Virus record (IMG/VR): IMGVR_UViG_3300037608_000038
Location: 1 to 40,131 of that record
Length of the DNA stretch: 40,131 nucleotides
From: a virus
Lineage: Duplodnaviria; Caudoviricetes
Direction: 5' to 3' (one strand)
Shown here: one piece after another, positions 1-40,131 of the stretch
How positions within the stretch are numbered: position 1 is the stretch's first letter
How the letters are laid out: every line of letters starts with the position of its first letter
The notes under the pieces: model-generated
What the model saw: only the letters and a program-made list of their open reading frames with translations
Told to the model about the DNA's origin: nothing
The model's database searches: none
Translations under genes and position numbers: made by a program

Positions 1-127
1 TCCTCGCTCCTCCTCTCTATATAGCTTATGGCTGGTTATTAGTTGGCTTTAATTAGCTAAATCTTTGGAATGTTCATAATGCCCTCTTGTCAACCAGGCT
101 TTTACAAGCCCCCACCTCTACAGGTGG
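1..127. repeat. Terminal direct repeat (identical to 40005-40131); circular assembly overlap
   Basis: Exact 127-nt identity of both contig ends; 127 is a common assembler k-mer size. Confidence 0.95.
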
Positions 128-139
128 TGGGTAGTTGAC
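89..139. mobile_element. IS200/IS605-family end relic (GTCAAC...GTTGAC hairpin; on the minus strand it resembles the 5' stem of an IscB omegaRNA)
   Basis: gtcaaccaggcttttaCAAGcccccacctctacaggtggtgggtagtTGAC: subterminal hairpin, and the CAAG guide / TGAC cleavage tetranucleotides fit the IS608-type pairing rule; its 3' part closely matches 38081-38117. Confidence 0.75.
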
Positions 140-292
140 CCTCGCTTTCCTCTATCTTTTTTTCTTTCAACAAGGTTATAGCCTCAATTATGGCTTTGAG
201 TCCTTCGCTAATTTTTTTGTTATCGTATGTAGGAGTAAGGTATATTACTTTACCCATTAGATCGCTGCCTTTCTATACTGCTAACCTCATAA

Positions 293-331
293 GGCAAGAA
301 GCTCCCGCCTCTTAGGTGGTGGGTGGTGGAC
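293..331 (+). mobile_element. IS200/IS605 fused left/right end scar
   Basis: ggcaagaagctcccgcctcttaggtggtgggtggtggac begins like the left end at 37800 and finishes like the right ends at 139 and 38117. Confidence 0.55.
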
Positions 332-650
332 ACGTTGGTTGATTTTCTCTGAATAGCACAATATCTTCAGGCAACACATATTTATGATTAGTCAGGCCAT
401 CGGCCACGATATAAACCTTGCACCTTCCCGCTGTCACAAAGCGGTATCCTTCCTCACTGTCATAATCCGTATAACCTTCATTCAGCATCTTTGTTCCTAC
501 AACAGTAAACACAGCTGGCGGGTACGGGTTTTCTTTAGTTCGCACTTCCCGTTCATCCCTGCGGCGTTCCCGGCTATATGCTTTAATCGAGATAGCAAAT
601 TTGTTTACCTGTACCCTGTCCAAAAAAATAACTTTTCTTGTGTCGCTCAC
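312..650 (-). CDS. Hypothetical protein (112 aa); its 3' end runs into the IS scar
   Basis: ORF with AGGAGTGA RBS, co-oriented with early genes. Confidence 0.7.
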   Translation of the reverse strand: MSDTRKVIFLDRVQVNKFAISIKAYSRERRRDEREVRTKENPYPPAVFTVVGTKMLNEGYTDYDSEEGYRFVTAGRCKVYIVADGLTNHKYVLPEDIVLFRENQPTCPPPTT

Positions 651-775
651 CTTATCTCACTCCTTCCTATTTTTTAAAAGGTTGTTTGCGGCCAAATATT
701 CTATGCATTGGCCCCCACCTAACTTACGTGGTAAAATTTAGTTGTAAAGGGGCCGGAAGAAAAGGGGTTGTTCGC

Positions 776-916
776 GTGTCTGATAAAGAAATAGCCAAGG
801 AAATATTGGTGTCGCTAATCAATAAATACGGTTTGCCCGGCAAATTGGATGATTCGGCTCAAAAGGCAGCTGAAATGCTCGAGACTATCTACAATGTGGT
901 TTCTAAACTAAAATAA
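776..916 (+). CDS. Small hypothetical protein (46 aa, MSDKEIAKEIL...), oriented against the early operon
   Basis: GTG at 776 with AAAGGGG RBS; TGnTAAAAT -10 element at 729-737; flanked by complementary arms 744-760 and 918-935. Confidence 0.65.
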   Translation: MSDKEIAKEILVSLINKYGLPGKLDDSAQKAAEMLETIYNVVSKLK

Positions 917-938
917 GTCTTACCGGCCCCTTTACTTT

Positions 939-1094
939 TTAGTACCTTCTGGCTTGTTCCAGAAGCTTAGCTATGGTATCCGCGATGGTACATTGTAACG
1001 AAACTGCGTCATAACTGTTAACGTTCTTTGCTAAATCGACTTGGGTCTCTTGCAATTCCCTAATCTGTTCCTCAATTACGGATTTATAATCCAT
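939..1094 (-). CDS. Small hypothetical protein (51 aa, MDYKSVIEEQIRELQ...)
   Basis: Read manually; AAGGAGGTG RBS upstream; below the ORF-track cutoff. Confidence 0.65.
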   Translation of the reverse strand: MDYKSVIEEQIRELQETQVDLAKNVNSYDAVSLQCTIADTIAKLLEQARRY

Positions 1095-1108
1095 CTTTTT
1101 CACCTCCT

Positions 1109-1849
1109 TTAGGCCAATGCCATCTCCTTGTTTAGCATCTTATCTGCTACTCTTATTCCGTCTTGGAGTCTTCCTGATAATTTTAAATATTGCGGTATTG
1201 ACAGTCTTTTTAGTTTGCTATTCTTTATGTAATTTGTAATCAGGCTTTCCAGATTGGTATGATAGGCCATATTGAACGCCTGTTTGAAATCTCCCCATGC
1301 CTTGTCGAACAAAAATCCATTTTTGAAGGCGTATTTCCGTATCATGGCGTTTAGTTTCTGCTGATCGTCGCCTTCGATGTTTACCTTATCCAGGTTGTTT
1401 AAGCGGGTTTCTACAAGTTGAGTCTTGGCTTCGTTTTCTTTTATGCGCTCTTCCATTTGGAGTTGGTTATAACGTAGTGCCATAATAGGATCTCGTTGGA
1501 TTAGTTCCATCATGGGATCTTTTTTTACCCGGAAATAGGTGTCTACCAGTTCACGCTGTACCGTCCATGCTAGGTCATCGGTAAGGGATTTAACCAACAT
1601 CAGATAACCAGATTCGGTGATAAGAACTATCCCTTTGGGGCTTTGTGTAAAATTTACACATTGGTCAGGAGTAGGCTTGAAATAATCTGTCCCCTCAATA
1701 AACCGTGATTGATTGTTATAAAAATTTCTCCTTGCGTACCCATCCGGACGTTCGTGCAGTTCGTCAATCTCCCTGAATGTAACTACCCGTTGGCTGTTGT
1801 ATTCTTTGACCTGGATGTTTTTGCCGTGGATTGCGATAAGTTCATTCAT
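1109..1849 (-). CDS. ORF6N (KilA-N-like) domain antirepressor-type protein
   Basis: EYNSQRVVTFREIDELH...FIEGTDYF...LITESGYLMLVKSLTDDLAW.VQRELV..YF is the ORF6N signature. Confidence 0.85.
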   Translation of the reverse strand: MNELIAIHGKNIQVKEYNSQRVVTFREIDELHERPDGYARRNFYNNQSRFIEGTDYFKPTPDQCVNFTQSPKGIVLITESGYLMLVKSLTDDLAWTVQRELVDTYFRVKKDPMMELIQRDPIMALRYNQLQMEERIKENEAKTQLVETRLNNLDKVNIEGDDQQKLNAMIRKYAFKNGFLFDKAWGDFKQAFNMAYHTNLESLITNYIKNSKLKRLSIPQYLKLSGRLQDGIRVADKMLNKEMALA

Positions 1850-1867
1850 AGGCTTTCCTCCATCTGA

Positions 1868-2047
1868 TCATATATACCCCTCCTGTTTGTTTTTGCGTTC
1901 TCGAATAATCCGTTCAATTACGCAGGCCACTGCAGGATAATAACCATTGCCGAGCGGTATTATTACTCCCGCCATTGACGCTACGATAGTTCCATCTGCC
2001 CGGATATTTTTTACTTTGACCTTTGATATGTCAAATTGTTTTGACAT
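1868..2047 (-). CDS. Small hypothetical protein (59 aa, MSKQFDISKVKVKNIRADG...)
   Basis: Read manually; GAGGT RBS; follows the cro-like gene. Confidence 0.55.
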   Translation of the reverse strand: MSKQFDISKVKVKNIRADGTIVASMAGVIIPLGNGYYPAVACVIERIIRERKNKQEGYI

Positions 2048-2276
2048 TGGCTACCTCTCTTTTAACCCCCTTATCTATCAATTCAGGCTTAATAAATTCG
2101 CCTGCTTCAACCTTAAGGGCGGCACAAATACGCTCGACATCCTCAGGGAAAATTCTTTTTTTCCCTGTCAACATTGCGCTAAATTGCTTTTGTTCATAGC
2201 CAGCTTTTTCTGCAATAGCGTATTGTTTAAATCCGCTTTTTCTTACATACGCATGAATTCTTTCATGTACTTTCAT
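2031..2276 (-). CDS. Cro-like XRE HTH regulator (start re-called at MKVHERI)
   Basis: KQYAIAEKAGYEQKQFSAMLTGK HTH; divergent from the repressor; AAAGGA RBS before 2276. Confidence 0.85.
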   Translation of the reverse strand: MKVHERIHAYVRKSGFKQYAIAEKAGYEQKQFSAMLTGKKRIFPEDVERICAALKVEAGEFIKPELIDKGVKREVANVKTI

Positions 2277-2305
2277 ATAAAATTCATCCTTTCTCTTAAT
2301 ATTAA

Positions 2306-2384
2306 GTCCAGAATTTCTGTACCCTACCTCTATATTAGTCCAGCCGTCCTGTACTGTCAAGAATAATATTCAGCGTTTCTGTAC
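2306..2384. promoter_or_regulatory. Lysis/lysogeny switch: three 17-bp operators and the leftward promoter
   Basis: gtccagaatttctgtac (2306-2322), gtccagccgtcctgtac (2338-2354), attcagcgtttctgtac (2368-2384); minus-strand TTGACA(2360-2355)-17-TAATAT, whose spacer is exactly operator 2. Confidence 0.75.
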
Positions 2385-2446
2385 TTTTTTATTTACTTAT
2401 TTAATGAAATGATTTAAAATATGATAAACGGAGGTGTTTATTAATT

Positions 2447-2782
2447 ATGGTTGGAAATATACCTAGAATTATTAAAAATGCTCGGGTAAAAAAGAAAATG
2501 ACACAAAAACAAGTGGCAAAATTAATTGGAAAGTCGAAAAACGTTATTTCTAATTGGGAAAATGCATTAAATAAGCCGGATATAGACGATGTCGAATTAT
2601 TATGTTCGATTCTCGACATATTGCCAGAAGATATATTTGAAAAACAAAAAAATAAAAACAGTTCAACTGTTGAACTGTCTGAAGATGAAGCATATTTAAT
2701 TAAACTTTGGAGGCAAATCCCACATGATGAACAAATGAAATTAATTGGAAGAATGGAAAATGAAATAGAGGAACATATTTAA
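2447..2782 (+). CDS. CI-like XRE-family repressor
   Basis: ARVKKKMTQKQVAKLIGKSKNVISNWENALNKP HTH_3 motif; directly upstream of the integrase. Confidence 0.9.
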   Translation: MVGNIPRIIKNARVKKKMTQKQVAKLIGKSKNVISNWENALNKPDIDDVELLCSILDILPEDIFEKQKNKNSSTVELSEDEAYLIKLWRQIPHDEQMKLIGRMENEIEEHI

Positions 2783-4188
2783 TGAAAAGGGTAGTAATTT
2801 ATATACGAGTATCCACACAGGAGCAGGCGCAGGAGGGCTATTCCATTCAAGCACAAAAAGATAAATTAACGGCATATTGTATTGCTCGAGATTGGATAAT
2901 ACATGAAATATATGTTGATGGAGGGTTTTCTGGTTCCAATATTGATAGACCAGGAATTCAACAACTTATACAAGATGTAAAAAATAGTCTTATTGATATC
3001 GTATTAGTTTATAAATTGGACCGCTTAAGCCGTTCGCAAAAAGACACATTATATCTTATAGAAGATATATTTCTCAAAAATAATGCCGATCTTGTTTCGA
3101 TGCAGGAAAGTTTTGATACTTCATCCCCTTTTGGCCGGGCCATGGTAGGAATGTTATCAGTTTTTGCCCAACTAGAAAGAGAATCTATCCGGGAAAGGTC
3201 TATGATGGGCCAAAGAGAAAGGGCCAAAGAAGGGCTGCACCACGGGAGCAGGATGAGTCCTATTGGCTATGAATATGAAGGCGATAGTATGGTTGTTAAT
3301 GAATATGAGGCCGCTCAAGTTCGGATGATATATACCCTCTATTTAGAAGGAAAAAGTATGGGCTCTATTGCCAAATACATGCGCGAAGCAGGGTTCCGCC
3401 ACAAATATTCAAACTATGCCAATACCCGGACTATTGCCAATATTCTTTCCCGGGCCGTTTATGCCGGTAAAATAAAACATCGGAATGAATACTTCTCCGG
3501 CCAGCACGACGCTATTGTTTCGGAAGATACCTGGAACCATGTCCAGCAGATGCTTAAAAATATGCGGGATAACCAAGTTAAGCGTTCCCCCTCTAATGAT
3601 ACACTTTTAAAAGATATCTTATATTGTTCTCATTGTGGGTCTAAATTTGCCAGAAGAGTAAGTGGTAAAAATCTTTATTATGAATGTTATTCTCGTTATG
3701 GGCATCCCTCATATATGGTTAAGGACCCAAATTGTAAAAATCTAATCTGGAAAGTACCTAACTTAGATGCAGTAGTCGAAAAACAAATTCTATCTCTTGC
3801 TTCTGATCGGGCAGAGTTAGAGAAATACCTGCAAAAAAGAAAAGGGGGAAAACAAAACAATAATAAAGCATTAAAAGATAAATTAATCCGTATAGATAAA
3901 CAAATCGAAAAGTTAATGCTTTTATATCAGGATGATAAAATGCCAGTTTCGGAAATATCATCAAGAATACAATCCCTATATTCTGAAAAATTAAGCCTTG
4001 AGGAGATGTTATTAGTAAATAATAAAGACCATCCTGTTATAGATGCTCTTGATATATCTGATCTTTTAGAAAACATTTTTAGCACATGGTCAACTTCTAC
4101 TATAGAAGAAAAAAGAACAATGGTTCATCCTTTAATTAGCCGGGTTTGGGTAGATTGGGATACTGTAAATATTGAATGGATTTTTTAA
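2782..4188 (+). CDS. int: Large serine recombinase (phage integrase)
   Basis: YIRVST catalytic Ser, VYKLDRLSR, FAQLERESIRER, recombinase domain, CSHCG Zn ribbon, coiled coil. Confidence 0.95.
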   Translation: MKRVVIYIRVSTQEQAQEGYSIQAQKDKLTAYCIARDWIIHEIYVDGGFSGSNIDRPGIQQLIQDVKNSLIDIVLVYKLDRLSRSQKDTLYLIEDIFLKNNADLVSMQESFDTSSPFGRAMVGMLSVFAQLERESIRERSMMGQRERAKEGLHHGSRMSPIGYEYEGDSMVVNEYEAAQVRMIYTLYLEGKSMGSIAKYMREAGFRHKYSNYANTRTIANILSRAVYAGKIKHRNEYFSGQHDAIVSEDTWNHVQQMLKNMRDNQVKRSPSNDTLLKDILYCSHCGSKFARRVSGKNLYYECYSRYGHPSYMVKDPNCKNLIWKVPNLDAVVEKQILSLASDRAELEKYLQKRKGGKQNNNKALKDKLIRIDKQIEKLMLLYQDDKMPVSEISSRIQSLYSEKLSLEEMLLVNNKDHPVIDALDISDLLENIFSTWSTSTIEEKRTMVHPLISRVWVDWDTVNIEWIF

Positions 4189-4200
4189 TACCCAAACTTT

Positions 4201-4242
4201 AGCGACTTGTAAATACAGCATGGCCTGTATTCATATGTCGCT
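4201..4242. other. Probable attP site
   Basis: 18-bp imperfect inverted arms (15/18) agcgacttgtaaatacag / ctgtattcatatgtcgct around a central TG, immediately after the integrase stop. Confidence 0.65.
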
Positions 4243-4257
4243 TTTGCTTTGTTAAAT

Positions 4258-4282
4258 AAAAAAGGGGCATTAGTGCCCCTTT
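4258..4282. terminator. Bidirectional intrinsic terminator
   Basis: aaaaaaGGGGCAttagTGCCCtttg hairpin between convergent genes. Confidence 0.65.
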
Positions 4283-4283
4283 G

Positions 4284-4475
4284 CTATATTTTTGATTTAT
4301 AATTATTAAAATCCTCTACATTTTTGATTAAATTTGTCATATATTTTATATTGATTCCCGCCTTATGTAATTTACTGGCTAATTTATTATAAGAATAAGC
4401 ATAATGATTATATAGTTTTCTGAACTCCGGGTCATTATACACCTCCATCAAAAGGATCTCTTGAAGCTTGTCCAT
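4284..4475 (-). CDS. Hypothetical protein (63 aa), AT-rich
   Basis: ORF with AAGGGGA RBS. Confidence 0.55.
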   Translation of the reverse strand: MDKLQEILLMEVYNDPEFRKLYNHYAYSYNKLASKLHKAGINIKYMTNLIKNVEDFNNYKSKI

Positions 4476-4736
4476 AATACAATCCCCCTTTTTAGTGATG
4501 TAGGACTATTATATCACCCATGGGAATATTTACTAATGACTATAGTCTCAATTCGTCGGGAAATTTGTCCTAGTTATATTTTGCGGTATTTTGTTGATTT
4601 TTGGGAATAAAAAAAAGAGGTACCCCGAAAGGCACCTCAGACTGTTACGTAAGAATCAAATTTTCTTGACACACTAGATATAGGATATTCCCTCTGGCAT
4701 CACCTCCCCTTTTTTGATGGGCAGGATCCACCTCCT

Positions 4737-5111
4737 TTATTTAATATGCGTCCCTACCACACCTCTAGCTTCCCTGCCCATGGTCCGCTTCCGGAGCCAC
4801 ATAAGCGCTTCCTCAAGCTTAGTTATTGCCAACGCATTTTCCCGGCAGGCGAATTCAGATTTTTGGAAATGCTCAAGCCTGGTTATAACCATGGCTATAA
4901 GATCCTCGTTGCAGACACCGTTTACACCGCACTCCTTGATGGGGCCTTCCTGGAAGTGAATTTCTGCCAAAATAGCTTTTGGCCATCCTTCACCTTGCAG
5001 GGCTTCAATTACTCTAAAATTATGTGGTGCGTCATACTTCATCTGTTCTGGTTCTTCGTGATACACCTCAGTGTATTTAGTAGTAAGTAAATCATGTACT
5101 AGTTGTTTCAT
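4737..5111 (-). CDS. tad1: Tad1/Acb2-family anti-defence nucleotide-sponge protein
   Basis: H.F/Y...I.FQ.G..KE....GV...DL......RL..FQ...F..RENA.A.T..EEALMW...R...R..R.V.GT..K matches the Tad1 pattern as recalled (Clostridium Tad1); similar length (124 aa). Confidence 0.8.
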   Translation of the reverse strand: MKQLVHDLLTTKYTEVYHEEPEQMKYDAPHNFRVIEALQGEGWPKAILAEIHFQEGPIKECGVNGVCNEDLIAMVITRLEHFQKSEFACRENALAITKLEEALMWLRKRTMGREARGVVGTHIK

Positions 5112-5147
5112 TTTTTTGACTTCCTTTCGTCACGTTATTTTTGTTTG

Positions 5148-5324
5148 CTACATGGTAATTTTTTCCGAAGTCACAACTCGCAGGATTAAGTTGATAACTC
5201 CCAGGATTGCTACTTGGGTTTCGGGGTCTAGGTAGTCAATCCCAGTTTGCCCCTGTACTATAATGCCAACTACTGCGATGGTGTTCACCCATAAGGTTTT
5301 AGATAGATACCACTTTTTGCCCAT
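5148..5324 (-). CDS. Putative holin (58 aa, two TM segments)
   Basis: Read manually: MGKKWYLSKTLWVNTIAVVGIIVQ...ETQVAILGVINLILRVVT; directly after the endolysin. Confidence 0.7.
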   Translation of the reverse strand: MGKKWYLSKTLWVNTIAVVGIIVQGQTGIDYLDPETQVAILGVINLILRVVTSEKITM

Positions 5325-5325
5325 C

Positions 5326-5913
5326 TCATCTCACCCCCTCTACTATTTCGATGATTTTTGCTAATGCGCCACCGGTCACAGTGGCTACCTTTTTCACACC
5401 GTCCCAGGTCACCTCCTCGCCGTGGATAGCTGCGTATGGTCTAAGCGGTATATAGGTCGTACCGTTGTACAGGAAGGCCGGCATTTCTTTGCCTTGAACT
5501 ATGGCCTTAATTTCTTCCACGTCTATCCGCTCCTTTATGTAGGCTATTGGGTCTACCCATACCCCATTGACTCGGACCCCAAAATGCAGATGCGCGCCGG
5601 TACTTCTCCCAGTACTCCCCATCAGAGCCACTACGCTGGCTTCTGTGACAAGGTCACTAGGCTGGTAATATGTACGGGCACAATGGGCATAAAAAGAGAA
5701 CACGCGTCCGCTGTGTTCGATAAGGATGCTATTTCCCCATACGGGGGAGTATTTAGTTTCCCTGATTATACCGTAGAGCATTGGCCGGATATACCAACTG
5801 TCGTTTGTAGGGCTGATGTCGACTCCTTTATGCTCTTTTCGGAACCCGGTGATAGGATCATTCCGCCAGCCGAACGGAGATGTAATACGGAACCTTTCAA
5901 TGGGGAATTGCAT
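5326..5913 (-). CDS. Endolysin: M23 peptidase plus C-terminal copper-amine-oxidase-like (stalk) cell-surface domain
   Basis: ITSPFGWR..P, HKGVD, YAH, STGAHLHF; C-terminal PAFLYNGTTYIPLR...VTWDG; GGAGGT RBS before MQFPIER. Confidence 0.9.
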   Translation of the reverse strand: MQFPIERFRITSPFGWRNDPITGFRKEHKGVDISPTNDSWYIRPMLYGIIRETKYSPVWGNSILIEHSGRVFSFYAHCARTYYQPSDLVTEASVVALMGSTGRSTGAHLHFGVRVNGVWVDPIAYIKERIDVEEIKAIVQGKEMPAFLYNGTTYIPLRPYAAIHGEEVTWDGVKKVATVTGGALAKIIEIVEGVR

Positions 5914-5946
5914 AGAATTACCTCCCAAACGTCTTATGCTTTGTCC

Positions 5947-5986
5947 GGCAGAAGACCCCTTCCTCTAAGGGAGGGGGTGAATTGCC
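5947..5986 (+). mobile_element. IS200/IS605 left-end-like hairpin
   Basis: ggcagaagaccccttcctctaagggagggggtgaattgcc; similar to 37800-37869 and 27787-27815. Confidence 0.65.
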
Positions 5987-6010
5987 TTCACCTTCTTTTT
6001 GTAGTATAAT
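5982..6010 (+). promoter_or_regulatory. SigA promoter firing into the solitary CRISPR repeat
   Basis: TTGCCT-17 nt-TATAAT. Confidence 0.7.
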
Positions 6011-6021
6011 ACCTATAAGCA

Positions 6022-6052
6022 TTCGCCCCCGTGCGGGGGCGTGGATTGAAAT
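6022..6052 (+). CRISPR. Solitary type I-C CRISPR repeat unit (candidate Racr)
   Basis: TTCGCCCCCGTGCGGGGGCGTGGATTGAAAT: 7-bp stem plus the GTGGATTGAAAT 3' handle typical of I-C repeats; no second repeat nearby and no cas genes. Confidence 0.85.
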
Positions 6053-6071
6053 AAATGGATATTGCATAATA

Positions 6072-6299
6072 TCACGCCTTTACCAGTTCTTCTCTTAGTT
6101 CATCTATCCGGTGGTGCGCTTGTTTAGCTGAGGACTCCACCGCCACCATGCGCTCGATCAGTCTGTTATGCTTGTCTACCTTTTTCTCTAATTCTTGTAT
6201 CCGATAGTTAGTGAGTTTGTTTGATGTGAGTATCCCCCCGAGCGTACCAATTGCCGAACCTGTTAATGACAAAAGCCCTACAATTACCAATGAATCCAA
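6072..6299 (-). CDS. Putative holin-like protein (N-terminal TM plus coiled coil)
   Basis: TM then YRIQELEKKVDKHN...ESSAKQAHHRIDEL, a pattern common in Bacillota lysis cassettes. Confidence 0.7.
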   Translation of the reverse strand: MDSLVIVGLLSLTGSAIGTLGGILTSNKLTNYRIQELEKKVDKHNRLIERMVAVESSAKQAHHRIDELREELVKA

Positions 6300-6311
6300 C
6301 TCTACCGCCTC

Positions 6312-7010
6312 CTAGAATCCACTTTCTCCGGATATAACAACTACTTCCCTGATAGCCTCCAGCCAATCAATATCACGCAATCGCTGATCCCTAAAATCCT
6401 CGATTATTGCTCTCATAGGAGCTTTAGCCCGGTTATTGACGATAGTAAAATTTCTGTCGCCGTCGCCTTCGGTGTAAATCTTGTGCTTGATGCCAAACAA
6501 CCCCCGCACGAAGTCCATAAATATCTCATCGGTTTTCCGACCTTCCACGCAATCCTCGAAGTAGTTGGCAAAGTCCTCGTAGGACTGTTTCCAGGCATAG
6601 CCGCCGGAACTTTGATTACCAAAGTTCATAGACTGTCCCATTAGGGAGCAGGCTTTTTGCCAGAGCAATGAACCGTCAGCCCCGAACTTTGTCAAGTGTA
6701 TGTAATGGCCTATTTCATGGGGCAACGAAGATGTTTTGCCATCCATAACAACACGCTTATACTCCTCTTCCTGGCAGCCGGCGGCTATCCACTCTTCAAG
6801 GGTAATCATACGCGCAAAAATCAGAGTGATGTCCGGCCTGATGTGTTCCCTATTGGTGTTTGTGAGGTCCTCCCATCCCGGATATTTCATGTCAAGGTAA
6901 ATACCCAGTTCCGGGAACATTCGCCAGGAAAAGCCGTTGCGTACCAACAGAGGGTAGTAGTCTCTTTTGTACACGTCATAATCTGCGTCTTTTTCAAAAT
7001 GAACTTTCAA
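6312..7010 (-). CDS. HExxH zincin-like metallopeptidase with C-terminal stalk-like domain
   Basis: LPHEIGHYIH motif with downstream YEDFANYF; C-terminal FTIVNNRAKAPMRAIIE...IDW; AAAGGAG RBS before TTG at 7010. Confidence 0.65.
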   Translation of the reverse strand: MKVHFEKDADYDVYKRDYYPLLVRNGFSWRMFPELGIYLDMKYPGWEDLTNTNREHIRPDITLIFARMITLEEWIAAGCQEEEYKRVVMDGKTSSLPHEIGHYIHLTKFGADGSLLWQKACSLMGQSMNFGNQSSGGYAWKQSYEDFANYFEDCVEGRKTDEIFMDFVRGLFGIKHKIYTEGDGDRNFTIVNNRAKAPMRAIIEDFRDQRLRDIDWLEAIREVVVISGESGF

Positions 7011-7056
7011 TGTTCCAGCTCCTTTCAAATAAAAATACCGCTCTCTGCGGTAAATG

Positions 7057-7085
7057 TTTACACGTTTGTGAATACGTGTTATATT
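7057..7085 (+). promoter_or_regulatory. Moron promoter with operator-like inverted repeat
   Basis: TTTACA-17-TATATT with extended TG; acacgt-N8-acgtgt in the spacer region. Confidence 0.6.
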
Positions 7086-7103
7086 GTGCTTGAGGTGAGT
7101 AGG

Positions 7104-7565
7104 GTGAAAAAATTAACTATTCCTCTGGCGATATTAATTTCCCTTATTGCCGCTAATGTGATGCGTTTTGACACTGAAGCAACAAAAGCCGTTCCAGACA
7201 GCGCTATTTATTATAAATGGGTACGCGATAGGTGGACCGGTGACCTCTGGACGCTTCGATATAGTCCGAGCGGCCTTAGTGAAGAGGTTTCCTTGCCTAA
7301 CCCTAAAATTACGCCATTGGCTCCACAGAGCGGGTGGAGGGATTGGCAACCATCTACTAATACCGATACAAATAGAATACAGACTTCTTTTAAAAAGCCT
7401 TCATGGGAAACTAAAGCGGAAGACGAGGCCAACGCGGCGGCAATTAGGCGGAAACAGTGGTACACAGATCTTTGGTATGTGCTGACATTTGGTTCATCCG
7501 TATGGACTCTCCTGGCTGTCAGGGGTTGCCTTAAAGAGAGGAAGAAAAAGGAGGGATATCTGTGA
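7104..7565 (+). CDS. Two-TM membrane protein (153 aa) carrying a copy of the ejection-protein N-terminal motif; candidate superinfection-exclusion protein
   Basis: GTG at 7104 with GAGGTG RBS; hydrophobic N-terminus, C-terminal TM and basic tail; the loop contains TNTDTNRIQTSFKKPSWET. Confidence 0.75.
   Translation: MKKLTIPLAILISLIAANVMRFDTEATKAVPDSAIYYKWVRDRWTGDLWTLRYSPSGLSEEVSLPNPKITPLAPQSGWRDWQPSTNTDTNRIQTSFKKPSWETKAEDEANAAAIRRKQWYTDLWYVLTFGSSVWTLLAVRGCLKERKKKEGYL
7359..7414 (+). repeat. 56-bp inverted repeat, copy 1 (partner 11180-11235)
   Basis: 54/56 identity with the reverse complement of 11180-11235. Confidence 0.95.
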
Positions 7566-7843
7566 GCGCTGAACATATTCTGTATCTTATAATGGCCCCT
7601 TTCTTTCTTTGGTTTATTGTTGTGGATATGTTACTGATACATATGGGGACATATGACGCTAAAACGCTGATAAAAAACGCACTTATAATTATAGTATTCT
7701 TCGGAGCACTTTTTTCATTCTACTATCTTGGCGAGAAATCGCCGGGGACGGCTTTCATACTGAGCTTAGGCTTGCTTTTGTTCTTTGCCGGTATAATGGT
7801 TAGTGAGATGTCGCGTACCGGCGCGCGCGATCGAGATGATTAG
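7562..7843 (+). CDS. Three-TM membrane protein (93 aa), second gene of the moron
   Basis: GTGA overlap with the previous gene, GGAGGG RBS, three hydrophobic segments. Confidence 0.75.
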   Translation: MSAEHILYLIMAPFFLWFIVVDMLLIHMGTYDAKTLIKNALIIIVFFGALFSFYYLGEKSPGTAFILSLGLLLFFAGIMVSEMSRTGARDRDD

Positions 7844-7863
7844 GGAGGGGCTAACCCCTCCCT
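7842..7863. terminator. Bidirectional terminator
   Basis: agggaggggctaacccctccct hairpin between convergent stops. Confidence 0.7.
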
Positions 7864-10800
7864 TTATTTTTTCTCTGCCCAAATCAAGGCTCTCTTGCGG
7901 TCCAGTTGTAGATATCTCTGATGTTTTTCTTCCGGCGTCATTTTAGTATCGGTGTTAAGCTTCTTAATTTGGGCGTTAATTCTGTCGATTTCCCGCCGCT
8001 TAAGGGTTTCTCTATACATAGCCTGCGGATTCGGGCTTCGTTGGTATGCCTTGGTTTGTTTTTCGCTCAGCGGACGGCGGTTGCTTTCGTAGTATTCTCT
8101 GGTTTCGGGAAAGCCGCCCGGCCCAAACAAAGCGCCCTTGACAGTGTTGGCCATGCCGGTATCTACGGGATATTTCAATTGCGTTCCCGCTGTATTATAT
8201 ACCCCGCCTTGGGACAATGCCCTTATGCCTCTGATCGTTTTTTGCGCCTGTGCTCCACCAAATGGCGGCAACGCTTTATATAAGGGGTCGCTCAATCCTT
8301 TTCCTATCAAGAGTCCAGTCCCAAACCTTGTAGGGTCATTTCTGCCAAATAGTTCTTTGCGGGTATAAGGCATTTTAGAATCTTTGCCAAAACCGTGCTC
8401 GGGGTACGCTGCCGCCACAAACTGCCCCGCAGGTGTGTTGGATATTACTTCACCCGCAAGCCTCCCGGCTCTTTGGGTTGGCGAAATGTCTTCTTCTGAT
8501 AAAGCATCGTAAACAGCATCGATAGGATCGAATACTATCCCGGAACCCCTAACTTGTTCCAACCCCCTATTAAGCAAAAAATTAGCTGCGTAAAGCATCG
8601 CCAAGCCTGTAAAGTCCCGCGCTTTTAAAAAGTCCCTCTGTACATGCCAAAGGTTGGCAACTTCAACGGTAAACGGGGCTACAAGCTGCACAAGCTTAGC
8701 CTGCTGGGCGATAGAAACTTCCCCTATCCCCCGACCTGCCACAAGGTTCCTGGTTATATCATCAGCATATTTTACGGGGTTAGCAATCTTTTCAGCCAGG
8801 GCTTTTTGATAGGTGGAATTCCAGATATACTCCGTCCCAACCTTGTCCATGACTTCAAGCATCCAGGCGGCAAACTTCTTAGGCTGGTCAATCAGCCTTT
8901 GGTCAAACTGGCGGAATGGATGCGAGAATCGCTCTTTTAGGAAGCCTGATTGCGCCATTTCCGCCGAAGGCTTGAATATTGACCTCACATACCGCGTAAA
9001 TCCGGGAATGGAATACTGCTTATTATAGGCTATTCCTTGGGGTACGTTGGCGATCTGTGAGAGGGAGGACGCGGCATTACCCATTATTACATTAGCTTTA
9101 ACTCTGCTGTTCAGCCAATTTAAGCCCTTAAATGCCATCCGTCCGCCTGGGATAATCTTTTGGATTGCTCTGTCAAAAGGGTTGGTTTTCCCGGCCAGTT
9201 GCCCGGAATAGTCCCGAAGATACTCTATGAAGGTGTTTAAATTTTTTGTTCCTTCTGTAGCTGTTGCCAACTCATCAGCTAACTTAGTAAACTTACTGAT
9301 GTGCGGATCGATATGTTTTGCATAAGAGGCTGCGGGAATATAGTCGAGAAAGCCGCCGACCGCATCGTTTTTAAACGGTCCTAGGCCGCGCTTTTGAGCA
9401 AAGGAGAGGAATTTAGACTTCGGTTGCGTAAAATCAGATATCCCGGCTAAACTAGGGTTGATGCCCGCAGGAGTTTCAAAGAGGTTTTTCACTCCCTCGA
9501 AAGTATCGGACAGTTCCCGGAAGTGCCGGTAATAGTCCTGACGTTCAGGGATCCTCTTACCTCTCCAAAGATCCTCGTTGTTCTTTAACTCTACCGCTTT
9601 ATTCAGCCTATCTTTAAGATGGTCTATTTGTTCCGTTAGCTGTTGGGCTTTAGCCCCGCGTCCTGTTGTGGCTTTTTGTGCTATTTCGAGTTCTTTCTGC
9701 TTACTTTGAATATCCTGTCTGATATTCTTAATATTATCGTCCAGGGCTGCCAGATCCCTTTCTACATATGGATATATTTTTGCACGGATTTCATTTACTT
9801 CATCCAGAAGAGTCTTATATGCTTTTCTAAACCATGTGTCAGCTTCTTTAACTTTGGCTAGTTCATCAGTCCTAAGGGATAACAGTTCTTGCTCCGTTAT
9901 GGTTTTCTCTCCGTATTTCTGGACCATTTTAGACAATCTACTGCCTTTTTGTATACCTAACCTATCCACTACTTCCGTTTTGAGTTTGTTAGCCCATAGC
10001 TCCTGCGTTTCTACGTTTGCCTTTTTTGAAGCGTCAAAAGGATCAAGTATTTCCTTTTTCACCTTAGGAAAATGTTCTCCAAATACAGCCTCGAAGTTGC
10101 GGTATACGGAGTTGGTATATGCCCGCCACCCGCTTAGGTCTTTTAGTTTTGTGGGGTTAAGAGGTTCATCAAGTTTTTGGGCAGTTTGTTTTATTGGTTC
10201 TTCCCAACTAGGTACTTTCGGAGGTTTGCCTTTCATAGCACGTATTTCGTCTACTATTTGTGACCTTGTTTTCGTTTCGCCTATGAAAGCATCTTTATCA
10301 TATACTTTAGGCTGTTCGATGGTTTGTTTAAACTCTAGGGGAGTAACCTGTGCCTGAGCCTGTTTCTTGGGCAGTATGGGAGGTTTTGCAGGGTCGTAAG
10401 GTTTGCCGATCATCTCGAAGTTTTGTCCTTCATTCAATAGCCTTCCACTTTGAACAGCTTCACTCTGGCTATCCCGTACTACTTTGCGAATTGCGGCCTT
10501 TTGGGTATCGTTCATATTGTCCCAGTCTACGCCTATTTCTTTAGCTACTCCTTTAACCAACATTTCAGGATCTGCAGAACCTACACGTTTAAATACTTTG
10601 TCAAATGCAGGCTTAATTTTGTTGGCCAACGCCGGCAATCCTACCTCTGCTAACGGCCCGAAAATAGCCGCACCGCCTCCATATAAGGCCGCCTCTGTGC
10701 CTGCCTGCTTGAGAACGTCTGTTCCCCTCTTGCCTTCGGCAAAGGCCTCTACGCCCCCTTTAACGGCTCCTAAAGGAGCGTCGCCGACGAGTCCGGTTAC

Positions 10801-11265
10801 AGCAGATTTAAGAACGGGGCTGGCGATTTTAGAGATAAAGGGTAGTTTGCTGGCTGCTTGGTACGCCTTACCGAATGGCAGAATGCTCCCAGCCAGCTGT
10901 CCCGCTGTGGCAGTAGATAGTATCCCCTGGCTGTACTTGGGCATTTCCTGGGCTAATTTTTCTTGCCCTGCGCCCAAGGTTAATCCACTCATCATATTTG
11001 ATAGAAACACGTCGCCGCGGTTATACTCCCCCCTGTTCAAGGCCTCCCCCGCCTGACGGGTTACTCTGTCCCTGGGCAGTTCGTAGGGTTCAGGCGGAGC
11101 CATTTGAGTATTAAAAATACCGCCTTGTTGTGGCGGCTGGGGGGGAGACAATACAGGCTGCTGATATTGCGGGGAGGGATTAGTTTCCCATGAAGGCTTT
11201 TTAACGGAAGTCTGTATTCTATTTGTATCGGTATTTGTTTCCCATGAAGGCCTTTTTAAAGCCAT
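7864..11265 (-). CDS. Large internal virion / DNA-ejection protein (1133 aa)
   Basis: Last large gene of a podoviral tail module; low-complexity N-terminus with two K(R/K)PSWET motifs, Gly/Ala-rich membrane-type segments and a helical C-terminus. Confidence 0.7.
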   Translation of the reverse strand: MALKRPSWETNTDTNRIQTSVKKPSWETNPSPQYQQPVLSPPQPPQQGGIFNTQMAPPEPYELPRDRVTRQAGEALNRGEYNRGDVFLSNMMSGLTLGAGQEKLAQEMPKYSQGILSTATAGQLAGSILPFGKAYQAASKLPFISKIASPVLKSAVTGLVGDAPLGAVKGGVEAFAEGKRGTDVLKQAGTEAALYGGGAAIFGPLAEVGLPALANKIKPAFDKVFKRVGSADPEMLVKGVAKEIGVDWDNMNDTQKAAIRKVVRDSQSEAVQSGRLLNEGQNFEMIGKPYDPAKPPILPKKQAQAQVTPLEFKQTIEQPKVYDKDAFIGETKTRSQIVDEIRAMKGKPPKVPSWEEPIKQTAQKLDEPLNPTKLKDLSGWRAYTNSVYRNFEAVFGEHFPKVKKEILDPFDASKKANVETQELWANKLKTEVVDRLGIQKGSRLSKMVQKYGEKTITEQELLSLRTDELAKVKEADTWFRKAYKTLLDEVNEIRAKIYPYVERDLAALDDNIKNIRQDIQSKQKELEIAQKATTGRGAKAQQLTEQIDHLKDRLNKAVELKNNEDLWRGKRIPERQDYYRHFRELSDTFEGVKNLFETPAGINPSLAGISDFTQPKSKFLSFAQKRGLGPFKNDAVGGFLDYIPAASYAKHIDPHISKFTKLADELATATEGTKNLNTFIEYLRDYSGQLAGKTNPFDRAIQKIIPGGRMAFKGLNWLNSRVKANVIMGNAASSLSQIANVPQGIAYNKQYSIPGFTRYVRSIFKPSAEMAQSGFLKERFSHPFRQFDQRLIDQPKKFAAWMLEVMDKVGTEYIWNSTYQKALAEKIANPVKYADDITRNLVAGRGIGEVSIAQQAKLVQLVAPFTVEVANLWHVQRDFLKARDFTGLAMLYAANFLLNRGLEQVRGSGIVFDPIDAVYDALSEEDISPTQRAGRLAGEVISNTPAGQFVAAAYPEHGFGKDSKMPYTRKELFGRNDPTRFGTGLLIGKGLSDPLYKALPPFGGAQAQKTIRGIRALSQGGVYNTAGTQLKYPVDTGMANTVKGALFGPGGFPETREYYESNRRPLSEKQTKAYQRSPNPQAMYRETLKRREIDRINAQIKKLNTDTKMTPEEKHQRYLQLDRKRALIWAEKK
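11180..11235 (-). repeat. 56-bp inverted repeat, copy 2 (partner 7359-7414)
   Basis: Encodes NTDTNRIQTSVKKPSWET in the ejection protein. Confidence 0.95.
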
Positions 11266-11283
11266 ACTAACCCCTCCTTTTTT

Positions 11284-12630
11284 CTACTTATAGCTGGGGT
11301 AAAGCTGTTCAAGTAAGTACTGATAAGCACCGGGACCAGCGTCTTGGATAATTTCTGCTTTGTGATTAAAAAGCCAGTCGTTCCGCTCTTGCAGTGAACT
11401 GAACCGGTTCATTTCTTTAATTGCAGATGCTATCCAATAATTAGTTGTTTCTGTTTGCGTAGGACCTTTAATGCTTGGTAATCTATTTTGTTGCTGCTGT
11501 AACTGTTGCTGCTGATATGGTGTAGGCCCTGCAATATACGGCAGCTGGGCCCTGTAGTTCTGCTCTCCCTGATTATACTGGGCAAGTTCCTGTTCTCTTC
11601 CGGCTTTCTCCGCTGCCAGCTGTCGGGTTGCGTATTGGCTCATAGTATTTTGCAGGGCTGTTTTTGTGCTGTCTGCGTAAGAACTAAAGGCATTCATCTG
11701 GTTTTTACCGTACCCGCTTAGAGCGCTAAGCCTAGATTGGGCAAACTGCAGCAGTGAACTGATCATCTGGTTCTGCAGATCCTGGACACGTTGGGCGCGG
11801 ATCATCGTTTCCCGTTCATTGGCCGTCCCTGCCAGTTTTCCAAATTCTTCGATTGTGATGCCGGATTGTGCTATTCCTCTGCGGTTTAGTTCTTCCATAA
11901 TCTGCTGCCCACGCTGTTTAACCGATTGCTCTAAACTGGCAAGGGCTTGTTGGGTTGCCGGGTCTATGCCGCCTATCTGGTCCTGGAACATCTTAAGTAT
12001 TTCTGATTTAGCGCTTTCTAAGGCCGCTAGTTCGTTATTGCTTATTTGAGCTGCTAAGCCTATGTTAGAATTATACAAAGCCTGATACTCTTGTTGCATA
12101 GCCTGATACCCTTGTTGCATAGCTATAAAAGCAGGGTCTTTTGTTACGTCATATGCAATTTGCTTTTTTTCTATTATTGCATTGGGTTGGTAATTCTGCT
12201 GGTTCGGATCTAGCAGGCTCTGGTATAGTTGGGCTTGAGTTTGAGTCATATCTCCTGCCGGTCCGGATCCTCTTTGTTCTGCTTTTTGCTCTATTCCTCC
12301 GTCCTGGTATCCTCCGCCTACTCTGATGGTAGAATCTCCGGACATTCCGGTGTAGGGGGAGCCTTGTCCTTCACCGGTGGTTGTCCTGAAATCGCCCATA
12401 CCGCCTGAAGCAGGGGCAGATTGTTGACTTAATTTTGAAGTATTAAGATTGGGCAATGTAGGGGTTGATGGTTTATACACCATCGGTTGAGGTGCAGATG
12501 TTCCAGCTTGCGTATATTTAGATTGTGGAGCATATGAACTCTTGTTATACCAAGTATCGCCAAACTTTATTTGGCCTGCAGCTGTACGCCTTTCCGTTTC
12601 TCTTAAATCTCCAAATCCCATAATAATCAT
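11284..12630 (-). CDS. Gln-rich coiled-coil internal virion / ejection protein
   Basis: Position, Q/A-rich helical composition, LNRRGIAQSG motif. Confidence 0.6.
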   Translation of the reverse strand: MIIMGFGDLRETERRTAAGQIKFGDTWYNKSSYAPQSKYTQAGTSAPQPMVYKPSTPTLPNLNTSKLSQQSAPASGGMGDFRTTTGEGQGSPYTGMSGDSTIRVGGGYQDGGIEQKAEQRGSGPAGDMTQTQAQLYQSLLDPNQQNYQPNAIIEKKQIAYDVTKDPAFIAMQQGYQAMQQEYQALYNSNIGLAAQISNNELAALESAKSEILKMFQDQIGGIDPATQQALASLEQSVKQRGQQIMEELNRRGIAQSGITIEEFGKLAGTANERETMIRAQRVQDLQNQMISSLLQFAQSRLSALSGYGKNQMNAFSSYADSTKTALQNTMSQYATRQLAAEKAGREQELAQYNQGEQNYRAQLPYIAGPTPYQQQQLQQQQNRLPSIKGPTQTETTNYWIASAIKEMNRFSSLQERNDWLFNHKAEIIQDAGPGAYQYLLEQLYPSYK

Positions 12631-12653
12631 CTCCTTTTACAAATAAAAAGAGC

Positions 12654-13145
12654 CTATTGGCTCTCTTCTTTCCAGGCTTTATATGACCGCTCTATATAAT
12701 CCAGGGTTCCGTCAGGCGCGTTAATTATTTCTGCCGCCCTTCGTTCTTCTGCATATGCTATTTCCTCTTCTTTATCTAAATTGTTAAAATTAAATCTGCC
12801 GTTATTATATCTGCTTATGTGGACAGATTCATGTACCAATGTGACTGCAATTGTATAAGGCTTATATTCATCAAATATTGTATATTGTCGATAAGCTACT
12901 ACCGTCATTCCAAAACTACCGTCTTTATGAGCTCCATTAAAATCATCTGTTTTGTTATAAAAAATCCGCTTTACGTTTTCTGTTATTAACCTATGATGTT
13001 CCGGGCTTTTTTCTTTAAGCAACGCCAGGGCCTCGTGGATATCCTTCTGGAACTCCTCCGGACCCTCTATTATTGGTTGTTGACTGCATCCTACCAACAA
13101 TAACGCAAGCAGTATAAAAACAATCAGGCGTTTCATATACACCAC
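12654..13145 (-). CDS. Lipoprotein with HExxH motif (moron)
   Basis: LLLVGC lipobox; TLVHESVH...EE motif; own promoter TTGACT-18-TATATT at 13186-13157. Confidence 0.75.
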   Translation of the reverse strand: MVYMKRLIVFILLALLLVGCSQQPIIEGPEEFQKDIHEALALLKEKSPEHHRLITENVKRIFYNKTDDFNGAHKDGSFGMTVVAYRQYTIFDEYKPYTIAVTLVHESVHISRYNNGRFNFNNLDKEEEIAYAEERRAAEIINAPDGTLDYIERSYKAWKEESQ

Positions 13146-13182
13146 CTCTCATCTTTAATATACGCATAAATACATATATTAG

Positions 13183-13707
13183 TCAAGGCACATAAATCAA
13201 CCTGGCCCCTGACAAATACGCCTTATAGGTCCCATCGCTGGTCTTTAGCTTAACCCAGATATTCTGGGCGGCGGTTGGCATTGTCAAAGCAGAACTTCTA
13301 ATTCGCTGGGGCGTTATTTCTGCCGTGGCCGCCGTGCCAAAATCTGCCGACCCTGTTATAGTACAGGTTGCTGTAGCTGCGGCGTTTTCACTGTAGATAG
13401 TAGCTTCTAAATACCATAGCCCTCCGGTATTCGTGGGGAAGTTGGTCGGGTTCCACCGGAAATATGCTCCTACGTTAACCCCGGTGGTATTAACAGTTTC
13501 ATAGGGGGATGCGGGAAGTACCAGAGGGATTGGTACTTCCCGCCAGGTCAGTTTATCAGGGGGTACGGTGGCTTTATAGATGTCAGAACCGTTTATATTT
13601 CCGTTAGCCCACAGTTCCAGCTCATACTTAAACTTAACCAGGTACTGGGTTATATCCTTTATGTCCTTGGGGTCAGTTGGAGGTGGCAAGAATTGCAGTT
13701 TACTCAT
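13183..13707 (-). CDS. Putative tail-associated structural protein
   Basis: ATGA-coupled to the nozzle gene; beta-rich C-terminus. Confidence 0.55.
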   Translation of the reverse strand: MSKLQFLPPPTDPKDIKDITQYLVKFKYELELWANGNINGSDIYKATVPPDKLTWREVPIPLVLPASPYETVNTTGVNVGAYFRWNPTNFPTNTGGLWYLEATIYSENAAATATCTITGSADFGTAATAEITPQRIRSSALTMPTAAQNIWVKLKTSDGTYKAYLSGARLIYVP

Positions 13708-16700
13708 GCCGTTTCCCTCACCTTCTTAACAATGTACTCCTGTAGTAATTCTTGAAAAGTCACCCCGCCGTTGGTAGTTGCCTGTACTATTCTATAGCCC
13801 AACGTACGAACTTTACGAATATTTAGCGCGTTAAGTTTTAACTTGTATGTTTCCACCTCTTTATTGCTGGAACCAGGGACAGTAAAAGTTAAGGCAGTGG
13901 CATTTTCTACACCGTCTACATTGAAATATACACTTACTGTCACAGCAGAGGAGGCCGGGACTACGGCAAAATATGCGCGGCCTACTTTCTTTTCTACAGC
14001 CGATGAGCCAAAATTAAAATGCTTGGTTTTCCATTCCATCTCAATAGCCGCGTCGTTATCAGCAGTCCCGTAATCCGCTTGAGATACTTGTCCTTCGTTG
14101 GAGTGGCCATATAAAAGCACCTCCTTACCTTTTTCTACGAACTTGCAATAACACGAAGCGTGATCCGCGAACTGTTCTATATACAGGGACTTCCTAATGC
14201 CGTCATAAACGATTCTACGGTTATTGTAGGTGGAAGTACTATAAGGAAATTCCACTCTTAACCTGTGGTCAAAATAGGAGGCACAGGCGATGCTTAATTT
14301 CCGCCTGTTCAAAAGTTTCCAGTAATTCTTTAACCTTTCCGTGAGTAAAGTAACTTGAGACAAATTAGACACATATACCCCTTCGGAAGAAACAAACAGA
14401 AATACATCTTCCATTGTGATCAAAGACCTTGGAGCCACGCATCCTATTCCTTCGTGCAGCCTTCTGACTGCAAAGTCAGAAGCGGCCTGTCCTAACAGGA
14501 TCCAAACGCTTCTTTGTTTAGTTATAATAAGATAATCCCCGAAGGCCATTATATTAGTGATATAGTCGCCGTCATTAGGGGAAATATCAATATATGACGT
14601 GGCCCCCCAGGTATCCTCATCCAAGATATCGGACCAGTAAAGTCTTGATCTATTGGCTGATACGCTGGCCATGAATATCCTGTTTTTGTGAGCTGCCACA
14701 TATTGGCAGTGAGGAGGGGTTCCGCCTACATTCGATACCGCGTCTATACCGTTCCATTTTTTTGGGGCGTCTATACCGTTAACGATAATAAAGACATCCT
14801 TCAGGGTAGTAAAATAATAACTCCCCCCTGCTGTAAGCCCGGTCAAAAGCGTTGTAGCTGCAGGTGAATCATCAAATGTAATAGTCGCGCTTTGCACTGA
14901 TGCCGTTTTGGTATAGATAATCCTGATCTGAATATGGTTTTGGGCTGTATGGTTTAATGTACCGTCAGCCGAAGCATTAACCCAGACACTCCAGGCAGTG
15001 CCTCCGTCTGAACTGGACCGGGATTGATGCGACACTGCCCCGTCTCCCGCTGTGCTGCTAACCTGTAAATTCCCCGACCCAGTATTGGTAGCGCTGGATA
15101 CATCTATAGTTGGAGACGTCCAGGTTGCACGTTTCCCGTCTTGCGGTATGGTTAATGTTATATCCGCTACTGTCGGCGTTGCGAGGGTATCAGTTGTGGC
15201 TAATGTGATCCTAGTCTGCATGTAGTAGTTAAGGTTCGTGAGCGCATTCCCGCTAGTTTGCGCCGCCCATGCTGACCAATTAGCGTTATCATCACTACCC
15301 CTTGTATCTACTGTTACCGTTGTATTTGCCGGGGTTGTTTTGGTCCAGGCAATAGTATGGTTAGACGCGGGGTTAATATTTAAGACTGTCAATGTCGGTA
15401 ATGTACAAACGCCTGATGATTGATATACCGTAGGATATGAGATAACCAGGCTTGCCGCTGTAGGCGTTTCCGCTATGTCCGTCGTAGACAGAGTTAATCT
15501 GTACTGCACATAATTAGAGGCCGTCAGGCTCCCGCCATCGGCCCCCCAGGCGTTCCACGTTGTATTATCCGCGGAGGTGCGGTATTCTTTTGTTATACTT
15601 GTGTTTGTCGGGGTAACGCTGGTTAATGTCGCTGTACCGTTTGCTCCGGCGTTAGGGTTCATAACAGGAGACGTCCATGTACCGGAGGTTTTATAGGCGC
15701 TTGTCACCGAAACGGTGACGTCATCAAGGCTGGGCGTTACTGCGGTGTCTGTTGTGGCAAGGTTGCCCCTCCATTGAACCTTATAGCCTGTTAAATCGGT
15801 TCCTTTGGCTATTATAGTCGCGCCGCTTGCCACGTCCAATTGCCAAGCCCCCCAGGCGCTGCCGTCATAGATTCTGTAATCTACTGTTAATGTAGTGTTG
15901 GCCGGGGTTGTTTTGGTAAAGGATATGGCTCCTGCCTTCGCTATCTTTGGGTCACTTACAATAAGCTCGCCATGGGTGTAGACGCCAGAACCTTTATATG
16001 CGGCATACGCCTCAGTTGGCGGCGTAAAATTAGAAGTCCACCTCGCAATACCTTTACTAAATCTAAACTCATCTATCCATCCATTAAAATAGCGGGCATA
16101 CTCACCAAGCCTGCTAACAGCAAACTTGTTTGTTGAATTATTTACGGTAACGTCTGTTACGTCTTTAGTTCCGTCTGCAGTGCCATCTATATATAGGGTC
16201 AGTGTGTTTCCATTTCTTACCACAGCCAGGTGGTGCCAAGCGGTGTCTGTTATTGTTCCGGTAGAAGTGATACCATAACTAGTACTCCCCGAATATACTG
16301 CTACTGTTACCTTATCTACGTCATTTATCTGCATTATCGTACTTATCGTAGAGGCGGTCACACTGGCATCACATTGTCCATATATAGCATGGTCAACACC
16401 AGTTGCGTTGCGTTTTATCCACAAATCAACAGTAAAATTTCCACTGCCTAGAGTAAAATCATCATGGTCAGGCGTGTCTATATAATCGTCCGTCCCGTCA
16501 AACCGTCCGGAAGCTGTGCCAAATTTCTTTTCCGCCGTATTAAGCTGAGCATCGCCATAAGCCGTCCACGTTTTGCCCGCTTCATCGGTAAACGTAGTCG
16601 AAGCGTTTGCGCCGTCAAAATGAAGCAGGTTTTTTGTGTATGAATCTATACTGCCGCCTGCTAGTTTCACGGCATTATCTATAGCCTGAGTGTCGCTGTG

Positions 16701-17366
16701 CGTACCGTTGAAATCCGCCGTCGCAGTGGCGGTATTGGAATAATCCGTACCTTCTTTATTCAGTTTTACATCTCCTGCGCTGGCCGTAGTGTTGGCATTA
16801 GACAGGGTCCCTGCGTCCCATTCGGCTTGAGTATCGAAAGTACGGCTAAACGCCGCATGTTTTGCCGCTATTTTTATATCTCCCGCGCTGGTGGTAGTAT
16901 CTATCTGGGAGTTAGTACAGGCCTCCCATTCGGATTGAGACGATACCGCCTGGATAACGTTACTGGCTGACCCTGCTGCTATCTTTAAATCTCCCGGGGT
17001 GGCTGCCGTATCGCATTCTGCTGATTTAGTACCATTGTCCCAATCGGCTTTGGAGGTATAGGTAGTCACTAAGTGAGGGGTGTCCTTATATAGTTTCGTC
17101 CCGGAGGCCATCACAATATTACTGGTCCCGTCAGACTTATAAAAAGCCCCCATCCCTACTACCGGGTTGGAGGCATCGAAGGCGGCGGCAAATCTCTCTA
17201 CCCTGCCTAAGCAGGTTTTAAGGATTCCTTTTTCTTCAAGGTTCGGATTTTTAAGAAATTCAGCTTCGTTATCGTTTAAGATTGCAGGGTGAACGACACC
17301 ATTCATGCCGCCGCTTTGTTCTCTCAAAATCCCAATATTCCATTTACCTGATTTTATCTTTGTCAT
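13704..17366 (-). CDS. Tail nozzle / stabilisation protein (beta-propeller) with an inserted nested stalk and LamG (ConA-like) domain
   Basis: Propeller-like N- and C-terminal parts (GGMNG, HKNRIF, RLYWSD...W, GDYIT, IGCVAPRS); LamG core LLHFDG...FTVDLWI...WHHLAVVR..LTLYIDG..GWIDEFR. Confidence 0.7.
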   Translation of the reverse strand: MTKIKSGKWNIGILREQSGGMNGVVHPAILNDNEAEFLKNPNLEEKGILKTCLGRVERFAAAFDASNPVVGMGAFYKSDGTSNIVMASGTKLYKDTPHLVTTYTSKADWDNGTKSAECDTAATPGDLKIAAGSASNVIQAVSSQSEWEACTNSQIDTTTSAGDIKIAAKHAAFSRTFDTQAEWDAGTLSNANTTASAGDVKLNKEGTDYSNTATATADFNGTHSDTQAIDNAVKLAGGSIDSYTKNLLHFDGANASTTFTDEAGKTWTAYGDAQLNTAEKKFGTASGRFDGTDDYIDTPDHDDFTLGSGNFTVDLWIKRNATGVDHAIYGQCDASVTASTISTIMQINDVDKVTVAVYSGSTSYGITSTGTITDTAWHHLAVVRNGNTLTLYIDGTADGTKDVTDVTVNNSTNKFAVSRLGEYARYFNGWIDEFRFSKGIARWTSNFTPPTEAYAAYKGSGVYTHGELIVSDPKIAKAGAISFTKTTPANTTLTVDYRIYDGSAWGAWQLDVASGATIIAKGTDLTGYKVQWRGNLATTDTAVTPSLDDVTVSVTSAYKTSGTWTSPVMNPNAGANGTATLTSVTPTNTSITKEYRTSADNTTWNAWGADGGSLTASNYVQYRLTLSTTDIAETPTAASLVISYPTVYQSSGVCTLPTLTVLNINPASNHTIAWTKTTPANTTVTVDTRGSDDNANWSAWAAQTSGNALTNLNYYMQTRITLATTDTLATPTVADITLTIPQDGKRATWTSPTIDVSSATNTGSGNLQVSSTAGDGAVSHQSRSSSDGGTAWSVWVNASADGTLNHTAQNHIQIRIIYTKTASVQSATITFDDSPAATTLLTGLTAGGSYYFTTLKDVFIIVNGIDAPKKWNGIDAVSNVGGTPPHCQYVAAHKNRIFMASVSANRSRLYWSDILDEDTWGATSYIDISPNDGDYITNIMAFGDYLIITKQRSVWILLGQAASDFAVRRLHEGIGCVAPRSLITMEDVFLFVSSEGVYVSNLSQVTLLTERLKNYWKLLNRRKLSIACASYFDHRLRVEFPYSTSTYNNRRIVYDGIRKSLYIEQFADHASCYCKFVEKGKEVLLYGHSNEGQVSQADYGTADNDAAIEMEWKTKHFNFGSSAVEKKVGRAYFAVVPASSAVTVSVYFNVDGVENATALTFTVPGSSNKEVETYKLKLNALNIRKVRTLGYRIVQATTNGGVTFQELLQEYIVKKVRETA

Positions 17367-17377
17367 TCACCCTCACC

Positions 17378-17692
17378 TCATTTATAATCAGATAAGGCTC
17401 CCATGAGCTTTTCTAAGGTTATTTCTTTATTAGGGTTTATAACCTTGGGGGTACCGTCAGACCCAATAGATGCAAAATCATAATCCTTCGGAGTGTTCCG
17501 GATTAACTCTGCTCCTTCCGGAGTGTCCAGGTATTCCCCGAGCTTTTCCCGGACTTTTTTCATCATTATAGAAGCCGGGTCATTAAAACCCGGCTTCCAT
17601 CCGCATTCAAACGCTAAATTATATAATTCTGTTCTATTCATCGCCCCAAGTACTCCTTTTTTGTCGCTGTTGTTCCCGTTTTTCCTGATCAA
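17378..17692 (-). CDS. Hypothetical protein (true start possibly MNRTEL at 17641)
   Basis: ORF in the virion operon. Confidence 0.55.
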   Translation of the reverse strand: MIRKNGNNSDKKGVLGAMNRTELYNLAFECGWKPGFNDPASIMMKKVREKLGEYLDTPEGAELIRNTPKDYDFASIGSDGTPKVINPNKEITLEKLMGALSDYK

Positions 17693-18188
17693 CCAATAAC
17701 CGGGAAGCGCCTAGTGTACCCTGGATACCTTCCGCTATCATTCTCAACCCGTCTTTATTGGTATCATCATCTTTTAGCTTCCACTTGCCGGCAATATAAC
17801 GGGCGCAATGCCGATGGAATATCGTGCTTATTCCCGGAGTTTGGGAAAGCGCCGTTAAAGCATCCGGCGCTAATAATGATGTTATGGCATAAGTATCAGG
17901 GTTAGGGATTCGTATCTTGTCCCTATCGTAGTTTAATTCAAATTCACCAACATATTTGTCGTTGTAAGAATCCTGAATTTCCACGATCCCTAAATGCCCG
18001 GCGGTTCTGCCGTACCAGGTTTCGCTGTCGGCCACAGTTAAAGACTGTGCGCCGGTTTTGCGAAAGCCCTCAAGTACTAACTGGGGTTCTGCCAAAAAAT
18101 CATTTATCCAGGCTAAGGCGTCAGTATCCTCAATATCGTCACCGTCAAGATAAGTTTCGGCCAGAGTTTGAATTTGAGTTCCTGTCAT
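17634..18188 (-). CDS. Putative head-tail adaptor
   Basis: Size, position, MT..QI...A...L N-terminus, C-terminal P.....FH. Confidence 0.55.
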   Translation of the reverse strand: MTGTQIQTLAETYLDGDDIEDTDALAWINDFLAEPQLVLEGFRKTGAQSLTVADSETWYGRTAGHLGIVEIQDSYNDKYVGEFELNYDRDKIRIPNPDTYAITSLLAPDALTALSQTPGISTIFHRHCARYIAGKWKLKDDDTNKDGLRMIAEGIQGTLGASRLLVDQEKREQQRQKRSTWGDE

Positions 18189-18200
18189 AATAAGCCCCCC

Positions 18201-18656
18201 TTACGGGATATAGCAGTAGGACACAGAATAAGTAATACTGTCTGCGTTCCCATGTGCAGCTGCCACTCTCCATGTCCTGGACAACGGTTCATTAGCCACG
18301 GTGTTCGCCACAGCAGCACAGCCGGGATATACTGTTAAAACTACAGGGGCGGTTATTGCCGCAGTTTGCGCAGCGCTTGTTAAGATTGCACGATAATCAC
18401 CGCCAACGCTGTCTTTCTCCTGAATAGAAAAAGTTACGCTTGGGGAACCTGTGACAGCTGTTACGTCAATAAATACTTTTACGCCCCGGTTGCCGTAGTT
18501 GGTTTGCTCTGCGCTGTTATTGGTTGCGGTCCTGGCCGCACTCGCAATTAAAGCGGATTGTTCATTTTGGGCGTATACTGTGAAGCCGTCCAGCAGCCTG
18601 TTTAAGGCTCTGTTTAATACCTCTACAGCCCCGTATTGTTTTCCTGTGCCAGGCAT
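18201..18656 (-). CDS. Putative virion structural protein (beta-rich)
   Basis: ORF in the head module; A/T/V-rich. Confidence 0.55.
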   Translation of the reverse strand: MPGTGKQYGAVEVLNRALNRLLDGFTVYAQNEQSALIASAARTATNNSAEQTNYGNRGVKVFIDVTAVTGSPSVTFSIQEKDSVGGDYRAILTSAAQTAAITAPVVLTVYPGCAAVANTVANEPLSRTWRVAAAHGNADSITYSVSYCYIP

Positions 18657-18693
18657 TATAAATCACCTCATTTCGATGTCGGTTGATCACCGC

Positions 18694-19092
18694 TTATTTC
18701 TTAAGGTCCTTAGTATTGCCCCAGTTCTTTGCCAGGTTATTGGGAGCAAGGTCTGGGAATTCTTTTTCATCTTCGGCTTTCTTCCCGGGGTTCTTTTTGG
18801 TGTCCACGATTTGGACCTCTGCCTCTTCTTCTATGGGCTCAATGCGAAGGTTAGGCACCCTGCCCGCTACCTGTTCAGGTTTAAAGGCGCCATAGCGAAA
18901 GTTAATAAGTTTTCTTTCGGCGGCGGCCTTATTGGCGTTATCTCCGTTGAGGAGTTCGGGATCTCCAATAAAATGATAGGCAACATAATCCTCGATTTTA
19001 GCGGCTTTCCCCACAGGGATTATAATTTCTTTACCATTCCATTTATCTTTGAATTCTTTTTCCCCTTCGTTGATTAAAAGTACTTTAGGCAT
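18694..19092 (-). CDS. Hypothetical protein
   Basis: AAGGAGTG RBS; charged C-terminus. Confidence 0.6.
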   Translation of the reverse strand: MPKVLLINEGEKEFKDKWNGKEIIIPVGKAAKIEDYVAYHFIGDPELLNGDNANKAAAERKLINFRYGAFKPEQVAGRVPNLRIEPIEEEAEVQIVDTKKNPGKKAEDEKEFPDLAPNNLAKNWGNTKDLKK

Positions 19093-19139
19093 GCTTTCAC
19101 TCCTTATTTAAAATTTAAGGGAGGGGATTGCCCTCCCTT

Positions 19140-19922
19140 TTAAGTTACAGTAGCGCTAAACGGTGTAGCTTCAGCGCCGGTTGCAGAACCCATTACACGC
19201 ACATACCATGTATCGGTTGCAATATCGATTAACTCTACGCTATCCCCTTTTATTCCGCCTGTAGTGGTTCCGTTAAAAGTAATAGTGTCAGAGTCGGCGG
19301 CGGTTTCCCATCCTGATACAGTTGCATCAGCATCATTACAGATTATTGCTGCACCTGTCATGATATCGTTCCCTGTTACTTTTATGGTAGTGGAGTTAGA
19401 TGTTACAGTTGTGCCGATAATCAGATGGAATTTTGCCCCGCTTCCTGTGGCGGCAGGAAGTGTTATGGCTGCACCGGCTGCTTGGTTTATCGTAACAACT
19501 TTATTATCATGCGATGCTTCGGTTAAGGATAGGTTCGCGGTAGTGTTTACGACTCTGGAGGACACATCACACGCCCTATTTATTTCTGCAGTGGTTGACG
19601 TAACACCGTTTAATATGTTTATTTCCGCGGTAGTTGATGTAACGCCAGTCAGTTTATTAATTTCTGTAGCTGTAGACGTTACGCCAGTCAGTTTATTAAG
19701 CTCTGCGGTAGTTGACGTTAAACCAGCCAGTTTGTTGATTTCCGCGGTTGTTGCTGTGGCTCCAGCTAGTTTATTAAGCTCTGCGGTAGTTGCTGTTACG
19801 CTGGTCAGTTTATTTAGCTCTGCGGCTGTAGACGTTACAACAGTCCCGTTAAGTTTCAGATCCTGAACATCCATCCGCAACGTTTTCGCCCATGGGAAGA
19901 AGTAACTAAATAGTTTAATCAT
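19140..19922 (-). CDS. Putative head fibre / decoration protein with 7 x 13-aa repeats
   Basis: (V/A/L)T(S/A)TxxE(L/I)NxLxG tandem repeats; C-terminal ITLPAATGSG beta domain. Confidence 0.65.
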   Translation of the reverse strand: MIKLFSYFFPWAKTLRMDVQDLKLNGTVVTSTAAELNKLTSVTATTAELNKLAGATATTAEINKLAGLTSTTAELNKLTGVTSTATEINKLTGVTSTTAEINILNGVTSTTAEINRACDVSSRVVNTTANLSLTEASHDNKVVTINQAAGAAITLPAATGSGAKFHLIIGTTVTSNSTTIKVTGNDIMTGAAIICNDADATVSGWETAADSDTITFNGTTTGGIKGDSVELIDIATDTWYVRVMGSATGAEATPFSATVT

Positions 19923-19966
19923 ATACTAACCCCCTTTCAAAAAAAGTGGGGAGGGTTACCCTCCCC

Positions 19967-20461
19967 TTAGGATCCGGCTGTAATATAAACCGCAACGGTG
20001 TCGGCAGCGTCAATATCATCTGCCACAGCAAAGCCAAGAGGCTTATGAGTGGAAGCAGTACCGGCGGCCATCCTATCTACCACACCGTCCAAAGTAGCAT
20101 GGAGAATTACCGCATCTCCTTTGACGATATCATCCCCCGCGTCAGTAGCTACAGCAGAGTGATAACCACGCACTTGGATCCATCCATAATAGGACGCAGT
20201 AATGGCGCCTATGCCGACTCCTGCGGCAAAGTTTTGTTTGGAATCTGATATATCGGAAGTTACCTGCCCTCCATAGACGTCGACATATGACAGCGCTGTC
20301 CCGTTGGCTACGGTTGTGTCAGAGGCGGTCTGAACATACTTAAAGACACGCAGAACATTAGTGGCATCAATTACATGCCGCAGCATACCAACTTCATCTT
20401 TTGCGGCAGAATCGTTGGCGGTCAGTTCTGTGTTAAAAAGGACCCCATATAAGTTACCCAT
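19967..20461 (-). CDS. Putative capsid cement / decoration protein
   Basis: Directly after MCP; FKYVQ, YYGWIQVRG and GFAVA motifs. Confidence 0.6.
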   Translation of the reverse strand: MGNLYGVLFNTELTANDSAAKDEVGMLRHVIDATNVLRVFKYVQTASDTTVANGTALSYVDVYGGQVTSDISDSKQNFAAGVGIGAITASYYGWIQVRGYHSAVATDAGDDIVKGDAVILHATLDGVVDRMAAGTASTHKPLGFAVADDIDAADTVAVYITAGS

Positions 20462-20486
20462 TATCTTCAGCTCCTTTCTTTATATT

Positions 20487-21431
20487 TTAGGTCGTAATAC
20501 TAACAATGCGACCTTGGTACCGGCAGTTAGAGCAAGCTAGCTGACCCTTCCAGATAAATTGTCCTACGGCTACATCCTGGTTAAGAGGCTCTTTCCAGCC
20601 GGTCCATTTGGGACTTTCATACCCCTTGAGGGGATGCAGCTTGAGATAGGTTTGGTTCAGGAAAAACATCTGGCCGGTCGGAGTTTGGGCATCGACTATA
20701 ATCTTTGCGCTGTTAAATTTGATGTGCTCAAAGCCATAGTCAATACTGGACTTATTGGAATCCGAACGGATGGTAGGAGTAGCAAGCTCCCAGAGATCGT
20801 CCCATACATCTTGAGTGGTGATAATCAGTTGCGGCTTTTCTTCCCCGTCAGTCAGATCGCCATACATGGACTGCATTGCAGGCCAGCTGATGTAATCGCC
20901 TAATGAGGTATACTTTGCCTTATTCCAGGTGTAAGTGCCGCGGGCAAGCCCTCCATATGTGGCGATGTTGGTGCCATCATCAACAGCAGATTTTAACCCT
21001 GTCATTTCTTTGTTGCCGGTTCCGGTTCCGTCTGCAAATATACCGGAGGTAAGCAGATAAGACATCGATTTCCTGCCATTGTTCAGCTTATGGTTAAGCA
21101 GGTTCACAATGGCCTCTTTACCTTGGTTTTTATCTTTATCGTCCCCGGTAATGACAATAGAAACATAACTATCCACCCATTCAAATTCCAGGTGAGTGGC
21201 AGTCTCAACATTGTTGGTCAGGAAGGTGTCGGACCCCCTATACCAGCCACGGTTGGAGTTAAGCGCATACTCAACGGGGATCTGGAGCTTGGTACCGGCG
21301 TACCCGGTCTCTTGCTTGCTCTTAAATTCTTTTAAGGTGGGCGTAGCGTTGAAAATGTTGTCTATGACCTTTTTTTGTACTGCTTCATTAGTCAACGCAT
21401 TTAAGGTGTCAACGAATGACATGATATACAC
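20487..21431 (-). CDS. Major capsid protein
   Basis: IDNIFNATP, GIFADGTG..KEMTGL...V, P.LIITT, FFLN..YL.L; 314 aa; follows the scaffold. Confidence 0.85.
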   Translation of the reverse strand: MYIMSFVDTLNALTNEAVQKKVIDNIFNATPTLKEFKSKQETGYAGTKLQIPVEYALNSNRGWYRGSDTFLTNNVETATHLEFEWVDSYVSIVITGDDKDKNQGKEAIVNLLNHKLNNGRKSMSYLLTSGIFADGTGTGNKEMTGLKSAVDDGTNIATYGGLARGTYTWNKAKYTSLGDYISWPAMQSMYGDLTDGEEKPQLIITTQDVWDDLWELATPTIRSDSNKSSIDYGFEHIKFNSAKIIVDAQTPTGQMFFLNQTYLKLHPLKGYESPKWTGWKEPLNQDVAVGQFIWKGQLACSNCRYQGRIVSITT

Positions 21432-21476
21432 TTCCTTTCATGTAAAATGAAAACGCCCCCCTTTTTGGGTGAGCGT

Positions 21477-22193
21477 TTATTTTTTAAATACTTCTTCAGC
21501 CGCCGCATTCAGGGCATCCTTCAAACTGTTAAACTTGGGGATCTGGGCGGCTGTCTGTGCTGGTCCCATAACCTTGCCTTTATGCTTCATCTTGAGGTCG
21601 TTCATTACTTTGGACTCCACCCACTTAGCAAACTTATCTTTCAAGATTCCTCGGGTGGCCAGGCTATAGGCGTCATCTAGGGATATAACCTTGCCATTAA
21701 TAGCATACTGCTCCTGGAGATCCTTGAGTGATTCAATATCATCCTGGGTAGGTTCGGCGCCAAAATCAGTTTTCCATAGCTTTTTAACCTGGCCTTCTTC
21801 CCGTTCCATTAGGAGCGCATCAACTCGCGGATCATACTGGTATTGCCCCGGCTGTTGTTGATATTGCTGTTGTTGTTGCTGTTGTTGATATCCTTGCTGG
21901 CCCAAGCCTTCCTCGTAGCTGTTTAGGGTATGACGGACCAAGTACGGTAGGGTTACGTTGTACCTTTTAGCCATATTCTCGAAATCAACAAGGTTAATTC
22001 CTGCTTTTTCCAAGGTTCTGCGTTCCCGGGCTATCCTTTTAGTGACCATCTCATTAACCTGGTCTTGAGTGAATGTAACCGGCTGTGTATCCTGCGGCTG
22101 CAGCTGGCCGTCAACTGCAGTTTCATCCGGCTGTTGTAGGTCGCCGTCACTCGCCTGGTCATCCAGGGGTTGGGTTAAGATATCGTCTTCCAT
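21477..22193 (-). CDS. Scaffolding protein
   Basis: Acidic N-terminus, TFTQDQVNEMVTKRIARE scaffold motif, between portal and MCP. Confidence 0.75.
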   Translation of the reverse strand: MEDDILTQPLDDQASDGDLQQPDETAVDGQLQPQDTQPVTFTQDQVNEMVTKRIARERRTLEKAGINLVDFENMAKRYNVTLPYLVRHTLNSYEEGLGQQGYQQQQQQQQYQQQPGQYQYDPRVDALLMEREEGQVKKLWKTDFGAEPTQDDIESLKDLQEQYAINGKVISLDDAYSLATRGILKDKFAKWVESKVMNDLKMKHKGKVMGPAQTAAQIPKFNSLKDALNAAAEEVFKK

Positions 22194-22282
22194 TTAATAT
22201 AACCTCCCGTTTTAGGGCCGTCGCCCATTTTATCCATGCAGAGTTTTATGCCGTCAGCACGTTTTAGGCATAAAAAAAGGCC

Positions 22283-24118
22283 CTACTGGACCTGCATATT
22301 ACCACCCATTTGTTGAGCCATCTGGGCCTGTTTCATGGCGTTTTGTTCCATCCTGGCTTTTATTTCCTGATAATTCTTAATTCCATAGCGCCGCGCTATT
22401 TCTTCCTGATCGATAACTCCGCTTCGCAATAGGAATTCGGAATCTTGGCGTTCCTGATTCCTGCTCACTGATGCGGCAGCGCCTACCTCCAGGATTATAT
22501 CCAGTTGGACAGACTCGGCCGGAGCCATAACCGGCTGCCCTGTTTCGTCCACCTCTCCGGTGTCCTGCAGATACATCTGCTGCTCTGGGTTATATTGGGA
22601 GTTAGGATAAAATTCCTGATTGCTAAACTCTATAAAGTCATATCTACGAGAGCCTGTTACTACGTCCTGACCCATGGGGTCCATGATTCCTGTGCCGGGC
22701 TCCGGTTGTTGTGCTTTAACCGGGAAATCGCCTGTTATTCTGATCTGCCGGGTGTCGGTATAATATTGTTTCATCCGGCTTATGAATTTCTCGCCAACCT
22801 GCTTGATGGCCACGTCTACGTTCCGGGCTTTTTTACGTATCCTGGCTAGCGCAAATTCCTGGAGTTTGCCAAGAGCTACTCCGGATTGCCCGGAAGATGC
22901 CGGACGTCCCTGTAAGACCTCGCGGATCCCTGAAATAATTTCCAAGTCAGATTTGCAGGTATCCAGCCATTGAAATATTGATTGCGGCCAGGGCGGGGGA
23001 GCATTTACGGTAAAGTCTCCGCCTTTGTTCTTTTTAACCAGGGCTGCTTCCAGATTCTCTAAGGTGTCCTCTTTGATGTTGCACTCATCGTCATAAACTA
23101 TAGTGGTATGGCAGGTGTGGCGAATATAATCATTGAGCCGCGATACTATTTTGTTGATATCGTTGTTAATCTCTATCAGGTATTCCACGTCGCCCTGGGG
23201 AAAGAATGAGTCTGACTGCAAGTAGTTAGGGACCATGACATAGGGGAATTCTCCATCTTCAAAGGGATTATGACAGTCATCCGGGTTAAGCCAAATATCC
23301 CCGGCAATTACTACTTTCTTCCCGTTTGGATATTTCAGGGCTCCTTCCTCACGGGTAACATTCCCCAACTCATCCCGCTCCTCTTTTTCATACACGGAAT
23401 CGTCCTTCATCCAGCATTCCAGCATCTTGGCCCGGTAGTGCACCGCTTCACTAGTCACGTCTGCCGAGAAGTATTCCCTGGCGGTTTCCGTTGATATTTT
23501 GTCCTGGTTGTTTACGGAAATACTTTCGTCTCCCTTGACGTATTTCCCCAGCTTAGGAAATATCTTGCGTATCATCCACAGAGGAGCATCTGTCTCCTGA
23601 ATCATATACCGGCAGGTTTTATGCGAGGTTGCATCCGGATCCGGCCATAGGTGCAGGGGATGGACCACATCAACGACAATTTCGCCATGGGGATAGTTAA
23701 TCATGGGGTCAAAGTAGATTTTCAGCCAGCCCAAACCTGATATAAGGTGGTCCCTTTCGGCTATTTCCAGTTTGGAATTCATCTCTGTAACTTCCCATAT
23801 CCAATCTAGGACCTGTTTGCCTTTTTCTGCCAGCCCGACATCATCACGGGTACGGGGCCAGCAGTCTAATGCGGGTTTGCCGTCAGTCAGCAGAGCTAGC
23901 GCATCCTCTACGGAGGCGAAGATATAGTTCCGTCGGGAGTTAGCTTTGGTGCGGGTCTTTTTCTTGTCCTCATAGGACTTTTTATAGGCCTCATAGCACT
24001 TTTCTATAATGGCTTTGCGGTCTGCGTACGCGGATTTGGAGTTGCTGTACCAGTTTCTAACCAAGTTGACCATGGCTATTTGCTCCTGGGTCTGCTGAAG
24101 GTCATCCAATAGCTTCAC
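22283..24118 (-). CDS. Portal protein (P22-like)
   Basis: 611 aa after TerL; GLGWLK, P.H.WPDP.A, FPYV, ISGI....QG, SG.AL motifs. Confidence 0.85.
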   Translation of the reverse strand: MKLLDDLQQTQEQIAMVNLVRNWYSNSKSAYADRKAIIEKCYEAYKKSYEDKKKTRTKANSRRNYIFASVEDALALLTDGKPALDCWPRTRDDVGLAEKGKQVLDWIWEVTEMNSKLEIAERDHLISGLGWLKIYFDPMINYPHGEIVVDVVHPLHLWPDPDATSHKTCRYMIQETDAPLWMIRKIFPKLGKYVKGDESISVNNQDKISTETAREYFSADVTSEAVHYRAKMLECWMKDDSVYEKEERDELGNVTREEGALKYPNGKKVVIAGDIWLNPDDCHNPFEDGEFPYVMVPNYLQSDSFFPQGDVEYLIEINNDINKIVSRLNDYIRHTCHTTIVYDDECNIKEDTLENLEAALVKKNKGGDFTVNAPPPWPQSIFQWLDTCKSDLEIISGIREVLQGRPASSGQSGVALGKLQEFALARIRKKARNVDVAIKQVGEKFISRMKQYYTDTRQIRITGDFPVKAQQPEPGTGIMDPMGQDVVTGSRRYDFIEFSNQEFYPNSQYNPEQQMYLQDTGEVDETGQPVMAPAESVQLDIILEVGAAASVSRNQERQDSEFLLRSGVIDQEEIARRYGIKNYQEIKARMEQNAMKQAQMAQQMGGNMQVQ

Positions 24119-24136
24119 CTCCCTAAAAGCAAGGGC

Positions 24137-25699
24137 TTAATTTATCCTCACTTTGTGTTTCTCTTTGCTCCCGCCAATCTGGCGGGCTATCCAGTAGTAT
24201 ACCGTACTGTGCGCGAAATGGTCCGGGCCGGAATGCTCCCAGGTATAAATCCCTTTTTCCTCATCGGACATCAGATACATTGACTCCCAGTGGTCTACAT
24301 ATGATTCATTCTTTCTGATTCCGGACCCGCCCACCAACATCGGCTCGTTATGCGGCATATAAAAGTTGATTTTCCCAGCTTGCATATCCTTGATTACCAT
24401 ATCGATGCAGGCCGTCCGTTTAGCTAATACCACCTGCTCAGCGTAATCCACTTCGTAATGGTCCAGGCTCTTAGGTTTTCTAGCGCTCTCCTGGGTATCG
24501 TAATAACAGAGCTTTACTTTGCCCGGGTAATTTTTGCGGAACTCTGTCGCCTTGGTCGTTTCCGGCAACGCGTCTATCACCACTTGCCGAGGCTGGTAGA
24601 GGTTCATCAGAGCTTCCACGTCTGCCCAGCTGCAGGCCAGCATCTTTGTAATCCCGGTATCGTTCCCAATGGTGACATGCAGCCTGCCTCCTACGTCTAT
24701 CCCGAAAAATACGTTGCTTAAATCAGGCTTGTCCGCTCTGATATTCCGGAGGATCATGTCTCTGTTAATCGTCACGTCTGCGCCGATATATGGCTTGCCC
24801 AAATCAAAGTTGTTGAAATATTGCGGGGTTGTTTCCATCTCGTCGTTGATGAGGTCGGCACAGGGTATCCAGGGAGCTATCATCTTGCTCATCCAATAGC
24901 CTGATACTTCCCTGCCGGGATATTTGGCCACCCATTTCCCTTGCCGGCGCATATCGTCTGTTATCTCCCGCCCACAGTGGATGCAGATATACCGTTTGCC
25001 TTCATAATCCACATTTTGGGGCCAGTCTAAATATTGCCAGCCTCCAAAGTTGCCCGTGCCGCATTCACATTTTAGGAACCAATGTTTTTGGTCAGATTTT
25101 AGCCACCACTCATCTACACCGCGTTTAGGAGCCGTAGGGTTGGAAAAAAACCATCTCCTGCCATATGTGCTATGACCTAGACGGCTTTTGTATGTCCCAA
25201 CGACCTCCAGATTGCTTCTGTCGACCTCATCATGCAGCAGGATATCCGCTGTTGTTGAGATGCCTTCTTTCTCACCGTGCGTGCCGCCAAAGTGCCAAAA
25301 TCCGTTTCCGATCTGCTTTAGGGTCATGTTGTTTTTGTCCGGCTTGTATCCGTTTTGCTCCAGCAGTGGGTCTACTTTGGCCGGGACGAATTTGCGCACA
25401 TCATTTTGTAGGGTCGGCAGTGTATAGATGATGTTGTAGCCATATCTCTCGAGGAGCCATATGCATTTTAAAATAAAGATTGTGCTGATTCCTATTTGTG
25501 CCGCCTTGCGGATTGCCATTATCAGACTAAAATCCTCCCAGATGTCCCGCTGAAACTCATGGTCAGCCAGGGTGATTAGCTGCCCTTTTTCATTTTTTTT
25601 GCTTAGCGCCCAAGAGAGTATCGCTCTTTGGGTTTTTAACGTCAAGTAGTGGAGTAGTTCCTCCTTTTGTCTTCGCGTCATGGACGTCATTTTTATCAA
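24137..25699 (-). CDS. terL: Terminase large subunit (GpA-like ATPase)
   Basis: Walker A KAAQIGIS, Walker B LLHDEVD, SNPT coupling motif, GIDVG and DHFAH nuclease motifs. Confidence 0.9.
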   Translation of the reverse strand: MIKMTSMTRRQKEELLHYLTLKTQRAILSWALSKKNEKGQLITLADHEFQRDIWEDFSLIMAIRKAAQIGISTIFILKCIWLLERYGYNIIYTLPTLQNDVRKFVPAKVDPLLEQNGYKPDKNNMTLKQIGNGFWHFGGTHGEKEGISTTADILLHDEVDRSNLEVVGTYKSRLGHSTYGRRWFFSNPTAPKRGVDEWWLKSDQKHWFLKCECGTGNFGGWQYLDWPQNVDYEGKRYICIHCGREITDDMRRQGKWVAKYPGREVSGYWMSKMIAPWIPCADLINDEMETTPQYFNNFDLGKPYIGADVTINRDMILRNIRADKPDLSNVFFGIDVGGRLHVTIGNDTGITKMLACSWADVEALMNLYQPRQVVIDALPETTKATEFRKNYPGKVKLCYYDTQESARKPKSLDHYEVDYAEQVVLAKRTACIDMVIKDMQAGKINFYMPHNEPMLVGGSGIRKNESYVDHWESMYLMSDEEKGIYTWEHSGPDHFAHSTVYYWIARQIGGSKEKHKVRIN

Positions 25700-25736
25700 C
25701 CCCGTATTTTTTGATACTTTGTCCGCGTACGGTGGA

Positions 25737-25895
25737 CTAGTCCTCTATCTCCTCGTCCCTCTTGGCTCTCATTGCCTTGTGTTTTGGCTTTGGTAGCGTT
25801 GTTACCGGCGATTCACCCCTGCCGGCCTTAAAATAAATATACGCTCCGGCAAACATCGCCAAGAGCGTACCTAGTGACCCTATCATATACTCCAT
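25737..25895 (-). CDS. Small single-TM protein (52 aa) between terS and terL
   Basis: Read manually: MEYMIGSLGTLLAMFAGAYIYFK...; GGAGGTG RBS. Confidence 0.55.
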   Translation of the reverse strand: MEYMIGSLGTLLAMFAGAYIYFKAGRGESPVTTLPKPKHKAMRAKRDEEIED

Positions 25896-26362
25896 CATCT
25901 CACCTCCATCAGGGCCTGGATCCGCTTATCCAGCTCCTCATCCGTCAGCTTGCCGACCTCCTCCGTCCTAAAGGGCCTGCCGTCTTTATTTCCAATTTCT
26001 ACCTTATCGGTAAACATGCCCAGATGCTTGCCCATCAGCTCTAGAGCTTTGATTTTATCATTCATTTTGATCTCTATGGACTCTTTACCGGCAGAGATCG
26101 CAAACGCTACTTTGGCAAGCTCTGCCAGCACTTTTTCGACGGTGACAAAATTGCGATTTGCAAATTTGTCGGTGAGCTCTTGGAGTCTTGCCTGTATCTT
26201 GTCATTTCCGGCCAATCTGCAGGCCTTCTCATCTATCGTTTTATTTGTCATATTTTCGCAACCATATGCTTTTCTGTAAGCCTCTCTCTGGGTCAGTCCA
26301 GCAAAAAGGCCTTGTGCATATTTCTCTTGTTTTGCTGTGAGTTTCTCTGCCATATTTGCCAC
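25895..26362 (-). CDS. terS: Terminase small subunit
   Basis: LTAKQEKY...AYRKAY...VLAELAKVAF...DKIKALELMGKHLGMFTDKVE. Confidence 0.9.
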   Translation of the reverse strand: MANMAEKLTAKQEKYAQGLFAGLTQREAYRKAYGCENMTNKTIDEKACRLAGNDKIQARLQELTDKFANRNFVTVEKVLAELAKVAFAISAGKESIEIKMNDKIKALELMGKHLGMFTDKVEIGNKDGRPFRTEEVGKLTDEELDKRIQALMEVR

Positions 26363-26462
26363 CTCCGGACATTATTCCCCATTTATCGTCTATTGTTCGT
26401 GTTTTATAATATTCTCCAGTGATTTTTGAGACAAATATTTTCTAAAATTCGCGTTTTGCGTG

Positions 26463-26499
26463 TTGACATCTGTTTTGATTTTTGGTATACTTAAATCAA
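26463..26499 (+). promoter_or_regulatory. Strong SigA promoter with operator inverted repeat
   Basis: TTGACA-17-TATACT with TG extension; TTGATTT-N11-AAATCAA straddles the -10. Confidence 0.8.
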
Positions 26500-26546
26500 G
26501 ATAAAGGCGCGGGAGAAAAAAGACTCCGGCCAGCAGGGGGTTTAAA

Positions 26547-26783
26547 ATGGATAAATTAGTTATAGGCAAAGATTATGGTCCCATATTTGGACTAAATGCG
26601 GGGACCGGGCAAAAAATGGTATACAACGGTGGTATAAATTGGACAGCTATTAATGGTGATTTGCAGCAGACCGATGATAGCCGCGAGGCCACTGACGAGG
26701 CAATCAATCATTTATATTTAATGCCCGACTACAAAAGCGACACAGAAATAATCGGAAATATTGGCTACAGGAGGGGTAAGTAA
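26547..26783 (+). CDS. Small hypothetical protein (78 aa), Acr candidate
   Basis: First gene after the strong promoter; AGGGGG RBS. Confidence 0.7.
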   Translation: MDKLVIGKDYGPIFGLNAGTGQKMVYNGGINWTAINGDLQQTDDSREATDEAINHLYLMPDYKSDTEIIGNIGYRRGK

Positions 26784-27349
26784 TGAAAAGATATACTAAT
26801 GGGATACCTAGTAGTTTACAGTTTGTTGAGGTCACTGGCGACGATGGTACTTTTTATGATTTGTGCCGCACGTTTGAGGTAAGCAAACATGTTGATATGC
26901 TAACAGCTGGGGGTTATGCCGCAGCGCCCATAAATACAAAAGATGTTCCGCCTTGCCAATTTCGTGATTTCTCCAATGGTTTGGGATCATATGCTGACGC
27001 TATATGGGACAGCGGTAAAGATTTTTACCACTGGGGCGGCAAACGCCCCGGCTCCGGGCGGAAACCGCTGGCAGAAAAGCGTAAGCGATACACCTTCCGG
27101 CTCACCGAGCCGGAACACAAAAAAGCCAGGGAATACATCGCCGAAATGAAGTCCCGGCATACTAAAAGAAAGGAGGAAGAAAAAATGGCTACTTTATATC
27201 ATGGGGATGAGTATTTAGGCGAAATTATCACCAACCAAAGCCTGTCAGTTGAGGACGCTTGCGAGTTACTTAATATTGACATCAACGAAATGGATGAATA
27301 TGGGAATGAATCGGTATGGGACTACGAATTATTTAGATTAGTTTACTAA
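26783..27349 (+). CDS. Multi-domain protein with GGxRxGxGRK / RHH-like DNA-binding segment; an internal RBS and ATG at 27185 gives a 54-aa acidic protein
   Basis: WGGKRPGSGRKP...YTFRLTEPEH...REYI; AAGGAGG before the in-frame ATG at 27185. Confidence 0.65.
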   Translation: MKRYTNGIPSSLQFVEVTGDDGTFYDLCRTFEVSKHVDMLTAGGYAAAPINTKDVPPCQFRDFSNGLGSYADAIWDSGKDFYHWGGKRPGSGRKPLAEKRKRYTFRLTEPEHKKAREYIAEMKSRHTKRKEEEKMATLYHGDEYLGEIITNQSLSVEDACELLNIDINEMDEYGNESVWDYELFRLVY

Positions 27350-27446
27350 AAAAGGAGGAATAAAAAATAGCCGCCACCCCGCAAAGATGACCGGCTATTT
27401 CCCCAACCGACTTGACAAAGGGCAAGCGGTAAGAAGGAGTAAGAAA

Positions 27447-27620
27447 ATGAGAACCACGTACACATCACAATACGGCAAAATTATTAAACAGTGTCCTGGA
27501 CTGCATGAGTATTGGTATCACGGGAAATTAGTAGCGCGTGGGAGCAGTATATCCGCCCCACACCCATCTTGCCCGCCAACACCGGAGGACTGGCAGTTTT
27601 GCCGCTCCCTTAGGGATTAG
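27447..27620 (+). CDS. Small hypothetical protein (57 aa)
   Basis: AAGGAG RBS before MRTTYTS; followed by a terminator at about 27628-27657. Confidence 0.6.
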   Translation: MRTTYTSQYGKIIKQCPGLHEYWYHGKLVARGSSISAPHPSCPPTPEDWQFCRSLRD

Positions 27621-27699
27621 CCCCGGAAGAGAGAGGGGTTTTGTCCTCTCTCTTTTTCTCCTCATAGGTACGATTCTTTTTTTGTTTGTTTGTTTGTTT

Positions 27700-27767
27700 G
27701 TTTTAATCCACACCCATAGGGCGACAATATCTCGCAACTCATTTCAATCCACGCCCATGCAGACGAC
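27700..27767 (-). CRISPR. Degenerate type I-C mini-array: two shortened repeats and a 15-nt spacer
   Basis: GTCGTCTGCATGGGCGTGGATTGAAAT - gagttgcgagatatt - GTCGCCCTATGGGTGTGGATTAAAAC. Confidence 0.75.
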
Positions 27768-27786
27768 AATATTTTATCAGGGCTCC

Positions 27787-27833
27787 GGCAGAAGTCCCCT
27801 CCTTCTATAGGGAGGGGCGGCGGGAGTGTTCAC
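27787..27833 (+). mobile_element. IS200/IS605 fused-end scar
   Basis: ggcaGAAGtcccctccttctatagggaggggcggcgggagtgtTCAC; the GAAG/TCAC pair fits the guide/cleavage rule; 5' part closely matches 5947. Confidence 0.65.
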
Positions 27834-27837
27834 AACT

Positions 27838-27867
27838 CAAGTATAATATACTTGTACATTATGTCAA
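27838..27867 (-). promoter_or_regulatory. Promoter towards the mini-array, with palindromic operator
   Basis: Minus-strand TTGACA-16-TATACT; palindrome caagtat-aat-atacttg at 27838-27854. Confidence 0.6.
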
Positions 27868-27882
27868 TAGGGAGGCGATGAC

Positions 27883-28359
27883 TTGCAACATCGATCTATT
27901 TCGCAACGCCTGGATAGAGCCAAAACTGCCGAGGCGAAAATATCTACCCTGGTAGATTGGTCCAAGTCATGGGAACGGGAAACTATGAGCCTTATCTATA
28001 ACCTGGAGAGAGGCATCCGGACAAAAGATCACGATCTTTTGTGTAAGGCTACAGGCCAGCTTAAGGCAGTGTCCGAAAAACACTTTAAGGCGCTGCCGGA
28101 GGTGTTGACGCGCTTTATAGGCGATAACCCCGCGCCCATCGTGGGGCCTGTACCGCTGCCTCCGGCTGAGGTTGGCAGTATGCCCGAGGGCTATATATCT
28201 GCCCGGGAATGGGCAAAAAGAAACGGCAGAGAGCCAAGGCGCGGGCAAAAAATCCTTACTGACTGGCCGAGTATTGTGCCAGCCGCGAAAAAAGTCCGCA
28301 ATCCACGCGGCGGCGTGGATATATGGGCCGTGCCGGAGGATACGCCATGGCCGTATTAA
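27883..28359 (+). CDS. Protein with C-terminal MerR/excisionase-like HTH (Aca-like candidate)
   Basis: YISAREWAKRNG...PAAKKV...WAVPEDTPWP; GGGAGG RBS. Confidence 0.65.
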   Translation: MQHRSISQRLDRAKTAEAKISTLVDWSKSWERETMSLIYNLERGIRTKDHDLLCKATGQLKAVSEKHFKALPEVLTRFIGDNPAPIVGPVPLPPAEVGSMPEGYISAREWAKRNGREPRRGQKILTDWPSIVPAAKKVRNPRGGVDIWAVPEDTPWPY

Positions 28360-28380
28360 GAGAAGTCAGGCGGAGGAGGA

Positions 28381-28408
28381 CAAGTCCCCGCCCTTAGTGG
28401 AGGAGGAT
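28381..28408 (+). mobile_element. Degenerate IS605-like end hairpin
   Basis: caagtccccgcccttagtggaggaggat resembles the other end hairpins. Confidence 0.35.
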
Positions 28409-28420
28409 ATATCGACACTG

Positions 28421-28442
28421 GAGGCTTCGGCCTCTTTTTTTT
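28421..28442 (+). terminator. Intrinsic terminator
   Basis: gaggcttcggcctc plus a run of 8 T. Confidence 0.85.
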
Positions 28443-28452
28443 CGGGCAGGGC

Positions 28453-28485
28453 ATTTCAATCCACGCCCTCGCAGGGGGGCCGGAC
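28453..28485 (-). CRISPR. Solitary type I-C-like repeat just downstream of the late promoter
   Basis: GTCCGGCCCCCCTGCGAGGGCGTGGATTGAAAT; intact 3' handle, imperfect stem. Confidence 0.7.
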
Positions 28486-28513
28486 GAAGGAGTCCTTTGC
28501 AATCTTCCACACC

Positions 28514-28551
28514 TATAGTATACAATTTTTTTGTGTGCATTTGTGTGCAAT
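28514..28551 (-). promoter_or_regulatory. Probable late promoter
   Basis: TGCACACAAA direct repeat (x2) then TATACT, immediately after the ArpU/RinA-like gene. Confidence 0.55.
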
Positions 28552-28553
28552 CT

Positions 28554-28940
28554 TTATATTATCTGCTTTAATATTTGATTGTGTATGTAGTGTATCTGCC
28601 TCCAGCTATAACTCATCTGTACGCATATAGCTTCCCACCGTAACCCCTCGATGTACCTTAGCCTCATCAAAAGTCTTTTGTCAACCGGCAGACAGCTTAT
28701 ACAATCCTCTATATCTGCCCTTAGATTTATCATTTTCCACATGCTCTTATTGAGTACTTCGACAAGATCCACTATCTTTGCCACAGTATCAGCCATACGG
28801 TCCGGTCTTCCGTTCCCTTTTGGCGTCCCGTCAAGTTTAGGCGTAGCCAATAGGCTTGTCCTTAATCCTTCTATTTCCTGCTCTATTACTTCTATTTCCC
28901 TTTTTAAGTGGCGGTATTGTCTTAGTTCTTCTTTTTTCAA
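28554..28940 (-). CDS. ArpU/RinA-like (DUF1492) late transcriptional activator
   Basis: KEELRQY...LMRLRYIEGLRWEAICVQMSYSWRQIHYIH sigma4-like HTH; last early gene. Confidence 0.85.
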   Translation of the reverse strand: MKKEELRQYRHLKREIEVIEQEIEGLRTSLLATPKLDGTPKGNGRPDRMADTVAKIVDLVEVLNKSMWKMINLRADIEDCISCLPVDKRLLMRLRYIEGLRWEAICVQMSYSWRQIHYIHNQILKQII

Positions 28941-29197
28941 ATTATCACCACCCTTTTAGTAATAAGATCAACATACTGGAACGATACTCTGTATTGCCCC
29001 CTCTTCCCGTCTTTCGTCTGCGCCGTCATCTCTACTACCACAAAGGAGGGAGTCTTCTGGATTATTACCGCCTGACGAGTTATGCGGTTCTTGTTGTTTT
29101 GTCCTTTTATGTAAGATATTTTGATTGTTCTGCCTTTTCCGGGTACTTGGCGGTAAGCATCCAGTATTGTTTTAGGTGTGTATATTTTGTCTTCCAT
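28937..29197 (-). CDS. Hypothetical protein
   Basis: ORF in the early operon. Confidence 0.6.
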   Translation of the reverse strand: MEDKIYTPKTILDAYRQVPGKGRTIKISYIKGQNNKNRITRQAVIIQKTPSFVVVEMTAQTKDGKRGQYRVSFQYVDLITKRVVII

Positions 29198-29198
29198 A

Positions 29199-29627
29199 TC
29201 ACATCACCACTACCCCGTCTATCCTTGGGTTTAATATAACGTCAAGCCCGTATATCTTTCTGCCTTCTGGGCCATGTAACTCAAGTGGCATATTGAAACG
29301 CATATCCTCATAAATCTCGATATCCAACTGCCTCATTTTGTCGTACCCCATTATGATCGTTTTGGGTTGTTTGTTAGTGCTACGATATATGTCTTTGTAA
29401 AGTTGCTTTATTAAGTCTGCCACTTTTGTTGGGTCAATTACTACCCGAGAAAAAGAAACCTCTTCAGCGTAATACTCTTCGATAAATTTGTATTTTATCA
29501 GCTTTTTTATAATCCATCTGATATATTTGCCGTATTTTGTAAGCACCGAACCATTTATTGTATATACTCCTGGCACAAAAACAGATGTCGTATTTTTAGT
29601 AATATGATAATTGATTATTTTTTCCAT
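29199..29627 (-). CDS. Hypothetical protein
   Basis: GAGGAGG RBS. Confidence 0.6.
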   Translation of the reverse strand: MEKIINYHITKNTTSVFVPGVYTINGSVLTKYGKYIRWIIKKLIKYKFIEEYYAEEVSFSRVVIDPTKVADLIKQLYKDIYRSTNKQPKTIIMGYDKMRQLDIEIYEDMRFNMPLELHGPEGRKIYGLDVILNPRIDGVVVM

Positions 29628-29649
29628 CCTCTACGCCTCCTCTTGATAT

Positions 29650-30192
29650 TTACTGATTACCCCATTCTTGTTTTAGTCTCTCCAGCTCGTCAGGCGGAAG
29701 CGTTTCTATTCCTAGTTCCTTTGCCTCTATGACTATCTCGCTAATCAATATCCACATGGCGCGTGTGTCATATACCGAGCTTCCGTAATACGCTACAATC
29801 TTGGCGCATCCTTCTATTTTGCAGTTGTCCATTTGTTCAGCAAACCAGCCCAGCCCCCGGGCGTTCCATACCTTGATAAACTGTTCTGCCGCTTCCGCTT
29901 TTACCGCCAGCATTTCGAATTGTCCGACTTGGCGTATCGCTCTTTTATATACCTCTTCTTTTGTTGTTCGTATAACTTCGGCTATTTTCTGACATATAAC
30001 CCAGCAATAATCATTAGCTTCCAGGCTCCTTTTCTGCCTGTATTGCTTAATTTCTACCGCCAATTCTTTGCCTTTCGATATGATCTCTTTTGCTTCTGAT
30101 ATGTCTATTTTATGGAGATCGGTAGATAAAACAACCTCTGCTTTGCCTGATTCATTGTACTGGAGTTTTATTCCATTAGCTTTGATTTGCAT
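29650..30192 (-). CDS. NinB-like recombination accessory protein
   Basis: KRSLEANDYCW...YYGSSVYDT..M..LI...V.EAKELGIETL. Confidence 0.7.
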   Translation of the reverse strand: MQIKANGIKLQYNESGKAEVVLSTDLHKIDISEAKEIISKGKELAVEIKQYRQKRSLEANDYCWVICQKIAEVIRTTKEEVYKRAIRQVGQFEMLAVKAEAAEQFIKVWNARGLGWFAEQMDNCKIEGCAKIVAYYGSSVYDTRAMWILISEIVIEAKELGIETLPPDELERLKQEWGNQ

Positions 30193-30231
30193 ATCTACCT
30201 CACTCCTTCACCCGTTCTTTGAACTGTGCAC

Positions 30232-30396
30232 CTAATCGTCTTCTCCTCTGGCCAGGATGATGTAGCAGCGGCAGTCACATTTCTTACAAACCATTAGGCC
30301 ATCCTGATCCCAATTATCACGAGTATCTATGTTTAATGTTCCGCAATTTGGGCAGTAACTTGTTGACTGAGGATATCCCGTAACTGTTGTAGCCAT
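30232..30396 (-). CDS. Small Zn-ribbon protein (54 aa)
   Basis: Read manually; CPNCG and CKKC motifs; GGAGG RBS. Confidence 0.6.
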   Translation of the reverse strand: MATTVTGYPQSTSYCPNCGTLNIDTRDNWDQDGLMVCKKCDCRCYIILARGEDD

Positions 30397-30428
30397 ATAA
30401 TTCCTCCATTTCTGTAATACGCAATATT

Positions 30429-31676
30429 TTAATCAAAAGCGCAAGGCCTTAATTCCAACGCCCAGGTCAGTTGTTCGTCAAGTTCACCCCCGTCTAATTC
30501 AGCAAATGCATCAATTATAGTGGGTCTTGCATATTTTTTATTTGTACGGAGCTTTACAATTTCTTTTGCCATGCCGTACTTCATCACTGCTTCCCAGCGT
30601 GATTGGTGCGTCTGCCGTAGCACCGCCATGTGACTGTTTTTGCGTCCATAATCGGTAAAGCAACCGATGCAGCCGTTGCGAGGTATCTTACAAATATTGC
30701 CTTTGCTATCTCTATATGTCAGGTCATACAACGGAGAATAGGGTACATCATATTTCCGGATATACTCCCAAATATCGTTGTCAGTCCATATGGATAACGG
30801 ATTACAGTGATAAAATGGCGTATCTATATATTTGCGGCTTGATTTGAAAAGATAGCCACGCGTGCAGAAGTTTATTTTACGCGAATGGCTTTCGGCAGCC
30901 ATAAGGCCTTTGAATATGACGTCAATCTTAATCCCGGCCTGTATGCGCTCAGAAGGTTCTTTTTTGAGGATATCGCAGCAGGCTTGCGATATCTTAGTTC
31001 TGCGAAGAACAGCATAATACGCTTTTAATTCCTCTTTTTCGCTCGCACTTTCTGAAAACTTTAAAAAGCAGTCGATATTAATTCGCCGTGCCTTGAGTTT
31101 TGATGCTGCTTTACCGAGTATGGGATATCCGTACTGATCAACGCAGTACCAGTAACTTTTGATTGTGCCCTTTTTCCAAACGAGACCATTTGCGTAGAAC
31201 TTATCTTTCAGGTGCTGCGGGCAGGCTCGTTCAAGTGATTTAGTTGTTTTTAATTTACCATCCGCCTTAAGCACCTTACCGATGTTCCCCGTCTCAATAA
31301 GCCATTCAAGAATTTCGACCTGTGCTGCGTATTTATATTCGTCACGCTCAACCCGGGCAGGCGTAGCTTCGTAAAAGTTATCTCCACCCCACTCCTTACC
31401 AATCTGTCGGGCAAACTTCAAGCTTTCGGGGTACTCTACTCCTGTATTTCCGAATATAATTGCGGGTGTTTGTTCAGGGAAATGTGTCCTAATCAGATGC
31501 CATAAAACGGTGCTATCCTTGCCGCCTGAAAACGCAATTGCCGCTCTGGACTGACAGACTTCAAACCCGCTTTTTATTGCCTCAACTGCTTTCTGAATCT
31601 TGTAATCAAGGGGCTTCTTTTGTTCTATAGATAGCTCTTTAAATTTCATGTAACCCATTTTCTCATTCCTTTTCAT
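30429..31676 (-). CDS. PAPS-reductase-family (adenine nucleotide alpha-hydrolase) Fe-S protein
   Basis: AFSGGKDS PP-loop, NTGVEYPE, CCDILKKEP, PLSIWT..DIWEYI, RNGCIGC. Confidence 0.9.
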   Translation of the reverse strand: MKRNEKMGYMKFKELSIEQKKPLDYKIQKAVEAIKSGFEVCQSRAAIAFSGGKDSTVLWHLIRTHFPEQTPAIIFGNTGVEYPESLKFARQIGKEWGGDNFYEATPARVERDEYKYAAQVEILEWLIETGNIGKVLKADGKLKTTKSLERACPQHLKDKFYANGLVWKKGTIKSYWYCVDQYGYPILGKAASKLKARRINIDCFLKFSESASEKEELKAYYAVLRRTKISQACCDILKKEPSERIQAGIKIDVIFKGLMAAESHSRKINFCTRGYLFKSSRKYIDTPFYHCNPLSIWTDNDIWEYIRKYDVPYSPLYDLTYRDSKGNICKIPRNGCIGCFTDYGRKNSHMAVLRQTHQSRWEAVMKYGMAKEIVKLRTNKKYARPTIIDAFAELDGGELDEQLTWALELRPCAFD

Positions 31677-31834
31677 CGCATTTTTTTTGTATTAAATATC
31701 TTTCTTCCGTCTCCCCTTGCTCGCCCCACGTATCACTCGGGGAGTCGTGTTTCTGTGGCAGTAATCGCTATATTCAACCGCCTGCCGCCGTGCCTTTTTT
31801 ATGCGGTCTGCTGTGGCCAACTGTTTGATTAAGT

Positions 31835-32116
31835 CTATGATTGATTGAGCGTGCATAGTTTTTCCATCGCTTCTTCAAACGAGTAACCTAATGGTTCCAT
31901 AGATTCCTGGTCGCTATGAAACGCGTATCCGCCTCCTGGGCCACACATTTCCATTGCCGATTCAAGCTGTTCCCACCAAACCTCAACATTTGTATGCCCT
32001 AATTCCTCAAGAGCTTTTTTGATTTTCTTTTGTTTAGGAGATGCATTAACTTTGTCTACCCAATAACCCATAACAATACTCCTTTCTTTGAAGTGCGACT
32101 TAAAAACCGTTATCAC
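31835..32116 (-). CDS. Hypothetical protein (likely start MGYWVD)
   Basis: AAAGGAG RBS before the internal Met. Confidence 0.6.
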   Translation of the reverse strand: MITVFKSHFKERSIVMGYWVDKVNASPKQKKIKKALEELGHTNVEVWWEQLESAMEMCGPGGGYAFHSDQESMEPLGYSFEEAMEKLCTLNQS

Positions 32117-32255
32117 AGCAAGTCATAAAACGCAGTTTTGCACTCACCGCAAAAGTGTATATTTTGATTTTCGTCATGCTCGTTTTTCGCAGACGGAACA
32201 AACGACTCTTTATCATATGGGAATAATGCTCTTTGTTGGGGAGGTAGAACCTCAA

Positions 32256-32333
32256 TTGCTCTCATACAAGGCTGAAAGTGCCGGTAGAGAGTTTGTTGCT
32301 GTCAACCCCGCCTACACCAGTCAGGACTGTTCA
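32256..32333 (+). pseudogene. tnpB: TnpB (IS605 OrfB) fragment
   Basis: Translates as LLSYKAESAGREFVAVNPAYTSQDCS, the L.YKA...G.....V.P.YTSQ.CS motif before the TnpB Zn finger. Confidence 0.8.
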
Positions 32334-32355
32334 CCTGCAATTTTTCTCCTGCTCA

Positions 32356-32796
32356 TCAGTTCTCCTGCTCATCAGAGTACTGCTGAAACATCTCTGCATC
32401 TGCATCGGACAGAATTACATTCCCAACGATACGGATGTTCTCACATTTGCGCAAATCTCTTCTTCCACTATAATTAGCCGACGACCTCACGCGCCAAGAA
32501 TTTAAAAATTCATCGAAAACGATATATCCCATGCATTCATTTGCACCCATTGATTCACTGTATGATATTAAGTCAAATTCATACAGTAATTCGTTGCCAA
32601 TCTTAATTCCAGTGTTACGGCATATTGTGTAAGGGTTAACCTCTATCCATTCAGTATGTGCAGTAGGTTCATCCGGATTTGGCTGTGATATGCACGGGAT
32701 TTTCCCATATCTCATGTGCAAATTACCGCATACCACGAAATCTTCATCCGTCAATCCTTTAACCGTGTATTTTTCAGGTACAAATTCGCTGTTCAT
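32356..32796 (-). CDS. YopX-like protein
   Basis: EVNPYTICRNTG...LYEFDLI...IVGNV motif. Confidence 0.65.
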   Translation of the reverse strand: MNSEFVPEKYTVKGLTDEDFVVCGNLHMRYGKIPCISQPNPDEPTAHTEWIEVNPYTICRNTGIKIGNELLYEFDLISYSESMGANECMGYIVFDEFLNSWRVRSSANYSGRRDLRKCENIRIVGNVILSDADAEMFQQYSDEQEN

Positions 32797-32828
32797 TTTT
32801 CTTCCTCACTTTCTTTACTGCACTAAAT

Positions 32829-33077
32829 TTAACCTTCCAGCAGGGCGCAAGCATGGAGGAAATAATCCTCCTCTCGGACTTGGCCGCCACTGTTTAAAAA
32901 CTCTTGGATGATAAGCCATATGGTTTCATCCCAGCATGAGATCCTATTACATAAATCCGGGTGCAGTTTCATAGCAGTGATTGCGTTTCGGAAAGCTGAC
33001 GGCGGTACAATATCGCCCAGCGCCTTTTCAAATGAGTCTGCAATGGCTTGATAGTCTTTCAACTTTGTGGTACCCAT
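32829..33077 (-). CDS. Hypothetical protein
   Basis: AAGGAGG RBS. Confidence 0.6.
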   Translation of the reverse strand: MGTTKLKDYQAIADSFEKALGDIVPPSAFRNAITAMKLHPDLCNRISCWDETIWLIIQEFLNSGGQVREEDYFLHACALLEG

Positions 33078-33127
33078 TCTCTATTCCTCCTTTATTTCTA
33101 TGATGTGTGTTATATAACAGTTCTTCC

Positions 33128-33157
33128 CTACCCACCACCTAAGAGGCAAGGGCTTCC
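33128..33157 (-). mobile_element. Truncated IS605 right-end hairpin; the roughly 150-nt non-coding region upstream may be an omegaRNA relic
   Basis: gaagcccttgcctcttaggtggtgggtag, closely similar to 298-326. Confidence 0.5.
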
Positions 33158-33310
33158 GGGCGCGCTTACTTTTCTGCCAAACGTGTGTACGCTTCTCTAG
33201 AGCCTGTCTGTTGGCACGAACGTCCGCTGCCATAAACTTATACTACCTATGCCCGTTTCGTGTCACCAGAGCCATCCTGGACAGTCTGGAGGGGTTTGGT
33301 GGTGGTGTGT

Positions 33311-33724
33311 CTATTCCTCCTCTTCAAAAATTATACCTGGGTACTTTTTAAGTAATAATTTCACCTTAAGCCTATACATGCTTGTTTTAAAGTTCTTTGA
33401 CGGTTTAACATCAATCACCACGATCCGCCCGTCAGGGTAGGTAATCCTAAAGTCTGCTCTGTACTTTATCGCTCTTACCGGTCTGCCGTCAGGGCGTTTA
33501 TATTTTTCCTGCAGTATATATTCCGGCTGTAGTTCAAGACTCACTATCTCTCCGGCCATCAGCATTAGTTTTAGTTCTGCGTAGCGGTTAGCCTCTTTTG
33601 CGCTGTCAAATTTGATGCCGTCTAATTCTGTCTTTTGGGATTTATATTTTGATTCGGCTGGGACCTCGAAGCCTAATTCCCGAGCCTGTTTCGGTGTGAG
33701 CGTTAGCATCTTGTCACCCCTCAA
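33311..33724 (-). CDS. DUF1064 (PD-(D/E)xK endonuclease-like) protein
   Basis: SKY...KTELDGIKFDS.KEA.RY...LELQP...YRADF...VIDVK. Confidence 0.85.
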   Translation of the reverse strand: MRGDKMLTLTPKQARELGFEVPAESKYKSQKTELDGIKFDSAKEANRYAELKLMLMAGEIVSLELQPEYILQEKYKRPDGRPVRAIKYRADFRITYPDGRIVVIDVKPSKNFKTSMYRLKVKLLLKKYPGIIFEEEE

Positions 33725-35028
33725 TCATCCTGATATTTAACTTCTTTTCCAAAATTACTCACTGCGGAATAATAAAATCTCATGGTTTGAGGGTCCATCT
33801 TTAGATTTACAGTTCCTACTGGGCCATTACGTTGCTTTGCGATGATTATTTCCGCTATTCCGTCACTTTCTCGCTTGTTCTCGCGGTAGTAATCGTCTCG
33901 GTGGATAAACATTACGATATCAGCATCCTGCTCCAGCGATCCGGAATCTCTTAAGTCCGACAAGGCCGGGCGTTTATTGCCACGTTTTTCATTATCCCGA
34001 TTAAGTTGCGATAAGCATATGATCGGTATTTGCAATTCTTTTGCCAATCCCTTTAGTCCCCGGCTTATCCCTGATATTTCCTGCTCCCGATTCTTACCCG
34101 GACCTGACATAAGCCCCACGTAATCGATTATCATCAAGTCTAGTCCATTTACCGCCTTTATCCTTTTGGCTCTAGCCCGTATCTCTGGCAGCGTCTTGGC
34201 CGTCTCGTCCATATAGAGCGGTATTTTATATAATTTGCCAGCGGAATCACACACCTTTGCCCACTCGTTACTGTCCAGATTGCCAAGTTTTACCCTTACA
34301 CCGCTTGTATTTGAGTGGTTAATTAACATCCGCCTAAGTAGCTGCTTTGCTGTCATTTCCAGGGTTACAGCAAATACTTTTTTGCCTCTTATAGCATTCT
34401 CTTGCCCTATCTGTAAGGCAAGACTGGTTTTACCCATACTTGGCCGAGCTGCTAGTATTATAAAGTCCCCAGCCTGTAGTCCCATAAGGTAGTTGTCTAG
34501 TGGGTTTATGTATGTCATTATCCCGGTTGGCTGCCCCGTTTTTACACTTTCAATTTCATCTACTACTTCTGACATAAGATCTTTAACGCTTACTATTTGC
34601 CCGGACTCGTCAGAGTTTAAAGATAATATTTCTTCCTCGATCTCCGACTTAAAGCCGGAAATATCTTCATACTCCTTCGCTTTGGCTTTGGCTGTAAACT
34701 TATTAAAGGTTTGCAGGCACCTGCGCAGATATGCATTATCCTTGATGAGTTTAATATTTTGTTCAGCGTTGGCCGGATAATAGTTTTTTATTATGGCAGA
34801 CAGCGCTAAGGTTTCTATTTGTCCTCGCAGCTCCTCGTATACTGTGGCCATGGTGATCTCTATTTTTTTGTCTGACAGGGCGCAGATAGCCTTATATATA
34901 CTGCGGTGCTTGGAGTTATATAAGTCATCGGGCTTTAGTAAGGGCTGGATATCGACAATAGCATCAGATTCCATTAGGCACTTTGCTATAATATTTATTT
35001 CAGCCTCCAGGTTGTGGGGTTGTTCCAT
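33721..35028 (-). CDS. dnaB: Replicative DnaB-family helicase
   Basis: AARPSMGKT, IIDY, LSQLNR, LSDLRDSGSLEQDAD, KQRNGP. Confidence 0.95.
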   Translation of the reverse strand: MEQPHNLEAEINIIAKCLMESDAIVDIQPLLKPDDLYNSKHRSIYKAICALSDKKIEITMATVYEELRGQIETLALSAIIKNYYPANAEQNIKLIKDNAYLRRCLQTFNKFTAKAKAKEYEDISGFKSEIEEEILSLNSDESGQIVSVKDLMSEVVDEIESVKTGQPTGIMTYINPLDNYLMGLQAGDFIILAARPSMGKTSLALQIGQENAIRGKKVFAVTLEMTAKQLLRRMLINHSNTSGVRVKLGNLDSNEWAKVCDSAGKLYKIPLYMDETAKTLPEIRARAKRIKAVNGLDLMIIDYVGLMSGPGKNREQEISGISRGLKGLAKELQIPIICLSQLNRDNEKRGNKRPALSDLRDSGSLEQDADIVMFIHRDDYYRENKRESDGIAEIIIAKQRNGPVGTVNLKMDPQTMRFYYSAVSNFGKEVKYQDD

Positions 35029-35788
35029 CTCTTTGCCTCCGCTCCTCGGCTTCCCGTGCATTTTTTAATACCGGATCTTCGTCAGGGGCTCGCGGCTTAT
35101 AAAGCTTAAACCCTTCTTCTTGTACTCTCTTGACAACCCAGTTTAATATGGCTCGATAGTCAGATTTATATTTTTTGCCATTAGCCCCTTTGTAGTTGTC
35201 TAATACCTCTATCAGCCTGTCCGTCATTTCTTTGCCATAAGTGGCGAGCAGTTTCTGGTACTCGTCATTGGTCATGGTCACATATTCGGCAAGTTTAAGG
35301 GGAGATATAGAGGGGTTATTAAGTATATTTACCTTATTGTTTGGTGAAGGTGAAGGTGAAGGTGAGTTGCGGAATTCTTGCGGAATTTCCTGCGGAATTC
35401 TTGCGGAATTTCCTGCGGAATTTCCTGCGGAATTCTTGTTCCTTTTCCGAAATTTATCCTTATTTTTTCTGTCGATATATTGATAAAAGGGCTTATTAAA
35501 GTCCTCCCAATCATGCAGATATATTCCATCTTCTAGCTCATCTATCCACCCACTTTGCACCAATATCTGATACAGTTTACCTAGTTCGCCGGTCCAATAA
35601 AGGGCCTCCTCTATATCCTCAATAGTTGTTGATAGTAAGAGGCCTTTAGGATCTGCGTTATCTAATCCCCATAGCCATAACAGAATTAAATATCCTATGG
35701 CCTGCTGCCGGGTAGTGTTTAATCTGCGGTATAAATCACGTAGTTTTCTGTGGTCCCTAAGTTGTTGATGAACTGATATCCATGCCAC
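35000..35788 (-). CDS. Phage replication initiator
   Basis: MAWI.VH..L..H.K N-terminus, LHDWE, internal iterons, YKSDYRAILNW; upstream of the helicase. Confidence 0.8.
   Translation of the reverse strand: MAWISVHQQLRDHRKLRDLYRRLNTTRQQAIGYLILLWLWGLDNADPKGLLLSTTIEDIEEALYWTGELGKLYQILVQSGWIDELEDGIYLHDWEDFNKPFYQYIDRKNKDKFRKRNKNSAGNSAGNSARIPQEIPQEFRNSPSPSPSPNNKVNILNNPSISPLKLAEYVTMTNDEYQKLLATYGKEMTDRLIEVLDNYKGANGKKYKSDYRAILNWVVKRVQEEGFKLYKPRAPDEDPVLKNAREAEERRQRDGTTPQPGG
35368..35436. repeat. Origin iterons: 6 x TGCGGAATT(CT/TCC)
   Basis: Tandem 11/12-bp repeats inside the initiator gene, next to GGTGAA repeats. Confidence 0.75.
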
Positions 35789-35792
35789 ATAT

Positions 35793-36281
35793 TCACCCCC
35801 TCCATCTAACCAAAACCTGCCGTCTGCCCCAGCTTAAAGCGATGTCCCTTGTCTCTACACAAATGTCAATCCTCTGTCCCTTAATAGACCCCCCAACATC
35901 TTCGGCAATATAGAATTTTCCCTGTATATATACTCGCGTGCCTAAAGGTATCACCTTAGGATCTACTGCAATCGTCCTGCCTGCTGTCGGTACCGTGCCC
36001 GTTGCTGTGCTATAGGGGTTTCCATCGTGGCACATCCCCTTTACCGCCGCAGGGTCTAACGGGGCGTATGCCGTAGCCTCAAATTCTCCGAAGCTCCACT
36101 GCCGGGTAAAGGTGTCTATATCCTCCTGCAGACTCTTTATCTCCTGCCGTAGTTCGATTATCGCTTTGCCATTTTGCTCTACAGCCCTTCTGTGAGTAAT
36201 AGTATGCTGCGTGTTATATAACAGCAAAATAGTCAGGAGTATTAAAACTATTGAGAGTAATGTACGCTCTATTTTATCCAT
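35793..36281 (-). CDS. Membrane-anchored 3D-domain protein
   Basis: N-terminal TM; FEATAY...TATG...IAVDPKVIPLGT...AEDVGGSIKG.RIDI. Confidence 0.9.
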   Translation of the reverse strand: MDKIERTLLSIVLILLTILLLYNTQHTITHRRAVEQNGKAIIELRQEIKSLQEDIDTFTRQWSFGEFEATAYAPLDPAAVKGMCHDGNPYSTATGTVPTAGRTIAVDPKVIPLGTRVYIQGKFYIAEDVGGSIKGQRIDICVETRDIALSWGRRQVLVRWRG

Positions 36282-36326
36282 GTATCATCTCATCCCTCCT
36301 TCTATCCCCCCCTATGGGGGAGTGTG

Positions 36327-36575
36327 TTAAACTATAACAACCCGTGATTGCTTACAAAACTCGCCAAACGGTATATCGTAAGCATCATGGAAATTTAGCC
36401 ACGCTTCATATCTTGCCGATCCACGACTATCGGACTTCACACGCACATCAAAATCCCAAATTAGCACCCGGAACCATTTAACAGGGTTTTTGCCTATATA
36501 TCCGCGCTGAGGGATGCTGTACATTCTTCTCTCTCCTTCCTCTCTGTAGGGATACCCCAGGGGGTTATCCTCCAA
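36327..36575 (-). CDS. Hypothetical protein (start uncertain)
   Basis: ORF in the early operon. Confidence 0.5.
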   Translation of the reverse strand: MEDNPLGYPYREEGERRMYSIPQRGYIGKNPVKWFRVLIWDFDVRVKSDSRGSARYEAWLNFHDAYDIPFGEFCKQSRVVIV

Positions 36576-36723
36576 ATGCCTTTTCTAATTCATTATTATT
36601 TACACTTCCATCATCATTAACAAATTTGCAATCTTCCTGTGTGCGGAAACATTCTGATTCAGTCAATCCGCAATAATTCCATTGATGACCCACTTTATAA
36701 AAGGAGCAATTGTAGCACTTCAT
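36565..36723 (-). CDS. Small Cys-rich protein (52 aa)
   Basis: Read manually: MKCYNCSFY...CGL...C; GGAGGGAG RBS. Confidence 0.55.
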   Translation of the reverse strand: MKCYNCSFYKVGHQWNYCGLTESECFRTQEDCKFVNDDGSVNNNELEKAFGG

Positions 36724-37052
36724 AAATACTCCCTCCATCTATGGCCATGAGCCTTGATTAAATCCACCACGAGGCCGCGTCGTTCCCGGCTCCAGCACAT
36801 GCACCATTCCCTTATTTCCCTCTCTGTCTGTGCTCTAAAATGGCATCTTTGGCAGAGAGTTATGAGATTTTCTATAGTATGTATTCTCCTCCTTCCCATA
36901 CCGGCTCCGTAAGCGATATGATGCCTTTCTGTGCCCTTCATTCCGCACCTTTGGCACATGCGCTTGTCCCGTTCGTCTACTGCGGCTATGAGGGCTTTAG
37001 GGATGCCTAGAGGGGGTCTCTTTGGTTTGTGTTTCGGCTTGAATATTTGCAT
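36720..37052 (-). CDS. HNH endonuclease
   Basis: RD...CQRCG....HHI...ENLITLCQRCH; start coupled to the ERF stop. Confidence 0.85.
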   Translation of the reverse strand: MQIFKPKHKPKRPPLGIPKALIAAVDERDKRMCQRCGMKGTERHHIAYGAGMGRRRIHTIENLITLCQRCHFRAQTEREIREWCMCWSRERRGLVVDLIKAHGHRWREYL

Positions 37053-37804
37053 CAGATTATCTTCTTGTTTTTGGCTTGACAGTCTCTGCATAATGGCTTC
37101 CCGTAATATTTTTCGCTGTATACTTTTATGGCCGTGGTAATTGTTTGCCCGCATGAGCATTTAGGCATTGGCTCTTCTGCCAACTTTTTATCAAACTCTC
37201 TGCTGGCCTTTTCGTCATAAGGTACTTCGTGAAACCCAGGCGGCATATCACTCTTGCTAAATAATGGTTCTGTGGATTCGCTAGAGGGCGCAGGAGCGGA
37301 CGGGGATTGTACTGGCGGCTGCTGTGCCTGTTTGGGCTTGTCCTCGTGTTTTTCTTGAAAAGAATCGGGGTCATCTTTATCAGTGGCAATATTGAGAGAT
37401 TTAAGCAGGAAGTATTTTTCTCCGTATGTAAGGGCTTTACCAACTCCTTTTTCTCCGGCTATATCCACACCCTGACAGTACCAAGTGATCTGTATTTTTT
37501 CCTCTGGGTTGTCAACATTAACCCATGTCATGGTCATATCCAATTCGGTGAAGTATGTTGTGGTGCGCTTAATAACTCGGCCATCTTTGTCGTAGTATTC
37601 CTGGGTTTGGTCTGATACTTTATGGCCTGTTATTGCAGGGATTAAGAGCAGTCCCAGCTCATCCATTTTGACCCTGACGTTAGCTAATACCTGACTGCTT
37701 GAGACATATTTGTATTGGTTGCCATCGTTTTCTTTTTGCAGATAAGGAACCCATTTTCTTACCTCAACCAATTTTTGATAAATGTTTAACATTCGTTTCG
37801 GCAA
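37052..37804 (-). CDS. ERF-family single-strand annealing protein
   Basis: IYQKL......LQK...YKY...G.D..EKGVGKALTY..KY.L......T..DDPD; C-terminal Zn finger. Confidence 0.85.
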   Translation of the reverse strand: MPKRMLNIYQKLVEVRKWVPYLQKENDGNQYKYVSSSQVLANVRVKMDELGLLLIPAITGHKVSDQTQEYYDKDGRVIKRTTTYFTELDMTMTWVNVDNPEEKIQITWYCQGVDIAGEKGVGKALTYGEKYFLLKSLNIATDKDDPDSFQEKHEDKPKQAQQPPVQSPSAPAPSSESTEPLFSKSDMPPGFHEVPYDEKASREFDKKLAEEPMPKCSCGQTITTAIKVYSEKYYGKPLCRDCQAKNKKII

Positions 37805-38117
37805 GAAGTCTCCTGCCTCTAAGCTGCCTAACTCACGCTAGTGAGAGCGTAGGCGGGAGATGAATTGCCTTCACCTCCTTTTAAGTTTTTGTGTTATAAT
37901 TGCCTTAAGGCACTCCGCATTGCGGAGAAATGGTTTGCACCTTGAAAACAGAAGATATGGGGTTGTGCGAAGGAACCGTTTCGCGCGTAAAAGCTTCTGC
38001 GTTGGTCAGCACAAAGCAACTTCGCTGCTCGAAAGAGCAGGGCTGCAGTCAACCAGCCTATTGTAGCTCCATAAGGAAGCTACAAGCCCCCGCCTCTACA
38101 GGCGGTGGGTGGTTGAC
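37800..38117 (+). mobile_element. Non-autonomous IS200/IS605 element (PATE-like) with putative TnpB omegaRNA
   Basis: Left end 37800-37869, TGnTATAAT at 37892-37900, structured interior, RAAVNQPIV TnpB-like C-terminal relic, right end CAAG...TGAC. Confidence 0.75.
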
Positions 38118-38127
38118 TCTCAAACTT

Positions 38128-38613
38128 TTACCTTACTCTCAAACTTTTACCTTGTGTCAATTTTGCCCACTCCACTTCATTCCCAGCTTTAAGATGTTCG
38201 GAAATCTTCTTTTTATCAGGTATATATTGCTCCGGAACAATAGTTATAAATGCCCCTGGCACCTCTCCTGTAATCTCTACTGCTGGGGGATTGTTTTGCA
38301 ATGATACTGTAAATACTCCTGCCTTTACCTTATCGATGCCCATTCTTTCAAGCTCCTGGGTCATGTAATTCTTAAGCCAATTTTGTTTATTTTCCAGAGC
38401 CCTGCGCCTATCCGCTAATCTTTTTTCTTCGCCCTTAAATGCGGCTACTTCGGTTTCCAGTCCTTTCACGATGATCGCGCTATTCTGCATTTTGACCTCT
38501 ATTTGCCCCTCGATTTGCTGTAGAGCTGATTCCAGCACGGTCAAATCCATTGTTTCGTCATCTACGAGATTCCATATGTTTTCATAGGCTGCCGTGAGTT
38601 TATACAGTTGCAT
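38128..38613 (-). CDS. Siphovirus Gp157-family protein
   Basis: M.LY.L...K.EE.RL..RR..LEN....LK.Y...PDKKKI...LKAG.EV..A.L....SLR. Confidence 0.9.
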   Translation of the reverse strand: MQLYKLTAAYENIWNLVDDETMDLTVLESALQQIEGQIEVKMQNSAIIVKGLETEVAAFKGEEKRLADRRRALENKQNWLKNYMTQELERMGIDKVKAGVFTVSLQNNPPAVEITGEVPGAFITIVPEQYIPDKKKISEHLKAGNEVEWAKLTQGKSLRVR

Positions 38614-38616
38614 TTT

Positions 38617-38880
38617 CTATCTCCTCCTCATTGGATACATAATCCATAATGCAGTCTCAAATATCGTTAACCTCTGCCAATCCTCGCAACCTTGCATATT
38701 GTCTATACCTTGATGCGGATCGAACATCGGCACCTCTCTGAATATTTCTATTGTGCAGTTCACCTTTTCGCCACCTGCGTTTTTCATGAATTGGCAGGTT
38801 TGGCATGTGCCTTTTTCTGCAGGCGGTTTAGCTTTGGAGTATTCAAAGGGGCCTGGGCATGAGAATCTATCTAGGTGCAT
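38617..38880 (-). CDS. Hypothetical Cys-rich protein
   Basis: CQTCQF...C...C.DW. Confidence 0.6.
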   Translation of the reverse strand: MHLDRFSCPGPFEYSKAKPPAEKGTCQTCQFMKNAGGEKVNCTIEIFREVPMFDPHQGIDNMQGCEDWQRLTIFETALWIMYPMRRR

Positions 38881-39314
38881 TTATATCCCTCCCATCGGCG
38901 ACCAAAATATTGAATCAGCATAACTTTCAGCCGCTGTACTTGAGCATGCCTGGCGGCATCCTCGGCGGCAGACTCGGCGGCATACAAAGCCTCGTCGTCT
39001 GCTGTTTCGCCGCGTAACCATTCGCGCTTAGCTGCTATAGCCGCCCAGCTCCGCGGATCCGGCTCCCTGCCTCTTTTGCGCTGTTCCGAAAGCGCCCCTT
39101 CGGCACACCAGCATGCAAATTCGTGCAGCATGGGAGCGTCAATCAAGTCCTCGCGCAATACGGCCCACAGCCTGTCTTCGTCAGGTATATCCAGGTCAAG
39201 CATGTCCAAAGCTGTCATTGCCTTACGCCCTGCAAACAGACCCGCGATTACTTCTTCTGTGTACCCCTCGCAAGGATCCCACGATAGCACCTTATTAATT
39301 GTTGCCTTTTTCAT
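38871..39314 (-). CDS. Hypothetical protein (Imm5-like helical family)
   Basis: DRLW...HEFACWCAE.AL...DPRS.AAI.AKR.WL.GE. Confidence 0.55.
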   Translation of the reverse strand: MKKATINKVLSWDPCEGYTEEVIAGLFAGRKAMTALDMLDLDIPDEDRLWAVLREDLIDAPMLHEFACWCAEGALSEQRKRGREPDPRSWAAIAAKREWLRGETADDEALYAAESAAEDAARHAQVQRLKVMLIQYFGRRWEGYKCT

Positions 39315-39510
39315 AAACCTTCCTCCTCCGCACTACGCAGTAAAGATCATCGGTCAACCAGGCTGATAGTCGCACTACATCCCCATCAAACTCTACAGGC
39401 TGGCAGTCAAAGTCGAACATTACAAGTACTTTGCCGTTTTTATGATCCAGGTATCGCCCATATCCGCAAGGAGTATGGACTATATCTCCTATATAGGTGT
39501 AGTCGTACAT
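39295..39510 (-). CDS. Hypothetical protein
   Basis: GGAGGTG RBS. Confidence 0.6.
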   Translation of the reverse strand: MYDYTYIGDIVHTPCGYGRYLDHKNGKVLVMFDFDCQPVEFDGDVVRLSAWLTDDLYCVVRRRKVYEKGNN

Positions 39511-39517
39511 AATCGCA

Positions 39518-39542
39518 CCTCCTCTCTATATAGCTTATGGCT
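39518..39542. repeat. 25-bp direct repeat (second copy at 40013-40037 = 9-33) flanking the pentapeptide gene
   Basis: cctcctctctatatagcttatggct, identical in both copies and containing the RBS. Confidence 0.9.
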
Positions 39543-39545
39543 TTC

Positions 39546-40004
39546 CTAAATAAGACTTTTTATGTATTGGATAACCCCCATATATTCCTTAAGGTATCGC
39601 TGATTATTGGTGTGTGTTTCATTGACCGCTTTTTCAAAATCAGACAAAGATCCCTTAAAACATCCGCACCATACATGATCATCATCAAAGCAATAGGTAG
39701 TACTACCCTTCCTGCTTCCAATGCATGAAATGACGATGTATCTTTTGTCTGTTTTAGCACCACATAGGTTAGCACCACATAGGTTAGCACCACGCAGGTT
39801 AGCATCACGCAGGTTAGCACCACACAGGTTAGCACCACACAGGTTAGCACCACACAGGTTAGCACCACGCAGGTTAGCACCACGCAGGTTAGCACCACAC
39901 AGGTTAGCACCACACAGGTTAGCACCACACAGGTTAGCACGTTCGCCGCCTTCCTCGTTATTAAGCCACTTCTCATGCAGTTTTAAAACCTTTTGGATAT
40001 CCAT
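39546..40004 (-). CDS. Pentapeptide-repeat protein
   Basis: About 12 ANL(C/R)G repeats; typical LKLHEKWL...GGERA N-terminus and IGSR...[18 protein letters not shown]-terminus. Confidence 0.9.
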
Positions 40005-40131
40005 TCCTCGCTCCTCCTCTCTATATAGCTTATGGCTGGTTATTAGTTGGCTTTAATTAGCTAAATCTTTGGAATGTTCATAATGCCCTCTTGTCAACCA
40101 GGCTTTTACAAGCCCCCACCTCTACAGGTGG

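Follow-up and report, generated by a model that had tools for sequence, protein, structure and literature searches.

A solitary type I-C repeat next to an IS200/IS605 left end in the lysis cassette of a temperate phage: a possible crRNA mimic at a relic endolysin start

The stretch of DNA analysed here (the window, 40,131 nt) derives from a groundwater metagenome and represents the whole of a circular temperate phage, with a terminal repeat of 127 nt and genes for a serine integrase, a terminase and a capsid. Its lysis cassette is encoded on the - strand and comprises a small membrane protein, holin-like by position and corresponding to phrog_1863 (6072-6299, stop codon at 6072-6074), followed by an M23 endolysin (5326-5913; PF01551 and PF07833). 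Between these two genes, on the + strand and antisense to both, as the earlier note had described, stand the left end of an IS200/IS605 element (5938-5986), a predicted promoter and a type I-C repeat, hereafter unit A (6022-6052). Racrs often lie within 1 kb of acr genes, although this is not required of them; no acr homologue was identified near unit A, the neighbours being unnamed in Pfam, PHROG, NCBIfam and PADLOC. A protein with an Acb2/Tad1 hairpin domain, over the Pfam cut-off, is encoded about 0.9 kb from unit A (4737-5111, -) and, next to the lysis genes, is a candidate cyclic-nucleotide sponge. On the other side, a 59-nt inverted duplication links 7356-7414 (+) to 11180-11261 (-): the 1133-aa virion protein has an N-terminal KKPSWET repeat, of which a small membrane protein encoded on the + strand (7104-7565) contains a copy.

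Unit A exhibits a 7-bp stem (6024-6041) with a 4-nt loop, followed by an 11-nt handle (6042-6052); by analogy, cleavage by Cas5c is predicted at 6041/6042. Cas5d is described as reading the stem base and the 3' overhang and leaving an 11-nt tag (available text of PMC5965381), and both the stem base and the 11-nt 3' overhang are intact here. Over 6023-6051, unit A is identical (29/29 nt, 0 differences) to a 95-nt repeat-spacer-repeat contig from the source run X1; because of this identity, the 4-nt loop is regarded as a natural array form and unit A as barely decayed. The depth of the matching array is about 4, as against 109 for the phage, and it may belong to another organism than the host. 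Arrays of the putative host family agree with unit A at 93% (42.8-46.4 bits, for a SRUFinder cut-off of 41.1 whose scoring may differ from ours). The exact repeat with its 4-nt loop was absent from 401 genomes of the phylum, where one array-bearing genome matched with two mismatches. Since these arrays adjoin cas3-cas5c-cas8c-cas7c-cas4-cas1c-cas2, the repeat family is assigned to type I-C; in one instance (L429), the array shares its contig with Cas3, Cas5c, Cas8c, Cas7c, Cas4, Cas1c and Cas2, all over cut-off. The near-perfect I-C repeat announced in the earlier note is as such confirmed, and the correspondence with host arrays it called for is found in part, i.e., in the source run and at 93% in the putative family, the only identical array being perhaps that of another organism.

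For the 3' 16-mer of the repeat, 1.7e-5 occurrences are expected in the window, as against three exact ones and one with three mismatches observed. It is identical in unit A and in two further units described below, B and C1, with diverged 5' arms, as expected if the 3' part is kept. The nearest of these other units lies 21.6 kb away, at 27.7 kb, and none occurs within 100 bp; no cas gene was matched among the 29 phage ORFs scanned. Being array-like, intergenic (between the gene ending at 6072 and that starting at 5913, though crossed by a 49-codon frame) and carried by a mobile element devoid of cas genes, unit A is by its sequence a solitary repeat unit as defined for SRUFinder. The description as solitary holds locally, but the same genome harbours three further I-C units.

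As for the host, matches at the protein and DNA level indicate Desulfosporosinus and its kin, i.e., a host group rather than the real host itself, and we take the name of the putative host family to be Desulfitobacteriaceae. Cas5c was above cut-off in 17 of the 69 genomes of this family, G001 showing a partial match at a contig end only. The best match among 3,939 spacers is that of a G018 spacer to the ERF gene of the phage (37452-37484, +; 27/33 with a TTT flank), which gives a weak hint at the host group. In the source DNA run, no spacer-bearing contig matched positions 5000-7000 or 19900-39700 of the window.

Upstream of the repeat, the left end (5938-5986, +) consists of the guide tetranucleotide AAGA and a subterminal hairpin, with the target tetranucleotide (TAM) TTAT just outside (5934-5937, +). 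The hairpin (5947-5986) folds with a z-score of -3.09, none of 200 shuffles being as good. This stretch aligns with left ends preceding an intact tnpB (L206) and a tnpA (L457); a close match sits before an intact tnpB in an Aneurinibacillus plasmid and, in the putative host phylum, related left ends are found before tnpA. A left-end pattern search of genome contigs returned no match. Among 11 loci aligned, of which 9 were informative (one chance coding match and one other guide were left out), AAGA is paired with TTAT in 5/6 and with CTAT in 1/6, and AAGT with TTAA in 3/3; the end near unit A, with AAGA and TTAT, matches this covariation. The earlier note's identification of an IS605 left end upstream of the repeat is well founded in these homologies. 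After 5986, neither tnpA, tnpB nor a separate right end was found, the sole TnpB trace being a broken TnpB/Cas12f-like fragment at 32.1-32.5 kb (32088-32477); what stands beside unit A is a left-end remnant, not an intact IS605 element.

Around eight IS200/IS605 ends or single-hairpin remnants are present in the phage genome, the others lying at 89-139, 290-325, 27780-27832, 28380-28415, 33130-33156 and 37795-38121. The last of these regions comprises both IS ends and a HEARO-like remnant and overlies the start of the ERF gene. No Rfam family reached gathering level over the window, a HEARO 5' stem appearing only at IS ends other than that of unit A, namely 89-139 (E 0.005) and 37987-38117 (E 0.61). 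Directly after the hairpin near unit A comes TTCAC (5987-5991), a motif listed as a TEM by Meers et al. (bioRxiv 10.1101/2023.03.14.532601, available text), which could be the element boundary. Three of the roughly eight ends or remnants are followed by TTCAC and may be PATE-like left/right-end chimeras.

The predicted -35, TTGCCT (5982-5987, +), overlaps the outer arm of the IS hairpin, as the earlier note had proposed, and is separated by 17 nt from the predicted -10, TATAAT (6005-6010, +). The +1 would fall near 6016-6017, so that the repeat begins about 5-6 nt after it. TTGCCT-17-TATAAT scores 10/12 consensus positions; since three promoter-like sites were found in 2.2 kb for 3.6 expected, the match alone is not above chance. 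An IS-native -10 (TATAAT) occurs 18 nt past TGAAT in L206, a distance similar to that at unit A, and L480 has a separate promoter of its own, TTGACC-17-TATAAT, further on. The idea that the -10 of unit A is surely the promoter of the IS itself was weakened by this different position in L480 and by an unremarkable similarity to the 37.9-kb element, which is not better than for 2 others of 49 TATAAT windows. Unlike L326, L211 and L212, the locus has no terminator-like site on the + strand between 6052 and 7060.

The sequence following the handle, i.e., the would-be guide of unit A (6053-6086, +; guide A), is the antisense of an old lysis junction. Read on the - strand from 6080 to 6053, it contains a ribosome site, the stop codon of the upstream membrane-protein gene and then the codons MQYPF of a relic endolysin start (6053-6067, -), cut off by the repeat, the last base of which adjoins codon 5. 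MQYPF is also the N-terminus of P0012, a homologue with 51% identity to the endolysin, and of P0064, whereas homologues P0011 and P0045 begin with MQSPF and MRYPF, respectively. The present endolysin starts at 5913 with its own ribosome site and reads MQFPIE on the - strand (5896-5913), with TTC on the + strand at 5896-5898, precisely at the place taken by the repeat in the relic copy. TTC is given as the I-C PAM in the available text of PMC8406640; with a TTC frequency of 0.023 per position, its presence here amounts to a single post-hoc match (p ~0.02), based on the present paralogous copy and not on the relic. A further point against the PAM position is that codon 6 is R, K, N or E in homologues. 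The gatatt-gcat-aatatc hairpin, which the earlier note had singled out downstream of the repeat, is not borne out as an RNA element: it folds at -2.9 kcal/mol (z +0.42, 124/200 shuffles as good) and corresponds to the antisense of the stop codon and relic start. The relic junction, which that note did not recognise, opens the way to two rival readings, a scar and a guide against sibling phages.

Because the repeat adjoins the relic stub exactly where the present copy has its TTC PAM, unit A has the appearance of a host repeat acquired at what was once a protospacer, and the junction would be the product of host spacer-protospacer recombination or of Cas1 half-integration. Spacer-target recombination has been documented (Varble 2019, via the available text of PMC8616872); a literature search on repeat capture at protospacers found no paper. 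More generally, the junction hints that solitary repeats could arise by replacing the PAM of a former CRISPR target. The capture may also be the end of the matter: by covering the PAM of a lysis junction that was targeted, a host repeat would have allowed escape, the IS end being adjacent by chance and the transcript inert, with units B and C as the working mimics. The exact repeat/relic junction, the TTC at the paralogous position and the recombination precedent cited above all agree with such a silent scar, as do the dispersal of some eight IS ends throughout the genome and an arrangement displaying neither conservation nor a terminator. It fits poorly, however, with the exact 17-nt spacing, the perfect -10, a +1 about 5 nt before the repeat and a repeat essentially undecayed, and no host spacer equal to guide A was present among the 3,939 (538 of them from putative host group loci); we consider it fairly unlikely.

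Transcription from the IS end might alternatively act on lysis itself, the RNA being antisense to the upstream membrane-protein gene and the junction, with Cas5c cleavage incidental or serving as a sensor. The transcript would indeed continue unterminated, antisense through 6072-7028, and the 49-codon frame (6067-5918, -), which opens at the relic start and stops 4 nt short of the present endolysin ATG, keeps the coupling to the endolysin. Nonetheless, such a frame would be open by chance with a probability of 0.089, no conservation was seen and no precedent was found, which leaves an antisense tuner of lysis very unlikely.

The three further I-C units of the phage are clustered around 28 kb. 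Units C1 and C2 are short-stem I-C repeats, 41 nt apart, forming a degenerate pair (27700-27772, -) behind a promoter TTGACA-16-TATACT (27867-27840, -). As an IS-end hairpin (27780-27832, -) sits between this promoter and C1, the IS came second at unit C. Unit B (28453-28484, -) is a degenerate I-C repeat whose 3' 16-mer is intact. A predicted -10 (28522-28517) precedes it by about 35 nt, and a terminator-like hairpin, then an IS right-end-like hairpin, follow it; the unit lies just past the predicted late promoter, after an ArpU/RinA-like activator (28554-28940). Divergent from C1/C2 is the gene of a 158-aa protein with an HTH-like C-terminus (27883-28359, +), for which six homologues besides itself were found, one in a prophage region of Desulfosporosinus sp. 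SbF1, and whose structural look-alikes, HTH_17 and HTH_59, remained under the naming bar. The ESM Atlas gave no name for either of two accessory proteins, and no relatives of the endolysin or of the 158-aa protein were found in the viral contigs searched. The region 26547-28359 (+), opposite the late genes and between the activator and the small terminase, comprises four small unnamed ORFs, two of them HTH-like, and is a candidate anti-defence island.

The layout of unit C, i.e., gene, promoter and short-stem I-C repeat, recurs in L326 (~5840-5960, -); there, the repeat is followed by a tail of 14 nt and a terminator, and no IS end was seen. The L326-type unit is that of the prophage region in Desulfosporosinus sp. 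SbF1, a genome whose arrays carry the same handle. Judging from sequence conservation, unit C is a stronger Racr/Cracr candidate than unit A; it shows that the phage lineage apparently keeps such RNAs, which is not a demonstration that unit A is one.

The pairing of an IS end with a repeat was sought elsewhere. A pattern search for the left end with the repeat returned 0 viral contigs, and none of 19 one- or two-unit matches in 123 metagenome loci (11/64 parts scanned) had an IS end, the metagenome pattern being too loose and returning mostly arrays. No IS-end-like motif occurred within 200 nt of the 33 non-redundant solitary viral matches, by a pattern that detects 4 of the ~8 ends of the window, and the repeat was beside 0/80 relatives of the upstream gene (distant, 48-74% identity). 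Statistics of IS-end/repeat proximity within the genome were rejected, the gene caller having filled gaps and IS insertions themselves creating gaps. The earlier suggestion that a transposon-end promoter was co-opted, in the sense of selected, falls short here, the pairing being absent from the other records searched. Viral contigs in themselves commonly contain solitary I-C units: 98 loci gave 60 solitary matches, 41 of them non-redundant and some of them chance matches to the handle only. Among 22 solitary units resembling the repeat, a -10 is not enriched upstream (4 upstream and 4 antisense, with 4 and 3 further up); the 20 loci with TATAAT plus repeat were selected for TATAAT and give no evidence of enrichment. 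Two unrelated viral contigs carry solitary near-copies of the unit A repeat between genes (L001, 601-630; L002, 601-629), the latter with the same 4-nt loop. Viral solitary short-stem I-C units sharing the same repeat have different tails (L230, L275, L304; L246, L261), as if guides were exchanged among them.

If guide A were functional, Cascade might be steered towards the promoter of a host cas or toxin gene and repress it. I-C Cracrs exist in Bacillota (available text of bioRxiv 10.1101/2024.10.29.618823), and I-C loci of the host family carry CreR-like units (promoter, variant stem and I-C handle), e.g., L434 (~8860-8930, +) and L443 (~8760-8830, -), with tails matching TTC-flanked sites upstream of cas genes; used as positive controls, 2 of 4 such units match near their own promoters with TTC. 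For guide A, by contrast, no target with a TTC, TTT or CTC PAM and a seed of at least 8 was found in 20 cas loci (265,550 bp), nor any pairing of at least 9 PAM-proximal bp with a cas/CreT promoter or CreR spacer, a result that is not final as the true host is not among them. In 103 genomes, the best TTC-flanked match (20/23) lies outside any cas locus and is mismatched at positions 2 and 5; four matches at three mismatches, against one for the control, were rejected as chance. In two host-family genomes (L511 and L512, ~1500), a conserved intergenic region contains a palindrome similar to 6053-6075, TTC-flanked in one of them; it was treated as chance and may be a regulator site. Given also that the guide is already explained as phage lysis DNA, repression of a host promoter appears highly improbable.

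The guide could instead be directed at other phages. In such an in-place mini-CRISPR, the sequence from the junction at 6053 onward would direct host Cascade/Cas3 against siblings retaining an intact TTC-MQYPF, the carrier being safe with its PAM replaced by the repeat and its present endolysin start mismatched in the seed. The guide is indeed phage lysis sequence and its own copies are PAM-less or seed-mismatched: no PAM-flanked target with a seed of at least 7 exists in the phage and, because the present endolysin start (19/34 to guide A) has seed mismatches, the phage would not target itself. Viral mini-arrays moreover mostly target related viruses (available text of PMC11656645). Yet, there is neither a second repeat nor a terminator to set the 3' end, and no sibling with an intact junction was recovered, the match being at peptide level only (P0012), which makes this quite unlikely. 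A one-step scenario, in which a host I-C repeat swapped over the lysis-cassette PAM would first confer immunity there and an IS605 end then switch it on, the phage's own former protospacer guiding host Cascade against unmodified siblings, is judged unlikely; if true, it would also explain the birth of solitary repeat units.

The account we favour, tentatively and at somewhat below an even chance, is that of a solitary repeat born by recombination and driven by the IS end as a competing, Racr-like crRNA mimic. A host I-C repeat would have been captured at a former protospacer by one of the two routes above, and a second endolysin start would have re-established the lysis cassette. Transcription would then start from ~6016, with the -35 supplied by the IS end, and Cas5c would, by analogy, cut at 6041/6042 to leave the 11-nt handle with an antisense tail. 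As only about 5 nt precede the stem-loop, an aberrant filament of the RacrIF1 type on the upstream fragment is unavailable, and the decoy would be the handle-bearing fragment, which could load Cascade subunits without a target and compete with immune crRNAs for Cas5c/Cascade; according to the available text of Camara-Wilpert et al. (2023, PMC10651486), even a non-targeting crRNA lowered interference. The origin so proposed is supported by the identity of the IS left end, the guide/target covariation and the MQYPF relic. The role as crRNA mimic is plausible and draws on the array-identical I-C repeat, its intact stem base and overhang, the kept 3' 16-mer and the presence of Cas5c in 17/69 family genomes, and it gains from the three further units and from the recurrence of the unit C layout in the conserved Desulfosporosinus prophage unit. 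It is weakened by the lack of a + strand terminator, of the IS-end/repeat pairing elsewhere and of a -10 enrichment elsewhere.

Compared with known systems, unit A most resembles RacrIC1 (available text of Camara-Wilpert et al., 2023, PMC10651486), in that both are a single array-like I-C repeat, intergenic in a phage, behind a predicted promoter and without cas genes; for unit A, the subtype is present in part of the putative host group. RacrIC1, however, lies 11 nt behind acrIC5 and belongs to a bicistronic RNA, whereas unit A is antisense in a lysis cassette, with a leader of ~5 nt, no terminator, a predicted -35 of IS origin and a tail that is the stub of a relic gene. Cracr RNAs (available text of Liu et al., bioRxiv 10.1101/2024.10.29.618823) likewise combine a promoter, a pseudo-repeat and a spacer-like tail and compete for Cas proteins, and units B, C and L326 are also short-tailed; Cracrs nonetheless pair over at least 9 PAM-proximal bp with a cas/CreT promoter, for which unit A has no counterpart in the loci searched. 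Viral mini-arrays (Medvedeva et al., 2019, via the available text of PMC11656645) share with unit A a host-identical repeat followed by sequence of related-phage type, but hold a spacer between two full or partial repeats, whereas unit A has no second repeat (C1/C2 being a degenerate pair) and its "spacer" is a junction that formerly belonged to the phage itself and has stayed where it was. As in IS200/IS605 ends and PATE-like remnants (available text of Meers et al., bioRxiv 10.1101/2023.03.14.532601), 5938-5986 has a subterminal hairpin and a guide covarying with its target, yet lacks tnpA/tnpB and a separate right end, and the -35 of unit A, in the hairpin arm, is upstream of where related IS ends place their own promoter. 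By its sequence, unit A is a solitary repeat unit next to an IS605 left end and a candidate Racr; in the searches made, it qualifies neither as a Cracr nor as a mini-array. A literature search brought up no paper that ties an IS605 end to a Racr promoter, and the main texts on Racrs and Cracrs, in the parts available, contain no relevant mention of transposons or insertion sequences. Solitary repeats as RNA anti-CRISPRs are already published; the new part is the IS-derived -35 together with the repeat-at-PAM junction. What the locus adds to these systems is a readable history, its insert being bounded by the TTAT target of the IS605 end and, at the PAM position, by codon 5 of a relic endolysin; if this history is true, the origin of phage solitary repeats and of their promoters becomes directly testable, and decoy, scar and anti-sibling guide can be told apart.

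Follow-up and report, generated by a model that had tools for sequence, protein, structure and literature searches.

A membrane protein gene of a temperate phage carries a DNA copy of the N-terminal motif of the adjacent putative ejection protein: a candidate decoy for superinfection exclusion

Known exclusion systems and comparison with the present locus

In phage P22 the gene sieA is located after gene 16, the last ejection gene. Hallmarks of the SieA family are expression from the prophage, a block of DNA injection and escape mutations located in ejection proteins. According to the excerpted text of PMC10883804 (Leavitt et al., mBio 2024), SieA is a small membrane protein whose inferred target is the ejection-protein conduit at the cytoplasmic membrane. 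It acts broadly rather than in a motif-specific manner and excludes phages whose gp16 and gp20 are very divergent; how SieA-like proteins recognise ejection proteins, given the fast change of their targets, is posed in the same text as an open question (PMC10883804). Sie2009 of Tuc2009, Ltp of TP-J34 and gp15 of HK97 are directed against long-tailed phages and tape-measure proteins, and no mimicry appears in the summary of these systems in PMC10883804. No description of a decoy formed by a copied ejection-protein motif was found in the literature.

The locus described here lies in a window of 40,131 nt, the whole stretch of phage DNA that was analysed. The phage is temperate and P22-like by profile matches, its closest relative is a Thermanaerosceptrum fracticalcis prophage, and it likely infects a member of the Bacillota. 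The locus comprises the following features:

7057 to 7085, plus strand: match to a sigma70-like promoter (TTTACA-17-TATATT, TG-extended -10), by consensus only, candidate for an independent moron promoter
7104 to 7565, plus strand: M, a two-TM protein of 153 aa from a mobile-element family without a name, convergent with E
7562 to 7843, plus strand: M2, a three-TM protein of 93 aa between M and E
7842 to 7863, plus strand: terminator-like hairpin at the stop of E, where it closes off the M-M2 unit
7864 to 11265, minus strand: E, a giant protein of 1133 aa of the large polyvalent type with more than 2000 homologues, putatively the last ejection protein
11284 to 12630, minus strand: U, a protein of 448 aa upstream of E, putatively an ejection (conduit) protein

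M, a predicted small membrane protein, comes like SieA from a temperate, short-tailed phage whose portal is P22-like, and its gene is likewise an accessory gene beside the putative last ejection gene. The likely Bacillota host sets the phage apart from P22. Furthermore, M differs from SieA in holding a DNA copy of a motif of its own phage and in being predicted to act type-specifically; no sequence common to SieA and the ejection proteins is reported in the excerpted text of PMC10883804.

The M-M2 cassette

The M family is built of TM1, a beta sheet with the pattern FRW..DRWTG..W, a variable loop and a helix leading into TM2. Two hydrophobic helices and positive-inside charges predict an N-in/C-in topology with the loop outside; across the family, 34 of 35 N-tails and 32 of 35 C-tails carry a positive net charge. 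Since both termini of M are predicted to lie inside, the copied peptide described below would be exposed on the outer face of the cytoplasmic membrane.

Neither profile nor fold assigned M to a named family. Of the families profiled in Pfam and PHROG, none was common to more than a single one of the 19 M-family proteins compared (E<=0.05), and Foldseek gave no match at E<=0.001. An Atlas match of 0.88 is a lead only. Protein searches added only two further M relatives, searching the loci directly with only M or only E gave no hits, and the 88 genomes of the G555/G556 class contained one weak match to M.

M2, for which no homologues were found among the compared loci, is likely co-transcribed with M, and the M-M2 insert is missing from the closest relative. 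The promoter match is overlapped by a palindrome (7060-7079) and is one of three consensus matches, with 1.9 expected by chance.

The putative ejection protein E and its N-terminal motif

E is a giant late-operon gene product encoded after the tail and nozzle genes and has viral homologues; position and family suggest that it is packaged in the virion and ejected. It matched nothing in Pfam and PHROG, and no solved structure was found for a relative. UniRef labels some of its homologues LPD-containing, and LPD39 occurs on 28% of the members of an Atlas look-alike cluster. The paper on large polyvalent proteins is reportedly by Iyer et al. (2017). E resembles the proteins treated in PMC5512222 in being a giant late-operon protein, whereas neither repeated N-terminal docking motifs nor pairing with an upstream tail is described in the excerpted text of that source.

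The features of the motif and its copy are as follows:

11176 to 11256, minus strand: tandem K[KR]PSWETN motif at the N-terminus of E, two copies with a 54-nt period, containing the donor arm 11180-11238
10195 to 10218, minus strand: KVPSWEEP, a third copy of the motif (W354), located in the linker ahead of the conserved core of E
7356 to 7414, plus strand: the copy in M, encoding residues 85-103 (TNTDTNRIQTSFKKPSWET) and corresponding to about one of the 54-nt repeat units of E, in the disordered loop
7335 to 7352, plus strand: WRDWQP segment of the M loop, resembling the W-motifs of related giant proteins; a weak, post hoc likeness
37052 to 37804, minus strand: ERF-family ssDNA annealing protein by profile matches, putative copy catalyst

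Of 317 E homologues, four contain the pattern [KR]P[ST]W[EA], with 11 occurrences that all fall in the first 100 residues; the pattern was found neither in 77,470 background residues nor in other M loops. N-terminal repeats as such are more widespread (58 of 189 E homologues, compared with 2 in the shuffled and 1 in the core control). At the linker site of the third copy relatives carry DWQP, EWEP or NWEP. A scan for the KPSWET DNA pattern returned ten loci, one of them the E of the relative and the rest short unrelated frames.

Origin of the copied tract

The highest-ranking inverted repeat in the window consists of 7356-7414 and 11180-11238, two arms that agree at 56 of 59 nt. The first-pass annotation had reported 54/56 identity between 7359-7414 and the reverse complement of 11180-11235; this was reproduced, with the two mismatches of that portion lying side by side, and could be extended to the full arm. 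Its description of two motif copies at the start of E and of a convergent two-TM protein bearing the motif in the loop between its TM segments also proved correct; the two copies in E lie 54 nt apart. The longest exact inverted match measures 29 nt, whereas 20 base-shuffled versions of the window gave 14-18 nt.

The tract reads in frame in both genes, as residues 85-103 of M and 10-28 of E, with 18 of 19 residues the same, and spans one full repeat unit of the E motif. It encodes the peptide TNTDTNRIQTS[V/F]KKPSWET, with which E begins and which M carries in its predicted outer loop. The single change, V to F, introduces a residue that natural motif copies carry close before KPSWE (TFKKPSWET, AFQKPSWET, SFQRPSWET). 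Degenerate codons agree at 15 of 17 positions, compared with 141 of 343 between E and the core of its closest relative, and the tract is therefore a DNA copy; convergent evolution of the peptide is ruled out by this codon identity. Misassembly of the repeat is unlikely, as one public contig of depth 109, possibly from the source sample itself, spans 6500-12000 without differences or joints.

Since [KR]P[ST]W[EA] is absent from other M loops and from the background, the motif's distribution makes copying from E to M most likely. The copy presumably arose in a recent, single short-patch recombination event, possibly catalysed by the ERF annealase. The earlier proposal that copying was recent agrees with the codon identity; the upkeep by gene conversion offered alongside it is not supported, the copy being found at one of 94 E loci.

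Distribution of the copy among relatives

Among the 94 E loci, a DNA copy of the motif was detected in this window only (score 103, at most 33 elsewhere). The same holds for protein matches among the 410 neighbouring TM ORFs of E loci, where five top ranks were obtained and 4.4 expected. When the loops of 35 M-family proteins were scored, that of M alone lay far above its shuffles (97 vs 54), and one glycine-rich loop was marginal (52 vs 49). The first-pass annotation had asked whether, in related phages, the loop co-varies with the N-terminus of each phage's own ejection protein, and had named homologous morons devoid of a matching motif as evidence against its idea. The outcome went against the idea: four other M homologues are convergent beside a giant gene, and in all four a match to the N-terminus of their own giant protein is absent. 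With the copy a singleton and these four homologues devoid of it, neither gene-conversion upkeep nor family-wide co-variation is supported, and a decoy co-varying with E throughout the family was not found among the 94 E loci and 35 M loops.

For phages of a second motif group, with the motif NPFDQFD, membrane proteins bearing that motif next to the giant gene are not supported either: none of 306 neighbouring TM ORFs in 45 loci carried it, with 2.4 expected by chance.

Co-variation of the E N-terminus with the tail of U

The C-terminus of U holds a predicted domain:

11287 to 11493, minus strand: C-terminal four-helix domain of U, putative receptor of the motif

Its predicted structure consists of four helices (pLDDT 85.5), for which Foldseek gave no match at E<=0.001. 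Similarity of the E N-terminus correlates with similarity of the U tail (partial r 0.31, reached in 0 of 500 permutations) and hardly with that of the rest of U (0.04), the co-variation being limited to the last 75 residues. In the second motif group, which is unrelated to the first, one tail type closes 39 of the 40 upstream proteins, with giant bodies homologous in only 40 and U bodies in only 13 of 780 pairs. As N-terminal repeats pair with the tail of the preceding U in two groups, the motif is probably a docking peptide; the U tail and the start of E adjoin in the DNA, so that linkage alone could yield part of the co-variation.

A conserved in-frame read-through from U to E was rejected, the in-frame share (23 of 55) being close to one third.

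Proposed decoy function and alternative explanations

We propose, with a probability of about 0.5, that the N-terminal motif of E is a docking peptide for the U tail and that M is a SieA-like decoy which, in the lysogen, binds the U tail of incoming kin phages and stalls DNA entry. Through its repeated motif the last ejection protein would dock on the helical C-terminal tail of the one before it, which would couple the two in ejection or conduit assembly. By displaying the start peptide of E in its loop, M would occupy this tail domain; in favour of this, the copy sits in the variable, disordered loop of the M family. The loop, predicted to face outward, would meet U only once U has been ejected from an incoming virion and not while the phage's own particles are assembled in the cytoplasm, and the predicted target range would be phages with KPSWE-type motifs. 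A decoy had already been suggested from the sequence: the predicted outward loop, the SieA-like gene position and a partner ejection protein as likely target are supported, whereas co-variation in relatives is not. Among the candidate targets then named, the 448-aa protein is now narrowed to its C-terminal helical domain; the co-variation data, which cover U, give no pointer to the nozzle or portal.

Alternatively, the copy may be a tolerated accident, an ectopic short patch in a permissive loop, M working without the motif and possibly in a SieA-like manner via its conserved beta sheet and helices. The loop ranges from 47 to 279 residues across the M family, no other member carries a giant-protein motif, the copy is seen at one of 94 loci, the phage encodes an annealase, and the copy is too young for selection to be read from it. 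However, the patch lies in coding orientation and in frame, comprises exactly the co-varying motif unit of the adjoining gene, and the 840-nt cassette has no other strong match elsewhere in the genome; in addition, a second W-motif of the related-giant kind lies beside it. This WRDWQP segment is possibly an older mimic, a weak and post hoc reading, as in an unbiased test 35 of 200 shuffles reached the top score, which is not significant. Altogether, an accident seems somewhat unlikely.

The decoy might also have another target, the motif being read by the portal, the nozzle or E itself. Segments of crAss001 cargo proteins bind the portal and the tail interior, as stated in the excerpted text of PMC10172136, and linkage can account for part of the U-tail signal. 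The restriction of the co-variation to the end of U, and the one tail type that accompanies the motif in nearly all loci of the second group while the bodies are mostly unrelated, render a target other than the U tail quite unlikely.

A role at the RNA level, in which a late transcript through E runs antisense through M and its arms pair to tune translation of E, could be imagined because a minus-strand read-through transcript would contain both arms as complementary stretches, with the donor arm 27 nt past the start codon of E. The arms are, however, 3765 nt apart, and what the tract matches is a unit of the protein motif, not the start of translation. If M instead tethered its own U or E at the membrane, the predicted outward loop would not meet cytoplasmic U; both variants appear very unlikely. 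An invertible segment is likewise very unlikely: as the arms are inverted and in frame, their recombination would flip 3.8 kb and swap the N-termini into two open frames, one for a membrane-anchored M-E fusion of 1208 aa driven by the moron promoter and one for a product of 78 aa, but E would leave the late operon, the 93 other loci have no such repeat, the one contig, a type of record that drops rare forms, has no joint or second form, and the 30 proteins scanned, a subset of the window ORFs, include no small invertase, only a large serine integrase of 468 aa.

Implications

The decoy reading can be extended to self-templating exclusion, in which the decoy would be re-tuned from the phage's own ejection gene, earlier captures such as WRDWQP beside KKPSWET would be arrayed against kin types, and motif and U tail would form a general, typed coupling code of podovirus ejection proteins; we regard this extension as unlikely.

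Independently of M, the N-terminal repeat and its pairing with the U tail define a small, expressible interface, which could explain both the coupling of podovirus ejection proteins and their being swapped only as matched pairs. What is new at the E/M locus is the capture, at the DNA level, of a putative decoy motif from the neighbouring gene. Mimicry of a short docking peptide would offer a testable answer to the question of how SieA-like proteins recognise their targets, and the locus points to a route by which a matched decoy may arise, namely direct DNA copying from the gene next to it.

Genome context

The phage genome that makes up the window was assembled as a circle, with a terminal repeat of 127 nt, and the single run containing it comes from a groundwater metagenome. 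The matches of its genes to a P22-like portal, a terminase, a capsid protein, a large serine integrase, a repressor and an ERF annealase indicate that the phage is temperate and has a short tail. Closest to it among the loci is a prophage, and the record of its giant protein names Thermanaerosceptrum fracticalcis (Peptococcaceae) as the source. The features under study are:

7104..7565, + strand: M, two-TM protein of 153 aa
7562..7843, + strand: M2, three-TM protein of 93 aa
7864..11265, - strand: E, giant protein of 1133 aa, putatively the last ejection protein
11284..12630, - strand: U, protein of 448 aa, putatively the ejection protein preceding E
7356-7414 (in M) and 11180-11238 (in E): arms of the copied tract

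The minus-strand order is tail gene, small lipoprotein gene, U and E; past E lie M2 and M, both encoding membrane proteins and convergent with E, and then the lysis genes. In the relative a holin-like gene directly follows E without M-M2, which indicates that M-M2 is an accessory insert.

Another insert of two genes lies at 26547-27349 on the opposite (+) strand and has no PHROG or Pfam match. The tail/ejection cluster contains a HExxH lipoprotein (12654-13145, -) with a weak Peptidase_M91 match below the cut-off, and in L004, L005 and L121 a TM-anchored, convergent HExxH protein directly follows E; these proteins may be membrane proteases whose substrates are ejected proteins. Repeats comprise a tandem 15-nt, pentapeptide-type repeat within an ORF (39754-39948), 39-nt repeats with a period of 13 residues in a late gene of 260 aa (19577-19849) and dispersed, partly palindromic intergenic pairs (103-143 / 38081-38121, 298-324 / 33130-33156, 6025-6052 / 28453-28480).

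Copy of the E motif in M

The in-frame copy of the E motif in M is real. The near-identical inverted copy described in the first-pass annotation was recovered with 56 of 59 nt identical, and the longest exact match between the arms is 29 nt, compared with 14-18 nt in 20 shuffles. Both genes read the tract in frame, and it corresponds approximately to one 54-nt unit of the tandem motif of E. Copying at the DNA level including synonymous positions, as had been proposed, is borne out by 15 of 17 degenerate codons being identical, compared with 141 of 343 between E and the core of the relative's protein. In a blastn search of the M-M2 cassette (840 nt) against the rest of the genome the only strong matches were the tract and the other motif copy of E. 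One contig (depth 109) matches without joints and possibly represents the source sample itself. An inversion between the arms would yield two open frames, one of 1208 aa and one of 78 aa; however, no second form was seen.

KPSWE occurs in 11 copies in four of 317 non-redundant E homologues, always within the first 100 residues, and not once in 77,470 background residues, indicating that the motif is native to the lineage of E. M belongs to a two-TM family without a name (signature FRW..DRWTG..W), which is present in 16/162 and 21/401 genomes in searches around a Peptococcaceae MAG and in three phage records. The inter-TM distance ranges from 47 to 279 residues and the tails are positively charged (34/35 and 32/35). 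AlphaFold predicts for M a helix, a beta sheet, a low-confidence loop at approximately residues 62-99 and a long helix. Since the motif is absent from every other family member, copying from E to M is the parsimonious direction; a later back-copy is conceivable. The phage M homologues of L116 (3285-3719, -) and L198 (6719-7165, -) carry the short W-containing loop segments FSWEE and PWPGWG, which loosely recall giant-protein motifs, their match to the own giant being not above chance.

The 196 loci including the window comprised 183 with an identifiable E, of which 94 were distinct with a complete 5' end and enough downstream DNA. Among these 94, many from distant hosts, only the window carries a DNA copy of the E start nearby (score 103 versus at most 33) and only the window gave a protein match (z 18.5), with five top ranks in 410 tests versus 4.4 expected. 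A convergent TM-like ORF, as defined by a filter and doubtful in several cases, was present in 27 of the 94. Scoring was possible for the 35 of 39 candidate M loops with sufficient length, and only that of the window stood out. The predicted co-variation of the loop with the own ejection-protein N-terminus in relatives was not supported, as four other M genes convergent beside a giant gene (L002/L116, L197, L277, L278) contain no copy of the N-terminus of that giant. Likewise, none of 306 TM ORFs beside giants with an NPFDQFD motif contains this motif. These results indicate one recent capture; of the two origins initially suggested, ongoing gene conversion is not supported, the copy being a singleton among the 94 loci.

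Integrated elements in L277 (6476-12799) and L278 (7066-13588) possess, besides primase-like genes, a giant and a U-like gene of their own that adjoin the M homologue; they may be satellites that encode ejection proteins. The corresponding position just downstream of E is taken by small convergent membrane peptides (59-76 aa) in L003, L006, L009, L098 and L116, four of them with a similar C-terminal end.

Just upstream of the tract M contains WRDWQP. E homologues, 424,630 residues in total, contain the pattern W[RKQ][DNE]W.P four times, namely three times at the N-terminus of one protein, whose locus encodes a U tail aligning with that of the window, and once in the linker of the closest relative. 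Relatives have DWQP, EWEP or NWEP where E of the window has PSWEE. Because the pattern was picked after the fact and WRDWQP was not significant in an unbiased test (the top score is reached by 35 of 200 shuffles), we regard it as a lead only.

N-terminal motif and tail of U

Short N-terminal repeats of many types were detected in 58 of 189 E homologues, versus two in shuffled sequences and one in the core control. Among 58 dereplicated loci out of 84 with an upstream gene (short-U, X-containing and near-identical loci left out), similarity of the E N-terminus tracks the last 75 residues of U with a partial r of 0.31 once the E core and the remainder of U are partialled out, a value reached by none of 500 permutations; the rest of U gave 0.04. 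The tail of U is 65% identical to that of the relative and is predicted as four helices (pLDDT 85.5).

As an outside test viral contigs were scanned for the motif NPFDQFD, yielding 121 loci, 80 of them with flanks. An FxxK[YF]G tail ends the upstream protein in 39 of 40 distinct NPFDQFD loci with an upstream gene versus three of 84 in the E family of the window, although of 780 pairs of NPFDQFD loci only 40 have homologous giant bodies and only 13 homologous U bodies. Tail and motif are adjacent in the DNA, and part of the co-variation is attributable to this linkage. That the pairing persists although the bodies are unrelated favours a functional pair over linkage alone, in which the motif presumably binds the tail of U. 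A parallel exists in P22, where, according to PMC10883804, gp16 and gp20 function only as a matched pair and the last 33 residues of gp20 are essential.

The upstream genes of L324-L403 almost always encode a helical FxxK[YF]G tail of about 30 aa preceding NPFDQFD-type N-terminal repeats, a second motif-tail pair. The N-terminal region of U (11284-12630, -) contains G[FM]GD[LF]R twice, and several E homologues show, by eye, similar motifs close to their N-termini, possibly a second signal common to U and E.

Proposed decoy function of M

Searches of open-licence papers and preprints on superinfection exclusion and on ejection or internal virion proteins yielded no published account of ejection-motif mimicry. 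The V-to-F change in the copy of M introduces a residue found near the same position in natural motif copies. That M is a decoy of the U tail we consider slightly better than an even chance (approximately 0.52), and that it is a decoy of some target rather more probable. In a lysogen the motif would be presented on the outside of the membrane, where the ejected U of a kin phage would bind M in place of the E N-terminus, and the conduit would be left incomplete once U is captured. The predicted topology would separate decoy from target during the phage's own assembly. By inference only, the action of M may be likened to that of SieA, the superinfection-exclusion membrane protein of P22.

Follow-up and report, generated by a model that had tools for sequence, protein, structure and literature searches.

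Phage-encoded mimics of crRNAs are a known class (Racrs in 2023, Cracrs in 2024-2026), and the principle is not new. Racrs, as presented in the available text of Camara-Wilpert et al. (2023; PMC10651486), are phage-borne repeat mimics without cas genes, which are transcribed from a strong promoter, lie next to small unknown ORFs and need no target; a type I-C example, RacrIC1, exists. Cracrs are viral mini-arrays with degenerate repeats and a short spacer. According to the accessible parts of Liu et al. (10.1101/2024.10.29.618823), they are defined by at least nine PAM-proximal matches in common with the host CreR/CreA or with a cas promoter, are predicted to assemble a truncated Cascade and also compete for Cas proteins. 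Host CreR/CreA and regulatory mini-arrays are likewise described with a short spacer and degenerate repeats in the sections available of 10.1101/2023.03.10.532045 and PMC10120712, and the Discussion of the latter proposes terminal-unit duplication and truncation as origins of mini-arrays.

The window analysed here (the whole stretch of DNA) constitutes a complete phage record of 40,131 bp with terminal repeats of 127 nt, and it carries on its minus strand a mini-array which we read as a shrunken, phage-borne mimic of a type I-C array. Because of its repeat anatomy, of two further solitary repeats in the same genome and of the same layout in relatives, its assignment as a phage crRNA mimic of type I-C appears well supported at the level of sequence; that it acts as a Racr-type decoy RNA anti-CRISPR has, in our estimate, about an even chance of being correct. 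The locus resembles Racrs in lying on a mobile element without cas genes and directly behind a promoter, but differs from them in having two repeats only 15 nt apart, each 5-6 nt short and with 5-bp stems, an apparently leader-derived 15-nt spacer and an IS605 miniature in the leader. The mini-array falls outside strict Racr membership, whereas the units at 6021 and 28453 of the same phage are solitary. Since SRUFinder classes matches of less than 90% coverage as partial, the 26-27-nt repeats would probably not be called as SRUs. In common with Cracrs, a short spacer follows a degenerate repeat in a viral genome (15 nt against a host mode of 34), yet it is shorter than the 17-21 nt given for I-F Cracrs in the available text (10.1101/2024.10.29.618823), and the at least nine PAM-proximal matches that define Cracrs were not found in the candidate-host sets searched. 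From CreR/CreA the mini-array differs by its location in a phage at a distance from cas genes and by having no maintained target that we could find. Neither shrunken I-C repeats nor guides duplicated from a leader came up in our literature search; supplements or subscription papers could describe them. RacrIC1 is reportedly the subject of a structural study.

The mini-array and its predicted RNA

Repeat R1 (27741-27767, minus strand) comprises 27 nt with a 5-bp stem containing two G-U pairs and an intact 11-nt handle, and repeat R2 (27700-27725, minus strand) comprises 26 nt with a 5-bp stem containing one G-U pair and a handle with one G>A exchange, in agreement with the first-pass annotation, which had described two repeats with stems of about 5 bp. 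Both stems begin after the first two bases of the repeat, the U-G-G after the cut site is intact in both and, compared with a CGCCC/GGGCG stem, all three changes preserve pairing as G-U; the stem energies in the canonical register are -3.9 kcal/mol for R1 and -5.8 kcal/mol for R2. Of 747 matches to candidate-host I-C repeats, among which overlapping loci were counted repeatedly, 746 measured 32 nt. Because the candidate-host spacers are 31-39 nt long with a mode of 34 (n=489), the leader-homologous 15-nt spacer S1 (27726-27740, minus strand) is under half their length, as had been noted before. The 14-mer handle occurs in three exact copies in the window, and at up to three mismatches five copies were counted against 3.97 expected, which is no enrichment. 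R2 is followed on its 3' side by a low-complexity (AAAC)n/A-rich tail (27670-27699, minus strand), which would constitute the non-targeting 'guide' of the second product. A 10-bp hairpin predicted by folding between the array and a convergent small-ORF operon (27627-27654) has a plus-strand T-run and may be a terminator; it was not among the calls of a terminator scan.

On the decoy reading, host Cas5c would cut the mini-array RNA at the stem bases; in the available account, this enzyme recognises the cut site and the handle and not the loop (PMC8524198). Two cuts would release a 41-nt RNA (11 + 15 + 15) and a second RNA with the (AAAC)n tail. If each Cas7 covers 6 nt, a value stated for type I-F in the available text of PMC10651486, the 41-nt RNA would hold about three fewer Cas7 subunits than a normal crRNA, and Cascade subunits would be sequestered on RNAs without a target; for type I-F, the same text reports that a non-targeting crRNA inhibits through competition. 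Processing of the mini-array RNA is in doubt on the modelled folds, because both canonical stems are mostly unformed in the predicted precursors (probabilities of 0.00-0.13 for R1 and 0.00-0.15 for R2). The R2 stem reaches a predicted 0.85 only after the cut in R1, and a GC-rich insert in the leader pairs with R1 in the predicted fold.

These folds also bear on the possibility, clearly unlikely in our opinion, that the locus is a decaying copy: a former functional Racr would have been duplicated and later have lost its function through the IS605 miniature and C>T drift, which would leave the firm repeat at 6021-6052 as the working Racr. Besides the poor stem formation and the pairing of the insert with R1, the change in the R2 handle speaks for decay, as do the IMG/VR searches, which found the array conserved in no close relative, and the 7-bp stem retained by the solitary repeat (predicted probability 0.86-1.0). 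Decay is countered by a promoter that still matches the consensus, by the perfect R1 handle and the retained pairing of all three stem changes, and by the recurrence of the G>A exchange in handles of unrelated phages (L090, L086), where it likewise affects a second or last repeat; moreover, equilibrium folding leaves out co-transcriptional folding and Cas5c binding.

The first-pass annotation had missed both solitary I-C-like repeats as well as the 56-bp IS605-type insert described below. The near-canonical repeat at 6021-6052 (plus strand) is identical to the closest host repeat at 26 of 32 positions in an ungapped alignment, lies behind an IS605 left end and has a promoter TTGCCT-17-TATAAT upstream, read by eye. 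The other one (28453-28485, minus strand) has 33 nt with a stem out of register and lies behind the HTH gene. Hairpin ends resembling those of IS200/IS605 elements are scattered over the genome (103-143, 298-330, 5944-5990, 28380-28418 and 33130-33156), and the one at 5944-5990 stands directly before the 6021 repeat and may supply its promoter. At 37785-38117 lies an empty IS200/IS605-type element with a plus-strand TTGCCT…TATAAT promoter, whose left end is 79-91% identical to host IS ends; a weak match to HEARO RNA within it (37987-38117, minus strand; E 0.0077, below gathering) has a direct duplication of 17 nt after it, near 38118-38153.

Promoter, leader insert and origin of the spacer

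The mini-array is preceded by a promoter with the -35 hexamer TTGACA (27862-27867, minus strand) and the -10 hexamer TATACT (27840-27845, minus strand) at 16-nt spacing, which lies 72 nt before R1 and was identified as a consensus match only (11 of 12 positions). This promoter (27867-27840) had been annotated as overlapping a palindrome, and the palindrome proved to be perfect, with 8 bp around a 1-nt centre (27838-27854). It extends over the -10 and represents a candidate operator or two back-to-back -10 hexamers (TATACT). It is unique in the genome, with no second copy at fewer than four mismatches; palindromes of this size number seven distinct ones in the genome against 0-3 in 10 shuffles, and no equivalent was seen at the homologous promoter of the viral locus L085. 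A gene running in the opposite direction (27883-28359, plus strand) codes for a protein of 158 aa with a helical N-terminal domain. It had been called an HTH gene, of which the divergent ORF was recovered, but the ORF had no match in Pfam, PHROG or NCBIfam, and the C-terminal winged HTH belongs to a predicted model with a pLDDT of 54-68 and weak fold matches only; fold searches gave no clear match. The protein may repress the mini-array promoter in the lysogen, a putative role like that of Aca repressors, which are HTH proteins that bind an inverted repeat in the acr promoter. Convergent to the array runs an operon of small ORFs (26463-27620, plus strand) under a TTGACA-17-TATACT promoter, which has no family match and represents a candidate acr locus. 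Racrs often lie beside acr genes; the operon includes an acidic ORF of 54 aa (13 D/E, 1 K/R), and family profile searches identified no known Acr near the mini-array. The 188-aa ORF at 26783-27349 (plus strand) resembles a read-through fusion in which an unknown domain is joined to a GGKRPGSGRKP motif, an accompanying basic segment and the acidic 54-aa part, the latter with its own ribosome-binding site at 27185.

The leader from 27838 to R1 spans 71 nt, of which 56 bp (27778-27833, plus strand) appear to be a collapsed, PATE-like miniature of the IS200/IS605 type. The boundaries of this insert were marked before the leader was compared with the spacer. It is bounded on the left by TTTAT (27773-27777) and ends in TTCAC on the right, which are the TAM and TEM of ISGst2 in the available text of 10.1101/2023.03.14.532601, and its GC hairpin is 88% identical over 34 nt to the IS end at 5944. 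The TTTAT/TTCAC bounds and the subterminal-type hairpin are shared with the PATE-like IS200/IS605 elements described in the same text, from which the insert differs in being only 56 bp long with a single hairpin. Related left ends precede a tnpA remnant and the start of tnpB in a host genome (read by eye), and none of 16 loci read contained a close, full-length parent of the insert.

Without the 56-bp insert, the leader is exactly 15 nt long. It then consists of an ancestral first part of 5 nt (27834-27838, minus strand), which is preceded by CTT and identical to positions 1-5 of S1, and a last part of 10 nt (27768-27777, minus strand), whose final 5 nt are the final 5 nt of S1. Because this insert-free leader is identical to S1 at 11 of 15 positions with both ends in register, which 18 of 100,000 shuffles reached, the spacer likely arose by tandem duplication of the 15-nt leader and its repeat, and the array is best read, from its letters, as two copies of a leader-plus-repeat unit and not as an array with an acquired spacer. 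If the join is slid by 3-5 nt, the leader matches S1 at 13 of 15 positions, which none of 3000 any-deletion shuffles reached, but this join does not fit the IS boundaries. The exact history of the leader join has these two alternatives, and in our best reading the duplication holds either way. The insert would have arrived after the duplication; no relative carrying an empty-site allele was found, and S1, as a copy within the array, takes the place of such an allele.

A guide resembling its own leader might also direct host Cascade to the start site of the array, tuning both the array and the divergent HTH promoter, which would couple the counter-defence of the phage to host Cascade levels. 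S1 matches eight of the first nine nucleotides after the -10 in the present allele, the CTT before the leader is a usable PAM of Legionella type I-C (95-99.5% protective in the available part of PMC5602111), and the host locus L467 presented below is a precedent for the geometry. We nevertheless consider such self-regulation very unlikely: the match of the present allele comprises only 9 of 15 positions with a mismatch at position 7, whereas the mismatches of host CreR-like pairs are confined to positions 6, 12 and 18, and none of 68 viral guides had a PAM-flanked run longer than 8 in its own neighbourhood.

Phage host and search for a target

The phage originates from a groundwater metagenome and has genes for a serine integrase, a repressor, a terminase, a portal, a capsid and an M23 lysin, while no cas genes were present among the ORFs scanned or inspected. 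Reads of run X1, possibly the source sample, cover 20200-40131 (the half examined) evenly and without variants. Because a homologue of the divergent gene occurs in Desulfosporosinus and IS ends are in common, the host is probably a Bacillota bacterium: the sole match of the divergent gene among 185,579 species genomes was in Desulfosporosinus sp. SbF1, and the IS end at 37785-37870 shows 79-91% identity to ends in the class of Desulfosporosinus. No convincing match to the phage was found among 489, 1780 and 128 host spacers (best 23/27), and a profile search with the HTH gene matched none of 149 genomes. Queries of IMG/VR with the HTH gene, the spacer pattern, the leader pattern or ORF 26783 yielded no near relatives, and terminase relatives were at most 41% identical and lacked an I-C-like repeat unit. 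INPHARED returned chance-level matches only, the integrase matches were uninformative, and Rfam gave no gathering-level match in the window and chance-level ones only around the mini-array. Elsewhere in the genome, an ORF at 4737-5111 (minus strand) scored above the cut-off for Pfam Acb2_Tad1_hairpin and is a candidate for a sponge protein that counters CBASS or Thoeris signalling. A 59-nt inverted repeat (7356-7414 and 11180-11238; 95% complementary, 3.8 kb apart) encloses most of an ORF of 1133 aa and may delimit an invertible segment, and a 15-nt tandem repeat at 39754-39933 codes for a pentapeptide-repeat protein and is ordinary.

We scanned 126 type I-C loci (1.43 Mb) of Bacillota as candidate hosts. 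The class of Desulfosporosinus contributed 26 of these, a 401-genome sample of the phylum 80 (out of 106 genomes over the cut-off) and a class whose repeat best matches the 6021 unit 20. The first-pass annotation had reported no full match of the spacer within the phage, which was borne out by a best other site of 12/15 without a TTC PAM and by the lack of any PAM-flanked match; its suggestion to look for the spacer next to a TTC PAM in I-C host promoters and competing phages led to no target in the 126 candidate-host loci and 212 viral loci. With seven PAMs, the best PAM-proximal run in the 126 loci was 9, within the range of 7-12 seen with shuffled sequences, and the other three guides of the window performed no better with TTC. 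Among 112 genomes, one contained the PAM plus 11 nt of S1, away from cas loci, and a set of 23 genomes contained none. About 440 metagenome stretches contained the PAM and the full spacer, and in 120 of these that were fetched no cas match was present within flanks of up to 1.5 kb; a copy of handle plus spacer was absent from the viral and metagenome contigs searched. One TTC-flanked match of 14/15 in the genome G084 was rejected as a target, being intergenic beside a transposase in a genome without an I-C array, with about 0.2 such matches expected by a rough estimate.

The scan is able to find guide targets, because it recovered eight host CreR-like pairs. These came from 71 stand-alone repeat-like matches in the first 106 Bacillota I-C loci, and the last 20 loci added none. 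Each guide matches a TTC-flanked site in its own locus over 12-20 nt, with mismatches at positions 6, 12 and 18 only, and the sites lie 17-680 nt before the called start of cas3 or cas5 (L095:3224-3290, L103:8822-8920, L113:8662-8960, L262:7800-7964, L417:6005-6540, L424:5013-5185, L466:10452-10537 and L467:2900-3005; the units of L113 and L262 are close kin). In L467, a TTC PAM is followed by a 17-nt target that lies over the -10 of the unit itself; then come a repeat, a copy of 17 nt with mismatches at positions 6 and 12 over its first 15 nt, and a worn repeat. This is the same geometry of leader, repeat, leader copy and repeat as in the phage mini-array. Among the other loci, L096 contains two I-C cas5 genes 6 kb apart on opposite strands, and L260 has an operon with cas3 downstream of cas7.

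Because L467 shares this geometry, a CreR-type cassette, captured or home-made, is a serious alternative. The phage could have captured such a cassette as a Cracr, the 15-nt guide of which would still steer host Cascade to the host cas or creT promoter, while the RNA would escape self-repression because the phage's own copy of the target is spoiled by CTT in place of TTC, by mismatches and by the IS insert in the seed. In addition to the target-repeat-guide-repeat tandem of L467 with its 17-nt unit and to the CreR-like units in 8 of 106 loci, the two-repeat layout agrees with this, viral Cracr spacers are short as well (17-21 nt for type I-F), and the available text of 10.1101/2024.10.29.618823 predicts Cracr arrays of type I-C. 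The leader-copy layout of L467 with its TTC PAM and the degenerate CreR repeats favour a regulatory ancestry. What speaks against a present function as a Cracr is that S1 has no target in the 126 loci, that PAM plus 11 nt and the handle-plus-spacer copy gave the negative results stated above, and that all 64 viral guides stayed at runs of 12 or less, no better than chance, in 106 host loci, which were mostly not those of their own hosts. We regard a captured cassette as possible, if rather unlikely. The absent target favours the decoy, which is suggestive and not decisive, as the search covered candidate hosts.

Guided interference against a rival phage, a role which viral mini-arrays have according to the available text of PMC11656645, appears highly improbable here: the known competition arrays carry host-identical repeats in that text, whereas the repeats of the mini-array have 26-27 instead of 32 nt and its leader-derived spacer 15 instead of 31-39 nt, and the best match of S1 in the 212 viral loci was 12/15 without TTC.

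Shrunken repeats in other viruses and the decoy reading

Relatives of the divergent gene were found in five viral loci, three of which carry a shrunken repeat upstream on the opposite strand. In L085 this is one repeat of 25 nt, accompanied by a promoter and a terminator; in L086 and L088, which are nearly identical, it is degenerate and 24 nt long. L084 and L087 contain the relative without a shrunken repeat. The guide of L085 had no target in the cas contig of its own host (longest run 8), where the upstream part of the operon is off the contig. In a Desulfosporosinus genome with I-C arrays, a homologous HTH gene faces a single 25-nt repeat with a terminator. The two-repeat pattern with a spacer of 8-24 nt matched only three IMG/VR stretches, two of them shrunken and one with the G>A handle in its second repeat.

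A pattern for single shrunken repeats matched about 220 viral stretches, and the 120 that were fetched contained 54 distinct units, 49 of them solitary. Stems of at least 4 bp were preserved in 28 of 51 distinct shrunken repeats, whereas 2000 shuffles gave 10.9 on average and 21 at most; the repeats are related in sequence and not independent, and the remaining ones include likely chance matches. RNAalifold detected no structure in an alignment which placed the stems out of register. The largest group consists of L135:701-790 and its kin L155, L201, L210 and L240, which have 27-nt repeats with a UUCG loop, hairpin-rich tails and a terminator and are divergent from a gene of the Pfam HTH_7 family. 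Longer arrays, with four and five degenerate I-C repeats separated by spacers of low complexity, were observed in the phage loci L089 and L091 (~1370-1700), and that of L089 faces an HTH-like gene.

The initial proposal of either a Racr or a promoter-silencing guide holds in so far as the locus is an I-C mimic, but the promoter target was not found. Because S1 resembles a diverged leader copy and no promoter target was found, the decoy fits better than the silencer. Against the decoy it counts that Racrs are defined as solitary repeats whereas the mini-array has two, and that CreR-like guides of Bacillota hosts also have degenerate or short repeats.

A broader model, tentative and in our judgement unlikely to hold as a whole, would be that regulatory guides are born without Cas1-Cas2 by tandem duplication of the promoter-proximal leader and one repeat. 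The phage mini-array would represent such a birth, in which the duplicate guide matched its own start site next to a CTT PAM until the IS605 miniature in the seed freed the RNA for anti-CRISPR use, and L467 would be the retained autoregulatory form. I-C repeats of 23-28 nt would then be an overlooked, widespread class of phage Racrs and Cracrs missed by coverage-based searches.

The shrunken I-C repeats, present in about 220 viral stretches and with preserved stems, would define the smallest substrate of Cas5c. The homology of spacer and leader, which is mirrored in a CreR-like unit of a host, offers a testable route to short regulatory guides, and the eight CreR-like guide-target pairs of Bacillota I-C loci are candidates for autoregulation of type I-C systems.
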